Part shown: positions 1 through 64,000 of the stretch, in pieces | Layout of the letters: each line of letters opens with the position of its first letter | How positions within the stretch are numbered: position 1 is the stretch's first letter | DNA from: Clostridium sp. CAG:762 | Lineage (GTDB): Bacteria; Bacillota_I; Bacilli_A; RF39; UBA660 | Assembly (NCBI GenBank): GCA_000432575.1 | Contig: HF996781.1 | Coordinates: 129-64,128 of the forward strand | DNA length: 64,000 nt | Direction: 5' to 3' | Program-made: the position numbers and the translations under genes | The notes under the pieces: model-generated | What the model was told of the DNA's origin: nothing | Databases searched by the model: none | The model's input: only the letters and a program-made list of their open reading frames with translations

Positions 1-2
1 AT

Positions 3-479
3 GATGTTGGACCATATTATGTTTATGAAAATATTATTTCTGGTAAACAAATAGATATACAATACCTAAATGTATATGATGCTATTTTTATTACTGTACC
101 AAAAGATGAACTTATAGATTGGCAAGATACATTAAATACTATTTGTTCTTCACTTAGTTTTACTGATACATTTATAAATGGGTTTAATAGCCAGCAAGAT
201 GCTGTTATGAAAAACTTTCAACAAATTAGAGCAATAGGTAATCAAATAAGCGATGGAATAATGGATTCTTGGGATAAGAGAAATCAGTCTTTTGATATTA
301 TGAGTCAAAAACAAAGTGATGCTACACTTGGTTATGAAAGGGTGTATGATACTGAAACAGGAGAAATTTATAAGGCATATAATGGATTTACTGATGATTA
401 TGATGGTAAAAGATATAAAAGCGTAACTGATGATATGTATTCGAAAAAAACAAGTGGTTATATTGAGAAGAGGGGATAA
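3..479 (+). CDS. hypothetical protein, 5'-truncated by window edge (frame open from nt 3)
   Basis: The 207..479 ORF continues in-frame with no stop back to the window start. No recognisable motif. Confidence 0.5.
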   Translation, partial: DVGPYYVYENIISGKQIDIQYLNVYDAIFITVPKDELIDWQDTLNTICSSLSFTDTFINGFNSQQDAVMKNFQQIRAIGNQISDGIMDSWDKRNQSFDIMSQKQSDATLGYERVYDTETGEIYKAYNGFTDDYDGKRYKSVTDDMYSKKTSGYIEKRG

Positions 480-482
480 TCT

Positions 483-1415
483 ATGAAAAATAAAAAGATT
501 ATTTATATAATATCTTCTATTATTATAGTATTTATAATAGTATTAGTATTTGTTCTTTTAAACCATAAGAAGAATGATTTGAAAAATGATAATAAGAATC
601 AAGATAATTCTAAGAATTTAGTAGAAGCTTTAATGAAAAAAAATAATGAAGCTGATTATAAAAAAATATCTAATGGTGAAATGCTAACAGAAGATACTTC
701 ATTTAGTAAATATTCATTCATAAATAATAATTCTATATATGTTTTTAATCCTAGTAAACTTGATAGTGGAGAATTTGTTTATAAAAAGGTCTATGACATA
801 GACAAAAATATTAAGGTAATGAATATTACTCCTAACGATGGAGCAGATATAAAATTTTATGATTATAATGATACTATATATACATTACATGATGATAATA
901 CAGATAACAAAATTAGAGATAGTTATGATATGTATTTAAACGCAAACTATAAGTTAAGTGATTATCTAAAATGGGAGTATTCTACTGAATTTTTAGGTAA
1001 AAAGATTGATTATGATTTTATGTCTAATTATTTTTACGTAAAAGATAATATTTTATATTTTAAGAATTATGGAAATGAGAAGTACCCTACTATAGAAAAA
1101 GTAAGTGGTAATTACGAAGGTGAACAAGTAAGTAGAATATACAATGAAAGAATTCTTAAAACTGATAAAGCATTTTATGAATTAATGAGTTATTTTGATA
1201 CTAATTTAAATAAAACAGTTACTACGACGGTTAGAATTAATTTACTTACTAAGTATTATGATGAAATATTAACATTTACATATAAGTATGTAATATTAAA
1301 AGATTATACAATAATACCAATAAATGATGTTATGGAAAATAGAGTTAGAAATTATTCATATGATTACTTTTTGAGTGGCTTTAATCATATGAATGAAGTT
1401 AGATATGAAGAATAA
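483..1415 (+). CDS. hypothetical membrane-anchored protein (N-terminal TM helix, Asn/Tyr-rich ectodomain)
   Basis: 310-aa ORF. Hydrophobic segment IIYIISSIIIVFIIVLVFVLL near the N-terminus. Its last 8 codons and downstream sequence are duplicated at 4775..4867. Confidence 0.55.
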   Translation: MKNKKIIYIISSIIIVFIIVLVFVLLNHKKNDLKNDNKNQDNSKNLVEALMKKNNEADYKKISNGEMLTEDTSFSKYSFINNNSIYVFNPSKLDSGEFVYKKVYDIDKNIKVMNITPNDGADIKFYDYNDTIYTLHDDNTDNKIRDSYDMYLNANYKLSDYLKWEYSTEFLGKKIDYDFMSNYFYVKDNILYFKNYGNEKYPTIEKVSGNYEGEQVSRIYNERILKTDKAFYELMSYFDTNLNKTVTTTVRINLLTKYYDEILTFTYKYVILKDYTIIPINDVMENRVRNYSYDYFLSGFNHMNEVRYEE

Positions 1416-1486
1416 TAATGTGCAGTTGCTACGCTGTTGTAATTCTTTAAGTTAAATTTAATGAACTATAATTGCAATAGCAAATA
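1392..1486. repeat. left copy of ~95-bp imperfect direct repeat (about 90% identical to 4775..4867)
   Basis: AATGAAGTTAGATATGAAGAATAA..TGCAGTTGCTAYGCTGTTGTAATTCTT..AAGTTAAAT..TAATGAACTA.AATTGCAATAGCAAAT is present at both sites. Confidence 0.8.
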
Positions 1487-1573
1487 TTGAAAAACAATAG
1501 AATTATAAATAACTATTGTTTTTGTTCTTAGCATATGCTATACATGAAAACAATATAGGAGTAGTAGAATAGT

Positions 1574-2620
1574 ATGAATAATAAAACAATTAAACAAGTA
1601 ACTAGATATTTTGGCTATACATTATCTTTTATAGGAGTAACTATATTAGCAATTGTGGTAACATTAATATCAACTGTTTATTTACTATGCAAAGGACCAT
1701 CCACGAAAGCAAAAGAACTATTTGTAACCACCTTTCTTGAGACAGGACAAATGAAATTTATGGCTTCTTTATTTATGGATAAACTAGAAATAAATAAAAT
1801 AATATCAAATAACAATTTAAGTAAAATGGATACAGAAATAAAAGGTGAATTAATTGACATATCCAAAGAACAAAAAAAAGATTTAATTACAATAGAAAAA
1901 ATCACTGGTGATAATTTCGAGGGTACAATGATGATTGTAAGTGATCCATCTAAAATTTCTCTTGGTACTACATATCCCTGGACAGAATATGGGAAAGAAC
2001 TAAATAAAATAGTAAAATCTCAAAATGCCATTGCGGGAATCAACGGAGGATTATACGTTTCTGCCCAAAATAAAGGAGGAACGCCCCGTGGTTTAGCTGT
2101 CAGTAATGGAGAAATATTAAAAATAGAATCAGGTATTCAGGGGATGCATTTAATAGGCTTTGATAATAAAAATATTTTAAGAGTAATTGATTTATCTAAC
2201 AAAAGTGTGGAACAAATAAAAGAAGTTATAACCACTGAAAAAATAAGAGATGCCGTTGCCTTTCAAGACAGTACCAGTGATAAGAATAACCACTTTGTCA
2301 AACTAATCATCAATGGAGAAAAAAGACAACTAAATGGCCTTGGCAGTGGGGCCAACCCAAGAACAGCAATTGGGCAAAGAAAAGATGGAAGTATTCTGCT
2401 TCTAGTAACCGATGGAAGGGGCAAAAATGGACATTTAGGTGCTACTGCTAGTGATCTTATTGATATCATGAGTAAATATGAAGCTATAAATGCCGCTAAC
2501 CTAGATGGAGGAAGTTCATCTTGTATGTATTATAAAGACAAATACCTCATGACAAGTGTTACATTCTATTATGCTAATTCTTCTTGGAAATTACCAACCG
2601 CATTTGTAGTAAAGGAGTAA
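1574..2620 (+). CDS. phosphodiester glycosidase family protein (NAGPA/DUF2233-like), membrane anchored
   Basis: N-terminal TM helix. C-terminal NLDGGSSS motif is characteristic of the phosphodiester glycosidase/DUF2233 fold. Other supporting segments: GINGGLY, RTAIG, LLVTDGRG. Confidence 0.6.
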   Translation: MNNKTIKQVTRYFGYTLSFIGVTILAIVVTLISTVYLLCKGPSTKAKELFVTTFLETGQMKFMASLFMDKLEINKIISNNNLSKMDTEIKGELIDISKEQKKDLITIEKITGDNFEGTMMIVSDPSKISLGTTYPWTEYGKELNKIVKSQNAIAGINGGLYVSAQNKGGTPRGLAVSNGEILKIESGIQGMHLIGFDNKNILRVIDLSNKSVEQIKEVITTEKIRDAVAFQDSTSDKNNHFVKLIINGEKRQLNGLGSGANPRTAIGQRKDGSILLLVTDGRGKNGHLGATASDLIDIMSKYEAINAANLDGGSSSCMYYKDKYLMTSVTFYYANSSWKLPTAFVVKE

Positions 2621-2627
2621 AACTAGT

Positions 2628-3716
2628 ATGAAGAAGAAATCTAAATTTAAAAAATATCTACTAATCTATAGCTTTATATTACTCTTATCAATGGTGGCAT
2701 TTATCTCATATATATATATCATCCTAATAAATTATGAATTTAATAACATAGATAATTTTCTTCTTTATACCATAAATAATTTAGATAATCAAACACTATC
2801 ATCCTATCTTGAAAAAAACAATTTAAATAAAGATGATGTCAATTTATATAAAGACTTAACAAAATCAAAAGACTATAAATTTAAAAAAATAGAAAATAAT
2901 ATATACGAAGCATATCTAAATGACAATCTAATGTTTACTATTGTTACCGAAGTAGATCACAAAGTAAATAAATTTGGCTTACTTAACTATGATGTTCTTA
3001 AATTGAAGAAAATTACTCCCTCATTAGATCGTGGTTTAGTATATTATAATATTACTATTCCTAGCAATTACAAATTATATGTAGATAACACCTTAATAGA
3101 AAACTACAGTGAAAAAAAGCCATATCCAGAATTAGATTATTTATATAATACTGATTTTATGCCATATATGTTAACTTATCATGTAGATAATTTAAATGGT
3201 AAAGAAAAAATTAAAGTTATTGATTTTACAAATCATGAAGTAGAATTGACTAAAGACAAAAACAATTATTTAGTAAATAATTATATTATTGAAAAACCAA
3301 CCTATCAAGAAGCAAATGAAATTTTAGAAATTAATACCGATATTCTTTCTTTTGCCAAAAAATGGAGTTTATTTCTAACTAATGACTTAGAAGGAAATCA
3401 TAATGGTTTTGATACTATTCAAATGTATTTAGCCAAAAACACCGACATATACACAAAAGCGAAAAAATGGTCAAGTGGTGTGGATATCCAATTTACAAGT
3501 AAACATACTCTACAGAAAAACACATTTACCAATGAAAAATTAACAAATTTTAAAATATATGATAATAACCTCTTTAGTTGTGAAGTATATTTAGAAAAAC
3601 ATATGAAAATTAGTGGTGTAAAAGAAGAAAATATAGATATTATGCATGATACTATTTATTTTATTAAAGATGAAACATGGAAAGTGATTAACATAAGATC
3701 ATTAGGAGATGAGTGA
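2628..3716 (+). CDS. hypothetical membrane-anchored protein
   Basis: 362-aa ORF with an RBS. TM segment LLIYSFILLLSMVAFISYIYIIL. Operonic position between the glycosidase and the GT2 gene. Confidence 0.5.
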   Translation: MKKKSKFKKYLLIYSFILLLSMVAFISYIYIILINYEFNNIDNFLLYTINNLDNQTLSSYLEKNNLNKDDVNLYKDLTKSKDYKFKKIENNIYEAYLNDNLMFTIVTEVDHKVNKFGLLNYDVLKLKKITPSLDRGLVYYNITIPSNYKLYVDNTLIENYSEKKPYPELDYLYNTDFMPYMLTYHVDNLNGKEKIKVIDFTNHEVELTKDKNNYLVNNYIIEKPTYQEANEILEINTDILSFAKKWSLFLTNDLEGNHNGFDTIQMYLAKNTDIYTKAKKWSSGVDIQFTSKHTLQKNTFTNEKLTNFKIYDNNLFSCEVYLEKHMKISGVKEENIDIMHDTIYFIKDETWKVINIRSLGDE

Positions 3717-4743
3717 AATGTATAAAGATGTCGTTATTTTAATTCCAGCATATAATCCTAATATAGATATAATGAAAGAGTTTATTTGTACATTAAATAA
3801 TACCTTCCCAAATATAGTAATTGTAAACGATGGTTCTTTACCTCAATATACTTCATTTTTTAATCAATTATCTACTGAACATATCGTTATTACTCATTAT
3901 ATAAATCTAGGTAAGGGGAGAGCTCTTAAAACAGGTATTAATTATATTTTAAATAATTATCCCAATATAAAAGCTATTATTACTGCTGATAGTGATGGAC
4001 AACACGTTGTAAAAGACATAAAAAAATGTTATCACAAATGGCAAAAATCACCTGATTCACTCGTTCTTGGTTGTAGAGATTTTAAAAGCAAAGAAGTACC
4101 ATTCAAATCACGATATGGAAATAAAATAACAAAAGATATATTTATGCTTTTTACAGGTCTTAAAATATCAGACACTCAAACAGGTCTAAGAGTTATGTCA
4201 AAGGAAGTAGCTACTTATTTATTAAACGTAAAAGGAGAAAGATACGAATATGAAACCAATGTCTTATTAGCAACTAAAAGACTAGATATTTCTATTACTG
4301 AGGAAAAAATTGGTACTATATATCTAAATAATAACAAAGAAAGCCATTTTAATCCAATTAAAGATTCCATTGAAATATATAAGTTATTTATGAAATATAT
4401 AATATCTTCTTTAAGTAGTTTTATTCTTGATATTCTTTTGTTTACTATATTTATCAAACTTACAAATGAAGTAATAACTTCATCCGTTATATCAAGGATA
4501 ATATCCTCAATATATAATTTTTTAATAAATAAAAACTTAATTTTTAAGAATAGTGATAACAAAAGTATAATTAAATATTATCTCTTAGTTATAATTCAGT
4601 TAGCAATATCTACAACTATTACAAAAGTACTAAATAACTGCATTAAATTAAATATAGTTATCATAAAAATATTAGTTGATACATTTATATTTATAATAAA
4701 CTTTGTCATTCAAAGAGAAATCGTTTTTAAAAAAAATAAATAA
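3709..4743 (+). CDS. family 2 glycosyltransferase fused to a GtrA-like membrane domain (polyprenyl-phosphate sugar transferase type)
   Basis: N-terminal ILIPAYNP...VNDGS...DSDGQH shows GT-A DxD-type motifs. The C-terminal 120 aa are multi-TM and GtrA-like. Overlaps the upstream gene by 8 nt. Confidence 0.7.
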   Translation: MSEMYKDVVILIPAYNPNIDIMKEFICTLNNTFPNIVIVNDGSLPQYTSFFNQLSTEHIVITHYINLGKGRALKTGINYILNNYPNIKAIITADSDGQHVVKDIKKCYHKWQKSPDSLVLGCRDFKSKEVPFKSRYGNKITKDIFMLFTGLKISDTQTGLRVMSKEVATYLLNVKGERYEYETNVLLATKRLDISITEEKIGTIYLNNNKESHFNPIKDSIEIYKLFMKYIISSLSSFILDILLFTIFIKLTNEVITSSVISRIISSIYNFLINKNLIFKNSDNKSIIKYYLLVIIQLAISTTITKVLNNCIKLNIVIIKILVDTFIFIINFVIQREIVFKKNK

Positions 4744-4774
4744 TGCTGATAAATTGAGTGACTTTAATTATATA

Positions 4775-4867
4775 AATGAAGTTAGATATGAAGAATAAAT
4801 AATATGCAGTTGCTATGCTGTTGTAATTCTTAAGTTAAATTAATGAACTAGAATTGCAATAGCAAAT
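4775..4867. repeat. right copy of the ~95-bp direct repeat (duplicates the 3' end of gene 483..1415 plus its downstream sequence)
   Basis: Alignment to 1392..1486. The copy contains a displaced gene-tail ...NEVRYEE-stop in another context. Confidence 0.8.
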
Positions 4868-4955
4868 GTTTAAATATGCCTTAAATAATGAATATATTAG
4901 TACAAAAAACTTAGAAAATTTAGATTATTTATTAATAAAAGAAAAGAGTAGTATT

Positions 4956-5312
4956 ATGAAAAATAAGAAAATTATTAATAGTTTTAAGAATGCTTTTAAT
5001 GGAATGATAGTTTCTTTTAAACAAGAAAGGAATATGAAAATTCATATAAGTATTATGTTTTTAGCAATTTTATTAGGTATTATATTTAAAATTAAAATGG
5101 TAGAATGGATTATATGTATTATTTGTTTTGCTTTAGTAATTGGAGGAGAACTATTTAACACTGCAATTGAAATAACTATTGATATAGCTATGCCTAATTT
5201 TAACGAAAAAGCGAAGAAGGCTAAAGATATATCTGCTGGGGCTGTATTAGTTTTAGCAATTGCCTCTGCAATTATAGGATTCATAATTTTTGTACCTAAA
5301 ATAATTGGTTAA
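4956..5312 (+). CDS. dgkA: diacylglycerol/undecaprenol kinase family protein (DgkA-like)
   Basis: GGELFNTAIE and AKDISAGAVLVLAI match the conserved prokaryotic DgkA core (E. coli EILNSAIE / AKDMGSAAVL). Three TM helices. Internal Met chosen as start because the upstream ATG lies inside the repeat. Confidence 0.7.
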   Translation: MKNKKIINSFKNAFNGMIVSFKQERNMKIHISIMFLAILLGIIFKIKMVEWIICIICFALVIGGELFNTAIEITIDIAMPNFNEKAKKAKDISAGAVLVLAIASAIIGFIIFVPKIIG

Positions 5313-5375
5313 AAATACTTTTCTTTTTAATAAAATAATGTTATTATATATTTAATTTAAGAAAGAGGTGTTAAT

Positions 5376-6656
5376 ATGATAGATATTAATTTAATTAGAA
5401 ATAATCCTGAATTGGTAAAAGAAAATATAAAAAAGAAATTTCAAGATAAGAAATTACCTTTAGTAGATGAAGTTATTTCTTTAGATAAAGAACTTAGAAA
5501 TATAAAGGTAAAAGCAGATAATCTTAGAAATGAAAGAAACACTTTATCTAAAGAAATAGGTAATTTTATGCGTGATAAGAAGATAGATGATGCTAACAAA
5601 AATAAGGAAAAAGTAACTAATATTAACAGTGAATTAATTAATCTCGAAGAAAAAGAAGAAAAGTTAGCAAATGAAATAAAGGAAAAAATGATGGTTATTC
5701 CAAACATTATAGCTGATGATGTTCCTATTGGAGAAGATGATAGTAAAAATGTTGAAGAAGAAAAATTTGGTGAACCAACAGTACCAAACTTTGAAATACC
5801 ATACCATGCTGATATTATGGCACGCTTAAATGGTTTAGACAAAGAATCAGCATCTCGTGTAAGTGGCAGTGGATTTTACTATTTAACAGGTGATATTGCC
5901 AGATTACATTCTGCAGTTTTAGCTTATGCTAGAGATTTTATGATAGATAAAGGGTTTACCTATTGTATTCCACCATATATGATTCATGGAGATGCTGTTG
6001 ATGGTGTAATGTCATTTGAAGAAAAAGAAAATATGATGTATAAAATAGAAGGAGAGGACTTATATTTAATAGGTACATCTGAACATTCTATGATAGCCAA
6101 ATTTAAAGATCAAATACTAAAAGAGAGCGATCTTCCTATTACTATGACATCTTATTCACCATGTTTTAGAAAAGAAACTGGTGCTCATGGTATCGAAGAA
6201 AGGGGAATTTATAGAATTCATCAGTTTGAGAAACAAGAAATGGTTGTACTATGCAAGAAAGAAGAAAGTGATATTTGGTATGAAAAAATGTGGTCTTACT
6301 CAGTGGAATTATTCAGGAATTTAAACATTCCAGTTCGTAAACTTATTTGTTGCAGTGGAGATTTAGCTGATTTAAAATATCGTTCATGTGATATAGAAGC
6401 ATGGAGCCCTAGACAACAAAAATATTTTGAAGTGTGTTCTTGTTCTAACTTAACAGATGCTCAGGCTAGAAGATTGGGAATCCGCTACAAAAAGGAAAAT
6501 GGCGAAAAGGAATATGTTCATACCTTAAACGATACAGTAATAGCTCCACCTAGGATGTTAATTGCTTTTCTTGAAAATAATTTAAACGTAGATGGAACAG
6601 TTAATATTCCAATTCCTTTAAGACCTTATATGGGAAATAAAACAAAGATTGGTTAA
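5376..6656 (+). CDS. serS: seryl-tRNA synthetase
   Basis: 426 aa. N-terminal coiled-coil arm, class II aaRS core, and GSGFYYLTGDIARLH. Typical SerS length and architecture. RBS AAGAAAGAGGTG. Confidence 0.85.
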   Translation: MIDINLIRNNPELVKENIKKKFQDKKLPLVDEVISLDKELRNIKVKADNLRNERNTLSKEIGNFMRDKKIDDANKNKEKVTNINSELINLEEKEEKLANEIKEKMMVIPNIIADDVPIGEDDSKNVEEEKFGEPTVPNFEIPYHADIMARLNGLDKESASRVSGSGFYYLTGDIARLHSAVLAYARDFMIDKGFTYCIPPYMIHGDAVDGVMSFEEKENMMYKIEGEDLYLIGTSEHSMIAKFKDQILKESDLPITMTSYSPCFRKETGAHGIEERGIYRIHQFEKQEMVVLCKKEESDIWYEKMWSYSVELFRNLNIPVRKLICCSGDLADLKYRSCDIEAWSPRQQKYFEVCSCSNLTDAQARRLGIRYKKENGEKEYVHTLNDTVIAPPRMLIAFLENNLNVDGTVNIPIPLRPYMGNKTKIG

Positions 6657-6657
6657 A

Positions 6658-7674
6658 ATGACTAAGATATTTGATTTTAAAGATAAAATAAATGAAGAAG
6701 AATTAAGAGAAGCATCTTTTGTTATAAAAGAGAATGGATTAGTTATATTTCCTACAGAAACTGTCTACGGACTCGGGGCTAATGCTTTAAGCAACGAAGC
6801 AGTATCTAAGATATTTATAGCAAAAGGTCGTCCTAATGATAATCCATTAATAGTACATATTAGTAATTTTGATATGTTAAATAAACTAACAAAAAATATA
6901 ACTGATATTGAAAAAAAATTAATTGATGCTTTTTTTCCTGGGCCTTTTACTTTAATATTAGAAAAAAGTGATCTTGTTCCAAATAATGTAACATGTAATT
7001 TAAATACAGTAGGTATAAGGATGCCTTCAAATAAGATAGCAAATAGATTAATAGAATTATCTGGACCTATCGCTGCTCCAAGTGCTAATATATCAGGTCG
7101 CCCAAGCGGTACTAAAGCCAGTGATATAATAGAAGAATTTAATGATAAGGTAGATGTTATCATTGATGGAGGAAGTACTAAAATTGGTTTAGAGTCTACT
7201 GTTGTTAAAGTAATCGATGGTGTACCTACAATACTTAGACCTGGGTATGTAACTTTAGAAGATATCAAAAAAGTAATTGGAAAAGCTTTAATGCACGATA
7301 AAATAATAAATAATGAAAAAGTATTATCACCAGGACTAAAATATAAGCATTATGCTCCAGAGAGTAAATGCTTGTTAATCTTTAGTGATAAAGAAGATAA
7401 ACAAATAGAATATATAAATCAAATAATAAAACCAGATATGGCTGTTATTGGTTATAAAGAACATAAAAATAAGATTAATACAAATAACTATTTTGTTCAT
7501 GGTTCAATTAATAATTATGAAGAAATAAGCCACAGTATATTTAGTTTACTAAGAGAAGTGGATAAATTAAAACCTAGTTTAATTATTATAGAGGGTGTTC
7601 ATAATACTGGGTTGGGTATGGCTATTAATAATAGGTTAATTAGAAGTTGCAGTCATCATTATACTAATGTTTAA
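6658..7674 (+). CDS. tsaC: L-threonylcarbamoyladenylate synthase (Sua5/YrdC/YwlC family, YrdC + Sua5 C-domain)
   Basis: The ORF has the YrdC-fold plus Sua5 C-terminal domain length (~340 aa). It overlaps the serS stop. A TTG at 6649 is an alternative start. Confidence 0.75.
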   Translation: MTKIFDFKDKINEEELREASFVIKENGLVIFPTETVYGLGANALSNEAVSKIFIAKGRPNDNPLIVHISNFDMLNKLTKNITDIEKKLIDAFFPGPFTLILEKSDLVPNNVTCNLNTVGIRMPSNKIANRLIELSGPIAAPSANISGRPSGTKASDIIEEFNDKVDVIIDGGSTKIGLESTVVKVIDGVPTILRPGYVTLEDIKKVIGKALMHDKIINNEKVLSPGLKYKHYAPESKCLLIFSDKEDKQIEYINQIIKPDMAVIGYKEHKNKINTNNYFVHGSINNYEEISHSIFSLLREVDKLKPSLIIIEGVHNTGLGMAINNRLIRSCSHHYTNV

Positions 7675-8168
7675 AATGAGAATTCTTAAAATAAAAATTA
7701 AGGATTTTTTTTATAAAAAATAAAAAAATGTAAAAATTACTAAAATTAAAAAACTACATGGGAGTTTGTTAAAAACTGACACAAAAACGTTCAAAAATTC
7801 AAAAAACAACCGGGCGTTTTTTAATTTCTGCAATTTGACTTTATAATTAGTTTTGTAGTATAGTGAATTCATCCCATGAAAGGAAGGAAAAACATGAGCA
7901 AATTTTATATCTTTAAACTTAATTTTGATGATGATTAACCACAGCACTAAAATGCAATAGCAAAAAACAAAAATACAAAAAAATCAGTACGGCAGTTACT
8001 GTCGGAGTTTATGTCTACGGTTTATTATTTTATTTAACTTGTAGAAAGTGATATTTCACATAGGCCTCTTTCATTTTTAATTATAAATGTAAATAATGTG
8101 TCAAAAATCATTGTATCTCATTGATTACTTTGATAAAATGTGCTATATTTTTATTGGAGGTATTTTTT

Positions 8169-8441
8169 ATGGAAACACAAATAATTAAAAAGGGATCTAT
8201 GAAAAAAATGAAAGAGGAGCAAAAGGTTATGGAATTAGAATATGATTTAATATGTGATTTTATTAGGTTTAGACATGAACTAGGCTTGACACAAGCAAAT
8301 ATGGCTGCAGAATCAGGCGTAGTTAGGGAGATGATTGCAGTAATAGAGAGCCGAAAAAAACATTCACAAATTAACACTTTAATCAAAATTTTAGAACCTT
8401 TTGGCTATACAATTGGAATTAAAAAAATAGATCATAAATAA
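8169..8441 (+). CDS. XRE-family helix-turn-helix transcriptional regulator
   Basis: LGLTQANMAAESGVVREMIAVIESRKK shows the Cro/C1 HTH pattern. RBS GGAGGT lies 8 nt upstream of ATG 8169. Confidence 0.65.
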   Translation: METQIIKKGSMKKMKEEQKVMELEYDLICDFIRFRHELGLTQANMAAESGVVREMIAVIESRKKHSQINTLIKILEPFGYTIGIKKIDHK

Positions 8442-8470
8442 TATAAAGTAATGAGTTATAAGGAGGAAAA

Positions 8471-10681
8471 ATGTTAAAACTTAAAAACGTATCAAAGTTT
8501 TATTATCAAAAAGGTATTATTACCAGTGGCTTTTCCAAGGTAAACCTAGAATTTAAAATGGGTGAGTTCGTGGCTATCACTGGAGAATCTGGAAGTGGTA
8601 AATCAACTTTGTTAAATGTTATTTCAGGTCTTGATAGTTACGAAGAAGGAGAATTATATATAAATGGTTGTGAAACCAGTCATTATAATGAATTTGATTT
8701 TGAAAATTACCGCAAAAAATACATTGCTAATATATTTCAAAATTTTAATCTTATTAATAGTTATACAGTTTATCAAAATGTAGAATTAATATTATTACTT
8801 AACGGTTATAAGAAGAAAGATATTCATGACAAAATAATGAATTTAATTGATAAAGTAGGTTTATCAAAATACAAAAATACAAAAGTATCTAAATTATCGG
8901 GTGGCCAAAAACAAAGAGTGGCTATTGCTCGTGCATTAGCCAAGGAGACACCTATAATCGTCGCAGACGAACCAACGGGAAATTTAGATAAAAAATCAGC
9001 AGATAGTGTTTTAAAACTTCTTAGCGAAATATCTAAAGATAAATTAGTTATAGTAGTAACGCATAACTATGACCAAGTTATCCCTTATGTAACAAGAAAA
9101 ATTAAAATGCATGATGGTAAGGTTGTTGAAGATATCGAAATAAAGAAGGTAAATAGTAAAGATGAAGCAAAATTATATGAATGTAAAAATATAACATTGT
9201 TAAGTAAATTAATTTTAGGTATTAGAAATACTTATAATGTTGTTCCTAAATTCTTGTTGTTATTTTTGGTTTACTTTTTCTTAACTTTAACTTTAGTAGG
9301 AGAGTATACTGGATATAAAGCCACAAAATACGAAAGTAGTTTGCAAGGGTATAACTCATTTTTTAATGATACTTCTACTAAAAGAATAGTTTTAAAGAAA
9401 AAAGATAAAACTTCTTTTACGGATGCTGACTTTGAGAAAATTAGAAATGTAGGCAATGTAAAAAATATTATAGAAAATGATTTATTGGTAGATAGTACTG
9501 TATATATACAAGGTGATAATTTTTATTTAAATGGTGTAGTTAGAGATATAAATACATTTGAAGGAAAACTTACTAAAGGGAGAATGCCTGAAAATGAAAA
9601 TGAAATTGTTGTATTAACAGCTTTTGATAATCATGATAATATACTGAATAAAACTGTTGATAATATTTATTTATTTAACAATGATTATCTTATTCAAACA
9701 GGAAAACTTACTATTGTTGGAATAAAACAAGTAGAAGGATATTTTAACGGTTATGAGGCTTATTTCTATATGAATAATAGTATTATTAATGAAATAAGTA
9801 AATATACAAAAATACAATACAATACTACATATACAATTATTAATGAGCACTACTTAAAGTCTGGTATTTATGCTTATAATAATATGTTGTATCCTAGTAG
9901 CAAAGTAAGCCAAGGATGTATGATTATTCCTGAAGAATTATCTTATTATTGCAAGAATGCTAATTGTAAAAACACAACTGCTACAGTTAATACTGAAAAT
10001 ATATATTATGAAGATACTACTAATTATAATATAACAAATACCTACGACAAAAAAACATTTAATAATTATGTAGATAACTTAGATTATGATAATCATAATG
10101 GAATCATTATTATTAATGATAATGACTATTATAATATATTTAATCATGGTAATTATCAAAGTAGTGTATTTATAGAAAATGAAAAAGAAGTTAAAGATAC
10201 TTTAAATAAATTAGAAGATATGGGTTATAAAACGTTATATTTAAAAGATACTCTAGCTAATCCTAGTGAAGATTTTGAGATTATTGCTAATGTATTTATT
10301 GCAATAATTATAATAATTTTAGTGTTATTTGTTTTCTTTATAACATATTTTATAGTTAAATTAATTTTGAAATCAAGAAATGTTTATTTTTCTACGGTAA
10401 GAATTTTAGGTGCTACCAAAAAAACCATTAAAGAACTTATTGATATTGAATTATTTAATGTGGCTACACTTTCTTATTTAGTGGTAATTATATTTATTAT
10501 GCTTTCAAAATTTAACATAATAAAAATTAATGAAGTTAAAGAATTGGCAATTTATTTAAAATTAAGTGATTATATAATTTTATATATATCTTTAATCATA
10601 ATATCTAAGTTATTATCCGTTAGATTCTCTAAGAGTATGTTTACAAAATCCGCGATGAAAACAATAAAGGAGGAAGTATAA
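8471..10681 (+). CDS. ABC transporter ATP-binding protein fused to FtsX-like permease (MacB-type architecture)
   Basis: Walker A GESGSGKST, signature LSGGQKQRVAIARAL, Walker B IVADEPTGNLD. Followed by a TM helix, a large extracytoplasmic domain and C-terminal FtsX-like TM helices. Confidence 0.8.
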   Translation: MLKLKNVSKFYYQKGIITSGFSKVNLEFKMGEFVAITGESGSGKSTLLNVISGLDSYEEGELYINGCETSHYNEFDFENYRKKYIANIFQNFNLINSYTVYQNVELILLLNGYKKKDIHDKIMNLIDKVGLSKYKNTKVSKLSGGQKQRVAIARALAKETPIIVADEPTGNLDKKSADSVLKLLSEISKDKLVIVVTHNYDQVIPYVTRKIKMHDGKVVEDIEIKKVNSKDEAKLYECKNITLLSKLILGIRNTYNVVPKFLLLFLVYFFLTLTLVGEYTGYKATKYESSLQGYNSFFNDTSTKRIVLKKKDKTSFTDADFEKIRNVGNVKNIIENDLLVDSTVYIQGDNFYLNGVVRDINTFEGKLTKGRMPENENEIVVLTAFDNHDNILNKTVDNIYLFNNDYLIQTGKLTIVGIKQVEGYFNGYEAYFYMNNSIINEISKYTKIQYNTTYTIINEHYLKSGIYAYNNMLYPSSKVSQGCMIIPEELSYYCKNANCKNTTATVNTENIYYEDTTNYNITNTYDKKTFNNYVDNLDYDNHNGIIIINDNDYYNIFNHGNYQSSVFIENEKEVKDTLNKLEDMGYKTLYLKDTLANPSEDFEIIANVFIAIIIIILVLFVFFITYFIVKLILKSRNVYFSTVRILGATKKTIKELIDIELFNVATLSYLVVIIFIMLSKFNIIKINEVKELAIYLKLSDYIILYISLIIISKLLSVRFSKSMFTKSAMKTIKEEV

Positions 10682-10682
10682 T

Positions 10683-13190
10683 ATGATAAAATTAGAAAAT
10701 GTTAATAAGTATTTTAACTATCACAAGAAAAATGAAATTCATGTTATTGATAATACTTCCTTAGAATTTGGAGAGAAATCTCTCGTGGCTTTACTTGGTG
10801 AATCAGGAAGTGGTAAGACAACTTTACTTAATACAATTGGTGGTTTAGATAATGTTACAAGTGGTAATATTTATATTAATGGAGAAAAAATAACAAGATT
10901 CTCTACTGGTAAAATAGATGAAATACGTAATTTAAATATTGGTTATATTTTTCAAAATTATTATTTAGTAGAAGATATGACTGTTTATGATAATGTTAGT
11001 TTAGTTTTAAAGATGCTTGGTATTAAAGATAAGGAAGAAATTAAAAAAAGAGTAGATTATTGTTTAGATAAAGTGGGAATGTATAGATATAGAAATAGAT
11101 TAGCAAGTATGTTATCAGGCGGAGAAAGGCAAAGAGTAGGTATTGCTAGAGCTATTGTAAAGAATCCTAATATTATCATTGCAGATGAACCAACAGGGAA
11201 TTTAGATAGTAAAAATACTTTAGAAATAATGAATATTATAAAATCTATTTCTAAAGAAAAACTAGTAATTCTAGTAACTCATGAAAAAGAATTAGCAAAC
11301 TTTTATGCTGATAGGATTATAAATATTAGTGATGGTAAGGTAATAAGTGATAAAATAAATAAAAACAATTTAGATTTAGATTATCAAATGGACAATAAGA
11401 TTTATTTAAAGGATATAGAAAAGAAGACTAATTTTAATAAGGATAATTTAAATATTAATTGTTATGGAGATAAGAAAATAGATTTGGATATTGTTGTCAA
11501 AGATAATAATATTTATATAAAAAGTAATAACTTAAAACATATAAAAGTAGTAGATAATAATTCTAGTGTTGAATTTGTTAATGACCACTACAAAAAAATA
11601 ACCAAAGATACTGTAAATAAATATAAATTTGATTTTGATAAAATTATAAATAATAATATTAAATATAAGTATAGTTCTATTTTTAATTTATTTACTTTGA
11701 TTAAAAATGGTATAAAAAAACTAATGAATTATACGGTGCTTAAAAAAATATTGTTAATAGGTTTCTTCATATCGGCTATGTTTATCTTATATTCGACAAG
11801 TAATATATTTGGTGTTTTAAATATAAAAGATAGTAAATTTGTTACTAAGAATAAGGAATATATTGATGCTAAAACAGGTAAGTTAGATGTAGACAAGGTA
11901 TTGGAAATAGAAAAAAATGAGGATATTAGTTATGTGCTCCCTGGTAGTTCTAAGGTAACACTTATTTATCAATATAATGATTATTATCAAAGTACTATGG
12001 TAGGAGATAAGTTTACAGGTTCTTTAAGTTCTATCAATTTAATAAATGAAAATGATTTAATATATGGTGAGATGCCTAAGGAATTAAATGATATTGTAGT
12101 AGATAAAATAGTTATTGAAAATATGTTTAAAACTAATCATGGTAAAAATGTAGGTATTTACAAAGTCGAAGATATGGTGGGTAAATATGTTAATATGAAG
12201 TATGAAGGTATTGACACAGCATATAAATATCCTAAATATAGAATTGTAGGTATAGTATCTAAGGATAGTCCATCTATTTATACAGATAATAGTTTATTTA
12301 TAAATATAATTGCTAATGCTAAGTATGATGGTTATGATGATTATACTAAGTATGATGTGGTTAATGAATATAGTACTATGGAAGCAAGTACTGGAATAGA
12401 AAATATATATGGAGAAAATTATATGTTTGACTATGAACTATTAAAAGACCAAATACAAATAAAGGAAGGTAGAGCTCCTATAAATGATTATGAAGCAATA
12501 GTAAGTGATAGTTATAAAGAAGAGTATAAATTGAATAAGGAAGCAGAAATCAAGGTAAATGGCAAAAAATTAAAAGTAGTAGGATATTATTTTGATAAAT
12601 ATCAAACTAATTATGTATTTGTAAATAATAATACAATAAAATATGGTTTAATAGCCAATAATAGTAGTTTATCTATTATAGCTAAAAATAATGATAAGGA
12701 TAAAGTAATAGCTTATTTAAAGAATAAGGGAATGTATGCTTATGATTCTTATGCCGATAGTAGATATAAGTATATAAAAGAAATTAAAAAGACAATATTT
12801 TCTAGAATTTTATCAGCATCAATTATGTTAATTATTTCTTTGGTGGAAATATTCTTAATTATAAGATCTTCGTTTTTATCAAGAATTAAGGAAGTCGGTA
12901 TTTATAGGGCAATTGGTGTTAAAAGAAAAGATATATACAAGATGTTTTTAGGAGAAATACTATCTATTACAACAATAGCAAGTATGCCCGGTTATTTAAT
13001 CATGGCTTTAATCTTAAAGAAAATGTCTAGTTTACCTTTCGTGGGTTCAAACTATGTATTTAATGCTAATGTCTTGATTTTGAGTGTAGTTTTAATCTAT
13101 TTATTTAATATAATAGTAGGTTTATTGCCAGTATATAATGTTATTAGGAAAACACCAGCTCAAATACTTGCAAGAAATGACATTGAATAA
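10683..13190 (+). CDS. ABC transporter ATP-binding protein fused to FtsX-like permease (paralog of upstream gene)
   Basis: GESGSGKTT, LSGGERQRVGIARAI, IIADEPTGNLD. C-terminal FtsX-like TM region (GVKRKDIYKMFLGE). Start is 2 nt after the upstream stop. Confidence 0.8.
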   Translation: MIKLENVNKYFNYHKKNEIHVIDNTSLEFGEKSLVALLGESGSGKTTLLNTIGGLDNVTSGNIYINGEKITRFSTGKIDEIRNLNIGYIFQNYYLVEDMTVYDNVSLVLKMLGIKDKEEIKKRVDYCLDKVGMYRYRNRLASMLSGGERQRVGIARAIVKNPNIIIADEPTGNLDSKNTLEIMNIIKSISKEKLVILVTHEKELANFYADRIINISDGKVISDKINKNNLDLDYQMDNKIYLKDIEKKTNFNKDNLNINCYGDKKIDLDIVVKDNNIYIKSNNLKHIKVVDNNSSVEFVNDHYKKITKDTVNKYKFDFDKIINNNIKYKYSSIFNLFTLIKNGIKKLMNYTVLKKILLIGFFISAMFILYSTSNIFGVLNIKDSKFVTKNKEYIDAKTGKLDVDKVLEIEKNEDISYVLPGSSKVTLIYQYNDYYQSTMVGDKFTGSLSSINLINENDLIYGEMPKELNDIVVDKIVIENMFKTNHGKNVGIYKVEDMVGKYVNMKYEGIDTAYKYPKYRIVGIVSKDSPSIYTDNSLFINIIANAKYDGYDDYTKYDVVNEYSTMEASTGIENIYGENYMFDYELLKDQIQIKEGRAPINDYEAIVSDSYKEEYKLNKEAEIKVNGKKLKVVGYYFDKYQTNYVFVNNNTIKYGLIANNSSLSIIAKNNDKDKVIAYLKNKGMYAYDSYADSRYKYIKEIKKTIFSRILSASIMLIISLVEIFLIIRSSFLSRIKEVGIYRAIGVKRKDIYKMFLGEILSITTIASMPGYLIMALILKKMSSLPFVGSNYVFNANVLILSVVLIYLFNIIVGLLPVYNVIRKTPAQILARNDIE

Positions 13191-13199
13191 ATAAATTAC

Positions 13200-13240
13200 T
13201 AATAAGAAATTACTTCTTATTAGTTTTTATTATTAAATAG
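13200..13240 (+). terminator. rho-independent terminator after the ABC pair
   Basis: CTAATAAGAA-ATTA-CTTCTTATTAG forms a 10-bp hairpin, followed by TTTTTATT. Confidence 0.6.
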
Positions 13241-13404
13241 GAAAGTTCTTTGTTTGAAAATAACGGATCGATTAAGGTATCATAATAGTCTTTAAGTATT
13301 AATTATATGCTAAATTATATTTCAATTGTTATATTTGATTAACAGTGATAAGGATTATTATATTATAGGTAAGTTTTTTAATTTGAAAATAATAAAGGGA
13401 GTTA

Positions 13405-13446
13405 AATAAAAAAACACCAATAAGAAACGAGTTCTTATTAGTGTTT
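13405..13446 (-). terminator. rho-independent terminator of the minus-strand XRE gene
   Basis: Read on the minus strand: AACACTAATAAGAAC-TCG-TTTCTTATTGGTGTT followed by TTTTTT. Confidence 0.55.
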
Positions 13447-13478
13447 GCATTGCAAAATTACTAGATATGTTATATAAA

Positions 13479-13919
13479 TTATTCATTTATTTTATTACAC
13501 AATTTGGACAAAGAAACTTTAAAATATTTAGAAAATTTATATAGATTTGAGGTTGATATTGCTATCAAACCATTCTCATATCTAGCAACACATGCTTGAG
13601 TTACACCGAGTAAATTAGCTATATTTTCTTGAGACAATTTATGTTTAGTTCTAATTTCTTTCATATTTTTACCAAGTGCTTTTAAACTAAAACCTTTAAT
13701 TAGGTTAGTTTTTGTTCTTGAATTGGTAAGTCCTAAAACATAATCAATAGTATAGTTAAAATAATCGGCAAAATCACTCAAGTGCTTAATGGGAATAATG
13801 TTAATGCCTAACTCCCACAAAGAATATGTCGAACGGTTAACACCTAAAATGTTCGCCATATCTTTTTGAGTGATATCATGATCTTCCCTGATATCTCTCA
13901 TTTTAGAAAAATTAATCAT
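13479..13919 (-). CDS. XRE-family regulator with two tandem HTH domains
   Basis: HTH 1: ITQKDMANILGVNRSTYSLWE. HTH 2: LSQENIANLLGVTQACVARYE. Divergent from the 14049 gene. Confidence 0.7.
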   Translation of the reverse strand: MINFSKMRDIREDHDITQKDMANILGVNRSTYSLWELGINIIPIKHLSDFADYFNYTIDYVLGLTNSRTKTNLIKGFSLKALGKNMKEIRTKHKLSQENIANLLGVTQACVARYENGLIAISTSNLYKFSKYFKVSLSKLCNKINE

Positions 13920-14002
13920 ACAACTTCACCTATATTTAATTTTCCCATTAATATAAAAATTATTTGCATTTTGCTATTTTAAGTTATTTATTTTTTTAAA
14001 AA

Positions 14003-14015
14003 TGTGATATAATAT
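14003..14015 (+). promoter_or_regulatory. extended -10 promoter element (TGaTATAAT) for gene 14049
   Basis: AAATGTGATATAATATT lies 35 nt upstream of the RBS AGGGGGATTG. Confidence 0.45.
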
Positions 14016-14048
14016 TTTTTATATTATTTTTAGGGGGATTGTATATAA

Positions 14049-14327
14049 ATGATAAATACCGAAGAAAAAGTATTAGATTTATGTTTAACACATGAACTTA
14101 TAATGGCTAATAATTATATTAAGGCTTTATTAGAAGAAATAAATGTATATGAAACTAGAAAAAAATGGCTTTTGGAAAGCAAACCAAGTTGCTATAGAAA
14201 AAAGAAATTAGAATTGTATCAAAAAGAAGTTATTGCGCTTGATGCTAAAATATGTCATTATTATCAAGAGTTGGAGCGTGAAATTGAACTTAATATAAAA
14301 ATGGGGACAGTTTTAAAAGATGAATAA
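14049..14327 (+). CDS. hypothetical protein (92 aa, helical/coiled-coil)
   Basis: Strong RBS AGGGGGA. No known motif. Confidence 0.5.
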   Translation: MINTEEKVLDLCLTHELIMANNYIKALLEEINVYETRKKWLLESKPSCYRKKKLELYQKEVIALDAKICHYYQELEREIELNIKMGTVLKDE

Positions 14328-14484
14328 GAATAATTTATTATGTAATATAATGTGTATAATGTTAAAATAGTTGTAATAACTAGGAATACTTATACTTTTT
14401 TCTTAATAATTAAATTATTTCTTGCTTTAGAAGATATAATATTGTATAATAAATTTGTAAATAAAAAAAAGTTAGGTGATTATA

Positions 14485-14841
14485 GTGATTAATATTTTAT
14501 CTTGTCCAGCACCATATAATAAGTTAGAACCAGTTTTTTCTTTAATCGTCGATATTATTGGTATTTTAAAAATTGCTGTACCAATTATTTTGATTTTATA
14601 TGGCATGATTGATTTTAGTAAGGCTGTATTAGGTAAAGATGAAACTGAGATTAAAAAGGCTCAAATGATGTTTGTTAAAAGAGCTATATATGCTGTGGCG
14701 GTATTCTTTGTCGTTACTTTAGTTAGTTTAATTATGTCGCTTGTAGCTAAATATGTTCATGATAATACTGATGTTAATGCTGAAAGTTGGATAGACTGTT
14801 TTGGCTTTACAGATACTATATCTACTAAGGAGGTATACTAA
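14485..14841 (+). CDS. small two-TM membrane protein, pilin-like (TrbC/VirB2-like topology); paralog A
   Basis: Two hydrophobic helices flank a short loop ..FSKAVLGKDETEIKKAQMMFVKRA... Paralogous to the next ORF. GTG start with RBS AGGTGA. Confidence 0.5.
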   Translation: MINILSCPAPYNKLEPVFSLIVDIIGILKIAVPIILILYGMIDFSKAVLGKDETEIKKAQMMFVKRAIYAVAVFFVVTLVSLIMSLVAKYVHDNTDVNAESWIDCFGFTDTISTKEVY

Positions 14842-15230
14842 TGATATATTTTTTAGAATGCGATTGTTTGATTAGACCTACTATTTATATTATTAAGACG
14901 GTATATAATATTGTAAAGATATTGGTTCCAGTAGGTATTGTTTTATTTGGTATGCTTGAATTAATTAAGGCTGTTATGTCAAAGGATGATGCGGCAATTA
15001 AAAAGACACAGACCTCCTTAATAAATAAGGTAATCGCGGGTGTTATAATATTCTTTATTTTTATCGTTGTCGACTTATCGTTGACATTACTAGAGAAAAA
15101 TAATGTTGATGTAGGAGATTGGCTATCTTGTTGGCAAAATCCAGGAACGGTAGATAGTTCTTGCACAAATAAACAAAATCAAGGTGGAAATTCAGTAAAT
15201 GGAGGAATAGATCCTAGCAAACAAAAATAA
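14841..15230 (+). CDS. small two-TM membrane protein, paralog B
   Basis: Same architecture (..LIKAVMSKDDAAIKKTQTSLINKV..). RBS GGAGGT. Start overlaps the upstream stop. Confidence 0.5.
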   Translation: MIYFLECDCLIRPTIYIIKTVYNIVKILVPVGIVLFGMLELIKAVMSKDDAAIKKTQTSLINKVIAGVIIFFIFIVVDLSLTLLEKNNVDVGDWLSCWQNPGTVDSSCTNKQNQGGNSVNGGIDPSKQK

Positions 15231-15331
15231 GAGATTTATTTCCCTTTTTTTGTCAAATGAAAATATTTTGTTCATTAATAATGCAAAATATTCTTTTTTT
15301 TGTTATAATGTTATAGTAAGGTCGTGAGGTT

Positions 15332-17380
15332 ATGAAGAAAAAAATACTTTTAATAATTTTATTTCTTTTAATTATGACGATGCCCACGGAAACTGAAGCA
15401 TCTGTAAGTAGTTTAATTGGTATGCAAGCCAAAGTAGAATGTGTTACTGCCTTAGGAGGCATAAATGTAAGAAAGTTACCAACCTCACAAAGTACTAAAA
15501 TAGGAACTTTAACTTGTAGTGATATATTTACTATTTTGGATGATAAGGCTGGCAGTAATGATAGTTGTTATGACTGGTATAAAGTAAAATATGGTAATAA
15601 TAAAATAGGATATACATGTGGTAAATATGTGGAACCAATATATGAGAACAAATTATCTGTAGCTGAGACCGAAAATTATAAGGCAAAGTTAAGAGAAGCA
15701 AAATTTCCTGAAAATTATTTGGATTATCTAGTTTTATTACATAATAGGTTTCCTAATTGGGAGTTTGAGGCCTCACTAACTAATTTAAACTTTAATGATA
15801 TTATAAACAATGAATTAGGTGGTAAAAGTTTAATTTATTATACATATAATGAAGATTATCGTTCAAAGGAAGAGGAATCTTATAATTATCTAACTGATTC
15901 ATATAATCGTCATCCTACAGAGAAGAGTTGGTGGTATGCTTCTCGAGAAGCTATTTCATATTTTTTAGATCCAAGAATATATTTAAATGAAAATTATATC
16001 TATATTTTTGAAAAGTTAAATTATGATAAGAATTTTCATACTAAAGATTCAGTTACCAATATGCTAAGTGGTTCATTTTTGCCAAGAATAGAACCTAATT
16101 ATGCTGATATTATTATTGCTTCAGCAGATAAATATGGTGTTAGTCCTATTCATTTATCTTCAAGAATATTACAAGAACAAGGAAATGAAGGAAGTATTTC
16201 TTCTTTAGGTGGAGAGTTTAGTTATCAAGGAAAATCTTACAGAGGATATTATAATCTTTTCAATATTGGTGCTTATTCTTCTGATCCTAATTATTCACCT
16301 GCCATTATGGGGTTAGTGAATGCTATGGGAGGGGTTAATCAAAGTGATAAATCTTATGGGAAACCTTGGAATACTGTAGAAAAGTCTATAAATGGCGGGG
16401 CAGAGTTTTTAGCAGAGGGTTATATTTCAAAGGGTCAAGCTACTTTATATTATCAAAAATGGGATGTATCACCTACATCTAAAACGAAATATACGCATCA
16501 GTTTATGGCTAACATTACAGCACCTGCGACGGAAGCCTTAAAAACGGCTCAAGTATATAAAAAAATGGCAACTATTTATGATCAAAAATTAACTTTTCAA
16601 ATACCCGTTTTTACTGAAGGATTACCTAATGAAGTGCAAACACATCCAGAAAATACTAATCCAAATAACTATTTAAGTGATTTAAAAATAAATGATAAAA
16701 CAATAGATAATTTTAATACAGATGTCTTAGAATACAATTATATTGTTAATAAAAATGTAGATGCTCTTACTATCGGGGCCACTACGATTAGTAATAAGGC
16801 TAAGGTTACAACAGGTAATTATCCTTTAACGAACGAAACTAGACAAGTTCTTGAAGTTGTGGTTACAGCTTTGAATGGAGATAAACGTATTTATAAAATA
16901 AATGTTACTAAGATAGATGATGGTACAATTATTAAGCCAATCGAAGATATTTTAAATAATGTATCTGTTAAATTTAATGATAAATATATAAGTGGTATAA
17001 ATGTAGGTACTGACATATCTAAGTTAACTAATAATATTAATAACTATGCAAATACTAATAATACTAAAATTACCATAAGTTATAAAGATTATCAAGGAAA
17101 TATTAAAACTTCTGGTTCATTTAAGACAGGAGATGTTGTAATAATTAACAATGGTATAAAGGATTATACTTATGAAATAGTTATTAAAGGAGATCTTGAT
17201 AAAGATGGAGAAGTAACTATCTTAGACTTGTTATTTATGAAAAAAATAATTCTTAATTCGATATCGTCAAATAATTTGGAAAGAATGGCAGGAGATATTG
17301 ATTTGGATGGTAAAGTAACAATTTTAGATTTATTAGAACTAAAAAAAGATATTTTAAATACTAAAAAAATAATTCAATAG
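15332..17380 (+). CDS. secreted multidomain cell-wall hydrolase: signal peptide, SH3b-like, glucosaminidase-like, cadherin-like beta-sandwich, C-terminal type I dockerin
   Basis: Signal peptide MKKKILLIILFLLIMTMPTETEA. Glucosaminidase-type LQEQGNEGS..YYNLFNIGAY. Cadherin-like LSDLKINDKTIDNFNTDVLEYNYIV. Duplicated Ca-binding dockerin segments GDLDKDGEVTILDLLFMKK and GDIDLDGKVTILDLLELKK. Confidence 0.65.
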   Translation: MKKKILLIILFLLIMTMPTETEASVSSLIGMQAKVECVTALGGINVRKLPTSQSTKIGTLTCSDIFTILDDKAGSNDSCYDWYKVKYGNNKIGYTCGKYVEPIYENKLSVAETENYKAKLREAKFPENYLDYLVLLHNRFPNWEFEASLTNLNFNDIINNELGGKSLIYYTYNEDYRSKEEESYNYLTDSYNRHPTEKSWWYASREAISYFLDPRIYLNENYIYIFEKLNYDKNFHTKDSVTNMLSGSFLPRIEPNYADIIIASADKYGVSPIHLSSRILQEQGNEGSISSLGGEFSYQGKSYRGYYNLFNIGAYSSDPNYSPAIMGLVNAMGGVNQSDKSYGKPWNTVEKSINGGAEFLAEGYISKGQATLYYQKWDVSPTSKTKYTHQFMANITAPATEALKTAQVYKKMATIYDQKLTFQIPVFTEGLPNEVQTHPENTNPNNYLSDLKINDKTIDNFNTDVLEYNYIVNKNVDALTIGATTISNKAKVTTGNYPLTNETRQVLEVVVTALNGDKRIYKINVTKIDDGTIIKPIEDILNNVSVKFNDKYISGINVGTDISKLTNNINNYANTNNTKITISYKDYQGNIKTSGSFKTGDVVIINNGIKDYTYEIVIKGDLDKDGEVTILDLLFMKKIILNSISSNNLERMAGDIDLDGKVTILDLLELKKDILNTKKIIQ

Positions 17381-17389
17381 GAGGAAGAA

Positions 17390-18691
17390 ATGAGAAAAAG
17401 AATAATTAATATCTTATTTGGTGTTATAATGACTTTTGTGTTTATGGTGCCAGTTAAGGCCTCGAGTGTTAACATGAAAATTACATCTAATAAAAGTACT
17501 GTTATTGTAGGAAATAATGTTATAGTAACTTTAACTATATCTTCAAATAAGCCACTTGGTTCTTGGGTATACTCGCTTAATTATGATAAAAATAAGTTTT
17601 CTTATATTGCTGGTAATTATTCATTAAGTGAGACAGATGCTGGTGATGGTAAAAAAACTAAAGTGAGTTATACATATACTTTTAAAGCAAAAGCAAGTGG
17701 AACTGCAAAGTTTTATTTAACTAATTATCAGGCATCTTTATGGAGTGGAACTGGATATGCTAGTGTAAATGTTGGGACTAGCAGTGTTAAAGTAATGACT
17801 CAAGCAGAATTGGAAGCTACTTATTCAAAGAATAATTATCTAAAAACATTAACTATCGAAGGTCATGAAATAAGTTTTAATAAGGATATATTAGAATATA
17901 ATATAGAGTTAGAAAACGATGTAACTGCAATTAATATAAGTGCTACGCCTGAAGATAATAAATCTACTGTAGTAGGTACTGGAACAAGAGAAGTAAGCGA
18001 AGGCAATAACAAAATAGAAATTGTCGTAACGGCTCAGAATGGTAATACAAAGACTTATATAATAAATGCTTTAGTGAAAGAATTGACTCCAGTAAATGTT
18101 AAAATTAATGATAAAGATTATTCAGTAATTAGAAAAGAAGGAGTTCTTGAAGTCCCTCAAAATTATGAAAAAACAAGTGTAATTATTAATAATGAAGAAG
18201 TATTGGCATATAAAAATGATATAACGAAATATGTTTTAGTGGGATTAAAAGATAGTGAAGGAAATGGTAATTATTATATTTATAATGAAGGGGATAACAG
18301 TTATACATTATATAGAGAACTTCATTTTAATAAATTAAATATTGTTATAAAAGATTATAATGGTAAAATACCTGATAAATATAAAAAAACTGTTATTGCG
18401 ATTAATGAAGAAGAAGTTGCTGCTTATAAGTTAAAAGAAGCAAGTGATTATGCTTTAATATATGGTATGAATACTGATACGGGTGAAGAAAATCTATATA
18501 TATATGATAGAGTAGAGCATACGGTTTTAAGATATAATGATGAAGAGGCAAATATTTATAAAAAATTGGCTAATAATTATTTTTTATATTTAATTTGTTT
18601 GGTAATTGGAGTATCGTTAGGTATATTAGTTATTACTATAATATCTATTTTGAGGCATAAAAAAAAGAATAAATTTAAATTATATTCATAA
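17390..18691 (+). CDS. surface protein with cadherin-like beta-sandwich domain(s) and C-terminal TM anchor
   Basis: Signal peptide. LKTLTIEGHEISFNKDILEYNIELENDVTAINISA cadherin-like module. C-terminal LYLICLVIGVSLGILVITIISILRHKKKNK anchor. Confidence 0.55.
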   Translation: MRKRIINILFGVIMTFVFMVPVKASSVNMKITSNKSTVIVGNNVIVTLTISSNKPLGSWVYSLNYDKNKFSYIAGNYSLSETDAGDGKKTKVSYTYTFKAKASGTAKFYLTNYQASLWSGTGYASVNVGTSSVKVMTQAELEATYSKNNYLKTLTIEGHEISFNKDILEYNIELENDVTAINISATPEDNKSTVVGTGTREVSEGNNKIEIVVTAQNGNTKTYIINALVKELTPVNVKINDKDYSVIRKEGVLEVPQNYEKTSVIINNEEVLAYKNDITKYVLVGLKDSEGNGNYYIYNEGDNSYTLYRELHFNKLNIVIKDYNGKIPDKYKKTVIAINEEEVAAYKLKEASDYALIYGMNTDTGEENLYIYDRVEHTVLRYNDEEANIYKKLANNYFLYLICLVIGVSLGILVITIISILRHKKKNKFKLYS

Positions 18692-18758
18692 GATGTATTA
18701 GTATTAGAATAAAATCTAATATCAAAGGAAGATTACAAGGATTTGTGTCTTTCTTTTT

Positions 18759-18977
18759 CTAATTAAATGCTATTTCTGTGTCAATGTTATCGTCTACTGC
18801 AACTATTGTTAAAATGATAAGACCACTTAATAATACTAGAAGCGAGCAAATGAAAGACAAAAATGTAAGATTTTTTTTCTTTTCACTGTCGTTTTTATTT
18901 AGGTTTTCTAAATCCTCATAACTATCTTTGGTAATATGATAATATGTAATTACTAAAATAGTAAAAATAGGAATCAT
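18759..18977 (-). CDS. hypothetical small membrane protein
   Basis: 72-aa ORF with one TM helix. Weak support. Confidence 0.3.
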   Translation of the reverse strand: MIPIFTILVITYYHITKDSYEDLENLNKNDSEKKKNLTFLSFICSLLVLLSGLIILTIVAVDDNIDTEIAFN

Positions 18978-19684
18978 GATATTTTGATATTCTTTTTTGG
19001 CAATGTCATCATTGTATAAAATATATTTTTTTCTTTACTGTTGGCATAAAAACTTAAAAATATAATACCTATATAGATAAGTCAAACATTATTTTCTATT
19101 TTTATATCTTTTAATCTTTCTATTTTTTCATTATCATTCATACTATATGTTATTAAATTATAACTGATTTTAGGAATAAAAAAATTTAAAAAATCTTGTA
19201 ATGATTATGTGTTTGCTCTTGATAATGGTTCAAGAGTGATATTTGTAAAAATAGATAATGTTTTTGCATTGCTATTTATTGATAATAATCATATGATTTA
19301 TAAAAACGTAGTAAAATATTAAAATACAAAAAAGAATTTAAATATCCAAGTTGTTTTGGGAGAATAAATTTTGAACAGAAATTTTTAGAAATTAATATAT
19401 TTGATATAATTAAAATGATAGTAAAAGATTATGATAGTGGAATGATTACTGAATTAAAACAAGTAATTGATAGTTTAAGATTTCTAATTGATGAAACACA
19501 AATAAATAAAAAGGTTTAGTAAGTGAATATTAGACTACTAATTATGTAGATACTGGTTGTAGAATTAATATTTTTTTTAATAATTAAAAAAACAAATGTA
19601 GTTTGGTTGTTAATCTAGTACTTTATGTATATCTTTTTAATTATATCGCAATAGCATATTCGCGAACAAATGTATAAAAAACTA

Positions 19685-19713
19685 TTGACAAGTTAAAAAA
19701 TATATAGTATATT
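19685..19713 (+). promoter_or_regulatory. sigma-A-type promoter (TTGACA-17-TATATT) for the serpin-like gene
   Basis: Consensus -35, 17-nt spacer and a near-consensus -10 lie 20 nt upstream of the RBS AAGGATGGTGA. Confidence 0.55.
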
Positions 19714-19734
19714 TAGTTTAAGGATGGTGATATT

Positions 19735-20847
19735 ATGAGTAAAGAAAATAAAATGTTTATTCTTATTACAATAATTTTAATTCTTATTATATTAGGTATT
19801 ATTATGTTTTGTAATTTTAAGGAAAAAAAGGATAACAAAAAAATGCCTCTAACGGAAGGTGTGGCAGTGGTACCTACCATGAATGACAGAATAAGTGGAG
19901 ATAGTAGTTGGTGTGGAACATTTCAATTAGTATGGAATGATATGAAAAATCAAGTAGTAGGCAAAGATATTGTTTTTACGCCACAGTTGGAGATGGCTGA
20001 GAATCTTAATTTAGAGGATTTTAATGAGAATATGATATCTAGTAATTATTATTATAAGGCATATGGTTTGAAAACTTTAGAGTTAAAGAAAAAAATAGAA
20101 GATGGTATAAAAATTAAATTTAATCAGTCGAGTGATATTTTAAATGATTTTGATTGGAGCGATGATGCTTTAAATAAGGAAAATACAGGTAAATTAAGAT
20201 ATTTCTTTTATACGATGTTATATCGTGAGTTTAATTATTTATATAAGTTTGATGTTTTAAAAAATGATAGATTTGCTAATTATAATAATGCCCAATATTT
20301 TGGAATAGATAATAGTACTAATAAATTAGTAAGGGAGCAAATAGAAGTATTATTTTATAATGATAAGAATAATTTTGCTTTATTAATTAATACTAAGGAC
20401 AATGATCAAGTTATTTATTATAAAAATCCTAAGGGTAATACTTTTAATGAAATATACGATAATATGTTAATAGAGAAAAGTAATTATAAAGGGGATAAAA
20501 ATTTTAATAAAAATGATTACTTTAAAGCGCCATATATTGACTTTAATGTAAAAAGAGTATATGAAGAATTTGAGAATAAAAAATTTGAAACAAATAATCC
20601 TGTATATCCAACAGCAGAGATTATGAAAGCAATTCAAAGTATTAGTTTTTCAATTAATGAAAAAGGAGGCAAGGTAAAGAGTGAAGCTGGTATCGATGTA
20701 GTAGAAAAGTCAACATTGAGTCCTAGTGATTTGCCAAGATATTTTTATGTTGATGATAAGTTTGCTATATTTTTGAAGGAAAAAAATAGAGATAAACCTT
20801 ATTTTGGGTCTTTAGTAAATGATATTACTAAATATCAGCCTAGGTAA
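19735..20847 (+). CDS. serpin-like protein (divergent serine protease inhibitor), N-terminal membrane anchor
   Basis: The C-terminus SINEKGGKVKSEAG...FYVDDKFAIFLKEKNRDKPYFGSLVND matches the serpin hinge/RCL and the F.vDrPFlFlIrE...lFmGrv C-terminal signature. N-terminal TM segment. Confidence 0.5.
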   Translation: MSKENKMFILITIILILIILGIIMFCNFKEKKDNKKMPLTEGVAVVPTMNDRISGDSSWCGTFQLVWNDMKNQVVGKDIVFTPQLEMAENLNLEDFNENMISSNYYYKAYGLKTLELKKKIEDGIKIKFNQSSDILNDFDWSDDALNKENTGKLRYFFYTMLYREFNYLYKFDVLKNDRFANYNNAQYFGIDNSTNKLVREQIEVLFYNDKNNFALLINTKDNDQVIYYKNPKGNTFNEIYDNMLIEKSNYKGDKNFNKNDYFKAPYIDFNVKRVYEEFENKKFETNNPVYPTAEIMKAIQSISFSINEKGGKVKSEAGIDVVEKSTLSPSDLPRYFYVDDKFAIFLKEKNRDKPYFGSLVNDITKYQPR

Positions 20848-20947
20848 AATTAAGAATTATTTAAGATTTTTCTAATAAAAAAGTAATGAAGTATGCTAAG
20901 AGAAGTATTATAATTAATTATGTTAATGTTAGAAAGTTGGTTATTTT

Positions 20948-21772
20948 GTGAAAAAACATAATATTAAATTAGTATTGGTTATAGTATTTATCTTTGTTAT
21001 TGGTTTTGTTAGTATTAATGGAGGATTATTAGATAAAGATAAGATTACTAAAAATATAATTAATGTAAGTGAAAATAGTATAGAATTTGATAGTCCTTAT
21101 GAGAATTTAAATGAATTGGCTAAAAATAATAAAAGAGTTGCAAGGATACTTGAAAATAAAGAAGAATATCCTGAGTTTTTATTGGAGGCTTTATCCAAGA
21201 ATACAGAGCTTATAGATTATGTATTGGATTATAATGATAATAATGGTAAAGTTTTATCTAATGATATAGGTAATGTAAAAAAAGGAGATTATCCTTTATT
21301 ACTTCAATATGATAAAAGATGGGGTTATGCTTATTATGGAGAATATAATTTAGCTATAAGTGGATGTGGACCAACGACAATTGCTATGGTAGTCGCGGGT
21401 TTAACGGGGAGAAATGATGTTACACCATATACTGTTGCTAAATATGCAATGGAAAATAATTATTATAGTGAGTCTGGTACAAAATGGGCTCTTATGAAAG
21501 AAGGAATAAAACATTTTGGTATAAAAAGTAGAGAACTTAATAATTCAAAGAAATTAATATTTAAAGAATTGGAAAAAGGGCATCCTATTATATGTAGCAT
21601 GAAACCGGGAATATTTACCACAACTGGACATTTTATTGCTATTGTAGGAATAAAAGATAATAAATTTATTGTTCATGATCCAAATAGTAAAAAGAAAAGT
21701 AAAGGGTTATGGAGTTATGAAGAAATAAAAGATGAAATTAGAAACATGTGGGTATTTGAGAAAAAAATTTAA
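20948..21772 (+). CDS. C39-like papain-fold cysteine peptidase domain protein, membrane anchored
   Basis: Cys motif ISGCGPTTIAMVVAG and His motif GHFIAIVGIKDNKFIVHDP (Peptidase_C39_2-like). N-terminal TM. GTG start. Confidence 0.55.
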   Translation: MKKHNIKLVLVIVFIFVIGFVSINGGLLDKDKITKNIINVSENSIEFDSPYENLNELAKNNKRVARILENKEEYPEFLLEALSKNTELIDYVLDYNDNNGKVLSNDIGNVKKGDYPLLLQYDKRWGYAYYGEYNLAISGCGPTTIAMVVAGLTGRNDVTPYTVAKYAMENNYYSESGTKWALMKEGIKHFGIKSRELNNSKKLIFKELEKGHPIICSMKPGIFTTTGHFIAIVGIKDNKFIVHDPNSKKKSKGLWSYEEIKDEIRNMWVFEKKI

Positions 21773-21817
21773 AAAAACTTGATATTTTGCATAAATAGTA
21801 GTATAATTAGATTACAT

Positions 21818-21941
21818 CTTATAAAGAGTGATGGAGGGACTAGCCCAGTGAAATCACACCAACCTATTTAATTAGGTGGTAATGCTAGAGCGATAAGATA
21901 ACTTTATACATTCAAGAAGTTATCTTGGATGTTTTTCTTTT
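21818..21941 (+). promoter_or_regulatory. SAM-I (S-box) riboswitch with intrinsic terminator, leader of metK
   Basis: CTTATAAAGAGTGATGGAGGGACTAGCCCAGTGAAATCACACCAACC...GGTGGTAATGCTAGAGCGATAAG matches the S-box consensus. Terminator hairpin AGATAACTT-N12-AAGTTATCT plus T-run. Confidence 0.8.
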
Positions 21942-21981
21942 GAGATGAAAAAACTATAATTAAAAGAAAGAAGGTTTTAAA

Positions 21982-23007
21982 ATGAAATATTATAGTAATG
22001 AAATAGTTTTCAGGGGACATCCTGATAAAGTATGTGATCAAATAAGTGATGCTATTTTAGATGAATGTCTAAGACAAGATGTTAATTCAAGATGTGGAAT
22101 TGAAGTAATGGGTGGAAAGGGAAAAATCTTTGTAACTGGTGAAGTTACCACTAAGGCTATAATTGATTTAGAGAGCATTGTTAAAAGAGTATTAAAGGAT
22201 GTTGGTTATGATACTGACTATGAAATCGTTAATAATCTTGGTATTCAAAGTGCTGATATTGCTTTAGGTACAAATGATTCTGTTCATGGTGCTGGTGATA
22301 ATGGTATGATGTTTGGTTATGCTTGTAAAGATACAAAAGAATTATTGCCTTTAGCAATGGTGATATTACAAAAACTTAGCATGGCATATGATGAGCTAAG
22401 AAAAAAGGATTCTCGCTTTTTGGCAGATGGTAAAGCTCAAATAACGGGTATTTATGATGAAGATAATAAATTAATTAAGATAAAAACATTTACCATTTGT
22501 TATCAAAATACAGAAAATGACAGAGCTAGCACAGACAAAATAATTGAGGATATTGCTAGAAATATTTGTAATGAATATGGCATTGAAGTATTAGAATTTT
22601 TGATTAATCCAACTGGTAAATTTAAAATAGGTGGATTTCTTGGAGATGCTGGATTAACAGGAAGAAAAATTGTTGTAGATAGTTACCAATCATTTGCTAA
22701 TGTAGGTGGTGGGGCATTCTCAGGAAAGGATTTAACTAAAGTAGATAGAAGTGGAGCGTATAAAGCAAGAGAAATTGCTAAAAAGATAGTAAGTTCTAAT
22801 GAAGATTATACATGGTGTGAAGTACAATTATCTTATGCTATTGGAAAAAGTAGACCTTTAGCTATTTATATCAAGACTAATTTAGGTGATGTGAATGCAA
22901 GTGATGAATTATATGATGAATGTGATGTTAAAAATATGCTTATAGAATTAAGAAATAAAAATATTTGTTTTGAAGAGAAAGCTAGATTTGGACATTTTAA
23001 AGATTAA
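21982..23007 (+). CDS. metK: S-adenosylmethionine synthetase (methionine adenosyltransferase), unusually short (341 aa)
   Basis: GHPDKVCDQISDAILD, GAGDNGMMFGYA and GGGAFSGKDLTKVDRSGAYKAR are hallmark MetK motifs. Confidence 0.8.
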   Translation: MKYYSNEIVFRGHPDKVCDQISDAILDECLRQDVNSRCGIEVMGGKGKIFVTGEVTTKAIIDLESIVKRVLKDVGYDTDYEIVNNLGIQSADIALGTNDSVHGAGDNGMMFGYACKDTKELLPLAMVILQKLSMAYDELRKKDSRFLADGKAQITGIYDEDNKLIKIKTFTICYQNTENDRASTDKIIEDIARNICNEYGIEVLEFLINPTGKFKIGGFLGDAGLTGRKIVVDSYQSFANVGGGAFSGKDLTKVDRSGAYKAREIAKKIVSSNEDYTWCEVQLSYAIGKSRPLAIYIKTNLGDVNASDELYDECDVKNMLIELRNKNICFEEKARFGHFKD

Positions 23008-23090
23008 TAAGTAAATTAGTAAAATAGTTTACTTTTTTCTTTACAATAATTAACTATTATGTTAGAGTATTACCTAAGAGGTGTTGGGTT

Positions 23091-24098
23091 ATGGAAAAAG
23101 AAAAAGTAAGAATATTGCTCAATAAATTAGCAAAACATGGAATTGAATTAAAGGATATTGATACTTTATTAAGAAGAAATGAAGATATTGTTATAGAGTT
23201 ACTTAATTTAAAAGATGAATTATTTGTCAAAGGAGTAAAAGTTATTAATATATACGATGATATGGAAGTTCTTGAGGCTTTAAATATTTTAAAAAAAGCT
23301 AAATATGAAGAAACTTATTTTGCATTAATAAATGAATATTTAAGGAACAATAATCTTTCTTTTCAAGGTGCTAATTTAATAAATAAAGCTCCATGTGATT
23401 TTAATGCAAAATATGCTTATGAAGTACTAACTAATGAAACTTCACTTAAATATAATGTTGCTCTTCTTGGAGCTTCAATTATTAATAAGTCAAAGCATAA
23501 ATTTAATGCTAAGTGTGCAAGTCGGGTATTAAAAAGTAAAGTTTGTAATCAATATAATCATAGTCTTATGGGGGCTTCAATGATTAATAAGTCAAAAGAT
23601 GTATTTAATGCTGAAAATATTGCTTATGTTTTATGCGATCCTATAGCTAATCAAAATAAGTTTTTAGAGGATGCTATATGTGAATTAAATAAATCTTCAA
23701 ATGATTTTAATGCTAATTATGGTGCTTTGTTATTAATGAATAAAACTGCGAATGAGTATAATGTTACTTTAGAGGGAATGAAGGTTATTAATGAGGCTAA
23801 AAATGAAACTAGTGCAATATATATTTATGATACATTAACTGATGAAATTAGTTTAAAATATGGAAGTGCTTTGATAAATGCTCATTATATTGCTAAAGAA
23901 ATGAAAGATGATGACAATATGTTAGTTAATGATAATATTATACCTGGAGATAGAAGCATAAAAAGAGAAAAAGTTAGATTAAAGAAAGATTTAAACACTT
24001 TAATAAAGCAAGTTAATGGTATGGATAATGATATTAAAGTAATAAAGTTTACAAAAAGATTAGTTAAAATAAGAGAAAGAAATAATTTTGATTATTAG
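23091..24098 (+). CDS. hypothetical repeat protein (five ~34-aa repeats with conserved DFNA motif)
   Basis: Repeats: ..CDFNAKYAYEVLTNETSLKYNVALLGASIINKS / KHKFNAKCASRVL.. / KDVFNAENIAYVL.. / NDFNANYGALLLMNK.. Confidence 0.5.
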   Translation: MEKEKVRILLNKLAKHGIELKDIDTLLRRNEDIVIELLNLKDELFVKGVKVINIYDDMEVLEALNILKKAKYEETYFALINEYLRNNNLSFQGANLINKAPCDFNAKYAYEVLTNETSLKYNVALLGASIINKSKHKFNAKCASRVLKSKVCNQYNHSLMGASMINKSKDVFNAENIAYVLCDPIANQNKFLEDAICELNKSSNDFNANYGALLLMNKTANEYNVTLEGMKVINEAKNETSAIYIYDTLTDEISLKYGSALINAHYIAKEMKDDDNMLVNDNIIPGDRSIKREKVRLKKDLNTLIKQVNGMDNDIKVIKFTKRLVKIRERNNFDY

Positions 24099-24162
24099 AT
24101 TATTTCTTTTTCTTTACATAAAAGATGATATATAATATAATTAAGTTGTGAGAGGAGAATTT

Positions 24163-25050
24163 ATGAAAGAAAAAACATTACTTATTATGGCCGCGGGAAT
24201 GGGAAGCAGATTTGGAGGATTAAAACAGATAGAACCAGTTGGACCAAATGGTGAATTTATTATTGATTATTCAGTATGTGATGCTATAAAAGCAGGATTT
24301 ACTAAAGTTGTATTTATTATAAAGAAAGAGAATTATGATTTATTTAGGGAAACAATTGGTAAAAGATTTGAGCATAAAATTAACGTTTGCTATGCTTTTC
24401 AAGAAATGGAGTTTTTACCTGAAAATTATACTTGTCCAGTAGATAGAGTTAAACCTTGGGGTACTGCACATGCTGTTATTTGTGCAAAAGAATATGTTGA
24501 TTCTAATTTTTTAGTTATTAACTCTGATGATTTTTACGGAGAAGATGCTTATTTTAAAGCCAGTGAGTTTTTAGAAGAAGTTAATGATAATAGTAGAGAA
24601 TATGCTATTATAGGTTATGAAGTAGGAAATACAATAAATGAAACTGGTTCTGTAAAGCGAGGTATTTTAAAAAGTAAAAATGGTTATGTAACTGATATTG
24701 TAGAATCATTAATTGAATGTAATGATAAAATCGTGGCATCTCCACTTAATGGTATGACTTCATTTACTATTAAAAAAGATGATTTAGTATCAATGAATAT
24801 GGTTTGTTTTACTAAAGAAATATTTAATTATTTAGAAGATAATTTCAAAGAATTTTTAAATGATAACAAAGATAATATTTTAAAGTGTGAATATTTAATA
24901 CCAGATATATTAGATAAGGGTATTAAAGAAAATCAATGTAAGGTTAGACTTATTAAAACTGATGCTAAATGGTTGGGAGTTACATATAAAGAAGATTTAG
25001 ATAAAGTTAAAAGAGAAATAAAAAAATTAATTTTAGAAAAAAAATATTAA
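24163..25050 (+). CDS. sugar-phosphate nucleotidyltransferase family protein
   Basis: LLIMAAGMGSRFGGLKQIEPVG is the N-terminal NTP_transferase G-loop. RBS GAGGAG. Confidence 0.65.
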   Translation: MKEKTLLIMAAGMGSRFGGLKQIEPVGPNGEFIIDYSVCDAIKAGFTKVVFIIKKENYDLFRETIGKRFEHKINVCYAFQEMEFLPENYTCPVDRVKPWGTAHAVICAKEYVDSNFLVINSDDFYGEDAYFKASEFLEEVNDNSREYAIIGYEVGNTINETGSVKRGILKSKNGYVTDIVESLIECNDKIVASPLNGMTSFTIKKDDLVSMNMVCFTKEIFNYLEDNFKEFLNDNKDNILKCEYLIPDILDKGIKENQCKVRLIKTDAKWLGVTYKEDLDKVKREIKKLILEKKY

Positions 25051-25112
25051 TATAATTACTTAATTCGACATAATATTACTTGTGGATATTATATATTAAA
25101 TATGGTGATATT

Positions 25113-25574
25113 ATGTTAAAAATAAAGAAAGTTCTTATTTCCATTATTTTATCTATCATATTAGGATATTTATGTGGTATTACAATTTATAAAATATATG
25201 AAAATGATACTCTTAATACTATAAATAGTAATAAAGTGTATCTTTTGCAAAGTGGAGCTTATAGTTCTATAGATAATATGAAGATGAATACTAAGCAATT
25301 AAATTATGTTTATTTTAATGACGAGGGAATGTATAAAACAATCGTGGCTATTACGAAAAATAAAGATAATATTAAGAAAATAAAGAATGCTTATAATATA
25401 GATATGGTGATAAATGAATACTACCTAGAAAATGATGATTTAATTAATAAAATTAATGAATATGATAAGGAATTAGCAGGTACTAGTGATAAAGAGGAAG
25501 TAGTTAAGATAGTAAATAATATGCTAATTAATTATAAGGAAGAAAATAATATTAAATTGGTAAAAACATATTAA
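25113..25574 (+). CDS. hypothetical membrane-anchored protein
   Basis: ORF with an N-terminal TM helix. Internal ATG chosen as start (RBS GGTGA). Confidence 0.4.
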   Translation: MLKIKKVLISIILSIILGYLCGITIYKIYENDTLNTINSNKVYLLQSGAYSSIDNMKMNTKQLNYVYFNDEGMYKTIVAITKNKDNIKKIKNAYNIDMVINEYYLENDDLINKINEYDKELAGTSDKEEVVKIVNNMLINYKEENNIKLVKTY

Positions 25575-25619
25575 TTTTATTAATAGAGTAGAATATATTT
25601 TATCAAGGGGGATATTATT

Positions 25620-26033
25620 ATGGAAGAGGAAAAAGAATTATTAAATGATGATAGTAATATAGAAAAAGAGATAGAAATAAACACGAATACTAAATTAATA
25701 GCTATTTTATCATATCTAGGCATATTATCTTTGATTCCATATTATGGTGTTAAGGATGATGAATTTATTAATTATCATGCTAAAGAGGGAATGAATTTAT
25801 TATTGGTATGGCTTATTTATTATGTACTATATAATGTATTATCTCAAATAAAAGTTAATACTTCATGTATGTATGGTTTAATTGTATGTAAAGTTACACC
25901 TTGGTATATTAAATCATTTTTATTAATATTAGGTTTAATTGTTGGAGTAATTGCTATGATAGGAATATTGAATGTAATAAGAGGAGAGAAAAATAAATTA
26001 CCTTTTATAAGAAAACTTAGGGTATTTAAATAA
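25620..26033 (+). CDS. hypothetical integral membrane protein
   Basis: 137 aa with three predicted TM helices. Confidence 0.45.
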   Translation: MEEEKELLNDDSNIEKEIEINTNTKLIAILSYLGILSLIPYYGVKDDEFINYHAKEGMNLLLVWLIYYVLYNVLSQIKVNTSCMYGLIVCKVTPWYIKSFLLILGLIVGVIAMIGILNVIRGEKNKLPFIRKLRVFK

Positions 26034-26075
26034 TCTCCTTTTTTTTATTTTCATAAACTAATGTGGGTGATAAAA

Positions 26076-26360
26076 ATGAGTATAAGTATAAATGATTTAT
26101 TGAAAATAGAAAATGCTAATATTATTGATATTAGGGAAAATTATTTATATATGTTAGGACATGTTAGGGGTAGTGTTAATATAAGTGGAATTTTACTTGG
26201 TGAATTATATGATAACTATTTAGATAAGAGTAAAACATATTATATTTATTGTAGTTATGGACATTTGAGTAAGATTCTTGCAAATAAACTTAATGATTTG
26301 GGATATCATGTTTACAGTGTTGCTGAAGGTTATAATTCTTTTAAAAATATGTTGTCGTAA
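26076..26360 (+). CDS. rhodanese-like domain protein
   Basis: YIYCSYGHLS is the active-site Cys loop of single-domain rhodaneses. Confidence 0.6.
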   Translation: MSISINDLLKIENANIIDIRENYLYMLGHVRGSVNISGILLGELYDNYLDKSKTYYIYCSYGHLSKILANKLNDLGYHVYSVAEGYNSFKNMLS

Positions 26361-26397
26361 TAAAAAAAATGGTTTATAATGTTATTAGGGTGATAGT

Positions 26398-27465
26398 ATG
26401 GATTATGTAATAATTGGGTTACTTGTTTTGATAATAATTTTAGTAATAGTATCAATAGTTAAGAATATTAACGAAGCAAAGATAACAGAGAGGTTAGGGA
26501 AGTTAGAGACTACTTTAATTAAGGAACTTAGTGATTATAGAGAGAGTATTAATCGTACTATGAATAATGATTTTAATAATTTAAATGAGAAAATTGAAGT
26601 AAAATTAAGGCTTATTAATGAAAAAGTAAGTGAAAGAATTGATGAAAATTTTGAGAAGACTAATAAAACATTTACAAATATTTTAGAAAGATTAACTAAG
26701 ATTGATGAAGCTCAAAAGAAGATTGATAATTTATCTAGTGATATTATATCTTTACAAAGTATTTTAACCGATAAGAAGAGTCGTGGAATATTTGGTGAGG
26801 TAAATTTAAAGCATATTTTAGCTAGTGTTTTTGGAGATAAGAATGATAAGATATATCAAATGCAGTATTCTTTTAATAATAATACTATTGCAGATGCTGT
26901 TTTATTTGCTCCACTTCCTTTGGGGACAATTGCTATTGATTCTAAGTTTCCTTTGGAAAGTTATAAGATTATGGTAGATAAGGATACTTCTAAGTTAGAA
27001 AGAGAAATGGCGTCTAAACAATTTAAAATAGATGTAAAAAAACATATAGATGCAATTAGTAGTAAATATATAATTATGGGTGTAACTTCTAATCAGGCAA
27101 TTATGTTTTTACCAGCAGAGGCTATATTTGCGGAACTTAATGCTTATCATAATGATTTAATAGAATATGCTTATAGTAAGAATGTTTGGATAACATCACC
27201 AACAACCTTAATGGCAACGATTACTGTTATTCAAGTTTTACTTATGAATATAGAAAGGGATAAATATGCAAAGATTATTCATGAAGAATTAAATAAATTA
27301 GGGTTAGAATTTTCAAGATATAAGGAAAGATGGGATAAATTATCAAGGAGTATTGAAACGGTAAGTAAGGATGCTCAAAATTTATATATTACAACGGATA
27401 AAATAACAAAGAGATTTGATTCTATTAATAAAGTTGATATAAAGGATAATAAATATATTGAATAA
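26398..27465 (+). CDS. rmuC: DNA recombination protein RmuC
   Basis: N-terminal TM, long coiled coil, RmuC C-domain (SRGIFGEVNLKHILASVFG...). Confidence 0.7.
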   Translation: MDYVIIGLLVLIIILVIVSIVKNINEAKITERLGKLETTLIKELSDYRESINRTMNNDFNNLNEKIEVKLRLINEKVSERIDENFEKTNKTFTNILERLTKIDEAQKKIDNLSSDIISLQSILTDKKSRGIFGEVNLKHILASVFGDKNDKIYQMQYSFNNNTIADAVLFAPLPLGTIAIDSKFPLESYKIMVDKDTSKLEREMASKQFKIDVKKHIDAISSKYIIMGVTSNQAIMFLPAEAIFAELNAYHNDLIEYAYSKNVWITSPTTLMATITVIQVLLMNIERDKYAKIIHEELNKLGLEFSRYKERWDKLSRSIETVSKDAQNLYITTDKITKRFDSINKVDIKDNKYIE

Positions 27466-27512
27466 AAGAAATCATGTGAATAAATAATAATTACTAAAAT
27501 AAGATATTATAG

Positions 27513-27740
27513 GTGATTATTATGTTATCACGGATTTTTTTCTTTTTATTAGGTTTTGGTCTAATGATTGTAGGTTTTACTTATATCATATTATATTTAA
27601 ATCTATTAACTATTGGGTATAATTTAAGTGAATATGTTAATTTTATAATTAGAAGGTTTGAATGTTATTATAGTTTAATAGGGTTTATAATTATTTTAAT
27701 TACTTTATTTAAAGGAGGAAAGTATGAATTATATTTATGA
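27513..27740 (+). CDS. hypothetical small membrane protein
   Basis: 75 aa with two TM helices. Confidence 0.35.
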   Translation: MIIMLSRIFFFLLGFGLMIVGFTYIILYLNLLTIGYNLSEYVNFIIRRFECYYSLIGFIIILITLFKGGKYELYL

Positions 27741-28356
27741 TATAGTACTTAATTTTAATAGTAATTATTATGAATTTTATGAGTGGAATAAAAATGATAA
27801 TATTATTAATGTTAGAAAGATACCAGTATTTAAAGTAGATAATCAAACTTATTATGATTTTAAATTTAATGATATTATTGTTAATAATGATTTTCTTAAA
27901 TTAATTGAAGATGAAACTTCTATATATTTGGGTAATACTAATAAATATATGTGTATAATTACTAATAGTAAAGAGGCAATTGGAATTATGTTTAATAAGA
28001 AGGGGTTAATTATTAAAAAAAGTAGTTTGATTATTGATGAGGAGAATGAGGTATTAGAGCTTGCTTATGATATTCTAAATATTAAAATAGATTATCAAGT
28101 TAATAGAGTATGTAAAAAAATGCGTTTTATTAGTAGGAGTGAAGGGGAAAAGAAGAAAAAGATAATTAGTAGTTTAAATCATTTGTTAAAAATAAATAAT
28201 TATGAATTAATTAGATATATTTATTATGATGTGTTTTTAAAAGAGGAAAAGGATGTAAATAAGATATATGATGAATTAATAAATGTTATTGATAAAAATG
28301 AGACTATATATATAAATAGAATAAATTCTATCTTGGAACTTATTAGTAATCATTAA
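27724..28356 (+). CDS. hypothetical protein
   Basis: 210-aa ORF overlapping the upstream gene. No recognisable motif. Confidence 0.4.
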   Translation: MNYIYDIVLNFNSNYYEFYEWNKNDNIINVRKIPVFKVDNQTYYDFKFNDIIVNNDFLKLIEDETSIYLGNTNKYMCIITNSKEAIGIMFNKKGLIIKKSSLIIDEENEVLELAYDILNIKIDYQVNRVCKKMRFISRSEGEKKKKIISSLNHLLKINNYELIRYIYYDVFLKEEKDVNKIYDELINVIDKNETIYINRINSILELISNH

Positions 28357-28374
28357 AAAAGAAAGCTTTTTGAA

Positions 28375-29436
28375 TTAAGCCTTCTTTAATGTATTTGTTT
28401 TATATGTTTCGTATTTTTCTCTTAAAACAGAATCTTCAAATTTAAGTTCATTTTTCTCTCTTATTTTGAATAATGTTTCTGTATAAAGTTTACTATTTTC
28501 TTGGATTTTTTGTTCATATAATGTATCTAAAATATCACTTTTTACATCTTCTAAAGATGGTTTTTCTTTTTGTGCAATTTTATAAACAATGTGATATCCG
28601 TAAGAAGATTCTACTGGTGTTTTAGAATAAGTATTTACTTCAAGATTTTTCATTTCGTTTAGATATGCTTTATCTAAATTAGAATTATAAGATTGAAAAC
28701 TTAATTCTTCATAAGTAATTTTATCTTTATATTCTTCTTTTACTTCATCAAAACTCTTACCAGTATTTAATTTAGCAATGATTTCTTTAGCTAAGTTAAG
28801 TGCTTCTTTTTTCTTAGTTTCTTTTTCTTCATCAGTCATTTTATCATTAGTATCAGGTTTTACTAGCATGTGTTTAGTATTAACATCACCATATACTTCT
28901 TTGTCATAATATTCTTGGATTTCTTTATCAGTAATTTCTTTTTTAATGTAATCCTCAACTGCTTCGTTTCTACGATAATCTAGTTTTAAATATTCGATAA
29001 AATCTTTATGAGATTTGAAACCATTGTTAGCAAGAAAATCTTCTTTAGAGGTTTGATAATATGTTTCATAAGTCTGATACCATCTTTCTGCAGTGGTTTC
29101 TAACTCTTTTAACATTTCATCAGTTTCTGGATATTTTTCATCTAATATTAATTTATCAATGGTATTTACTAAGATGTTTACTCCATAATAATTTTTCATA
29201 TCACTATATAAATCATCGGCTGTAATAGTATGATCTTTTAATGTTACAACTGGTTGAGTGCCATCTTTTAGGGTAGCAATTTCTTCATCTTCAGTAACTA
29301 TCATAATAAATAAACCAAGAAGTAATCCAATACCGAATCCAATTAATAGTCTTTGATTTTCATTTATCCATGCTAATGTTTTATTCCAAAAACTATTGCT
29401 TTTTTGTAAACTTTTATTGTTTTTTTTCTTTTCCAT
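28375..29436 (-). CDS. prsA: PrsA-like foldase / parvulin-type peptidyl-prolyl isomerase, membrane anchored
   Basis: N-terminal TM LLIGFGIGLLLGLFIMIV and C-terminal PpiC-type PPIase (SYGYHIVYKIAQ). RBS GAAAGGA lies before the internal ATG. Confidence 0.65.
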   Translation of the reverse strand: MEKKKNNKSLQKSNSFWNKTLAWINENQRLLIGFGIGLLLGLFIMIVTEDEEIATLKDGTQPVVTLKDHTITADDLYSDMKNYYGVNILVNTIDKLILDEKYPETDEMLKELETTAERWYQTYETYYQTSKEDFLANNGFKSHKDFIEYLKLDYRRNEAVEDYIKKEITDKEIQEYYDKEVYGDVNTKHMLVKPDTNDKMTDEEKETKKKEALNLAKEIIAKLNTGKSFDEVKEEYKDKITYEELSFQSYNSNLDKAYLNEMKNLEVNTYSKTPVESSYGYHIVYKIAQKEKPSLEDVKSDILDTLYEQKIQENSKLYTETLFKIREKNELKFEDSVLREKYETYKTNTLKKA

Positions 29437-29605
29437 AAACAACATCCTTTCTTCATACATAATATATAATAGCAAAAAACCCTAAAAATTACAATAATTA
29501 AGTTAAATATTTGACAAATAATTTGTTTAACTAGTAAAATGCACTCACATATTTTTCTTTTTACCATAAAATATTTGTGAAAAGAGAAAAAAGGAGGAAT
29601 GAAAT

Positions 29606-29686
29606 ATGGGAAATTATACTTCTAGTGCGGCAATTGTACTTGTACTATTTATCTTACTTGTAATTATACTTGGGGCTTGGCTATAA
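29606..29686 (+). CDS. YjcZ-family sporulation micro-protein (26 aa), missing from the ORF track
   Basis: MGNYTSSAAIVLVLFILLVIILGAWL. RBS AAGGAGGAAT. Resembles B. subtilis YjcZ-type small hydrophobic peptides. Confidence 0.55.
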   Translation: MGNYTSSAAIVLVLFILLVIILGAWL

Positions 29687-29717
29687 AATAAATATTTAAG
29701 ATAAGGAGGTGTTAGTA

Positions 29718-29822
29718 ATGGCTTGTAATTCATCATGTGGTAGTTCTTGTGGTAATGGTTTTTTAATTATAATTGTACTTTATATTTTACTTGCAATCAT
29801 TTTAGGTTCTTGTTTAATGTAA
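29718..29822 (+). CDS. YjcZ-family-like micro-protein (34 aa, Cys-rich N-terminus), missing from the ORF track
   Basis: MACNSSCGSSCGNGFLIIIVLYILLAIILGSCLM. RBS AAGGAGGTG. Confidence 0.5.
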   Translation: MACNSSCGSSCGNGFLIIIVLYILLAIILGSCLM

Positions 29823-29969
29823 TATAATAAAGGTTTGTGCCTTGACTATCAATTATTAAATTGGTAGTTTTTTCTTAAATATTGAACAAAGTTAAAAAAA
29901 ATAAAATAAAATGGTTTAAATTTATTATTAGTTATGCTATAATTGTTGTAGAGATAGAGGTGCATTTTT

Positions 29970-32003
29970 ATGAAATTTAGGGCGGAGCCAAAAGATGTAA
30001 TGATGTTTATTGCTTTTTGTTTCTTTCTTCTTTATATGGTTGCGATTGGTGTACTTAATGCTACTAGTCTTTTAAATACAGGAAATTTTTATGGTGTTGT
30101 GCCATTTGAAGCTTTTTCAGGTGAATATATAGCAACAACTTTGACATTCTTTTTCCTTGTGTTAATAGGTATTTTTGTTGCGGTTAGTTCATACTTTTTT
30201 GATAGAGAGAAGGGATTTGGCTTTAAGACTTCAAAAAAGGATAAAGGTTATTCTAGGTGGGCTAAAGATAAGGAAATTAAAACTGCTAAAAATATTCACG
30301 AGATAGATCCTAAGGCTTATACGGCTCCGTATGCTGGTATACCTGTAATAAATAATGGTAATAAGATGTGGGTAGATGATGGTGAGATGCACAATTTGGT
30401 TGTTGGTTCTACTGGTGCTGGTAAGACATCTTTAGTGGTTTTTCCTCAAGTGCATTCTTTGGCTAAAAAAGGTGAATCTATTATTTTAACAGATCCAAAA
30501 GGTGAATTATATGAGCAAACTGCTGAAATGTTAAAAGAGAGAGGATATAATATTATTGTTTTAAATTTTCGTAGTCCTCAAAATGGTAATGCTTGGAATC
30601 CGATGGCTTTACCATATAAGTTATATAAGGAAGGTAATACGGATAAGGCGATTGAATTATTAGATGACCTTGCTTTAAATATTTTGTATCAAGAAAAAAG
30701 TAGTGGTGATCCGTTCTGGGAGAAAACTGCAGCGGATTATTTCACAGGTCTTGCTTTAGGTTTATTTGAAGATGCTAAAGAGGAACAGGTAAATCTTAAT
30801 AGTATTAACCTTATGTCAAATGTAGGTGAAGAACGATTTGGTGGACCGAATAACAATTTTATTAAGGAGTATTTTAATTCAAAAGATCCTTCTAAACCTG
30901 CTTATATAAATGCTTCAGGAACGGTATTTACGGCTGAAGAAACTAAACAGGGTATACTTGCAACATTTAAGCAAAAGATAAAACTATTTTCTTCGCGTGA
31001 GAATTTGTCTGAAATGTTATCTTATTCTGATTTTGACATGAAGGATATTGGTAGGAAAAAAACCGCGGTATTCTTAATTGTTCAAGATGAAAAGAAAACA
31101 TTACACCCCTTAGCAACAATATTTATAAAACAATGTTATGAAACTTTAATTGATGTAGCTCAGGAATCGGGGGGGAAGTTACCTTTTAGAACAAACTTTA
31201 TTCTTGATGAGTTTGCCAATATGCCTCCTTTGAAGGATGTTACGACAATGGTAACCGCGGCAAGAAGTAGGTTAATTAGATTTACATTTATTATCCAAAA
31301 CTATGCTCAGTTAGCTCAGGTATATGGTAAAGAAAATGGAGATACAATTCGTGGTAACTGTAATATTCTATATTTAATTAGTAATGAACTTGCAGCCTTA
31401 GAAGAAATAAGTAAAATGTGTGGTGAAGTAAAATCTAAAGAAAAAGAAAAAACTTCTTCGACACCGCTTGTAACGGTAAGTGATTTACAAAGATTAAGTT
31501 ACGGGGAAGCAATATGGTTGAGACTTAGAATGATGCCTTATAAAACTAAGTTGACTGACCACTATAAAATGAGTTTTGGTAAAAAATATGAAAAAGCAGG
31601 ATATCCTATTCGTGATAAAAAGGAAGTTCAGTTGTTTGATTTGAAGCAATTTGTTAAAGATATGAAAAAGAATCAAATGCAACAAATGTTAGGTGATATA
31701 GGTGATGGTCCTGAAATTAATCCAATGCCTTTTGGTCTACCTGGTTTAGGTGGTATGAATGGTGGAGCTAATCCGTTTATGAGTTCTAATAATGAAATGC
31801 CTCAAACGTTTAATGTTGATGATTTGGTTAAAAGAATTGATGCTAAGATTGCTGAATTAGAAGAAGAGGAAAAACAAGAAAAGGCTGCTCAAGAGAAACA
31901 GGAAAAATTGGATAATAAAGAGAAAAAGAATGATAAGAAATTATATGAGGATGATACCGATGATGATAAATTCTTTGATGACTTTTTCAATGATGAAGAT
32001 TAA
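29970..32003 (+). CDS. VirD4/TraG/TraD-family type IV secretion coupling ATPase (T4CP)-like protein
   Basis: Two N-terminal TM helices. Walker A VVGSTGAGKTS. DPKGELYEQT and FILDEFANMP (Walker B). FIIQNYAQLAQVYGKENGDTIRGNCNILYL (T4CP Q-Y-G motif region). Acidic tail. Confidence 0.65.
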   Translation: MKFRAEPKDVMMFIAFCFFLLYMVAIGVLNATSLLNTGNFYGVVPFEAFSGEYIATTLTFFFLVLIGIFVAVSSYFFDREKGFGFKTSKKDKGYSRWAKDKEIKTAKNIHEIDPKAYTAPYAGIPVINNGNKMWVDDGEMHNLVVGSTGAGKTSLVVFPQVHSLAKKGESIILTDPKGELYEQTAEMLKERGYNIIVLNFRSPQNGNAWNPMALPYKLYKEGNTDKAIELLDDLALNILYQEKSSGDPFWEKTAADYFTGLALGLFEDAKEEQVNLNSINLMSNVGEERFGGPNNNFIKEYFNSKDPSKPAYINASGTVFTAEETKQGILATFKQKIKLFSSRENLSEMLSYSDFDMKDIGRKKTAVFLIVQDEKKTLHPLATIFIKQCYETLIDVAQESGGKLPFRTNFILDEFANMPPLKDVTTMVTAARSRLIRFTFIIQNYAQLAQVYGKENGDTIRGNCNILYLISNELAALEEISKMCGEVKSKEKEKTSSTPLVTVSDLQRLSYGEAIWLRLRMMPYKTKLTDHYKMSFGKKYEKAGYPIRDKKEVQLFDLKQFVKDMKKNQMQQMLGDIGDGPEINPMPFGLPGLGGMNGGANPFMSSNNEMPQTFNVDDLVKRIDAKIAELEEEEKQEKAAQEKQEKLDNKEKKNDKKLYEDDTDDDKFFDDFFNDED

Positions 32004-32005
32004 CA

Positions 32006-32040
32006 AAAGGAAAACTCAAAAAAAGTTTTCCTTTTTTTCA
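32006..32040 (+). terminator. rho-independent terminator
   Basis: AGGAAAACT-CAAAAAA-AGTTTTCCT followed by TTTTTTT. Confidence 0.65.
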
Positions 32041-32245
32041 AGAGAAGATACACATATATAATTTTATTAAATTTATAGCAAACAAAAATATAAAAAATTG
32101 ATAATGATACAATTGTATAGTTATATGGATTATTTAAAATTAATATAAAGGAGCTTATTTACAAAGTCCAAAGACATTATTTCCTGCTTGATTTCTTATT
32201 AGCACTGTGATAGTATATGAAGTATAAGAGAAATTGGGTGATTTT

Positions 32246-33328
32246 GTGAAAAACTGTTATGTTCACATTCCTTTTTGTAGTAGGATATGTTCTTATTGTG
32301 CATTTCCTAAAATGTATATGTATGAAAAATATGTAGATATATATTTAGATGCTTTAGAAAAAGAAATTAATTCTTTATATAAAGGTGAAGTTCTTGATAC
32401 ATTATATATTGGTGGTGGAACTCCAACTAGTTTAGATATTAATAGATTAACTAGATTATTACAAATACTTAAGAAATTTAAACTAAGTGATAACTATGAA
32501 TTTACTTTTGAGTGTAATATTGAGAATACTGATAAGGAAAAATTACAGTTATTAAAATATTATGGTGTAAATAGATTAAGTTTTGGTGTTCAATCTTTTA
32601 ATAAAAATATGTTAAAATTATTAAATAGAGATTATACTAAGGAAGATATATTTGATATTATAGATACAGCACATATAGTGGGTTTTAAAAATATAAATAT
32701 TGATTTAATATATGGAGTACCTAATGAAAACTTAGATATTTTAAAGAAAGATATATCATTATTTTTAAAGTTAGATATTACTCATATATCTACATATGCC
32801 TTAATGATAGAGAATAATACTGTTTTAAGTAATTTAAACTATAAGAATATAGATGAAGATTTAGAATATGAAATGTATTCTTATATTAAAGATAAATTAG
32901 TAGAAAATAATTTTAATCATTATGAAATAAGTAATTATTCTAAAGTAGGATATGAATCTAAACATAATTTAAATTATTGGAATAATAATTCTTATTATGG
33001 ATTTGGACTTGGAGCAGTTTCTTATATTGATAATTATCGTATAACTAATACAAGTAATATGAGGAATTATTTAAATAATAGATATGAGAAAGAAAGGGCT
33101 TATGAGGATAAAAAAACTCAAATAAGTAATGAAATAATTCTTGGTTTGAGAAAAACTGAAGGTATATCGTTAACACATTTTGAAAAAAAATTTAATATAA
33201 AAATAGAAGATATTTATGATATTAAGAAATTAATCTATAATCATATGTTAGAAGAAGAAAATGGTTATTTGAAGATAAATGAAAAATATTTATATATTTC
33301 TAATGAAATATTATGTGAATTTATCTAG
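32246..33328 (+). CDS. hemW: radical SAM heme chaperone HemW (coproporphyrinogen-III-oxidase-like)
   Basis: YVHIPFCSRICSYCAF is the CxxxCxxC radical-SAM motif in the typical HemW context. GTG start with RBS GGGTGA. Confidence 0.75.
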   Translation: MKNCYVHIPFCSRICSYCAFPKMYMYEKYVDIYLDALEKEINSLYKGEVLDTLYIGGGTPTSLDINRLTRLLQILKKFKLSDNYEFTFECNIENTDKEKLQLLKYYGVNRLSFGVQSFNKNMLKLLNRDYTKEDIFDIIDTAHIVGFKNINIDLIYGVPNENLDILKKDISLFLKLDITHISTYALMIENNTVLSNLNYKNIDEDLEYEMYSYIKDKLVENNFNHYEISNYSKVGYESKHNLNYWNNNSYYGFGLGAVSYIDNYRITNTSNMRNYLNNRYEKERAYEDKKTQISNEIILGLRKTEGISLTHFEKKFNIKIEDIYDIKKLIYNHMLEEENGYLKINEKYLYISNEILCEFI

Positions 33329-33364
33329 GTTTATGATATAATTACTAATGAGAGTAGGTGTTTT

Positions 33365-33871
33365 ATGTCATTAAATAATAGAGGTTTTATGATGGCTGAA
33401 TTAATGATTACATCAGTAGTAATAATGATTAGTATAGTTTCTTTATATACGGGTTTTAATAAGATATACACTAACTATAAAGTAAGGAATAGTTATGATG
33501 ATAGTAATTTATTATACGGAACTAAATTGATTAAGGATTTTTTAATAGATCAAAATAAGATTAATTTACTTATTAAGAATAATAAGGATTATATTAATAT
33601 TAGTTTATGTAATTTAAATTTTGAATGTGTTGGAGATGAATCTACTTATTATAATGATATAAAGAGAATATATGATATAAATAATATTTATTTTTTAACT
33701 TATAAAATGAATAATGTAAAGATAAATGATAATAGTTTTTTAAGTGATTATATTGATTATTTGAGAAAAGATAGTAATATGGATAAGAGTGATTATAGGA
33801 ATGGATATAGAATTATTGTAGAAACTAAGGATAATAGATATTCTACTCTTGGTCTTATATCTAATTATTAA
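33365..33871 (+). CDS. type IV pilin-like / pseudopilin (divergent prepilin N-terminus)
   Basis: NNRG|FMMAEL followed by a hydrophobic helix, with Glu at +5. Confidence 0.5.
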   Translation: MSLNNRGFMMAELMITSVVIMISIVSLYTGFNKIYTNYKVRNSYDDSNLLYGTKLIKDFLIDQNKINLLIKNNKDYINISLCNLNFECVGDESTYYNDIKRIYDINNIYFLTYKMNNVKINDNSFLSDYIDYLRKDSNMDKSDYRNGYRIIVETKDNRYSTLGLISNY

Positions 33872-33881
33872 GGGAGAGAAT

Positions 33882-34499
33882 ATGAAGTTAAATAATAAAG
33901 GTTATATGTTAGCAGAGATAATAGTATGTTCTATAATAACGTTTGCTATTGCGTTTTTTCTAGTAGATATTGCTATTAATTTTAAGAAAAAAGCAGAAAT
34001 AAGTTATCTTAATAGTAAATATATGGTAAATTATTCGTTAATTAATAAGAATATTATGGATGATGTAGAGAATTATAATTTAAAGAAGGTTGAATTTAAG
34101 AAGAATAATAATACTTATTATATAGATTTTAGTTATTTAGTTAATGAGGATATTGTATTAAAAAGATTAACTTTACAGAATGGGGATAATGTTATTAATT
34201 ATAAATATGGAGTATATGATAGTAATTATATTAAGAATGATTATTATGTGGAAAAGAAATTGGATAATATGGGTGTTACTGATATTAATTTAGTTAATAA
34301 GTGTTATGGGGATACTATAAGTAAAAATAATGTATGTATTAAAAATAATAATTATCAGGGTGTAAAATTAAAATATAATGGATTACTTAATATTTATATT
34401 AAGACTGATAATACATTTATAGATAATAAAGAAATGGTAATAGTAATACCTTATAACAATTATGAAACTGTTATTATACCTAATGAGGAGGAGTTATAA
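33882..34499 (+). CDS. type IV pilin-like / pseudopilin
   Basis: MKLNNKG|YMLAEI followed by a hydrophobic helix. RBS AAGGGAGAG. Confidence 0.5.
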   Translation: MKLNNKGYMLAEIIVCSIITFAIAFFLVDIAINFKKKAEISYLNSKYMVNYSLINKNIMDDVENYNLKKVEFKKNNNTYYIDFSYLVNEDIVLKRLTLQNGDNVINYKYGVYDSNYIKNDYYVEKKLDNMGVTDINLVNKCYGDTISKNNVCIKNNNYQGVKLKYNGLLNIYIKTDNTFIDNKEMVIVIPYNNYETVIIPNEEEL

Positions 34500-35302
34500 T
34501 GTTAGATTTTATTTTATCAAAAAAATTTTATTTACCTATTATTTATATAATAATAGGAATGATTATTTATTTAATTATTTGTAATTTAATAAATGGATTG
34601 AGTCATGTTAAGAATAAGCATGTTAATTATAAAAAACAAACTACTATTATTGGTTTATTTAAAAATGTTATTAAAGTATTAATAGTAGTAATAGTATTTA
34701 TGATGATACTTTCATTATATGGAGTAGATACTACTGCTATCGTGGCTTCTTTGGGGGTAGTTGGAGTAGTAGTAGGTCTTGCTTTTCAAGATATTTTGAA
34801 GAATTTGCTCGCGGGTATTACAATTATCTTTGATGACCATTATTCAATTGGAGATAATGTAAAAATAAATGGTTTTCAGGGAGATGTTATATCTTTAGGG
34901 CTTCAAACAACAAAGATTAAGGCTTATACTGGGGAGGTATTTATTATTGGAAATTCTAGTATTAATGAAGTGATTAATTATAGTTTAAATGCTTCAAAAT
35001 TGATAATAGATATACCTATTAGTTATGATATTGATTTAGATAAATTAGATAATGTTATGAACGAAATAAAAGGTAAAGTAAGTAAATTAGATAATGTTAT
35101 AGGTAATGTTGAATTACTTGGTATTGAAGAATTTAATGCTTCTTCTATTAAGTATCGTATGGTATTAGATTGTAAGTCAATGTGTCAATTTGGAGTAAAA
35201 AGAAATATTCTAAAAATGGTTAAGGAAGATTTTAATAATAATAAAATAGATATACCGTTTAATAAATTAGATATTTATATAAAGGAGAAGAAAAATGGAT
35301 AA
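34499..35302 (+). CDS. mscS: small-conductance mechanosensitive channel (MscS family)
   Basis: VGVVVGLAFQDILKNLLAGITIIFD..IGD.V is the MscS pore-helix/beta-domain signature. Three TM helices. Confidence 0.75.
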   Translation: MLDFILSKKFYLPIIYIIIGMIIYLIICNLINGLSHVKNKHVNYKKQTTIIGLFKNVIKVLIVVIVFMMILSLYGVDTTAIVASLGVVGVVVGLAFQDILKNLLAGITIIFDDHYSIGDNVKINGFQGDVISLGLQTTKIKAYTGEVFIIGNSSINEVINYSLNASKLIIDIPISYDIDLDKLDNVMNEIKGKVSKLDNVIGNVELLGIEEFNASSIKYRMVLDCKSMCQFGVKRNILKMVKEDFNNNKIDIPFNKLDIYIKEKKNG

Positions 35303-35879
35303 GGTAGCAATTTTTAAGAAGGAATATAGTTATATAAAAGATATAAATATTAAAAAAGATTTAAAGTATTTAGTTAGCATATTACCAGATTATTTCTTTG
35401 AAATACCAGCATCTTCAACAGGAAAGTATCATCCTTCGTTTTCTTTGGGTGATGGTGGGTTAGTAAGACATACTAAAGTAGCGGTTCGTATTGCTCATGA
35501 GTTACTTATAACGGAAACGTTTGGACAAGCATTTACTGAACATGAAAAGGATTTAATAATTATGGCTTTGGTACTACATGATGGAGTTAAATGTGGAATA
35601 CCCGAATCAAAGTTTACAAGAGCAGATCATCCTTTGTTGGTTTCAAAATTAATTATGGAAAATAAAGATAAATTAAAATTAGATATAGATGATATAAGAT
35701 TATTATGTTCACTTATTGAATCACATATGGGAGAGTGGAATAAAGATAATTATACAAAAAAAGAAATATTGCCTAAACCAGTAACTAAGTTACAAAGATT
35801 CGTGCATATGTGTGATTATTTAGCAAGTAGAAAATTTTTGGATGTTCAATTTTGTGATAATGAGATTGTTGGAGGTTAA
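35295..35879 (+). CDS. HD-domain phosphohydrolase family protein
   Basis: H..HTKVAVRIAHEL...LVLHDGVKC provides the HD motif residues. Confidence 0.6.
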   Translation: MDKVAIFKKEYSYIKDINIKKDLKYLVSILPDYFFEIPASSTGKYHPSFSLGDGGLVRHTKVAVRIAHELLITETFGQAFTEHEKDLIIMALVLHDGVKCGIPESKFTRADHPLLVSKLIMENKDKLKLDIDDIRLLCSLIESHMGEWNKDNYTKKEILPKPVTKLQRFVHMCDYLASRKFLDVQFCDNEIVGG

Positions 35880-35880
35880 T

Positions 35881-36264
35881 ATGAAGTTAAATAATAAGGG
35901 GTTTACTTTAATAGAATTACTTGGAGTTATTGTAATTTTAATGGCTATATTATATTTAGCAATACCTTCTTTAACATCTTCGGTAGAAAGAAGTAAAAGT
36001 AAGCAATTAGAAAAAAAGAAGGAATTGATTATTTCTGCAGGGGAACTTTATATAAGTGATATTAAAACAACAAAGAGAAAATGTAGGATAACGCTTAATA
36101 CATTAAAAAATGAAGATTATCTCAGTAGTATAACTATTCTTAATCCTTTTAATGATAAGGAAGAAATAAAAGGAGAGGTTATTTATAATAAAGATAGTGC
36201 TGATATATATACTTTTTGTATGGATAATGAATGTGATAATTATAAAGATATAGAGGAATGTTAG
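35881..36264 (+). CDS. type IV pilin / ComGC-like prepilin
   Basis: MKLNNKG|FTLIELLGVIVIL is the canonical class III signal peptide with E+5. RBS GGAGGT. Confidence 0.7.
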   Translation: MKLNNKGFTLIELLGVIVILMAILYLAIPSLTSSVERSKSKQLEKKKELIISAGELYISDIKTTKRKCRITLNTLKNEDYLSSITILNPFNDKEEIKGEVIYNKDSADIYTFCMDNECDNYKDIEEC

Positions 36265-36576
36265 TAATTTATATCTTTTTTTCTAGCATTTATACTTGTT
36301 CCTGAATAAATATAATGATGCTAATATAAGGACAAGTAAGGAAATAAATGATATAGAAACAAAATATTATTTAGAAGGCAAGAAAATTATATTTGAAAAA
36401 ACAAATAATAATGTGCTATACTATATGTATAATTAAGTTGATGATTTAGTTGTTTTCAATTATAACTAATAAACATATTACTATGATAAAGAGATTATTT
36501 ATATAACTTAAATAGTAGGTATTATAACTCCTTATAAATGGGATGTTAGTTATACTATGGAAGGTTGGGAAGAATA

Positions 36577-37077
36577 ATGCTAGAAAAGATAAAACAAATA
36601 ATTAGAATGCCTATAGTAAAAGCAGTTATTGTGGCATTAATAATATTTATCGTGATAAATATTATATTTGTATTTGAATCAATATATCCAATTTATACTT
36701 TTTATAAAATGAAATATGGTATTAATATGCCAGAGCCTAAAGAAATAGAAAGAATTTACACAAGTGGTAGTGATTATAAAGTAGTAGAATATTTTAAGTT
36801 ATATTATAGTGATTATGAATATGAAAGAATGATAAATAAAAGAATTTTTCAAGAAATGGATAAAAAAATAGTTAATAATATTTTAAAAGAAAGTTTAATG
36901 ATGTTTCCTAAATATGTTTTAAGTGAGAATGAAAATGTTATAAATGATAGTAATTATTATAGTTATCATGACCACACGAGTTTATTTTTTGAAGATGCTG
37001 GTGGTGCTAATGATGTAAATCTTATGATATATGATTCTAAAAATAAAGTAATTCATGTATTACATTATAGTAATTAA
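36577..37077 (+). CDS. hypothetical membrane-anchored protein
   Basis: ORF with an N-terminal TM helix. TTG at 36565 is an alternative start. Confidence 0.45.
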   Translation: MLEKIKQIIRMPIVKAVIVALIIFIVINIIFVFESIYPIYTFYKMKYGINMPEPKEIERIYTSGSDYKVVEYFKLYYSDYEYERMINKRIFQEMDKKIVNNILKESLMMFPKYVLSENENVINDSNYYSYHDHTSLFFEDAGGANDVNLMIYDSKNKVIHVLHYSN

Positions 37078-37094
37078 TATAGGAGATAATAATT

Positions 37095-37796
37095 GTGAAT
37101 GAGAAAAAAGAGGAAATAAAGAAAAATTTAATATTTGTTTTGTTATGTATTACTTTTGTTTTATCATGCATTTTGAGTGATATTATTAATTTTTATATAG
37201 GTAGTTCTTTAATATTTTATTTATTTAATATATTGCCTATTTTATCTATTATATGGGGGATGAAGAATAAATCTAAATTTATTATAGTATTAAGTATTAT
37301 ATTCTTGTTATTAAGTATTTGGCAAATATTTCTTTTACGTGGTTTTGGTTATTCAATTAATAAGAATAAGGTAGATAATTATATGATAACAGATATGATA
37401 AGTAAAGATATAGATTTTATACTTCCAAAAAAAGGTACAGTTATAGAAATTTATGATATTCTTTCTTGTAATAATAAAAATATAATAAAATTATATAATG
37501 ATACAAGTGATGAAAATGCATTGATATTAGATAGAAAAGATGCTAGACAGTTTGTAAATACGATTAAAAAAAGTGATAAATGGGTAAGTAAATTAGATAA
37601 AACTAATAAATCCTTAGTTGAGGGTATAGTGAATAAAAAAAATAATAAAAATATATATCATTTGATATATATTAAAGAAACGAATAGTTTTAATAAAATG
37701 CCATATGAAAAAGGGGAATATAATGTATATTATTTAAGATATGAAGTAAAAAGTAGAATGTTAAGAATATATAAATATCGTTATTATGTAAGTTAA
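37095..37796 (+). CDS. hypothetical integral membrane protein
   Basis: GTG start with RBS AGGAGA. Three TM helices. Confidence 0.45.
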   Translation: MNEKKEEIKKNLIFVLLCITFVLSCILSDIINFYIGSSLIFYLFNILPILSIIWGMKNKSKFIIVLSIIFLLLSIWQIFLLRGFGYSINKNKVDNYMITDMISKDIDFILPKKGTVIEIYDILSCNNKNIIKLYNDTSDENALILDRKDARQFVNTIKKSDKWVSKLDKTNKSLVEGIVNKKNNKNIYHLIYIKETNSFNKMPYEKGEYNVYYLRYEVKSRMLRIYKYRYYVS

Positions 37797-37886
37797 TTAA
37801 AAGATAAAAAGATAAGAATATATATAAATTACTAAATGATTTATAATATATATCTTTTTTTTTTAAATAAGCATAATATTAGATAG

Positions 37887-38135
37887 GTGATAGTTATGAA
37901 TATCATTAATAAGATATCTAATTATATTAGGGAAGATAATTTTCAATTAATATATTTAAAGAATATGGTTAATGTTATTAACTATGAAGAGATAAGAGAA
38001 TTTACTGATACTTTAATAGTTATTAAAGATAAAAATAATTTGTATAAAATAACAGGTAAGAATTTAGTAGTAAGTAAAATGCAAGATAATGAAATCTTAA
38101 TTACAGGAGTTATTAATAATATAGAATTTAGGTGA
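37887..38135 (+). CDS. yqfC: sporulation protein YqfC (YabP/YqfC family)
   Basis: 82 aa with Y.EEIR..T...IVIKDKN.LYKITGKNLVV.KMQDNEILITGVINNIEF. Fits the YqfC pattern and lies upstream of a YqfD-like gene. Confidence 0.6.
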   Translation: MIVMNIINKISNYIREDNFQLIYLKNMVNVINYEEIREFTDTLIVIKDKNNLYKITGKNLVVSKMQDNEILITGVINNIEFR

Positions 38136-38142
38136 TTTATTT

Positions 38143-39324
38143 ATGAAAAATACATTCTTAAATAAAATAGATAGTATTATTAGTATTAAAATAACAGGTA
38201 AGAATGTTTATAATTTTATTAATAAGATTATTAAAAATAAAATTAATATTTATAATTTAGATATAATTAATAGGAAAGAAGCTATTGTTAAAATAAAATA
38301 TAAAGATTATCTTAAATTAAAAAAAATGCATACTATCTATCATTTTAATATATATAGTTATCATGGTAAATTAAAAATAAGAAATTATATTAAAAAAAAT
38401 TATATTTTTTATACTGCTATAATATTGGGATTAATATTATTATTTATTTTATCTAAAATGATATTTAGTATAGAGGTAATTCATTCTAATAAAGATATAA
38501 GAGATTTAATATATAAGGAATTAAATTATCATGGTATTAATACTTTTACATTTAAGAAAGATTATCATAAATTAGAAAGTATAGAGAATAAGATACTTAG
38601 TGATAATAAAGATAAATTGGAATGGATAGAGATTAATATTAGTGGTACTAAATATATTGTTAAGGTGTTAGAAAGAAAATTGAATAATAATAATGTTGAT
38701 GATAATATATATAATGTTGTGGCATCTAAGAATGCTATTATTAGTAAGGTTAAGGCTAGTCATGGGGTTATATTAAAGAATACTAATGATTATGTTAGGA
38801 AAGGAGAAGTTATAATATCTTCTAATGTTATTTTGCCTAATGGTAGTGTTAATTTAACAAATGCTAGTGGGACTGTATATGGAGAAGTATGGTATGAAGT
38901 TGAGGCTACTCATCCATATATTTATAAGGAAGAAAGTGCTACTGGTAAGAAGAAGGAAGTTTATGTTATTAAATTTTTAAATAAAAGGTTTTCAATATTT
39001 GATTTTAATCATTTTGATACGTTTAAATATAGTGAGAAGGTTATTTTAAAAGATAATTATAATATTATAAGGTTTGTTAAGGAAAAGCAATATGAATTAA
39101 AGGTAATTGACGAATATTATACTAAGGAAGAGTTAATTAATAAGATGGTAGATATTGCTAAGAATAAGATAAGTGAGAATTTAGAAGATGATGAGTATAT
39201 TAAGAATTATTTTATTTTAGAAGATACTTTTAATGAAAGTGGAATTACTTTAAAAATTTTTTTTAGTGTTGTTGAAAGTATTGGGGTTTTAGAAAAAATA
39301 GAAAATATTGTACAAAATGAATAG
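38143..39324 (+). CDS. yqfD: stage IV sporulation protein YqfD-like
   Basis: 393 aa, with a central TM helix and a C-terminal ..GVILKNTNDYVRKGEVIISS.. segment. Conserved yqfC-yqfD gene order. Confidence 0.55.
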   Translation: MKNTFLNKIDSIISIKITGKNVYNFINKIIKNKINIYNLDIINRKEAIVKIKYKDYLKLKKMHTIYHFNIYSYHGKLKIRNYIKKNYIFYTAIILGLILLFILSKMIFSIEVIHSNKDIRDLIYKELNYHGINTFTFKKDYHKLESIENKILSDNKDKLEWIEINISGTKYIVKVLERKLNNNNVDDNIYNVVASKNAIISKVKASHGVILKNTNDYVRKGEVIISSNVILPNGSVNLTNASGTVYGEVWYEVEATHPYIYKEESATGKKKEVYVIKFLNKRFSIFDFNHFDTFKYSEKVILKDNYNIIRFVKEKQYELKVIDEYYTKEELINKMVDIAKNKISENLEDDEYIKNYFILEDTFNESGITLKIFFSVVESIGVLEKIENIVQNE

Positions 39325-39376
39325 TAAAAAAAAGATAAATATGTTATACTTAATGTGGAATAGCAAGGAGGATATT

Positions 39377-41692
39377 ATGTTAGAGTTAAAGAATATTTGT
39401 AAAAGTTATAAAACAGGGGATTATTATCAAAAAGCTTTACATAATGTTAATTTAAAGTTTAGAGAAAATGAGTTTGTGGCTATTTTGGGGCCATCAGGAA
39501 GTGGTAAGACAACTTTACTTAATATTATTGGTGGCTTAGATAGGTATGATACTGGTGATTTAATTATTAATGATGTATCTACTAAAGAGTTTAAAGATAG
39601 TACTTGGGATGCTTATCGTAATAATAGTGTTGGTTTTATTTTTCAAAGTTATAATTTGATTAGTCATATATCTATTTTAGAAAATGTAGAGATGGGTATG
39701 ACATTAAGTGGAGTAAATGCTAGTATTAGAAAAGAAAAAGCGGTTGAGGCACTAAGAAGTGTTGGCTTAGAGAAACATATTAATAAAAAGCCTAATCAAT
39801 TATCAGGAGGGCAAACTCAGAGAGTGGCAATTGCTAGGGCTTTGGTAACAGATCCTGATTTGATTTTAGCAGATGAACCATCTGGGGCACTTGATTCTAA
39901 TACATCGATTCAAATAATGGAATTAATTAAAAAGATTAGTAAAAAGAAATTAGTAATTATGGTAACTCATAATGAAGAGTTAGCTAATACTTATGCTAGT
40001 CGTGTTATTAGATTAAAAGATGGTGAAATAATAAGTGATAGTAATCCATTTAAAGAAGAAGAACAAAGTGATAGTAATTATCAAATAAGAAAGACATCAA
40101 TGAGTTTTTTCACTGCCTTAAAATTGTCATTTAAAAATATTATTACTAAAAAAGGTAGAACATTACTAACGGCTTTTGCTTCATCAATTGGTATTATTGG
40201 TATTGCTTTGATTTTGTCTTTATCAAATGGATTTAATATAGAAGTAGATAAGTTTGAAGAAAACACTTTATCTTCAATGCCTATTATGATATCTTCGACA
40301 TCAGTATCGATGGATGAGGAAACTGTTAATAAGTTAATGGATACAAATAAGAGTGATGAGAATACTTTTACTTCTAAAAAGGAAATATATCCAATGGAAG
40401 ATTATAAGGAAACTTTGACACATAAGAATACTTTTAATCAAGAATATATTGATTATGTTGAGAGCTTAGATAAAACTTTAGTTAATGGAATTGGTTATAC
40501 TAGGTATACTAATTTAAATATAATTACTAAGAAGAATGGTGTATATGCTCCTTTGGGATTATCTATGTTAGAGTTTGTATCAATACCTAAGAAATTAGAT
40601 AGTAATGATATAAATGGAGTTTTAGAAGATAATTATGATTTATTATATGGAAGATTACCTAAGAATAAAGAAGAACTTGTTTTGGTAGTAGATAAGAATA
40701 ATCGTATTAGTAAGAAGATTCTTATGGCTTTAGGATTAGATGCTACTAAGGATAAACTTGATTTTAATGAGATAGAAAAAATTAATCTTAAATTAGTATT
40801 CAATGATGATTATTATAAGAAGATGGGTAATTTTTATACTGTTAATACTGACTTTGAAAAGTTATATAATATGGAAAATAATTTGAATTTGAAAATGGTT
40901 GGTATTATACGTTGTAAGGAAGAGAAAAAACAGATATTGGGTAGTAGTTATGGACTTTCTTATACAAATGATTTACTTGATTATGTGATAGAAGTTAATT
41001 CTAAATCTAGTGTTGTAAAAACACAGAGTGAATTAAATTATAATGTTTTAAGTGGGCAACCTTTTGAAGAAGGAGAAGATAGTACTAATACTAAAGAGAT
41101 TATGATGTCGTATTTAGGTGGTAGTAGTATTCCTGTTATTATTAATATTTATCCTAAAAATTTTGATGCTAAGGATAAGATATTAAATTATTTGGATGAT
41201 TATAATAAGAATTTAAATGAGGAAGATAAGATTATATATACTGATTTAGGAGCTTTAATATCTTCTATGAGTAGTAGTATTATGGATGCTATTACGATAG
41301 TACTTATTGCATTTTCTTCTATCTCTTTAGTAGTAGCCGTTATTATGATAGGAATTATTACTTATATTTCAGTATTAGAACGTACTAAAGAAATAGGCAT
41401 TTTGAGGGCTCTTGGTGCTAGAAAAAAAGATATTGCAAGAGTATTTAATGCGGAGACATTTATCATAGGTACTGTATCAGGATTACTAGGTATATTTATA
41501 GCTAGAATCTTAGTATTTCCTACCAATAAGATAATATTAGATGCTACAGGACTAGATAATGTTGCTAAAATGAATCCATTACATGCGTTGCTTTTAATAA
41601 TTATAAGTGTTACTTTAACGGTAATAGGAGGTTCTATACCAGCACATATGGCTAGTAAGAAAGATCCTGTTATAGCACTTAGAACTGAATAG
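39377..41692 (+). CDS. ABC transporter ATP-binding protein fused to FtsX-like permease (third paralog)
   Basis: GPSGSGKTT, LSGGQTQRVAIARAL, ILADEPSGALD. C-terminal FtsX-like TM helices. RBS AAGGAGG. Confidence 0.8.
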   Translation: MLELKNICKSYKTGDYYQKALHNVNLKFRENEFVAILGPSGSGKTTLLNIIGGLDRYDTGDLIINDVSTKEFKDSTWDAYRNNSVGFIFQSYNLISHISILENVEMGMTLSGVNASIRKEKAVEALRSVGLEKHINKKPNQLSGGQTQRVAIARALVTDPDLILADEPSGALDSNTSIQIMELIKKISKKKLVIMVTHNEELANTYASRVIRLKDGEIISDSNPFKEEEQSDSNYQIRKTSMSFFTALKLSFKNIITKKGRTLLTAFASSIGIIGIALILSLSNGFNIEVDKFEENTLSSMPIMISSTSVSMDEETVNKLMDTNKSDENTFTSKKEIYPMEDYKETLTHKNTFNQEYIDYVESLDKTLVNGIGYTRYTNLNIITKKNGVYAPLGLSMLEFVSIPKKLDSNDINGVLEDNYDLLYGRLPKNKEELVLVVDKNNRISKKILMALGLDATKDKLDFNEIEKINLKLVFNDDYYKKMGNFYTVNTDFEKLYNMENNLNLKMVGIIRCKEEKKQILGSSYGLSYTNDLLDYVIEVNSKSSVVKTQSELNYNVLSGQPFEEGEDSTNTKEIMMSYLGGSSIPVIINIYPKNFDAKDKILNYLDDYNKNLNEEDKIIYTDLGALISSMSSSIMDAITIVLIAFSSISLVVAVIMIGIITYISVLERTKEIGILRALGARKKDIARVFNAETFIIGTVSGLLGIFIARILVFPTNKIILDATGLDNVAKMNPLHALLLIIISVTLTVIGGSIPAHMASKKDPVIALRTE

Positions 41693-41974
41693 GCTTATGC
41701 CTGTTTTTTTCTTTTGCTAGTACATTAAAACATTATAAAATATAGATTTTTATATGTGATTTTGATAGAATATAGTTATACTTCTAAAGATAATTATCTT
41801 TTTATGAAAAAATAATGAATTTAAGTTTACTTCTATATGATAATTTATATAATAAAAAAATCTTTTACTGATAACGCGAATAGCAAATGTCATAATATTT
41901 AAAAAAAGTAAAAATAATCTTGCTATTTATAAAATATAATGCTATAATTTATCTAGGATAAGGAGGATTTAATA

Positions 41975-42472
41975 ATGAAAAAATTAAATAGTAAAGGTTT
42001 TACTTTAATAGAACTATTATCAGTTATTGTTATTTTGGCTATTATTATTGCTATTACTACTCCAAGGATATTTAATGCTGTTGATAATTCTAAGAAGAGT
42101 GCGCTTGATTCTAGTGCATCATCATTAAAAAGTTGGTACAATGAAACAAAATTAGCGGATAATGTTGCTGATGAAAGCGATAAAATATTAACAGGTTATG
42201 AAGCTACAGAAGCAAAGCAATGCTTAGATGAAGGTTTCTTTAAAGTGGCTAAACAAAGTTCTGCTCAATTTAAATTAGGGACAAAGGTAAGTGAAGGATG
42301 TTCATTTTATTATAAGAAAGATGGTGCAGTTGAATTTGTACTTGTTGCTAATGAGAATGGTAAGTTCTATTTAGGAGATGCTGTTAGTAAAAACGAAAGT
42401 TATAAATATATGTGGGCTAGTAGTGATGGTACTAATAGTTGGAATAATAAAGAGTTAGGATTTACTGATTAA
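41975..42472 (+). CDS. type IV pilin / ComGC-like prepilin
   Basis: MKKLNSKG|FTLIELLSVIVILAIIIAI is a canonical prepilin N-terminus. RBS AAGGAGG. Confidence 0.7.
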   Translation: MKKLNSKGFTLIELLSVIVILAIIIAITTPRIFNAVDNSKKSALDSSASSLKSWYNETKLADNVADESDKILTGYEATEAKQCLDEGFFKVAKQSSAQFKLGTKVSEGCSFYYKKDGAVEFVLVANENGKFYLGDAVSKNESYKYMWASSDGTNSWNNKELGFTD

Positions 42473-42549
42473 TTAGTGTATTAAATGATAGATATAAAAC
42501 TATCATTTTTCTTTTAATTATGATAAAATGATTTTAAGGATGTGATGAT

Positions 42550-45500
42550 ATGGCTACGATGTGGACAAATGAACAGCTTGACGCCATTAATAAGGAAGGG
42601 ACAAATATAATAGTCTCTGCGGGAGCGGGAAGTGGAAAAACAGCAGTACTTACTGAGAGAGTAATTAGGAAACTAAAAAGTGGAGTACCAATTACGAGAT
42701 TACTTATTTTGACATTTACTAATATGGCTTCAAAGGAAATGAAGGATAGAATAAGAGAATCTATTAAGGATGATGAGAGTTTAAAAGAACAACTTAATTT
42801 GTTAGATACAGCATTTATTACAACGTTTGATAGTTATGCTTTATCAATTGTTAAGAAATATCATTATAAAGTAGGGGTAAGTAATAATATTGAGATTGCT
42901 GAGAGTAGTATCATTGATTTAAAAAAGATTGAATTAATAGATAAGATATTTGAATCTTTTTATTGTAAAGATGATGATTTGTTTATTAAATTAATTACAG
43001 ATTTTTGTATTAAAGATGATAAGGAAATAAAAGATTATATTTTAACAATTAGTAACAAGTTAGATATGAAATATGATAAAATAGATTATTTAAATGGTTA
43101 TTTAAATAATTATTATAGTGATACTTTTTTAGATAATATGATTTTAGAGTATACTAAGTTATTAAATAAGATAATTGATGAGATAAAGGAATTACTTACT
43201 AATATATCTAGTTATGTAGATAGTAATTATTATTTAAAATTAGAAACTAGTATGATTAATTTGCTTAGTGCTAATGATTATGATTCAATTAAGGAGAATA
43301 TTAATATAAAACTTCCTATGATTCCAAGAGGTACAGGGGATGAGGCTAAGAAATTAAAGGAAGAAATAAAAAATAATATAGATAAATTAAAGGAATATGC
43401 TATATATGATGATGTTAATCATATAAAAGAAACGATTTTATTAACTAAAGATTATGCTAAGGTTATAGTATCTATTTTATTGAAATTGGATAAAGAATTA
43501 AATGATTATAAGAAAGAAAATGAGTTATATGATTTTACTGATATAGCAAAATTAGCTATTAAGATAGTAAGTGAAAATGATGATATTAAGGAAGAACTTA
43601 GGAATAGTTATAATGAAATAATGATAGATGAGTATCAAGATACTAATGATTTACAGGAATTATTTATTTCTAATATTAGTAATAATAATACTTATATGGT
43701 AGGAGATGTTAAGCAGTCTATATATAAATTTAGGAATGCTAATTTATATATATTTAAGAATAAGTATGATAATTATGCTAATTTAGATGGTGGTATTAAG
43801 ATAGATTTAAATAAGAATTTTAGGTCAAGAGAAGAGGTAATAAGTGGTATTAATTTGATATTTGATTATATCATGAATGATAATATGGGTGGTGCTTCTT
43901 ATAAAAAAGAGCATCGTATGATATTTGGTAATCTTACATATAATGCTTTTAAGGCTAAACAAAATAATAGTTTAGAGATATATAATTATAATGAGGATAA
44001 GAAATTTTCTAAGGAAGAAACTGAGATATTTATTATTGCTAATGATATATTGAATAAGATTAAAAATAATTATCAAGTATATGATAAGAATAAAAAGGAA
44101 TTAAGAAGTGTTGATTATAGTGATTTTGTTATTTTAGTGGATCGTATTACTAATAGTTATTTATATAAGAAAATATTTAAGTATTTAAATATACCTTTAA
44201 TAGTATATAAAGATAGTGTTATTAATGATTCTGTTATTTATACGGTTATTAAAAATATTATTGGTTTAATTATTAAAGTATATAGTAAATGTTATGATGA
44301 GGAATTTAAGTATTTATATGTGAGTATAGCTAGAAGTTTTTTAGTAGAATATAAGGATGATTATATTTTTGATGTGGTTATGAATAATAAGTATTATGAG
44401 ACTAGTTTATTTAATAGGGTTAAGGATATTGCTGGGAAGGTAGATTATTTAACAATAAGTGGTGTTTTGGATTTAATAATTGATGATTTCAATATTTATG
44501 ATAATCTTATTAAAATAGGTAATATCAGTGATTGTTTAAGCGATATTAATTATATGAAAGAATTATTTTTGAAGATGAATAATTATAATTTGAGTGAATT
44601 ATATGATTATTTAAAAGGAATAAATGATAATGGAATAGATTTGAAATATTTAAAGGTAGATAATTTTACTAATGGGGTAAAGTTAATGACAATTCATAGG
44701 TCTAAGGGATTAGAATATAATATATGTTATTATAATATGTTGTTTAAGGAATTTAATTTAAGGGATGTTACTGATAAGTTTTATTATGATAATAAGTATG
44801 GAATAGTTATGCCTTATATAGACAATGGAATAAATAGGACGATTATTAGTAAGATGGTTAAGGATAATTATTATAATGAGGAAATAAGTGAAAGAATTAG
44901 GTTATTCTATGTGGCTATGACTAGGGCTAAGGAAAAAATGATAGTTATAGTAAATGATATATATGAGAGTGATGTGAAGAAGAAATTTAAGAGTTTTAGG
45001 GATATTATTTTAAGTATTAGGGATTGTTTATCTAATAATATTACTGATTATGATATTAGTAAAATAAATATTACTAGGGATTATAATTATGGAAAAAATG
45101 ATGTTTATAGAGCAGATAATGCTAAAGTGCTGAAGGTTAATGAATTAGTAATAGATAATGGTTACATAGAGGAATCAAGTTATTCTAAGAAGACTAATAA
45201 TATTTTTTCTTATGACGAGAAGAAGTTATTGGAAGTAGGGGAAAGGTTGCATTATATTCTTGAGGTAATTGATTTGAAACATCCTAATTTGGATATAATA
45301 AAGGATTATTTTATTAGAGATAAGGTGAGTAGTTTATTAAGTAGTGATTTGTTTAAAAATATAGGTAATGCTAAGATCTATAAAGAATATGAATTTATAT
45401 ATAATCATGATTTAGTTAAGAGGCATGGTATTATTGATTTGATGTTAGAGTATGATAATTATATAGATATAATTGATTATAAATTGAAGAATATTGATGA

Positions 45501-45618
45501 TACAAATTATTTGAAGCAATTAGAGGGATATATGGAGTATATTAAGAGTATTAGTAATAAGGATGTTAATATTTATTTGTATTCACTTATTGATAAGAAG
45601 TATAAGAAATTAAATTAA
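42550..45618 (+). CDS. addA: UvrD/Rep-family helicase with C-terminal RecB-like PD-(D/E)xK nuclease (AddA/RexA-like), no AddB partner adjacent
   Basis: Walker A SAGAGSGKTAVL. UvrD motifs (DEYQDTN). C-terminal GIIDLMLEY...IIDYKLKN nuclease motif. Confidence 0.65.
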   Translation: MATMWTNEQLDAINKEGTNIIVSAGAGSGKTAVLTERVIRKLKSGVPITRLLILTFTNMASKEMKDRIRESIKDDESLKEQLNLLDTAFITTFDSYALSIVKKYHYKVGVSNNIEIAESSIIDLKKIELIDKIFESFYCKDDDLFIKLITDFCIKDDKEIKDYILTISNKLDMKYDKIDYLNGYLNNYYSDTFLDNMILEYTKLLNKIIDEIKELLTNISSYVDSNYYLKLETSMINLLSANDYDSIKENINIKLPMIPRGTGDEAKKLKEEIKNNIDKLKEYAIYDDVNHIKETILLTKDYAKVIVSILLKLDKELNDYKKENELYDFTDIAKLAIKIVSENDDIKEELRNSYNEIMIDEYQDTNDLQELFISNISNNNTYMVGDVKQSIYKFRNANLYIFKNKYDNYANLDGGIKIDLNKNFRSREEVISGINLIFDYIMNDNMGGASYKKEHRMIFGNLTYNAFKAKQNNSLEIYNYNEDKKFSKEETEIFIIANDILNKIKNNYQVYDKNKKELRSVDYSDFVILVDRITNSYLYKKIFKYLNIPLIVYKDSVINDSVIYTVIKNIIGLIIKVYSKCYDEEFKYLYVSIARSFLVEYKDDYIFDVVMNNKYYETSLFNRVKDIAGKVDYLTISGVLDLIIDDFNIYDNLIKIGNISDCLSDINYMKELFLKMNNYNLSELYDYLKGINDNGIDLKYLKVDNFTNGVKLMTIHRSKGLEYNICYYNMLFKEFNLRDVTDKFYYDNKYGIVMPYIDNGINRTIISKMVKDNYYNEEISERIRLFYVAMTRAKEKMIVIVNDIYESDVKKKFKSFRDIILSIRDCLSNNITDYDISKINITRDYNYGKNDVYRADNAKVLKVNELVIDNGYIEESSYSKKTNNIFSYDEKKLLEVGERLHYILEVIDLKHPNLDIIKDYFIRDKVSSLLSSDLFKNIGNAKIYKEYEFIYNHDLVKRHGIIDLMLEYDNYIDIIDYKLKNIDDTNYLKQLEGYMEYIKSISNKDVNIYLYSLIDKKYKKLN

Positions 45619-45635
45619 GAATAGTTGTTTTAATA

Positions 45636-45676
45636 TAAAAAAACTCGTTTCTATGTTTAGAAAACGGGTTTTTTCA
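45636..45676. terminator. bidirectional rho-independent terminator between convergent genes
   Basis: AAAAAACTCGTTTCTA-TGTT-TAGAAAACGGGTTTTTT, a hairpin flanked by an A-run and a T-run. Confidence 0.7.
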
Positions 45677-45683
45677 GTAATGA

Positions 45684-47789
45684 TTACTCTTCTATATAAG
45701 TGATAACTATTTCATCTACTTTTGATAAGGTAGTATTTGGTTTGATATTTTGTTTAACTATCATGCCTTTTTTGTCTTCATTATATTGAGGGTCGTTTTC
45801 GTCTATTTTTATATAAGTAGGTGAAGGGATGTTAATGTTATATTTGGTTAATTTATTGTACCAGTTTTTAAATTCTAATAATGTTTTATCTGTGAAATTA
45901 GGGAAAAGGCATAAATTTTTATCTTTGTTTTCTTCTAGGGTGCAGTCATAATATGTAACTTCTTCTACTACATTGGTATTTGAATGTTTTGATACTGTTA
46001 TTATAAGATTATTTTTGATATTTTTAACACGGTAGCCATAAGGATAATTTTGATTTATGATTAGTCCTTCTTGGATACTAGATTCTTCTTCTTTGAATGT
46101 TACATTAATATTGTGTTTGTTTGCCCATGAGATAACATCAGTTTTGCTTTTGTTCTTGAAGTTGGGTAGTGTTTCGATGTAATCTACTATTTTATAATTT
46201 CCTCTACCGATTAATGGTTTTTCGTATTCTTCGTCAGTTGTATAGGTAAAGGTTTTTATTAATTCTGGGTTGATTAGTCCTAAATTTATTTTCATTTCTT
46301 TTTTAACATCATCTCGGCTACCACGATAGTAAATGTAGTTATATAGGGTTAGTTGCATGTTTTCATCATATATGTATTGCTCATAGCCACTTAGGTAGAG
46401 TCTTTCAATATTGATGGCTTCTGTATTTTCACTTTTTTTGGAAACTACATCCATGAAGATGTCGTATAGGGATAGAATTGTTTTGGTGGACATATTGGTA
46501 TCCATATTTTTAGAAATAGTTTCTAGGATGCTGTAAACATCGTTTAGGTTATTTAGCGTTTTGGCTTTGTTTAAAATGCCTTTGATGATGAGTTGTTGAT
46601 TTTGTCCTCTTATTACGTCTGATAGGGTATTGCCTAAGTATTTTTTGCCACATGCATATTGTTCGGGAGTTTCTTTTCTATGTCTTGCTAAGGCTAAGAC
46701 TTGTTCTCCATTTAATGTTTGTATTCCTTTTTCAACATAGATGGTGTGTTTGCCAAATCTTCTTTTGCTGTCTTGTTCACAGAAATTATAAGGAACATCA
46801 ACTTCAATGCCTTTTAGTGTGTCTACTAAGTCAACGACTCCTTTAAAGTTGATTTTTACGTAATAATCTATTTTGATGTCTAGAAAATTTTCGATGGTTT
46901 TCATCATGCATGGTGCTCCTTGCCAAGCTGCATGGGTTATTTTATTTTCGTATTGATTTTTAAAACACGCAATGGGGACATAGGTGTCTCTTGGTATAGA
47001 TAGCATCGTGGCATTTAAAGTATTAGGGTTGAACGTTACTAATATTAAGGCGTCTCCGTTAAATGATGCGTTTTTGGCGAGTTCATCAGCTTCCGAGTCA
47101 ACACCCATGATTAATAGGGTAAAAGGTTCGGTTAATTTTTTGTTTGAAGTGGTGGTGTTTTTTGTTTTGTCGGTTTGGTTTTTTGTTAGTAAAACACTTG
47201 TCTCTTTACTGATGTTTGTATATTTATCAATGCTGTTATAACTAGTAACATAATTGCTTGGTAGGAAGCCAGCATCTATTTTGTTATCATATAGGTCATT
47301 TAAAATATGAATGAATTGATCGTATTTTTTGATGGTAACTCTGTTTAAATTATTTTCTTTAATTACTTTATTGGGTAAGATGTTGCCATCGATAGAAGTT
47401 TCGTCGTTTAGAATACCTATGGTTTTGATTGTATTTAATTTTAGGTTGTTTTCTTTTAAGGTAACTAGGCTGGTGGAATAGGTAACTTTGTCTTTGCTAA
47501 AATTATTTATTATATTTAATACTTTGTTGGCATTATAAGAAATAAATAGAAAGATGATACTTAAGATAATCATGATGACTGAGGTGGTAATGTTTTTTGA
47601 TTTTAATCTTATGAAGAAGATGATGTTAATTAATAGTAGAATAACTATAACTATGTATCTAATTATGTCTTCGATGCCAACGAAACTTAAGATGTTAATT
47701 ATTAGATAGATGTTACATATGGTAAATAAAATGAAAGTTATTTTATTAAATATATATTTGTTTTTTTTCTTTTTTTTAGTGTTTTTCAT
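45684..47789 (-). CDS. LytR-CpsA-Psr (LCP) family cell-envelope phosphotransferase with extra C-terminal domains
   Basis: N-terminal TM helices. LCP core LLIMGVDSE...GDALILVTFNP..LSIPRDTYV...KINFKGVVDLVDTLGGIEVDVP. Confidence 0.75.
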   Translation of the reverse strand: MKNTKKKKKNKYIFNKITFILFTICNIYLIINILSFVGIEDIIRYIVIVILLLINIIFFIRLKSKNITTSVIMIILSIIFLFISYNANKVLNIINNFSKDKVTYSTSLVTLKENNLKLNTIKTIGILNDETSIDGNILPNKVIKENNLNRVTIKKYDQFIHILNDLYDNKIDAGFLPSNYVTSYNSIDKYTNISKETSVLLTKNQTDKTKNTTTSNKKLTEPFTLLIMGVDSEADELAKNASFNGDALILVTFNPNTLNATMLSIPRDTYVPIACFKNQYENKITHAAWQGAPCMMKTIENFLDIKIDYYVKINFKGVVDLVDTLKGIEVDVPYNFCEQDSKRRFGKHTIYVEKGIQTLNGEQVLALARHRKETPEQYACGKKYLGNTLSDVIRGQNQQLIIKGILNKAKTLNNLNDVYSILETISKNMDTNMSTKTILSLYDIFMDVVSKKSENTEAINIERLYLSGYEQYIYDENMQLTLYNYIYYRGSRDDVKKEMKINLGLINPELIKTFTYTTDEEYEKPLIGRGNYKIVDYIETLPNFKNKSKTDVISWANKHNINVTFKEEESSIQEGLIINQNYPYGYRVKNIKNNLIITVSKHSNTNVVEEVTYYDCTLEENKDKNLCLFPNFTDKTLLEFKNWYNKLTKYNINIPSPTYIKIDENDPQYNEDKKGMIVKQNIKPNTTLSKVDEIVITYIEE

Positions 47790-48094
47790 ATAATCAACTC
47801 CAATGTTATTATATACTAGTTAGCAATTTAAGTAAATAATAACATGGAATAATAAATAAAAATGACATTTTATGTAAAAAAATATTTGTTTTTAAGGATT
47901 GTTTTGATGTGATGTTATAATGTGGTAATGAGTTATAGCAATTTAAAAGGTGGAGGTGTGTGAGTAAAAAAAATTAAAAAATTCAAAAAAACACTTGCAT
48001 ATTTTTGAATTTTATAATATGATTATTATGACATAGATATATGTCCACTCTTATTGGAAGATTATAAGAGTGTATTCAACCAAAACCCCCTGAA

Positions 48095-48116
48095 GGAGCC
48101 GAAAGGCTCCACTTTT
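48095..48116 (+). terminator. intrinsic terminator (GGAGCC-GAAA-GGCTCC + T-run) in a non-coding stretch
   Basis: Perfect 6-bp stem with a GNRA loop, followed by ACTTTTTG. Confidence 0.55.
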
Positions 48117-48266
48117 TGATTTAAAACAGTATTTATAAAGGTTTGCATTTTTTAAAAATGAAATTTTTGGTCCAATTTTGGTCCATTTTTATTTAGTGTT
48201 TTTACATATTTTATTCTATTAAATAAGGGAAATTATTGGTTTTTACTTGGTGTCAAAATAAAAAAA

Positions 48267-48388
48267 CGTCCGGTTTTCTATGGAAATACCGTCCAGATAA
48301 ATATGGAAGCAATTTATTTTTTATTATATAACACAAAAAAATAGTCGTCCGGTTATATATGGAAATGCCGTCCGGTTATGTATGGACG
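48267..48388. repeat. array of four 21-22-bp direct repeats, CGTCCrGwTwwnTATGGAar, in two adjacent pairs
   Basis: R1 48267..48288, R2 48289..48310, R3 48346..48367, R4 48368..48388. R4 is internally palindromic (CGTCC-N10-GGACG). Confidence 0.75.
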
Positions 48389-48502
48389 TTATGCAGTTTT
48401 ATTGCAAATAATCCAGCTTAATACGGAAATTTTAAAAAATACTCAATTCGACATAAAAAAACAAATCAATTGTTGTATAATTATATTCGAGGAGATGATG
48501 TA

Positions 48503-49936
48503 ATGAAACTATCAGATTATGAAAATGTTGAATCTACTTATATAGATTTTAAAGAGAGTCTAGAAACGGATAAACCAAAGAGTTGGTTAAAAACAGTATC
48601 TGCTTTTGCAAATACAAAAGGAGGAATCTTGTTATATGGTGTAAGAGATACAGATAAAAAACCGATAGGTTTAGATAATATATCTGAAGTATCATCAAAA
48701 ATTACAGAGTTAGTCAATTCCAAAATATCTCCTGTTCCTAGATATGAATTAAATTCTTTTAAGGAAGATGAGAAAGATTTTTTAGAAGTCAAAGTTGGAG
48801 ATGGCCCTGAAACACCATATTATTATAGCAGTGATGGAAGAAAAACTGCTTATATTAGAGCTGGAGATCAAAGTATAGAAGCACCTGATCATATATTGAA
48901 AAGTTTAATTTTAAAAGGCCAAAATAGAACATTTGATGCAATTGCTTCTGAGTATAAAATAGATGATGTTAGTTTTACATTGCTGGATGCAACTTTAAAA
49001 AAAGAAGCAAATGTTATAGTTAATAAAGATCGTGATTATCTTTCATTTAATTTGGTTAATAAAGATGGTTATGTTACTAATGCTGGGCTTTTGCTATCTG
49101 ACCAAGGATTGTTAAAGCAATCAAAAGCTTTTTGTACAAAATGGAAGGGAACTGTAAAAGGATCTGTTGAGGGGGATGCTGAAGACGATAAAGAATACAA
49201 TGGAAGCATAATAAGTATTCTTGCTAATGCAGAAACATTTATAAAAAATAATTCAAAAACATCATGGCAAATAAATGGTATGCATAGAGATGAATTTGAG
49301 GACTATCCTACAAAAGCTGTTCGTGAAGCTTTAGTTAATGCAATAATACATAGGGATTATCAAATCTTGGGTTCTGAAATACACATCGATATGTTTGATG
49401 ATAGACTTGAAATTACATCACCAGGAGGAATGGTTGATGGCAGTCAAATACAAGATTTAGATTTAACTAAAATTCCGTCATTAAGAAGAAATACAATTAT
49501 TTCAGATCTATTTGGTAGATTACATTATATGGATAGAAGAGGAAGTGGAATAACAAGAATTTTGGAATCTTATTCAGATTGTTCAATGAAACCAAAGTTT
49601 ACATCTGGAGTATCAAGCTTTACTGTTATCTTTCCAAATAAAAGATATGTAAAAGAGAACAAAGTTACAGAACGAGAGAGAATAATTATTACTAATGATT
49701 CGGATTATTTTATTGTAAAAATGTATAAGAATCTTTCAGGAAAAGTTAGAGGAAATTATTTGGCAAATTTGGAAAACTTATTTAATGAATATGGATATGA
49801 TACTCCTTTCAATAGGGAAAAAGTTGAAAATGCATTTGGAGTAAAAAAATCAAGAGCTTTAGATATAATCAATCAATTAATTAATTGTGATATTTTAGAG
49901 TATGCAGAAGATACAAAATATAGATTTAAAAGATAA
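48503..49936 (+). CDS. AlbA_2 (Schlafen-like) DNA-binding domain plus HATPase_c_4 (RecG-C-terminal-like) domain protein, C-terminal wHTH
   Basis: YIDFKESLE...AFANTKGGILLYGV (AlbA_2). REALVNAIIHRDY (HATPase_c_4). RBS GAGGAG before the internal ATG. Confidence 0.6.
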   Translation: MKLSDYENVESTYIDFKESLETDKPKSWLKTVSAFANTKGGILLYGVRDTDKKPIGLDNISEVSSKITELVNSKISPVPRYELNSFKEDEKDFLEVKVGDGPETPYYYSSDGRKTAYIRAGDQSIEAPDHILKSLILKGQNRTFDAIASEYKIDDVSFTLLDATLKKEANVIVNKDRDYLSFNLVNKDGYVTNAGLLLSDQGLLKQSKAFCTKWKGTVKGSVEGDAEDDKEYNGSIISILANAETFIKNNSKTSWQINGMHRDEFEDYPTKAVREALVNAIIHRDYQILGSEIHIDMFDDRLEITSPGGMVDGSQIQDLDLTKIPSLRRNTIISDLFGRLHYMDRRGSGITRILESYSDCSMKPKFTSGVSSFTVIFPNKRYVKENKVTERERIIITNDSDYFIVKMYKNLSGKVRGNYLANLENLFNEYGYDTPFNREKVENAFGVKKSRALDIINQLINCDILEYAEDTKYRFKR

Positions 49937-49947
49937 AAGGCTAGGAT

Positions 49948-51072
49948 TTATTCCTGGTCTTCATTCATTTCATCAATAAGTGATGTTATATCAGTTAATG
50001 CATTTTTATAAAGATGAGTATAAGTATTAAGCGTTTCTTCTATTTTTGTATGTCCCAAAAATTTGAAAACAGTAATAATATTAGCACCTTTATGTATTAA
50101 TAAAGAAGCACAAGAATGTCTAAAGTCATGGATCATTATTTTCTTAACACCAGCAAGTTCACAATTGCGATTTTTTCTACCTGTAATAGTATTGCTGATT
50201 TGTGGAGCGACATCACTAATTACAAAGTAAGTATCCTGAAAGCCAAATAACAATTCATAATCACTTTCGTTAAGTGTTTTTAGGTCAGTTAAGAGTACTT
50301 TTGTTAATGGCAATACTCTATTACTTCTAACTGTTTTTGGTGGTGAGAATGTCCATCTAGAGCGACATGATTACTGAGTTATTTGTTTATTTATGCTTAC
50401 AGTTCTATTTCCAAAATTAATGTCTTTCCAAGTTATACCTTTTAGTTCTCCAATTCTTAATCCGCAGTAGTGGAGTAGTTGCCATGCACATCTAAATTTA
50501 ATATCTTTTTCTACAGATAAGAATTTTTGAAATTTATCATAAGTGAAATATAGCATTTCTTTTGGAAGTTCATTTGGATTATTAAAATTATGCATTTTTT
50601 TATAAACATGTATAAAGCTGAAGCCATACCAATCAGTAGCATAGTTTAATAATGATTTAAGAAATTTTTAAATATCATTTTTGTATCTGGTAGATAAGTT
50701 GCAACTATTTATATATCGTCTCCATCTTTCGTATACTTTAATATTAAAATCTTTTAATCTAATATTTGAAATTATATCTAAATATGGTCGTTTATTTCTA
50801 TAACCATACATAGTAGTATCCTTAACTATAGTGGATCTGTTTTTAATAAACAAATTAATAAGTTGTCCAAATGTAAATGCACAAACACTTGCTTCATTCT
50901 GTGATTTTATTAATAACTCAGCTTCAGTTTCTTGAGCTTCTCTTTTTGTCATATATCTTTTAGAATGATATTGAGCTCCCGTTCCATCTAATTTTTTATA
51001 TTTTGTTCTAAAATACCAGTACTTTCCACTTTTAGCAGGAACTTTATCTTTATATACAGGCATTTTAATCAT
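49948..51072 (-). pseudogene. tyrosine recombinase (phage-type integrase) disrupted into three ORF fragments
   Basis: 50668..51072 carries the N-terminal arm/SAM-like domain. 50371..50595 carries box I (GLRIGEL). 49948..50313 carries box II (HDFRHSCASLL...LGH...Y). The fragments are in different frames. Confidence 0.7.
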
Positions 51073-51334
51073 CGTTTCTTTCTGTAGGAATATGACTAAA
51101 TTAATGAAAGATTTGTAAGAAACTACTATTTTATGTTATAATCTAAGTGGGAAAGCCAAAAAATATAATTATATCTATTATAGTGAATTTGTTTTAAAGT
51201 TTTTCAGACCGTAAAACATCATCTTGGAATATTCCTATATCTCGTACGCCAATACGAGATTTTTTTATTTGTAATTTCTTATTAATCTAATAATAGAATA
51301 AATAGCTTTATATTTTTTCTTATATTCAATTTCA

Positions 51335-51475
51335 TTATGCATTAGCAATATAATTAGATATTAATTCTGGAAGAACATAGCTTTCTAGATATTCATCATA
51401 GTTATCAACAAATGGTTTTAAAACCTTTATATATTCTTCATCAGTTATATCTTCATCTGTTTCTGTTCTTATCAT
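51335..51475 (-). CDS. hypothetical acidic micro-protein (46 aa), missing from the ORF track
   Basis: Strong RBS GGAGGTTATA-ATG. Sequence MIRTETDEDITDEEYIKVLKPFVDNYDEYLESYVLPELISNYIANA. Confidence 0.4.
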   Translation of the reverse strand: MIRTETDEDITDEEYIKVLKPFVDNYDEYLESYVLPELISNYIANA

Positions 51476-51649
51476 TATAACCTCCGTAATGCATTAATCG
51501 CTTAAATTTTGGAATTAGTCAACATATTCATACAAAAATTCAAATTTTGTAATAAAAATCTAGTCAAATATCTAAAAATTGATGTTTTTATGGTATAATT
51601 ATGAGTAGGAGAAAATAGCTTAAAACTTAGAAAAGGAGGTACATTGGTT

Positions 51650-52318
51650 ATGAAAAAGAGAAGCAAGATATTGATAGATTTAATAAATGATGAAATTGAT
51701 GTAAAAAAAGCATTTCAGCTGTTATCATTACTTCTAGAAGATTTGGATGATAAGGAAATTGAAAACTGGTTGAATTATGAGTTGAATGGATATCCTAAAA
51801 ATGTTGGTGTACCCAGATACAGAGTGATTAATGCATCAATAATAGGTACAGTTAAAACCTATACTATGATTATTAGCAAATATGATATTCCGGTGCCTTT
51901 TGAAGATAAAGAGAAATTATGTAAACATGAAGTAAGAGATAGTATTGCTGAAATATGCCAATATGCTAAAGCTGAAGAGGAATCTGATATGCATTGCTTG
52001 TTATCACCAATTGATATTGGATATATTAACTCTGTTGCCCTTATTAATGATGCAGAAGTTACACACGCCAATTTACAATTAAGTATGTATGGTTATACTA
52101 ATGTATTGCACTGGTTAAAGGACAAATTAATAGAAATTTTTAAAAAACTAGAAAAAAAATATGGTAATCTTGATGAGTACTATATAGACTTTAAAACTTG
52201 TAAAGATAAAAAAGACATAACAAAAGCATTATTACAAATTATATATAATGACAATTCCGTTAGGATTGGCAATAATAATAAAATAGATAAAAGCAAAGTG
52301 GGAAATAATAATGATTAA
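51650..52318 (+). CDS. AbiTii-like abortive-infection protein (tentative)
   Basis: The N-terminal ..IDVKKAFQLLSLLLEDLDDKEIENWLNYELNGY.. resembles the AbiTii domain. RBS AAAGGAGGT. Location in a defense island. Confidence 0.4.
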   Translation: MKKRSKILIDLINDEIDVKKAFQLLSLLLEDLDDKEIENWLNYELNGYPKNVGVPRYRVINASIIGTVKTYTMIISKYDIPVPFEDKEKLCKHEVRDSIAEICQYAKAEEESDMHCLLSPIDIGYINSVALINDAEVTHANLQLSMYGYTNVLHWLKDKLIEIFKKLEKKYGNLDEYYIDFKTCKDKKDITKALLQIIYNDNSVRIGNNNKIDKSKVGNNND

Positions 52319-52475
52319 AATAGGAAATAATAATAAAATTAATAAATCAATTATCGGTAGTGATAATAAGATAGAAAAAGAAAAAGATAAAAAGTATATA
52401 CTTACTAATATAATAATACCTATTATTGTTGGTTTGATAATTGCTGGAATAGTGTTTTTATTAAAGTGGAATTAA
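52311..52475 (+). CDS. 54-aa single-TM peptide overlapping the AbiTii-like stop (ATGATTAA)
   Basis: MIKIGNNNKINKS...IIIPIIVGLIIAGIVFLLKWN. Shares the IGNNNKI(D/N)KS motif with the C-terminus of the upstream ORF. Ends 13 nt before hsdM. Confidence 0.45.
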   Translation: MIKIGNNNKINKSIIGSDNKIEKEKDKKYILTNIIIPIIVGLIIAGIVFLLKWN

Positions 52476-52488
52476 TGGAGGTAATGAT

Positions 52489-54054
52489 ATGAATAATAAG
52501 GAAAGAGAAAGAGAAGAACTTCATAAAACAATTTGGAAAATTGCAAATGAGTTAAGAGGTTCAGTCGATGGATGGGATTTTAAACAATACGTTTTAGGAT
52601 TATTATTTTATAGATTTATATCAGAAAACATTGAAAATTATGTTAATGAAAATCAAAGAAAAGCAGGTATTACAGATTTTCAATATAGAAATATTTCTGA
52701 TGAGGAAGCATTACTTGGAAAATTACAAATACTTGATGAAAAAGGATTCTTTATTCTTCCAAGTGAATTATTCTGCAACATAAGAAAAGGTGCAGATAAA
52801 AATGAAAACTTAAATGTTGTTATTTCAAATGTATTTAATAACATAGAATCATCGGCAAGAGGAACAGCGTCAGAAGATGATGTTAAAGGTTTATTTGATG
52901 ATTTTACTATTGATAATAAATTAGGAAACACGGTTGATGAAAGAAATGAAAAACTTGTTAAATTATTAAATGCAGTTGGGGATTTAAACTTTGGCGATTA
53001 TGAAGATAATAACATTGACTTATTCGGAGATGCTTATGAGTTCTTGATGACAATGTATGCTTCATCAGCAGGCAAATCGGGTGGAGAATTCTTTACTCCT
53101 CAAGAAGTTGGAGAATTACTTGCAAGAATAGTAATAATGGATAAAACATCTGTTAATAAAGTATACGATCCAGCATGTGGATCAGGTGGATTACTTTTAA
53201 AATTTGCTAAGATACTTGGAAAAGAGAATGTAAGAGAAGGCTTCTTCGGTCAAGAGATAAATCTTACAACTTACAACTTAGCTAGAATTAATATGTTTTT
53301 ACATAACATTAATTACAATAACTTTAGTATTGAAAGAGGAGATACATTAATACATCCAGTACATTGGAATGATGAACCATTTGATGCAATAGTATCTAAT
53401 CCTCCTTATTCAATAAAATGGGCAGGTAAGTCTAATCCACTTTTAATAAATGATGAACGATTTGCTCCAGCAGGTGTGTTAGCACCTGAATCAAAAGCCG
53501 ATTTAGCATTTACTATGCATATGTTATCATGGTTATCACCTAAAGGAACTGCAGCTATAGTAGAATTTCCTGGTGTACTTTACAGAGGTGGAGCAGAACA
53601 AAAAATTAGAAAGTACATGATTGATAACAACTTTGTTGATACTGTCATTCAATTACCTTCAGATTTATTCTTTGGTACATCAATAGCAACTTGTATATTA
53701 GTATTAAAGAAAAATAAATCAGATAATAATATTTTATTTGTAGATGCTTCTAGTGAATGTGTTAGAAATACTAATAAAAACAAATTATCAGAAGAAAACA
53801 TCAATAATATAATTAGTTTATTAAAAGATAGAAAATCAGTAGAAAATAAATCTTATATAGCAACTTATGAAGAGATTAAAGATAATGATTATAATATTTC
53901 AGTTAATTCTTATTTAAGAACAAATATTGAAACTAAAAAAATTGATATAGAAAAGGTAAATAGAAAACTTGCTGAAATTGTACCTAAACAACAACAAATT
54001 AGAGAAGAACTAGAAGAAATAATCAAGGAACTTGAGGCTGATTATCATGAGTAA
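52489..54054 (+). CDS. hsdM: type I restriction-modification system DNA methyltransferase subunit HsdM
   Basis: AdoMet motif I DPACGSGGLL and catalytic motif IV VSNPPYS. RBS GGAGGT. Confidence 0.9.
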   Translation: MNNKEREREELHKTIWKIANELRGSVDGWDFKQYVLGLLFYRFISENIENYVNENQRKAGITDFQYRNISDEEALLGKLQILDEKGFFILPSELFCNIRKGADKNENLNVVISNVFNNIESSARGTASEDDVKGLFDDFTIDNKLGNTVDERNEKLVKLLNAVGDLNFGDYEDNNIDLFGDAYEFLMTMYASSAGKSGGEFFTPQEVGELLARIVIMDKTSVNKVYDPACGSGGLLLKFAKILGKENVREGFFGQEINLTTYNLARINMFLHNINYNNFSIERGDTLIHPVHWNDEPFDAIVSNPPYSIKWAGKSNPLLINDERFAPAGVLAPESKADLAFTMHMLSWLSPKGTAAIVEFPGVLYRGGAEQKIRKYMIDNNFVDTVIQLPSDLFFGTSIATCILVLKKNKSDNNILFVDASSECVRNTNKNKLSEENINNIISLLKDRKSVENKSYIATYEEIKDNDYNISVNSYLRTNIETKKIDIEKVNRKLAEIVPKQQQIREELEEIIKELEADYHE

Positions 54055-55183
54055 GATAAATGATCTAATAAAAGAATTGTGTCCTAATGGTGTTGAATGT
54101 AAACTGTTAAGAGATGTATCCGAGATGAAGAGAGGGCAATCAATTACTACAAAAAATCTTAACGAAGGAAATTTTCCGGTAATTGCAGGAGGACAAGAAC
54201 CATCTTTTTATAACGATAAATATAATAGGGAAGGCGAAACTATAACAGTATCTAGTTCGGGTGCTTATGCTGGATTTTTAAATTATTGGAACGAACCAAT
54301 CTTATGTACAGATTCTTTCACTATAAAATCCAAAAAACTAAATATGAGATATTTATATCATTATCTAAAAATGATACAAAATGAAATTTATAATAAAAAA
54401 AGGGGAGCCGGTATTCCACATGTTCATATATCGGATTTGGAAAAAATTAAGATTCCATGCCCTCCGTTAGAAGTGCAGGAAGAAATAGTTAGAATTCTTG
54501 ATAAATTTGGCGAGCTAGAAGCGGAGCTAGAAGCGGAGCTAGAAGCGAGAAAGATTCAATATGAGTTTTGGTGTGGGAAACTTTTGAATAGCGAGAATTC
54601 TAATCAACAATATATAACTTTAGGAGATATAGGTAAGGTTTGTATGTGTAAAAGAATTATGAAAAACGAAACATCAGATTCAGGAGATGTTCCATTTTAT
54701 AAAATCGGTACATTTGGTAAGCAAGCTGATGCATATATATCTTATGATATTTTCAATGATTATAAAAAAAGGTTTTCTTATCCTAAGAAAGGCGAAATAT
54801 TAGTTTCGTGCTCTGGAACAATAGGAAGATCTGTAGTATTTGATGGCGAAGATGCCTATTTTCAAGATTCAAATATTGTGTGGCTAAGTAATGATGAAAG
54901 CAAAGTATTAAATAAGTTTTTGTATTACTTTTATCAAACTTCACCATGGAATATATCTGATGGCGGAACTATTAAAAGATTATATAATAATCAGTTTATA
55001 TCAGCTAAAGTTCCATTATATTCTTTAGAAGAACAAAAGAAGATTGTTGATATATTAGAACGATTTGATACATTAATTAACGATATATCTGATGGTCTTC
55101 CTGCAGAAATAAAATTAAGAAGAAAGCAGTATGAATACTATCGAAATAAACTATTAAGCTTTGAGGTTTGTAACGATGAATAA
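54047..55183 (+). CDS. hsdS: type I RM specificity subunit HsdS (two target-recognition domains plus central conserved region)
   Basis: The start overlaps the hsdM stop (ATGAGTAA). Central LDKFGELEAELEAELEARK coiled coil and C-terminal conserved region. Confidence 0.85.
   Translation: MSKINDLIKELCPNGVECKLLRDVSEMKRGQSITTKNLNEGNFPVIAGGQEPSFYNDKYNREGETITVSSSGAYAGFLNYWNEPILCTDSFTIKSKKLNMRYLYHYLKMIQNEIYNKKRGAGIPHVHISDLEKIKIPCPPLEVQEEIVRILDKFGELEAELEAELEARKIQYEFWCGKLLNSENSNQQYITLGDIGKVCMCKRIMKNETSDSGDVPFYKIGTFGKQADAYISYDIFNDYKKRFSYPKKGEILVSCSGTIGRSVVFDGEDAYFQDSNIVWLSNDESKVLNKFLYYFYQTSPWNISDGGTIKRLYNNQFISAKVPLYSLEEQKKIVDILERFDTLINDISDGLPAEIKLRRKQYEYYRNKLLSFEVCNDE
54512..54547 (+). repeat. 3 x 12-nt perfect tandem repeat (GAGCTAGAAGCG) encoding ELEA x3 in the HsdS central conserved region
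   Basis: Read directly from the sequence. Confidence 0.85.
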
Positions 55184-55628
55184 AGATTTTAATTTAAGTA
55201 TAAAAAAATTAAATATATTAATCGAATATGTTAATAAATGTGAAATTGATGAAAATGAATTATATGAAAAAATGGTTGATACTTTCAGCTATATTGGAGC
55301 ATTTTATGATTATACAGATAAAAAAGCATTAACTAAAGAACAAAATGTATATTTAAAATGTTGCTCTGTTTTAAATAATGTATTTAAACATAAAAAAGAA
55401 TTGAATGGTTTAATAGAAGAATTAAAAATAATAAAATATGGAACTGATTTAAGTCACTGTCTATTAGATGCACCATTTGGAGATGTTGTATATTTTCAAA
55501 ATTCATTATATTTAGAAAATATGCGTGATTCAAATAATTATAATTATTATAAGAAAAACATTGAAAATCAAAGACTTGATATATTTTTATCAAAAGTAGA
55601 GAAAGTGTTGGGTGAATTAAATGACTAA
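55176..55628 (+). CDS. hypothetical 150-aa protein embedded between hsdS and hsdR (orfX)
   Basis: The ATG overlaps the hsdS stop and the stop overlaps the hsdR start (ATGACTAA), so the gene is translationally coupled in the operon. No recognisable motif. Predicted helical. Confidence 0.55.
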   Translation: MNKDFNLSIKKLNILIEYVNKCEIDENELYEKMVDTFSYIGAFYDYTDKKALTKEQNVYLKCCSVLNNVFKHKKELNGLIEELKIIKYGTDLSHCLLDAPFGDVVYFQNSLYLENMRDSNNYNYYKKNIENQRLDIFLSKVEKVLGELND

Positions 55629-58600
55629 TATAGGTTTAATAAGTGAAAATGATAACTCTACAGTACTTGCTGAATATAAAGGATTAAATAGAGTAACAAC
55701 TTCTTTTCAGAGTGAAGATGCTCTTGAAAAAGAATTAATAAAAACTTTAGTTGAACAGGGTTATGAAAGATTAAATATTAATTCTGTAGATGAATTAATT
55801 CTTAATTTAAGAAAACAACTTGAAAGACTTAATAATTATCATTTTACTGATGGAGAATGGGATGATTTCTTTACCAAAGTAATTGCTAATAAGAATGATT
55901 ATATAATTGAAAAGACAAAATTAATTCAAGAAGATTATAAACAAGAAATAACTCTTGATTCGGGAGAAAAGAAAAATATTTATTTAATAGATAAAAATAA
56001 TATTCATAATAATAGTCTTCAAGTGTTAAATCAATATGTTAATAATGATGGTAATTTTGATAATAGATATGATGTGACAATTTTAGTGAATGGTCTTCCT
56101 TTAGTTCACATTGAATTAAAGAAAAGAGGAGTAGATCTAAGAGAAGCTTTTAACCAAATAGAAAGATATCAAAGAGATTCATTTTGGGCAGGCTCAGGAT
56201 TATATAACTTTATTCAAATATTTGTTATTTCTAATGGTACATTAACTAAATATTATTCTAATACTACAAGAGAATTTCACATTAATAATCAAAGAAAAAA
56301 GAAATCTAACTCATTTGAATTTACTTCATATTGGGCAGATCAAAAGAATAATGGAATTACAGATTTAATTGACTTTGCTAAAACATTCTTTACTAAACAT
56401 ACGTTATTAAATGTATTAACTAAATATTGTGTATTTACTTCTGAAGAAGATTTACTTGTTATGAGACCATATCAAATAGTTGCAACTGAAAAGATATTAA
56501 ATAGAATAACTATTGCTTATAATAACAAGTTCTATGGAACTATTAAATCAGGAGGATATATTTGGCATACAACTGGTTCTGGAAAAACATTAACTTCATT
56601 TAAAACATCCCAACTTGCTAGTAAGTTAGATTTTATTGATAAAGTATTATTTGTTGTAGATAGAAAAGACTTAGACTATCAAACAATGAAAGAATATGAT
56701 AGATTTAAAGAGGGAGCAGCTAATTCTAATACATCAACAAAAGTATTAGAAGAACAATTGAAGGATCCAAATGCTAAGATAATAATAACTACTATTCAAA
56801 AGCTTTCTCAATTTATTAAGAAGAATGAACAAAGCGATGTATTTAATAAACATGTAGTATTTATATTTGATGAATGTCATAGATCACAATTTGGCGATAT
56901 GCATAAAACAATTATTAAGAAATTTAATAAATACTATTTATTTGGATTTACTGGAACTCCAATATTCCCAGAAAATGCTAGAACAATAAAAGGTATCTCT
57001 GAAACAACAGAGCAAATCTTTGGAGAAAGATTACATACTTATACAATAGTAAATGCTATTGCAGATAAGAATGTTTTACCATTCAGATATGAATATGTTG
57101 GCAGAGTAGATATATCTGATGATGTTAAAGATGAAAAAGTATATAACATTGATGAAGAAAAATTATTTGATAATCAAGTTAGAATTAATTTAATAACAGA
57201 TTATATTATTGAACATTTTAGCACAAAGACTAAAACTTCTGAAAGTTATGTGTATTCAACTTTAGATAATGTAGTTGATGTTGCTAAAAAACAAGATGCA
57301 GAAGAAGTTAAATCAAAGAAAAGTATAAATGGATTTAATTCTATATTTGCTGTATCAAGTATTAAAATGGCTAAAGAATATTATGCTGAATTTAAAAAAG
57401 AACTTGCATTAAAGAATAGTAATTTAAAAGTGGCATTAATGTATTCTTATGGTGTTAATGGCGAAGATGGAGTAATTGATGAAAATTCTGAATCAACAGA
57501 AGCTTTAAGTACAGATGATAGAACATTCTTAGATAATGCAATTAAAGATTATAATAATATGTTTGGAACAAGTTATGATACTTCATCAGAAAGATTCCAA
57601 AATTATTATAAAGATGTATCATTAAGAATGAAAAATAGAGAAATAGATATATTAATCGTTGCTAATATGTTCCTAACAGGATTTGATGCTAAAACTTTAA
57701 ATACATTATGGGTAGATAAGAACTTAAAATGGCATGGATTAATTCAAGCATTCTCAAGAACTAATAGAATCCTTAATAGTGTTAAGACATATGGAAATAT
57801 TGTGTCATTTAGAAATTTAGAAGATAGGCTAAATGAAGCGTTAGCTAAATTTGGTGATGAGGAAGCTCACGGAATAGTTTTATTAAAACCATATAATGAT
57901 TACTACTATGGATATGAAGATGATAATGGTAAAACATTTGAGGGATATAAATCATTAGTTGAAAAATTGACTTCTAAATTTGCACCAGGAGTATTAATGC
58001 AGAGCGAAGCAGAACAAAAAGAGTTTATTAAACTATATGGTGCAATATTAAAAGTAACAAATATCTTATCTTCATTCGATGAGTTCAAAGATAATGAATT
58101 AATTAATGAAAGAGATAAGCAAGATTATCATAGTATCTATATTGAACTTTATAATGAATTTAGAAATAAAGCTAAGCAAGAAAAAACGGATGTTACTGAA
58201 GATGTAGTATTCGAAATGGAATTAATTAAATCTATAGAAGTTAACATTGATTACATCTTAGGATTAGTTAAGAAATATCATGATAGCAACATGGAAGATA
58301 AAGAAATTCTTTTAACTATTCAAAAGACAATTATGGCAAGTCCAGATTTGAGAAATAAGAAAGATTTAATCATGGCATTTATTGAATCATTAGATCAAGA
58401 CTCAAATGTATATGCAGATTTTGAATCGTTTATGAATAGTAAAAAGAAAGAAGAATTAGATAAGATAATTGCAGAAGAGAATCTTAATAAAGAAGAAACA
58501 TACAACTTTATTCAAAGATCATTTGAACATGGAAGAGTAGAAACTAATGGTACAGAAGTATCAACAATACTTCCTCCAATGAGTATGTTTACTCCTAATA

Positions 58601-58689
58601 ATGATAGACAAGAAAAGAAGAATAAAGTTATAGATAAACTATTAGAATTCTTTGATAAATTCTTCAGTATGTCTAACAATAAATTCTAA
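55621..58689 (+). CDS. hsdR: type I RM restriction/helicase subunit HsdR
   Basis: N-terminal nuclease motif D..VNGLPLVHIELKK. SF2 helicase motif I HTTGSGKTLT and motif II FIFDECHRSQ. 1022 aa. Confidence 0.9.
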   Translation: MTNIGLISENDNSTVLAEYKGLNRVTTSFQSEDALEKELIKTLVEQGYERLNINSVDELILNLRKQLERLNNYHFTDGEWDDFFTKVIANKNDYIIEKTKLIQEDYKQEITLDSGEKKNIYLIDKNNIHNNSLQVLNQYVNNDGNFDNRYDVTILVNGLPLVHIELKKRGVDLREAFNQIERYQRDSFWAGSGLYNFIQIFVISNGTLTKYYSNTTREFHINNQRKKKSNSFEFTSYWADQKNNGITDLIDFAKTFFTKHTLLNVLTKYCVFTSEEDLLVMRPYQIVATEKILNRITIAYNNKFYGTIKSGGYIWHTTGSGKTLTSFKTSQLASKLDFIDKVLFVVDRKDLDYQTMKEYDRFKEGAANSNTSTKVLEEQLKDPNAKIIITTIQKLSQFIKKNEQSDVFNKHVVFIFDECHRSQFGDMHKTIIKKFNKYYLFGFTGTPIFPENARTIKGISETTEQIFGERLHTYTIVNAIADKNVLPFRYEYVGRVDISDDVKDEKVYNIDEEKLFDNQVRINLITDYIIEHFSTKTKTSESYVYSTLDNVVDVAKKQDAEEVKSKKSINGFNSIFAVSSIKMAKEYYAEFKKELALKNSNLKVALMYSYGVNGEDGVIDENSESTEALSTDDRTFLDNAIKDYNNMFGTSYDTSSERFQNYYKDVSLRMKNREIDILIVANMFLTGFDAKTLNTLWVDKNLKWHGLIQAFSRTNRILNSVKTYGNIVSFRNLEDRLNEALAKFGDEEAHGIVLLKPYNDYYYGYEDDNGKTFEGYKSLVEKLTSKFAPGVLMQSEAEQKEFIKLYGAILKVTNILSSFDEFKDNELINERDKQDYHSIYIELYNEFRNKAKQEKTDVTEDVVFEMELIKSIEVNIDYILGLVKKYHDSNMEDKEILLTIQKTIMASPDLRNKKDLIMAFIESLDQDSNVYADFESFMNSKKKEELDKIIAEENLNKEETYNFIQRSFEHGRVETNGTEVSTILPPMSMFTPNNDRQEKKNKVIDKLLEFFDKFFSMSNNKF

Positions 58690-58772
58690 TTTAGTGGTAT
58701 AATATAAATAAATAATAGAGTGTGTTTCATTTTTAAGATGGAATATGCTCTTTTTTAGTTAGGAGGAATATA

Positions 58773-61700
58773 ATGATTCCAGAATTAGTTTTTAATAATA
58801 ATATGGAAAAATTAAATAAAGAGGATGCTGAAGCAATAAAACGTTTAAGGGAAGAATTAAAAAATTATAATATGATTGATTTTCTATCACAAATATCTGG
58901 ATTAATTTTAATTCCTGAAAATCAAAGCAAATCGGTTATTTTTCAAGCAATTATAAGTACGGCTCTATCATTAAAGCACGATGATTTTAAGAGTGAAAAT
59001 ATCATGAGTCGTAATAAGCTTGAGTACTTTATTAAAGAATTTTCAAATCTTAATAGAAAATATATGATAGATCCTCCTGAATTTCCTTTTGCATTACCTG
59101 TCATTTATTATGGCAATTATCATTTGTTTATGGGAGCTAGCACGTTAGCTCCACATTATTTAGATCATATGTTAAAAATATTAGGTGTCCATAAAGAGGA
59201 CTTTCCATATGAAGATTATAGAAAATTTAATACTGTTGTTAAGGGTTTACTAAATGTATCCGAGTTTGTTTATAATTCATTAAATATTAAACTTAAAGAT
59301 TTAAAATCTTTTAATAAAGATATTGATATCAAAATACCTTCAGCTAGCGTTCTTAAATCCAGTAAAGAAACAGTAACTTTTAGTAAAGAAGATATGGTTG
59401 AATTATTTGGAGAACAATATGAACAACTTGTTATTGAATTTGGGGAAATAAGTATTGATGAAATAGATGATTTCGATAATCAAAAGTTTTATCGTAAACC
59501 ATTTGTTAGATATGGTGAGAAATTTGTTTTGGTAGATTGCACTGTTATTATCATGCTATTAATGGATATGATAATTAAGTTTTTCATGTCATATAAAATT
59601 TATGTTCTAAAAGATTATAATCTTTTGCTTTTACAGGACTTGCATAGAGATTTTACACGCATGGGTTTCCAATTATTAGATAGCAAACAATTTGAATTGG
59701 AACTTGAAAGTAATAATATAGTTGATGAATCTATATATTTGTGTGGTAATGATATAGCTTTTTACAATATTGTTTTATTTGATGATGGAAAAGACTATGA
59801 AACTAACAAGGAATATAAATATTCAATAAATAATAATTATATAAGTAATCGAATAAAAAAGGTCAAAAAACAATTATTAAAACATGGTTTTAAAGAAGAT
59901 AAAATTGTAGTAATCATTACTCCGACAACTATTGGTAGAAATACTATATGCGCAGTATATTTGAATTCTAATAAAAATTTACTAATGCTTTCTCCATATG
60001 AATTAACGTCAATATGTATTAATGAGTCTGAAGAAAATATGTTTTTATACAAGTATATTGTTGCTAGAAATAGATTAAAACATTATAAAAAGAATTTGTT
60101 TACTGAACTAAATTTTGTTGCTCTTTTTTCTGAAAGAGATAAATCATTCTATCTAGGTGATGAATGTGATTCAAAAGAAGCATCATTGTTTTTTATTGGT
60201 GAATATAGTAGTGATTATATTTTAAAATCTTATATAAAAAATGGTTATCACTTAGCTCTTTTTAGTAGAACATCTTTATTAGAAGTGATGAAAAAGGAAG
60301 ATGGAGTTTGTTTTGCTCCTGAATTATTTTATAAGCATCAATTAAACAATTTGCTTGAATTTAATAAATTTAATATATGGGTTTTAAGCGAAGAAAATAT
60401 TGATAATAATTCTTATCATATAACAAATCTAATTATAGATATGATTTCATATTGGTTAAATCAATTTTCAACATTATTTAAAGATTTGAATGGAGTGTTT
60501 AAAATTAATATTCATTGTGATCCATCAATATATGTTACACATTATGACAAAAGTAGCGAAGTTGGTAAAATATTATTCAATATTAATAGTAGACAGTTAG
60601 ACATTACTTTTGAAAAAAACTCTTTAAGGTATTTCGAATCCACTGATAATGATAAAGAAAAAGATTTTATATCTAATATAGTAAAGAAAATATGTGAAAT
60701 CTATCAAATTGAGTATCCAAGTGAGTTGATTAATCAGATTTTTAGTAATAACTATAAAAAGAAACTAATTCTTATGAATTCTAATGATGATGGGTATATG
60801 CTTCCTTTTGATGATGAATGTGTTTTATACGTTAGTAATGCTATTTCAAATTTGATAATAGATGATGTAGGACTATATTTAAAAGATGACAGAAAAATAC
60901 CTTATGGGAAAATAGAAGATTATAAAATTTTAAATGATATCGTTGGACATCTATACAATAATATTCTGAAGAAAATTAAAAAGTATAATAAGCGTCAGTT
61001 AATAGATTTTTTATATCTAGAATTTGAAAAAAATTTATCATCATTATTAATAAGACAAGCAAATTATGCTAGCGATTTAGTATGCTATCCTGATAGAAAA
61101 AAAGAGATAGATGAAAAGATAAATGATTTGAATCGAACTTCAGTCGCATTAAAATTTATCATAGAATTAGTTTCATCAATTAAAATAGATGGAATCGATG
61201 ATATTTCGCTATATGAAATTGAATATATTTTAACAGAAGCTTCCAAAATAATTGATTATGCATATACATGTGATATTTACAACTATAAAATGGCCGATAA
61301 TACATTAACCTTATTAAATTCTAATCGATTAGGGTACAATAAAGATTTCTTGATAAGAGTAAACCATTTTTTAAAAAATGCAAAGATGGGTAGGATGGGA
61401 TCCAGAGCAAAAGATAAACGAAAAATGATATCGCAATATGAAACTGAGAAAAAAGATATTCCTGGATTTGAAGAAGCTTTTGAAGATGAATTTGGATTTA
61501 CATTTAAAGATTTTACTGAAGTAACTGTATCATTGTTGGAAATAGCTGAGGATAAAAATGGTGACTTTAACACATTGTATTCAACGACTATAAAAGAACT
61601 AAAAGATCACATAAATAATAAAGTTAGTGATGATACTTTAAATAAAATTATTTTATACTTATCTCAAGTTGAAAGAGAAGATTATTTAAATCCGCCTACA

Positions 61701-62372
61701 CCATATCGAAATGTAGATGTATTTCCATGGAGAAACAATAGGGAACTTTCATTAAATAGAAAACCACTTATTATTTATAAAGACGAAATTATTTATGGTT
61801 ATAGGTCTCTTTTAAATGCGATATACTTTTTGTTCGAAATAATTAATAATGCTACATTTAAGGCAAGAAGTAAAAAGATGAAAACTTACCTTGGTATTAT
61901 AAACAAACAAAGTGGAGAAGACTTTAACGAAAAAGTATATAATTATTTGTGTACATTTCCAAATTCCATTGTAGATAAAAAAGTTAGTAAAATTAATGGT
62001 ATAAAAATTAATGATTCAGATAAGAATACATTAGGAGATATTGATGTACTTTTTATCTCTAAAAAGTTTAAAAGAATTATTGTATGTGAAGTTAAAAATT
62101 TTGAATTATCAAGAAATATGTATGAAATGTATAATGAATACCATGATTTGTTTGATCCTGATAATGAAAAAAGCTTTTATAATAAGCATATGAAAAGAGT
62201 AGAGTGGTGCAAAGATCATATTATGGATATTATTCAACATTATGGCTTAGAAAAGAAAAAATGGAGAATTGATTATTGCTTTATTGTTAATGAACCTTTG
62301 ATAAGTGATAAAGCCATGAAAGTTAATATAAATGCTTATGTATTAGAAGATATAGATAAATTCATTAAATAA
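58773..62372 (+). CDS. very large (1199 aa) hypothetical protein with C-terminal PD-(D/E)xK (NERD/DUF4263-like) nuclease motif and no P-loop
   Basis: RBS AGGAGGAATATA. The C-terminal GDIDVLFISKKFKRIIVCEVKNFE has the D-x15-E-x-K pattern. No GxxxxGK[ST] and no helicase motifs. Lies immediately downstream of hsdR. Confidence 0.6.
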   Translation: MIPELVFNNNMEKLNKEDAEAIKRLREELKNYNMIDFLSQISGLILIPENQSKSVIFQAIISTALSLKHDDFKSENIMSRNKLEYFIKEFSNLNRKYMIDPPEFPFALPVIYYGNYHLFMGASTLAPHYLDHMLKILGVHKEDFPYEDYRKFNTVVKGLLNVSEFVYNSLNIKLKDLKSFNKDIDIKIPSASVLKSSKETVTFSKEDMVELFGEQYEQLVIEFGEISIDEIDDFDNQKFYRKPFVRYGEKFVLVDCTVIIMLLMDMIIKFFMSYKIYVLKDYNLLLLQDLHRDFTRMGFQLLDSKQFELELESNNIVDESIYLCGNDIAFYNIVLFDDGKDYETNKEYKYSINNNYISNRIKKVKKQLLKHGFKEDKIVVIITPTTIGRNTICAVYLNSNKNLLMLSPYELTSICINESEENMFLYKYIVARNRLKHYKKNLFTELNFVALFSERDKSFYLGDECDSKEASLFFIGEYSSDYILKSYIKNGYHLALFSRTSLLEVMKKEDGVCFAPELFYKHQLNNLLEFNKFNIWVLSEENIDNNSYHITNLIIDMISYWLNQFSTLFKDLNGVFKINIHCDPSIYVTHYDKSSEVGKILFNINSRQLDITFEKNSLRYFESTDNDKEKDFISNIVKKICEIYQIEYPSELINQIFSNNYKKKLILMNSNDDGYMLPFDDECVLYVSNAISNLIIDDVGLYLKDDRKIPYGKIEDYKILNDIVGHLYNNILKKIKKYNKRQLIDFLYLEFEKNLSSLLIRQANYASDLVCYPDRKKEIDEKINDLNRTSVALKFIIELVSSIKIDGIDDISLYEIEYILTEASKIIDYAYTCDIYNYKMADNTLTLLNSNRLGYNKDFLIRVNHFLKNAKMGRMGSRAKDKRKMISQYETEKKDIPGFEEAFEDEFGFTFKDFTEVTVSLLEIAEDKNGDFNTLYSTTIKELKDHINNKVSDDTLNKIILYLSQVEREDYLNPPTPYRNVDVFPWRNNRELSLNRKPLIIYKDEIIYGYRSLLNAIYFLFEIINNATFKARSKKMKTYLGIINKQSGEDFNEKVYNYLCTFPNSIVDKKVSKINGIKINDSDKNTLGDIDVLFISKKFKRIIVCEVKNFELSRNMYEMYNEYHDLFDPDNEKSFYNKHMKRVEWCKDHIMDIIQHYGLEKKKWRIDYCFIVNEPLISDKAMKVNINAYVLEDIDKFIK

Positions 62373-62375
62373 ATA

Positions 62376-62400
62376 AGAGTCGAAATTAATCGGCTCTTTC
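62376..62400. terminator. bidirectional hairpin between convergent genes
   Basis: AAGAGTCG-AAATTAAT-CGGCTCTT, with one G-T pair in the stem. Confidence 0.45.
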
Positions 62401-62679
62401 TTTATGACTTAAAAATGATATTTTTTCTGCTTTAATTATTAAACCATTTTCATCAGCATCTATTTTGCCCTTGATACCAATTAAAGAATTATCTTCACAA
62501 TTGTTTATTATTTTATGTGCAATATCTGTGCTAGTAATAATTGGAACAGTTAAATCTCCGTCTTCATCATTTATAACAATAACTAAACAAGAAACATTAT
62601 TATCAATAATTGTTGTTGATCTATATCTTCCAAGTAAAAGGCATCTATTTAGGTAATCCATCATTAATCTCCTTATCAA
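62386..62679 (-). CDS. hypothetical protein (97 aa), overlapping the upstream HTH ORF in another frame
   Basis: ORF only. May be the C-terminal part of a frameshifted gene. Confidence 0.35.
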   Translation of the reverse strand: MIRRLMMDYLNRCLLLGRYRSTTIIDNNVSCLVIVINDEDGDLTVPIITSTDIAHKIINNCEDNSLIGIKGKIDADENGLIIKAEKISFLSHKERAD

Positions 62680-62911
62680 AGTATGCTATTGATTTAAGAA
62701 ATTCTATATCTAGATCAAAGTACTTGATTACTTCCTTAGTGGGTATACAATAAGCAGGCATGAATTTATTAGGTTCTTTCTTTCTAAATTCTTTTTCAAT
62801 TGACTTTTTAATCTTGCTAGCTGTTGATGCAGAAACATTTGCAATCTTCATAATATCCTGATTAGAACACCAGGGTTTTGATATTATCTCTAATATTTCT
62901 TTAGCAATCAC
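62645..62911 (-). CDS. small HTH protein, DUF3173-like (integrase-adjacent regulator typical of Firmicute mobile elements)
   Basis: ..ILEIISKPWCSNQDIMKIANVSASTASKIKKSI.. shows an HTH. GTG start follows RBS AAAGGAGGT. Confidence 0.4.
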   Translation of the reverse strand: MIAKEILEIISKPWCSNQDIMKIANVSASTASKIKKSIEKEFRKKEPNKFMPAYCIPTKEVIKYFDLDIEFLKSIAYFDKEINDGLPK

Positions 62912-63258
62912 ACAAATACCTCCTTTCAAAAGGTATTGTATTAATCACTTATTTATTGGTATTAGTCAAGTATTTAGGACTAATTTTTATCGTATCTAAA
63001 TGTTAAATATAACAAATTACAATATAATTGTAATGATAAATTTAGGTCTCAATTGTGGTCTGATTATATGAATAATATAAGATAAAGCCTTATATTTTAT
63101 ATACTAAAAATGCTTTGTAAAAGATTTGACAAAATGATAAATTTTCCAAGAAATCCCCATCGCCCCCCCTGAAATCCCGTCTATATGGTGGGATACTTTG
63201 TTTATAAGGGCTTTATGCCATTTGATATATGTATTAGGTACCCAAATAGGTACCCATT

Positions 63259-63696
63259 TTAATTTAGTTTGTCTATAATATTAATTATTTCATTTAATTG
63301 ATTCTTAAATAGGTGAGAGTAAGTGTTTAATGTCTCATCTATTTTTGTGTGTCCTAAATACTTTGCTACAACGTTTATAGTAGCACCACTATTAATTAAA
63401 AGTGACGCACAACTATGTCTAAAATCGTATATTATAATTTGTTTAACTTCTGCCAACTTACAATCTTTGTTTTTTATATGCCTTAACTTTCCGTTTGTAA
63501 TTGGATCAGTATCTCCAAACAAATACCAGTCATCATTAAATCCATAATGTCTTTTAGAAACTTCATATAATACTTTCATCTCTTCCATTAATACTTTTGG
63601 TATAGGAATATTTCTTATACTAGATTTTGTTTTAGGTGTAGTTACCATATATGGTTTCTTTTCATCAACTTGAGTTGCTACAGTATTTGTTAACAC
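63259..63696 (-). pseudogene. N-terminally truncated tyrosine integrase (catalytic C-terminal half only)
   Basis: YDFRHSCASLLINSGATINVVAKYLGHTKIDETLNTYSHL carries box II and the Tyr region, about 70% identical to the 49948..50313 fragment. The arm and box I parts are absent. Confidence 0.65.
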
Positions 63697-63810
63697 TTAA
63701 ATATTGATTTTAAAAATCTATATCTTTCCAAAAAATGTGTCTAAAAACTTGAAATAAATCCAACTTCTTAAATAGTTAAAATTTAATTTTTGTAAAATGT
63801 AATAATTTTT

Positions 63811-63826
63811 TTACCGATTTCGGTAA
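63811..63826. promoter_or_regulatory. 16-bp palindrome TTACCGATTTCGGTAA overlapping the promoter of the downstream gene (putative operator)
   Basis: Perfect 7-bp arms. An extended -10 TGATATAAT follows 8 nt downstream. Confidence 0.4.
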
Positions 63827-63863
63827 AAGTATGATATAATTTAAATATTAGGAGGAGATAGAA

Positions 63864-63998
63864 ATGAAAAAACAAAATATTTTTATAATAGGTTTGATAT
63901 TATTAGCAGTTATCTCATTTGTAATATTCATACTAGTATCAGGTAGTGGCAATAAAGGTGGTTTTAATACACCAAAAGATATTAATGACATTATTAAT
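63864..63998 (+). CDS. hypothetical secreted/membrane protein, 3'-truncated by window edge
   Basis: RBS AGGAGGAG. Signal/anchor sequence MKKQNIFIIGLILLAVISFVIFILV. Confidence 0.5.
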   Translation, partial: MKKQNIFIIGLILLAVISFVIFILVSGSGNKGGFNTPKDINDIIN

Positions 63999-64000
63999 AC

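Follow-up and report, generated by a model that had tools for sequence, protein, structure and literature searches.

The window analysed here, a 64,000-nucleotide stretch of Clostridium sp. CAG:762 DNA, contains a type I restriction-modification (R-M) operon in which a 150-aa gene, designated X, is found between hsdS and hsdR. The features of this operon are listed below.

52489..54054, + strand: hsdM, 521 aa; N6_Mtase (E 6.5e-111) and HsdM_N
54047..54054, + strand: hsdM/hsdS junction, an 8-nt overlap that is also of the form ATGAnTAA
54047..55183, + strand: hsdS, 378 aa from the ATG overlapping the hsdM stop; two Methylase_S domains (E 1.6e-57)
55176..55183, + strand: overlap of the hsdS stop and the X start, ATGAATAA, 8 nt
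55176..55628, + strand: ORF X, 150 aa, intact; cargo in the hsdS-hsdR slot, unannotated family
55621..55628, + strand: overlap of the X stop and the hsdR start, ATGACTAA, 8 nt
55621..58689, + strand: hsdR, 1022 aa, type IC, EcoR124I-like
58717..58751, + strand: terminator-like hairpin closing the operon, 3' of hsdR

Judged by domain content, the system that hosts X is a type IC (EcoR124-like) R-M operon. The hsdR product carries HSDR_N (PF04313), SWI2_SNF2 (PF18766), T1R_D3 (PF22679) and EcoR124_C (PF12008, E 9e-64), it matches the HsdR of EcoR124I (PDB 2w00/4bec) over its full length (E 1e-245), and hsdM and hsdS are both present. A second 1022-aa ORF in the window (42550-45618) was considered as another hsdR and rejected, as it is a UvrD-type helicase. 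The operon is located in a defence island, whose contents are an AlbA_2/Schlafen protein, a fragmented integrase, AbiTii, hsdM-hsdS-X-hsdR, an Upx-like protein and a further integrase fragment. Scanning the window for X paralogues or silent cassettes elsewhere revealed none.

The original prediction placed the X start on the hsdS stop and the X end on the hsdR ATG, and both coordinates were confirmed. The X ATG at 55176 is found within ...AACG ATG AAT AA, with the hsdS stop codon TAA at 55181-55183, and the X stop codon TAA occupies 55626-55628, the hsdR ATG being at 55621. A GAGG element is positioned 9 nt 5' of the X ATG, and GGTGA in the final X codons provides a Shine-Dalgarno-like site for hsdR. 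We looked for terminator-like sites on the + strand from the hsdM start to the hsdR stop and observed none; a promoter scan was uninformative at 25% GC (57 sites vs 64 expected). Co-transcription and translational coupling of X within the hsdM-hsdS-X-hsdR operon are supported.

By position alone, X might be a fragment or duplicate of a core subunit, such as a piece of HsdS, or a spurious overlapping ORF, and half-hsdS genes do occupy the same slot in some relatives (L016, L167 and L027). However, neither tblastn nor phmmer gave any similarity of X to HsdS, HsdM or HsdR, and no match to Methylase_S (PF01420) was obtained with X or any member of its family. The HsdM, HsdS and HsdR of the window are all full length, and X is conserved as a protein with a confident predicted fold of its own. 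An HsdS fragment was among the refuters named in the original prediction; this explanation is refuted, and we assign it practically no weight.

X defines a very small family of unannotated proteins

A word-indexed search recovered 13 full-length X homologues (63-97% identity), and a second profile search brought the family to approximately 33 clusters in all, each of 147-151 aa, with identities of 36-97%. An HMMER profile search of 1.84 billion representatives gave 12 matches only. These were family members (~147-162 aa) or fragments, plus one spurious repeat protein, and no X fusions were present among them. The family was found in uncultured gut and rumen Bacillota only, and no homologues were detected in the IMG/VR, phage and plasmid collections. 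The sole name given to any homologue by any source is 'hypothetical protein'.

X and all 25 aligned members were compared with Pfam, NCBIfam, PADLOC and PHROGs, and no family was assigned. The PADLOC-DB v2 HMMs for known and candidate defence families likewise did not match X, and a search of PDB sequences, with the single sequence and with a profile, returned nothing under E 0.4. Similarities to DUF7337 (E 7e-4, 4 members) and V-ATPase subunit I (E 0.003) were treated as noise. The earlier impression that X has no recognisable motif was borne out by these profile searches and by the structure searches described below. X is a genuine gene, and its protein family is very small, new and unannotated.

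In an alignment of 25 sequences (A3), 15 residues are invariant (L15, Y18, L29, Y30, K32, N68, F70, K71, H72, L83, P100, F107, N109, R133 and D135), and they hold across homologues down to 36% identity. Conservation is concentrated in three blocks, residues 67-76 (xNxFKHxxE), 89-110 (YGT...APFGDVVxFxN) and 130-135 (QRxD). The dN/dS ratio was 0.11-0.23 in moderately diverged pairs, and no pseudogenised copies were seen. A DNA-mimic anti-restriction or decoy protein of the Ocr/ArdA type was rejected: X is not strongly acidic (pI 5.3; 24 acidic vs 20 basic residues) and is without phage or plasmid homologues.

These data bear on whether X is a passenger with no role in defence, that is, a selfish or neutral insert, or a toxin-like addiction element, in a site that is well expressed and accessible to recombination. 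A family this tiny, with its 12 matches among 1.84 billion representatives, is what a passenger might show. The strict length of 147-151 aa, the 15 residues that are invariant across 36%-identity homologues, the omega values of diverged pairs and the lack of any pseudogenised copy all argue against it.

The original prediction called for a survey of related hsd operons, and X is conserved there: every context examined was an hsd operon with X directly 5' of hsdR. We analysed 24 loci obtained through X homologues. The X-hsdR overlap (8 or 4 nt) was kept in 24 of the 24, as well as in the window, and hsdR was of type IC. The hsdS end is included in 23 loci, and an 8-nt hsdS-X overlap was seen in 20 of them. 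The remaining three (L013, L014 and L016) have extra genes between hsdS and X, a two-TM protein of 168-176 aa in L013 and L014, and a half-hsdS plus a PrrC gene in L016. Genes outside the operons vary by locus (KAP NTPase, GmrSD, Fic, HipA and DUF5655 are among them), and HsdM, HsdS and HsdR are therefore the only constant partners of X.

This invariable position, overlapping hsdR in all 24 loci even where other cargo is present (L013/L014, L016), would be expected if X were a regulator or assembly factor of HsdR, acting in restriction control, as a chaperone or as an anti-anti-restriction shield, and not a separate defence. A control or anti-anti-restriction role had been among the original suggestions; it is possible, and specific support for it did not emerge.

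The hsdS-hsdR junction is a bounded slot for exchangeable cargo

Metagenomes were scanned with the first 350 HsdR residues, which yielded 80 operons with an HsdR 68-97% identical to that of the window; 66 of these include a full hsdS. Of these 66 relatives, 17 have nothing in the hsdS-hsdR slot, their hsdS overlapping hsdR directly, and the other 49 have one or two genes there. The statement that canonical type I operons lack a gene between S and R is therefore contradicted among the relatives of this very operon. The slot genes fall into 13 clusters that are unrelated by blastp. The families and their loci are given below.

c1: about 390 aa, no identity assigned, 13 loci
c2: 368 aa, PrrC (PADLOC E 8.9e-86), 11 loci
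c3: 160 aa, HEPN (PF05168), 6 loci
c4: 209-214 aa, membrane protein, 4 loci
c5: 229 aa, Zn-ribbon plus DUF4145, PD-T7-4 match, 3 loci
c6: 234 aa, no identity assigned, 3 loci
X (c0): 150 aa, no identity assigned, 2 loci
c7: two-TM protein, only beside X in L013 and L014
c8: half-hsdS, beside c1 in one surveyed locus
c9: 69-71 aa, Zn-ribbon-like, 2 loci
c10: 283-286 aa, RN-x3-H motif, 2 loci
c11: 146 aa, RN-x3-H motif, 1 locus
c12: 244 aa, RN-x3-H motif, 1 locus
c13: 296 aa, membrane protein, 1 locus

Seven of the 13 cargo families, including X, had no Pfam or PADLOC match; the PADLOC scan did not extend to two more, c7 and c9. The view that known partners inserted in such operons are much larger than X is correct for the 368-aa PrrC, but the same slot also holds cargos of 146 aa and 160 aa (HEPN).

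The cargo stop codon overlaps the hsdR start by 4 or 8 nt in most classes, and in the remainder the two are no more than a few bases apart. At the other boundary, cargo genes begin near the hsdS stop; X begins on it. A GGAG-like element is located 8-10 nt before the hsdR ATG in almost every cargo, and each cargo supplies the ribosome-binding site of hsdR. The near-invariant residues G146-E147 of X are encoded by GGTGAA, so their conservation may owe as much to the ribosome-binding site of hsdR as to the function of the protein. The slot is precisely bounded, with its 3' end on the hsdR start, and at least 13 gene families occupy it behind one conserved type IC enzyme.

In more distant type IC operons (80 IMG/VR loci with HsdR 42-61% identical), X was never present. 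In some of these, the hsdS-hsdR gap is taken up by other genes, among them half-hsdS genes and genes for Pua-like proteins and a membrane protein. On an annotated RefSeq plasmid, the gene order is M - S - anticodon nuclease - (66-aa wHTH) - R, the wHTH gene taking the hsdR-proximal, overlapping position. The presence of a different small gene at the same overlap in a PrrC operon is a further point in favour of X as an HsdR regulator.

X itself occupies the slot in 2 of the 66 relatives, and the slot is otherwise empty or differently filled. The category of accessory component, suggested originally, was therefore the right one. The rarity of X in this unbiased sample is also compatible with a passenger; the other slot cargos that could be identified are, however, defence genes (PrrC, the PD-T7-4 match and HEPN).

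Sequence comparisons indicate exchange of X independently of the core enzyme

In those of the compared loci whose HsdM and HsdR are 88-96% identical to those of the window, X is only 35-97% identical; in L007, for example, HsdM is 92%, HsdR 95% and X 36% identical. This contrast indicates that X is an exchangeable accessory and not an integral subunit. Nucleotide identity drops in both HsdS target-recognition domains and across X, and is back to ~90% exactly at the hsdR start. Relatives share only 34-42% identity in the HsdS target-recognition domains. We considered whether the X allele is coupled to the specificity of HsdS and rejected this, since X can be 96-97% identical where HsdS is 39-41% identical and of different length.

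The X DNA of the window, L017, L021, L114 and L176 is 98-100% identical. The differences among these five copies are 8 distinct changes, all nonsynonymous, with 0 synonymous. The flanking hsdM and hsdR, compared between the window and L017 or L021, have a dS of ~0.5 and an omega of ~0.06. We estimate the chance of eight nonsynonymous and no synonymous changes at ~1e-6 for an omega of 0.06 vs ~0.17 under neutrality. Near-identical X DNA with nonsynonymous-only changes between diverged flanks therefore indicates that X alleles spread between operons by recombination, and the nature of the changes indicates that selection on X is much weaker, or partly positive. On this sequence evidence, recombination carries X from one operon to another independently of hsdM and hsdR, and the evolution of X is much faster than that of the core subunits. 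The nonsynonymous-only changes are compatible with relaxed constraint, as a passenger would experience; weighed against the constraint described above, we nevertheless consider a passenger without any defence role quite improbable.

We also compared HsdR between loci with and without X. No alignment column separates the two groups except codon 2, and this exception is forced by the X-hsdR overlap. Operons with HsdR 95-97% identical have either an empty slot or a completely different gene in it. A core subunit of a type I enzyme is expected wherever close relatives of the enzyme are present; X was found in 2 of 66 operons. The designation of X as an 'integral part' of the operon thus stands for coupling and co-transcription, but does not extend to function, given HsdR relatives of 95-97% identity without X and no covariation in HsdR. 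The same observations count against an HsdR regulator. HsdR copies of 95-97% identity function with an empty slot (17 operons) or with unrelated cargo, covariation with X was absent from HsdR, signatures of DNA binding or of an HTH are lacking in X, and a tight, specific interface is hard to square with an X that is 35-97% identical beside near-identical HsdR and HsdM. We therefore regard a regulator or assembly factor of HsdR as an unlikely identity for X.

Predicted structure of X and the HEPN question

The AlphaFold model of X was confident (pLDDT 84, pTM 0.80-0.81), and five models agreed on the deeper alignment. It shows a bundle of helices into which a loop/beta region is inserted, with predicted helices at residues 3-19, 26-46, 54-71/76, 119-129 and 134-149 and an insert with short strands at 77-118. 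Segment 89-110 is the most conserved, yet model confidence is low there, notably over residues 89-100. Such behaviour would be expected of a segment that is ordered only upon partner binding, and in this respect favours the regulator explanation. Foldseek searches with two X models against PDB and BFVD gave no match under E ~0.9, and no HEPN or nuclease fold was among the results. Weak matches to cytochrome b562-type bundles and all-alpha dUTPases (TM 0.25) were rejected as generic helical bundles.

Several slot cargos are of HEPN type, and X was examined for the same signature. The motif N68-x3-H72 is placed at the end of helix 3, as judged from the secondary-structure string, which is compatible with the motif position in the four-helix up-down bundle of HEPN. 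N68 and H72 are invariant, whereas position 67, where HEPN has its canonical arginine, is occupied by N, S, C or W; without this arginine, X does not have the Rx4-6H motif of HEPN. Comparison of X with known HEPN by HMM, hhalign and Foldseek gave no profile or fold match. The missing arginine leaves room for a divergent HEPN, because HEPN families that keep the H and lack the R, such as Parep1/8 and c2405, have been described (PMC3710099). Against the HEPN-type cargos of the slot, hhalign and Smith-Waterman gave scores at noise level. A by-eye likeness of X (NNAFKH...YGT..C) to c10 (RNAIIHG..YGTEINC), and another of the region after the motif to c11, were unsupported by either method (hhalign probability <=1.1%; Smith-Waterman z-score means <=1.3). 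The hhalign comparison has little power here, as the control comparison of PF05168 HEPN with DUF4145, both true members of the HEPN clan, failed too, with shallow profiles.

In the model, the invariant polar residues should lie at one pole of the bundle, a placement based on helix order. The predicted meeting of Y18, Y30, K32, N68, K71, H72, R133 and D135 at one pole suggests a catalytic or ligand-binding pocket. R133 could conceivably replace the HEPN arginine, by analogy with what has been proposed for R-less HEPN families (PMC3710099). The X fold is possibly an arginine-less HEPN-like helical domain. HEPN-like chemistry is a prediction that we consider rather doubtful.

Proposed role of X

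X belongs to the exchangeable accessory cargo of a type IC operon, in which hsdS and hsdR bound a dedicated slot with translational coupling. As it is one of at least 13 interchangeable slot genes, X is most likely an anti-phage module added to the restriction system rather than one of its core subunits. By its position and company, a role as a second-line defence or guard module is the likeliest, at about even odds. X would then be made in step with HsdR and, by a PrrC-like logic, would be silent while the R-M complex is intact; it would act, or signal, once a phage disables or evades restriction. It might work through the conserved polar pocket (Y18, Y30, K32, N68, K71, H72, R133 and D135), which may be an arginine-less HEPN-like RNase or an RNA/nucleotide-binding site. 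Two observations run counter to a defence module. X has no homology to any defence protein (PADLOC, Pfam, NCBIfam and PHROGs gave no match), and it stays adjacent to hsdR even beside PrrC, which could mean regulation directed at hsdR.

A more far-reaching version can be entertained tentatively, although we think that it probably goes too far. X would represent a new class of minimal guard effectors (150 aa, no NTPase) with a novel fold and a K/H/R/N/Y pocket, co-translated with HsdR and unleashed on neutralisation of restriction, and the hsdS-hsdR junction of this type IC lineage would be an integron-style cassette site with translational coupling, serving gut Bacillota for the exchange of at least 13 second-line defences behind a single conserved restriction enzyme.

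The cargo slot is a more useful result than X itself. In it, PrrC, HEPN/DUF4145, membrane proteins, X and further families accompany one conserved type IC enzyme, and the relatives of this enzyme constitute a natural 'isogenic' series in which to study how the state of the restriction complex is read by second-line modules. The cargo families that have no Pfam or PADLOC match are candidate defence genes. Were X to prove a new-fold effector or an arginine-less HEPN, the repertoire of abortive-infection toxins would be wider.

Comparison with known systems

The study of defence genes inside R-M operons is productive for the discovery of new immune mechanisms, PrrC being the textbook case. Within the type IC prr locus, the enzyme keeps the embedded PrrC latent, and inhibition of EcoprrI by T4 Stp sets it free (PMC3874165; PMC12707154). 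The EcoprrI locus (prrA-prrB-prrC-prrD) belongs to the same operon family as the one described here, with an EcoR124-type hsdR, and PrrC occupies the same place as X, between hsdS and hsdR of a type IC operon. True PrrC is also found in the slot of X in 11 sister operons in which the first 350 residues of HsdR are ~87-96% identical. X differs from PrrC in size (150 aa vs ~370-400 aa), in having no ABC/NTPase domain (AAA_13) and in lacking the arginine of Rx4-6H. No PADLOC PrrC match was obtained for X, the hhalign probability against the PrrC of L016 was 1.3%, and a suspected similarity to the PrrC C-terminal region was rejected. X can coexist with PrrC, as in L016.

Links to R-M operons have been described for at least 16 HEPN clades, with the proposal of a PrrC-like logic (PMC3710099). 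The stand-alone HEPNs of R-M operons (PF05168, DUF4145/PD-T7-4, Abi2, AbiU2, ApeA and others; PMC3710099) resemble X in being small, all-helical and embedded, and two such families (the 160-aa HEPN and the 229-aa DUF4145 protein) occupy its slot. The N-x3-H of X lies at the predicted end of helix 3, the same place as RN-x3-H in HEPN. Unlike in HEPN, the arginine position of X is variable, and its large insert follows helix 3, whereas that of HEPN is between helices 2 and 3.

X is a new family within a known phenomenon, that of defence genes embedded in type I R-M operons. Genes in this situation are often defence genes, and many genes nested in multi-gene defence systems have been shown to be defences (bioRxiv 10.1101/2024.01.29.577857). 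X shares same-strand nesting with the 'guilt by embedding' genes of type I R-M, BREX, DISARM and Hma (bioRxiv 10.1101/2024.01.29.577857), while matching no PADLOC v2 model, a set that includes the candidate families of that survey. In comparison with the 'guilt by embedding' survey, the slot is defined here at nucleotide resolution across more than 60 near-identical operons.

Cargo of the hsdS-hsdR slot

The interval between hsdS and hsdR, which in the window holds the 150-aa gene X, carries as cargo at least 13 unrelated gene families in this type IC lineage (metagenomic operons L105-L184), and in most of these operons it ends at locus coordinate ~6001-6008. Seven cargo families, X included, had no match in Pfam or PADLOC. 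The other six are blastp-unrelated clusters:

c1, about 390 aa, the commonest cargo (13 loci)
c4 and c13, membrane proteins
c6, 234 aa
c10 and c12

RN-x3-H(G/S) motifs, which are typical of HEPN proteins, are present in c10, c11 and c12; Pfam gave no match for c10 and c12 despite this motif.

Cargo genes can also be stacked. The order in the X-bearing locus L016 (6313-8417) is hsdS, a half-hsdS (195 aa), PrrC (365 aa), X and hsdR, and a stack lacking X was found in L167, with the order hsdS, half-hsdS, c1-family gene and hsdR. Two further X-bearing loci, one from a Ca. Coprosoma MAG and one from an uncultured Bacilli MAG, have a gene between hsdS and X whose product, 168-176 aa long, is predicted to cross the membrane with two N-terminal helices:

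L013:7459-7989, two-helix protein
L014:7482-7988, two-helix protein

X and this protein may constitute a two-gene cassette.

The defence island and its host

The X operon of the window is flanked by the following features:

48470-49936, 488-aa AlbA_2/Schlafen plus HATPase_c_4 protein, at the edge of the island
49948-51072, minus strand, tyrosine integrase in three ORF fragments (Arm-DNA-bind_4; N- and C-terminal parts of Phage_integrase)
51644-52475, AbiTii-domain protein and 54-aa ORF, just 5' of hsdM
58773-62372, Upx-like protein, 1199 aa, directly 3' of hsdR
63259-63696, minus strand, second integrase fragment, beyond the Upx-like gene

The island was probably carried by a mobile element, of which the integrase fragments mark what is left. 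A protein similar to the AlbA_2/Schlafen plus HATPase_c_4 protein is found near the X operon of L009. The match of the 1199-aa protein to the anti-phage protein Upx is partial, covering the C-terminal half only (PADLOC E 7e-18), and its NCBIfam score (E 1.4e-24) is far below the family cut-off.

In the 224-aa protein the AbiTii domain scores E 7.7e-20 in Pfam, and PADLOC calls the protein AbiTii; the end of its gene overlaps the 54-aa ORF, the product of which has a hydrophobic C-terminus. In the AbiTii-fused HEPN family c2405 the H is kept and the R is absent (HEPN review, PMC3710099). Many relatives have a different, conserved ORF of ~69 aa at the position of the 54-aa ORF, ending 1-2 nt 5' of the hsdM start and having no Pfam match:

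L001:7028-7237, ~69-aa ORF
L007:7016-7225, ~69-aa ORF
several of L105-L184, ~69-aa ORF

Across the whole window (1-64000) GC content is ~25% and GC skew is strongly positive; nearly all large ORFs lie on the plus strand. The window also contains a sporulation gene, which points to a spore-forming Bacillota host:

38143-39324, YqfD

The slot in other type IC operons

More distant type IC operons from IMG/VR also have genes in the slot. The protein encoded there in L026 (184 aa) has an R-x4-H motif (LRCAMLHE), and L038, L059 and L062 encode Pua-like (PF24405) proteins of 155-206 aa before hsdR, at ~4350-4973. A further case of a small hsdR-proximal gene was seen in the annotated M-S-PrrC-R operon of Salinivibrio kushneri plasmid NZ_CP114589.1, where it overlaps the hsdR start:

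L185:7255-7455, 66-aa winged-helix regulator, between PrrC and hsdR

Follow-up and report, generated by a model that had tools for sequence, protein, structure and literature searches.

The gene that follows a type I restriction-modification (R-M) operon in the analysed window, a 64,000-nucleotide stretch of contig HF996781.1 of Clostridium sp. CAG:762, encodes a distant, full-length relative of Upx and, in view of this full-length homology, belongs to a known defence family rather than to an undescribed system. Homology extends along the whole 1199-aa protein, the modelled fold is that of Upx, the catalytic residues are invariant among homologues, and the defence-island context varies from one relative to the next. 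Judging from published work on the family, the gene very probably encodes a divergent Upx, that is, a stand-alone, NTPase-less anti-phage sensor-nuclease that would be triggered by terminase and act through abortive infection.

Upx was first reported as an uncharacterized PD-(D/E)xK defence protein by Gao et al. (2020, Science; as cited in PMC13601566). The cryo-EM structure of the Salmonella protein SeUpx (PDB 9wuf; PMC13099982) and terminase sensing by Upx (PMC13601566) were both published in 2026. SeUpx, a monomer, is an Mg-dependent 3'-5' exonuclease of ssDNA in which an N-terminal domain (NTD, 1-515) and a middle domain (MD, 516-714) precede the C-terminal domain (CTD).

Assignment to the Upx family

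The single gene of the original prediction and its strong ribosome-binding site were both recovered (Table 1). As claimed, a motif check of the 1199-aa protein revealed no Walker A, GK[ST], DExx/DExH-helicase or MTase motif IV, nor was any corresponding Pfam domain found in it. Likewise, aa 250-272, the sole hydrophobic stretch, were modelled with confidence as a strand and helix lying buried and are not an obvious transmembrane segment, in line with the prediction that the protein lacks such segments. A single large polypeptide without an NTPase or helicase domain is what is expected of Upx (~1200-1300 aa).

Table 1. Features of the Upx-like gene and its surroundings (window coordinates).
Feature	Position	Strand	Basis and remarks
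AbiTii-family abortive-infection gene	51644..52318	+	PF18864 E=7.7e-20; same island
Type I R-M operon hsdM-hsdS-orf155-hsdR	52489..58689	+	Pfam and PADLOC matches; neighbour of the Upx-like gene
TGgTATAAT, extended -10-like box, candidate own promoter	58695..58703	+	6 nt 3' of hsdR stop; read from sequence
16-bp hairpin + T6, putative hsdR terminator and/or leader attenuator	58717..58757	+	Terminator scan; between -10-like box and ribosome-binding site
Ribosome-binding site AGGAGG	58761..58766	+	From sequence, 6 nt 5' of ATG; kept in relatives
Upx-like gene	58773..62372	+	ATG ORF, 1199 aa plus stop; family-model, profile and fold matches
NTD (aa 1 to ~478), putative terminase sensor	58773..60206	+	Profile 25-288 aligned to SeUpx 40-298; boundary approximate
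MD (aa ~479-675)	60207..60797	+	Aligned to SeUpx MD 516-714 within 511-1160/541-1227; boundary approximate
Helical part of CTD (aa ~676-1033)	60798..61871	+	Aligned to SeUpx CTD; contains PWRxNRxLS
PWRxNRxLS motif (aa 985-993)	61725..61751	+	Conserved among homologues
PD-(D/E)xK nuclease core (aa ~1034-1199)	61872..62369	+	Model secondary structure; aligned to SeUpx core 1121-1272
Catalytic motif G1088-D1089-I-D1091 ... E1106-V-K1108	62034..62096	+	Invariant in 30/30 homologues
Terminator-like 9-bp hairpin + T-rich tail	62375..62404	+	Just 3' of stop; shared with convergent small genes

The protein had been described as an orphan that could not be placed in any family. This proved wrong, as the Pfam label PF28173 "Upx-like" is assigned to this exact protein and to all 64 homologues retrieved in a word-indexed search (precomputed, E<=1e-5), and an exhaustive search using a profile of 1200 positions yielded 2847 clusters at 50% identity, nearly all of them full-length (1160-1290 aa). 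A Pfam-A scan with a copy of the database that does not contain PF28173 gave noise only. Relatives are spread over many bacterial phyla and also occur in some archaea; among their hosts are Pyrinomonadaceae and Chitinophagaceae, to which the tested PbUpx and HpUpx belong, and MCI5521359 and PBQ34572 are members of the clade of the present protein. This spread agrees with the published distribution of Upx (PMC13601566), for which a tree of 895 representatives was reported (Evans et al., PMC13601566).

Matches to existing family models are partial. The PADLOC Upx model (PDLC02221; E=7.4e-18) covers ~24% of the protein length, in the C-terminal quarter only, and NCBIfam Upx_antiphage (NF042954) matches aa 605-1163 only, with 85.4 bits (E=1.4e-24). 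This score does not reach the equivalog cutoff of 1900 bits, indicating that the protein is no close SeUpx orthologue while still allowing family membership. A phmmer search against the PDB matched 9wuf_A at E=8.3e-7, aligning GDIDVL with GDIDLL and CEVKNF with IECKDL, and a profile built from 30 homologues matched 9wuf_A with E=1.4e-61, the alignment falling into two collinear stretches, 25-288 with 40-298 (E 3e-14) and 511-1160 with 541-1227 (2.2e-44). The first covers the N-terminal region and the second the middle and C-terminal ones, so that homology reaches beyond the nuclease alone; aa ~290-510 are tied to SeUpx by fold only. The AlphaFold (AF2) model of the protein (pLDDT 89, pTM 0.86) matched 9wuf ('Cryo-EM structure of Upx') in a Foldseek search of the PDB with E=2.6e-42, probability 1.00, TM 0.69/0.69 and 14% identity over 1299 aligned columns. 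This was the sole PDB match with E<=0.001; the next best was the restriction enzyme BstEII, to which the CTD bears a weak resemblance.

Remote homology searching by profile and by Foldseek thus found Upx across the N-terminal, middle and C-terminal regions, and the claim of an undescribed defence protein whose architecture matches none does not hold, since layout, sequence profile and fold agree with Upx over the whole length. The reading as an anti-phage effector stands as far as the class is concerned (a large, NTPase-less single gene with a C-terminal PD-(D/E)xK domain in a defence island), but not for its novelty or its nearest relatives. Membership of the NERD, DUF4263 or Shedu (SduA) families was rejected, as none gave a match at E<=0.1 in Pfam or PADLOC; "Shedu-like" therefore denotes a shared-superfamily resemblance only.

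Domain layout and the question of a second nuclease

The collinear NTD-MD-CTD order of SeUpx is recognizable in the present protein. In the AlphaFold model, a low-pLDDT linker at aa ~461-480 marks the approximate NTD boundary and pLDDT drops again at aa 661-680, near the approximate end of the MD. Invariant NTD residues in the homologue alignment are P48, N50, K53, D100, G121 and P243. Within the clade, the MD is the fastest-diverging part of the protein and the PD-(D/E)xK core the most conserved. In the PWRxNRxLS motif, P985 and W986 are invariant and N989, R990 and S993 nearly so; a search of genomes with this motif returned 105 relatives.

The C-terminal region folds in the model as a nuclease-type PD-(D/E)xK core with four strands, in the order helix (1034-1059), three strands (1065-1071, 1090-1096, 1101-1108), two helices (1116-1126, 1135-1148) and fourth strand (1165-1172). 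The predicted Asp...Glu-x-Lys motif is indeed present (GDIDVLFISKKFKRIIVCEVKNF, aa 1088-1110). Its position makes D1089/D1091, E1106 and K1108 the catalytic candidates, and not D1046/E1061/K1063 as originally numbered, ~45 residues too low. G1088, D1089, D1091, E1106 and K1108 are invariant in all 30 sequences of the homologue alignment. Moreover, D1091/E1106/K1108 align with SeUpx D1161/E1176/K1178 in both the phmmer and the hmmsearch alignments to 9wuf_A, and the SeUpx substitution E1176A abolishes defence (PMC13601566).

Two alternative readings of the protein itself bear on these data. According to the dual-nuclease model of Zhou et al. (2026), NTD and CTD are both nucleases, the MD auto-inhibits the NTD exonuclease, and a gp16-like ejection protein relieves this inhibition. 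The model derives from a biochemical report on SeUpx (PMC13099982), and the same NTD-MD-CTD layout is predicted here. However, SeUpx residues D122/D127/R129/E147/D173 correspond to I111/N115/H117/K135/E164 in the present protein and are thus not conserved; in the 30-homologue alignment the corresponding columns hold mostly hydrophobic residues, Asn, variable residues and Lys, and acidic residues are usual in the last one only. In addition, Evans et al. (PMC13601566) found gp16 non-activating and terminase to be the sole trigger. The lack of conservation of these residues, together with the invariance of the C-terminal triad, favours an N-terminal sensor over a family-wide dual nuclease, and we consider the latter very unlikely for this protein. 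Exceedingly improbable is that the gene represents an undescribed defence family, or a solitary, type IV-like restriction endonuclease cutting DNA without sensing a phage protein. The empty result with the Pfam copy used, the name 'Restriction endonuclease' given to 9wuf by its PDB depositors and the weak resemblance of the CTD to BstEII would fit this reading. Against it stand the full-length profile and fold homology, the PF28173 label, and the properties of SeUpx, which does not cut dsDNA in vitro and whose toxicity depends on terminase.

Island context, leader and restriction-modification

In the co-oriented series that begins with hsdM (52489-54054) and continues with hsdS (54032-55183), a 155-aa ORF and hsdR (55621-58689), the Upx-like gene comes last. 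The proposed integrase-bounded island was borne out by integrase fragments on both sides (49948-50313 and 50668-51072; 63259-63696). By its base composition the island does not stand out as foreign (26.2% GC, compared with 25.1% over the window's first 48 kb), and neither an Avs1 gene nor a second Upx gene was found within the window. A 1022-aa ORF at 42550-45618 was considered as a second hsdR and rejected, as it encodes a UvrD-like helicase.

Although the gene was said to lie directly after hsdR, and is indeed the next co-oriented gene, an 83-bp spacer holding a TGnTATAAT box and a hairpin with a T-run intervenes. The box is retained in relatives' loci L009, L013, L085 and L086 despite different upstream operons. 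A consensus promoter scan returned 97 sites against 101 expected, not above chance in 25%-GC DNA, and the promoter assignment therefore derives from the conservation of TGnTATAAT only. The leader hairpin (-15.8 kcal/mol, z=-2.5) keeps its structure among relatives of 49-58% identity, with double changes in 6 of 14 pairs; it has no Rfam match, the only one in the window being a SAM riboswitch at 21816-21899. Box, hairpin and T-run travel together with the Upx-like gene. Downstream of the stop codon, the 62375-62404 hairpin folds with -13 kcal/mol (z=-4.1), a value reached by none of 200 shuffles.

The position of the gene raises the question of a functional link to R-M, in which the Upx of this clade would be a PrrC-like accessory of the upstream system, co-transcribed by read-through of the leader hairpin and held latent or active according to the R-M state or to restriction-made DNA ends. 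In favour of such a guard, the gene stands last, co-oriented and directly after R-M modules of unrelated types, namely type I R-M in the window and in L006-L009, another type I plus a YgjP-like gene in L086/L013, a Dam-like MTase plus HNH in L085, L088 and L010, type III Res in L015, a BpuSI-like IIG enzyme in L017, an Eco57I-type MTase in L019 and an 810-aa N6-MTase in L041. R-M domains are the commonest class among the upstream genes of 41 loci, this recurring place just 3' of R-M modules in the clade could exceed co-location, and the hairpin and T-run after hsdR could permit regulated read-through. On the other hand, the differing R-M types make a specific protein-protein partnership unlikely, many relatives adjoin non-R-M genes (T5orf172, Fic, KAP NTPase, Schlafen helicase, SIR2, Gabija, BrxL), and the TGnTATAAT box moves with the Upx-like gene. 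R-M systems are, moreover, the commonest residents of defence islands generally. SeUpx, HpUpx and PbUpx also function as single genes in E. coli (PMC13601566). On balance, an R-M-coupled guard appears quite unlikely.

An obligate partnership with type I R-M was rejected. The expected co-occurrence was found in the closest clade, where hsd genes adjoin Upx, but elsewhere this position is held by R-M systems of other types or by genes unrelated to R-M, and L016 keeps a 98%-identical Upx next to an hsdR reduced to a 92-aa remnant. The homologues lie beside a variety of defence genes, none of them a constant partner, and the type I R-M operon counts as a single example among many exchangeable island neighbours. 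A related idea, which we regard as unlikely, is that Upx in this low-GC gut Bacilli clade forms a portable "tail cassette" (TGnTATAAT box, conserved terminator-like leader hairpin, ribosome-binding site and gene) placed behind R-M operons of any type, the hairpin acting as a regulated attenuator or read-through element that couples a toxic, late-acting terminase sensor to restriction as the first line of defence. If so, the cassette would be a hard-wired two-layer defence module and not a chance co-location.

Proposed mode of action and significance

Returning to the preferred reading of a stand-alone sensor-nuclease, the protein would be idle as a monomer until its N-terminal region (NTD plus MD) recognises a late-infection phage protein, in the most likely case the large-terminase ATPase domain. 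The Mg2+-dependent C-terminal PD-(D/E)xK nuclease (D1091, E1106, K1108) would then be released onto nucleic acid, stopping phage replication at the expense of the cell. The Upx-like protein probably acts alone, with the type I R-M operon, AbiTii and the integrase remnants as island neighbours.

Defence function, terminase trigger, nuclease substrate and abortive outcome are most likely those of the Upx literature, from which we infer them. Co-expression of terminase ATPase domains was toxic with SeUpx, HpUpx and PbUpx (PMC13601566), and phage resistance that is lost in a nuclease-dead mutant was reported for SeUpx and HpUpx only. The trigger is disputed between gp16 (PMC13099982) and terminase (PMC13601566), and the published terminase-binding mode is based on AlphaFold 3 models (PMC13601566), in which the N-terminal regions of SeUpx, HpUpx and PbUpx hold a threaded, beta-augmented ATPase domain with an ipTM of about 0.8. 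Functional equivalence to SeUpx is an extrapolation, given ~14% identity, 85 versus 1900 bits and ~24% PADLOC coverage. Divergence among the tested Upx proteins is just as large: SeUpx and HpUpx, at only 16% identity, each confer defence and have terminase ATPase domains as their trigger (PMC13601566).

With Upx, the present protein shares the ~1200-aa single polypeptide without an NTPase, the whole-chain fold, the D...ExK triad and the defence-island setting. It differs in sequence and in the NTD residues discussed above, in that the gene of its clade usually follows an R-M module, with a conserved hairpin leader, and in that its host belongs to a 25%-GC gut Bacilli/Mollicutes-like MAG lineage. 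Shedu (SduA, DUF4263) and NERD nucleases resemble it in the PD-(D/E)xK superfamily and a C-terminal D...ExK in a defence protein, whereas the homology of its N-terminal 1000 aa is with Upx, not with Shedu. Avs1-3, antiviral STAND NTPases, presumably share the large-terminase trigger and likewise combine a sensor domain with a nuclease effector in abortive infection, but the present protein has no STAND/P-loop NTPase and no TPR sensor. PrrC of the type I R-M locus EcoprrI is similar in that a nuclease of the abortive type is encoded next to hsd genes; in contrast, there is no sequence or fold relation, the Upx-like gene lies behind hsdR and a terminator-like hairpin, and its relatives have differing R-M partners or none.

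In other respects the gene is an unremarkable resident of a defence island, and the structure and trigger of its family were reported in 2026. Two questions in the Upx literature can be approached by natural comparison with its clade, in which the residues of the proposed N-terminal nuclease are not conserved but the C-terminal triad is invariant. The known range of Upx now includes a gut lineage of uncultured, extremely AT-rich Bacilli/Mollicutes-like bacteria, in which standard defence annotators are likely to miss such a gene because the PADLOC model covers a quarter of it only and its score lies far below the NCBIfam cutoff.

Assignment to the Upx family

Upx was discovered by Gao et al. 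(2020; reference 17 of PMC13601566). The 3.0 Å structure of Salmonella Upx (SeUpx, PDB 9wuf), a monomer, comprises an N-terminal domain (NTD, 1-515), a middle domain (MD, 516-714) and a C-terminal domain (CTD, 715-1272), with a canonical PD-(D/E)xK core at 1121-1272 that includes D1161, E1176 and K1178 (Zhou et al. 2026, PMC13099982).

The gene under study had been predicted to encode an orphan protein with an unplaceable N-terminal region. A 5.8-billion-protein database holds 64 homologues, all of which match Pfam family PF28173 ('Upx-like'), and a precomputed PF28173 match exists on the exact protein; our own Pfam scan was empty because the Pfam copy scanned lacked this model. The PADLOC Upx model matches aa 858-1160 (E=7.4e-18) and the NCBIfam model 'anti-phage protein Upx' aa 605-1163 (E=1.4e-24), the latter scoring 85 bits, far under its equivalog cutoff of 1900. 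Failing this narrow cutoff, the gene represents a divergent branch of Upx.

A single-sequence search of the PDB retrieved chain 9wuf_A (1272 aa, E=8.3e-7), in which GDIDVL of our protein is paired with GDIDLL and CEVKNF with IECKDL. A profile of 30 aligned homologues matched the same chain at E=1.4e-61. The match comprises two collinear stretches, profile 25-288 with SeUpx 40-298 and 511-1160 with 541-1227, so that the kinship also covers the N-terminal and middle regions. For the AlphaFold2 model built on this alignment (mean pLDDT 89.0, pTM 0.86), the sole significant Foldseek match among 350,542 PDB chains was 9wuf, labelled 'Cryo-EM structure of Upx' (E=2.6e-42, probability 1.00; TM-score 0.69 under both normalisations, 1299 aligned columns, 14% identity), followed by the PD-(D/E)xK restriction enzyme BstEII (E=0.04). 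Judged by sequence profile, curated Pfam family and whole-chain fold, the gene very probably belongs to the known Upx family. The original prediction was right in kind in proposing a defence nuclease; the protein is not an undescribed one.

The nuclease motif GDIDVLFISKKFKRIIVCEVKNF is present at residues 1088-1110, although the candidate acidic and lysine residues earlier numbered D1046/E1061/K1063 are in fact D1089/D1091, E1106 and K1108. D1091, E1106 and K1108 correspond to SeUpx D1161, E1176 and K1178 at a constant offset of 70, and G1088, D1089, D1091, E1106 and K1108 are invariant in all 30 aligned homologues, down to 18% identity. Residues 1034-1199 of the model form the expected helix-strand-strand-strand-helix-strand nuclease core. 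As predicted, Walker A, helicase and methyltransferase motifs are absent, and there is no obvious transmembrane segment: in the model the sole hydrophobic stretch (aa 250-272) is a confidently placed, buried strand and helix. Across the clade, divergence is fastest in the middle domain and slowest in the nuclease core, yet all four regions can still be aligned.

Family spread, island and leader

An exhaustive profile search covering 1.84 billion cluster representatives found 2847 clusters at E<=0.001, of which 1303 reach E<=1e-30; nearly all of the best 150 of the 2847 are 1160-1290 aa long and match end to end in one stretch. Species-representative genomes with relatives belong to Bacillota, Bacteroidota, Actinomycetota, Chloroflexota, Acidobacteriota, Planctomycetota, Cyanobacteriota, Myxococcota-type lineages and Methanotrichaceae archaea, and include Pyrinomonadaceae and Chitinophagaceae, the source taxa of the tested proteins PbUpx and HpUpx. 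The gene's own lineage (25% G+C) is made up of MAGs from the human gut with the labels 'uncultured Bacilli' or 'Mollicutes bacterium' (95-98% identity); a YqfD homologue in the window shows that the host is a Bacillota lineage with sporulation genes and not a classical mollicute. Fourteen metagenomic contigs carry the exact protein, in the same island every time.

The predicted ORF, its RBS, its place behind a type I restriction-modification (R-M) operon and the flanking integrase fragments are all real: the gene is the final co-oriented one behind hsdM, hsdS, a 155-aa ORF and hsdR. The 155-aa ORF overlaps hsdS and hsdR and is apparently coupled to them in translation. Pfam, PADLOC and NCBIfam give no family for it. 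It is confined to the identical islands L001-L004; a search of the type I operons of L006-L009, which are related, did not detect it. Two small genes converge on Upx; they have homologues beside it in the close clade (L005-L009, L013, L016) and may belong to a decayed integrative element. Further upstream, a TraG/VirD4-type gene hints at a conjugative element, and an ORF of exactly the length of hsdR proved to be a helicase gene, not a duplicate hsdR.

Features of the window and leaders of relatives (L, loci in other genomes or contigs)
Feature	Position	Strand	Remarks
SAM (S-box) riboswitch	21816-21899	+	64.4 bits, gathering score 44.4; upstream of ORF 21982-23007
TraG/VirD4-type coupling protein	29970-32003	+	T4SS-DNA_transf
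YqfD homologue	38143-39324	+	stage IV sporulation protein
UvrD/REP-type helicase	42550-45618	+	1022 aa
Schlafen/AlbA_2-HATPase_c_4 gene	48470-49936		upstream of Upx-like gene
Tyrosine recombinase fragment	49948-50313		flanking block
Tyrosine recombinase fragment	50668-51072		Arm-DNA-binding; flanking block
AbiTii-family gene	51644-52318		upstream of Upx-like gene
hsdM	52489-54054	+	Pfam/PADLOC
hsdS	54032-55183	+	Pfam/PADLOC
155-aa ORF	55161-55628	+	between hsdS and hsdR
hsdR	55621-58689	+	EcoR124-like; Pfam/PADLOC
hsdR-Upx spacer	58690-58772		83 bp
TGgTATAAT box	58695-58703	+	in spacer
16-bp hairpin, then T6	58717-58757	+	in spacer; -15.8 kcal/mol, z=-2.5
RBS AGGAGG	58761-58766	+	in spacer, 5' of Upx-like ORF
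Upx-like ORF	58773..62372	+	ATG start, 1199 aa
Hairpin, T-rich tail	62375-62404	+	after Upx stop codon; -13 kcal/mol, z=-4.1
Two small overlapping genes	62386-62929	-	~88-94 aa, HTH-like N-terminus; ~91-97 aa, weak OB-fold match to tRNA_anti-codon (E=0.002)
Tyrosine recombinase fragment	63259-63696		flanking block, other side
TGnTATAAT, 14-16-bp hairpin, T-run, RBS	L009:7183-7260; L013:9932-10003; L085:7930-8003; L086:7931-8003		leaders of relatives

Box, hairpin, T-run and RBS are kept in relatives of 49-58% protein identity with unrelated upstream operons. In a sample of only eight sequences, 6 of the 14 pairs had changed on both sides with pairing kept. Rfam has no matching family for the leader. 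In a 97%-identical relative (L005:1-120), similarity upstream of Upx stops within the 5' arm of the hairpin, which marks a recombination or rearrangement breakpoint at the cassette edge. The leader thus belongs to the Upx cassette, which behaves as a mobile unit. The leader could terminate upstream transcripts, attenuate a dedicated promoter, or both.

Activation and genomic context

SeUpx was reported to be a Mg2+-dependent 3'-5' ssDNA exonuclease leaving dsDNA uncut, with a second, atypical nuclease site in its NTD (D122, D127, R129, E147, D173) that is auto-inhibited by the MD and freed by phage gp16 (PMC13099982). In the other study, diverse large terminases activate SeUpx, HpUpx (16% identical to SeUpx) and PbUpx, the terminase ATPase domain alone being enough; E1176A removes both defence and toxicity, gp16 is non-activating, and AlphaFold 3 models place the unfolded ATPase domain in an N-terminal sensor via beta-augmentation (Evans et al. 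2026, PMC13601566). In our protein the positions equivalent to the five NTD-site residues hold I111, N115, H117, K135 and E164, and the alignment columns read I/N/M/L, N/S, variable, K/Y/N and D/E/T/N; this branch has thus not conserved the second site, and its conserved N-terminal residues are instead P48, N50, K53, D100-P101, G121 and P243. This pattern fits a sensor better than a family-wide dual nuclease and, gp16 being non-activating in PMC13601566, a dual nuclease freed by gp16 is improbable here. A new family or a plain restriction enzyme is more doubtful still, in view of the profile, Pfam and fold evidence. By homology with the tested proteins, the most probable mechanism is that the large terminase of a phage triggers the protein and activates its C-terminal PD-(D/E)xK nuclease, with abortive infection as the outcome. 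Upx membership combined with such a terminase-triggered abortive-infection nuclease is likely; that terminase is the specific trigger is reasonably probable.

The window's neighbouring genes were compared with 84 loci by tblastn. Related hsdMSR genes adjoin Upx in the closest clade (L006-L009) alone. At 30-58% identity, R-M components of other kinds often occupy the co-oriented position directly upstream: a second sort of type I system with a YgjP-like gene (L086/L013), a Dam-like MTase with an HNH endonuclease (L085, L088, L010), a type III Res (L015), a BpuSI-like type IIG enzyme (L017), an Eco57I-type MTase (L019) or an 810-aa N6-MTase (L041). In low-GC Bacillota relatives (L085, L086, L088, L010, L015, L017, L019 and L041, with the Upx match at ~8001 or ~10001) the gene is repeatedly the final co-oriented one behind R-M modules of differing types, an adjacency that is frequent, not universal. 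Such placement would suit a guard coupled to an R-M system, but the R-M kinds differ, R-M domains are present in a minority of 41 loci even though no other class is as common in the two genes preceding Upx, and L016 carries a 98%-identical Upx beside an hsdR remnant of 92 aa; we consider such an R-M-coupled guard unlikely.

Upstream genes elsewhere encode T5orf172, Fic-HTH, KAP NTPase and Schlafen-type helicase proteins. Immediate neighbours in distant relatives match Gabija GajA, BrxL, SoFic, AbiO, AbiLi, AriA, Nhi and candidate systems, and in L085 AbiEi/AbiEii and Hachiman lie directly 3' of Upx between integrase fragments. In a Pyrinomonadaceae MAG (L043:6204-13636), tblastn detects a second Upx-like stretch directly 5' of the main match; several Actinomycetota and Desulfomonilaceae loci have an extra ~1100-1200-aa ORF ahead of the Upx-like gene, with upstream ORFs of 1111-1199 aa in L045, L049 and L051. 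These arrangements are consistent with published 'second Upx' or Avs1 associations. Overall, such changing neighbours are the signature of a stand-alone gene in variable defence islands, in agreement with the tested Upx proteins, which act as single genes.
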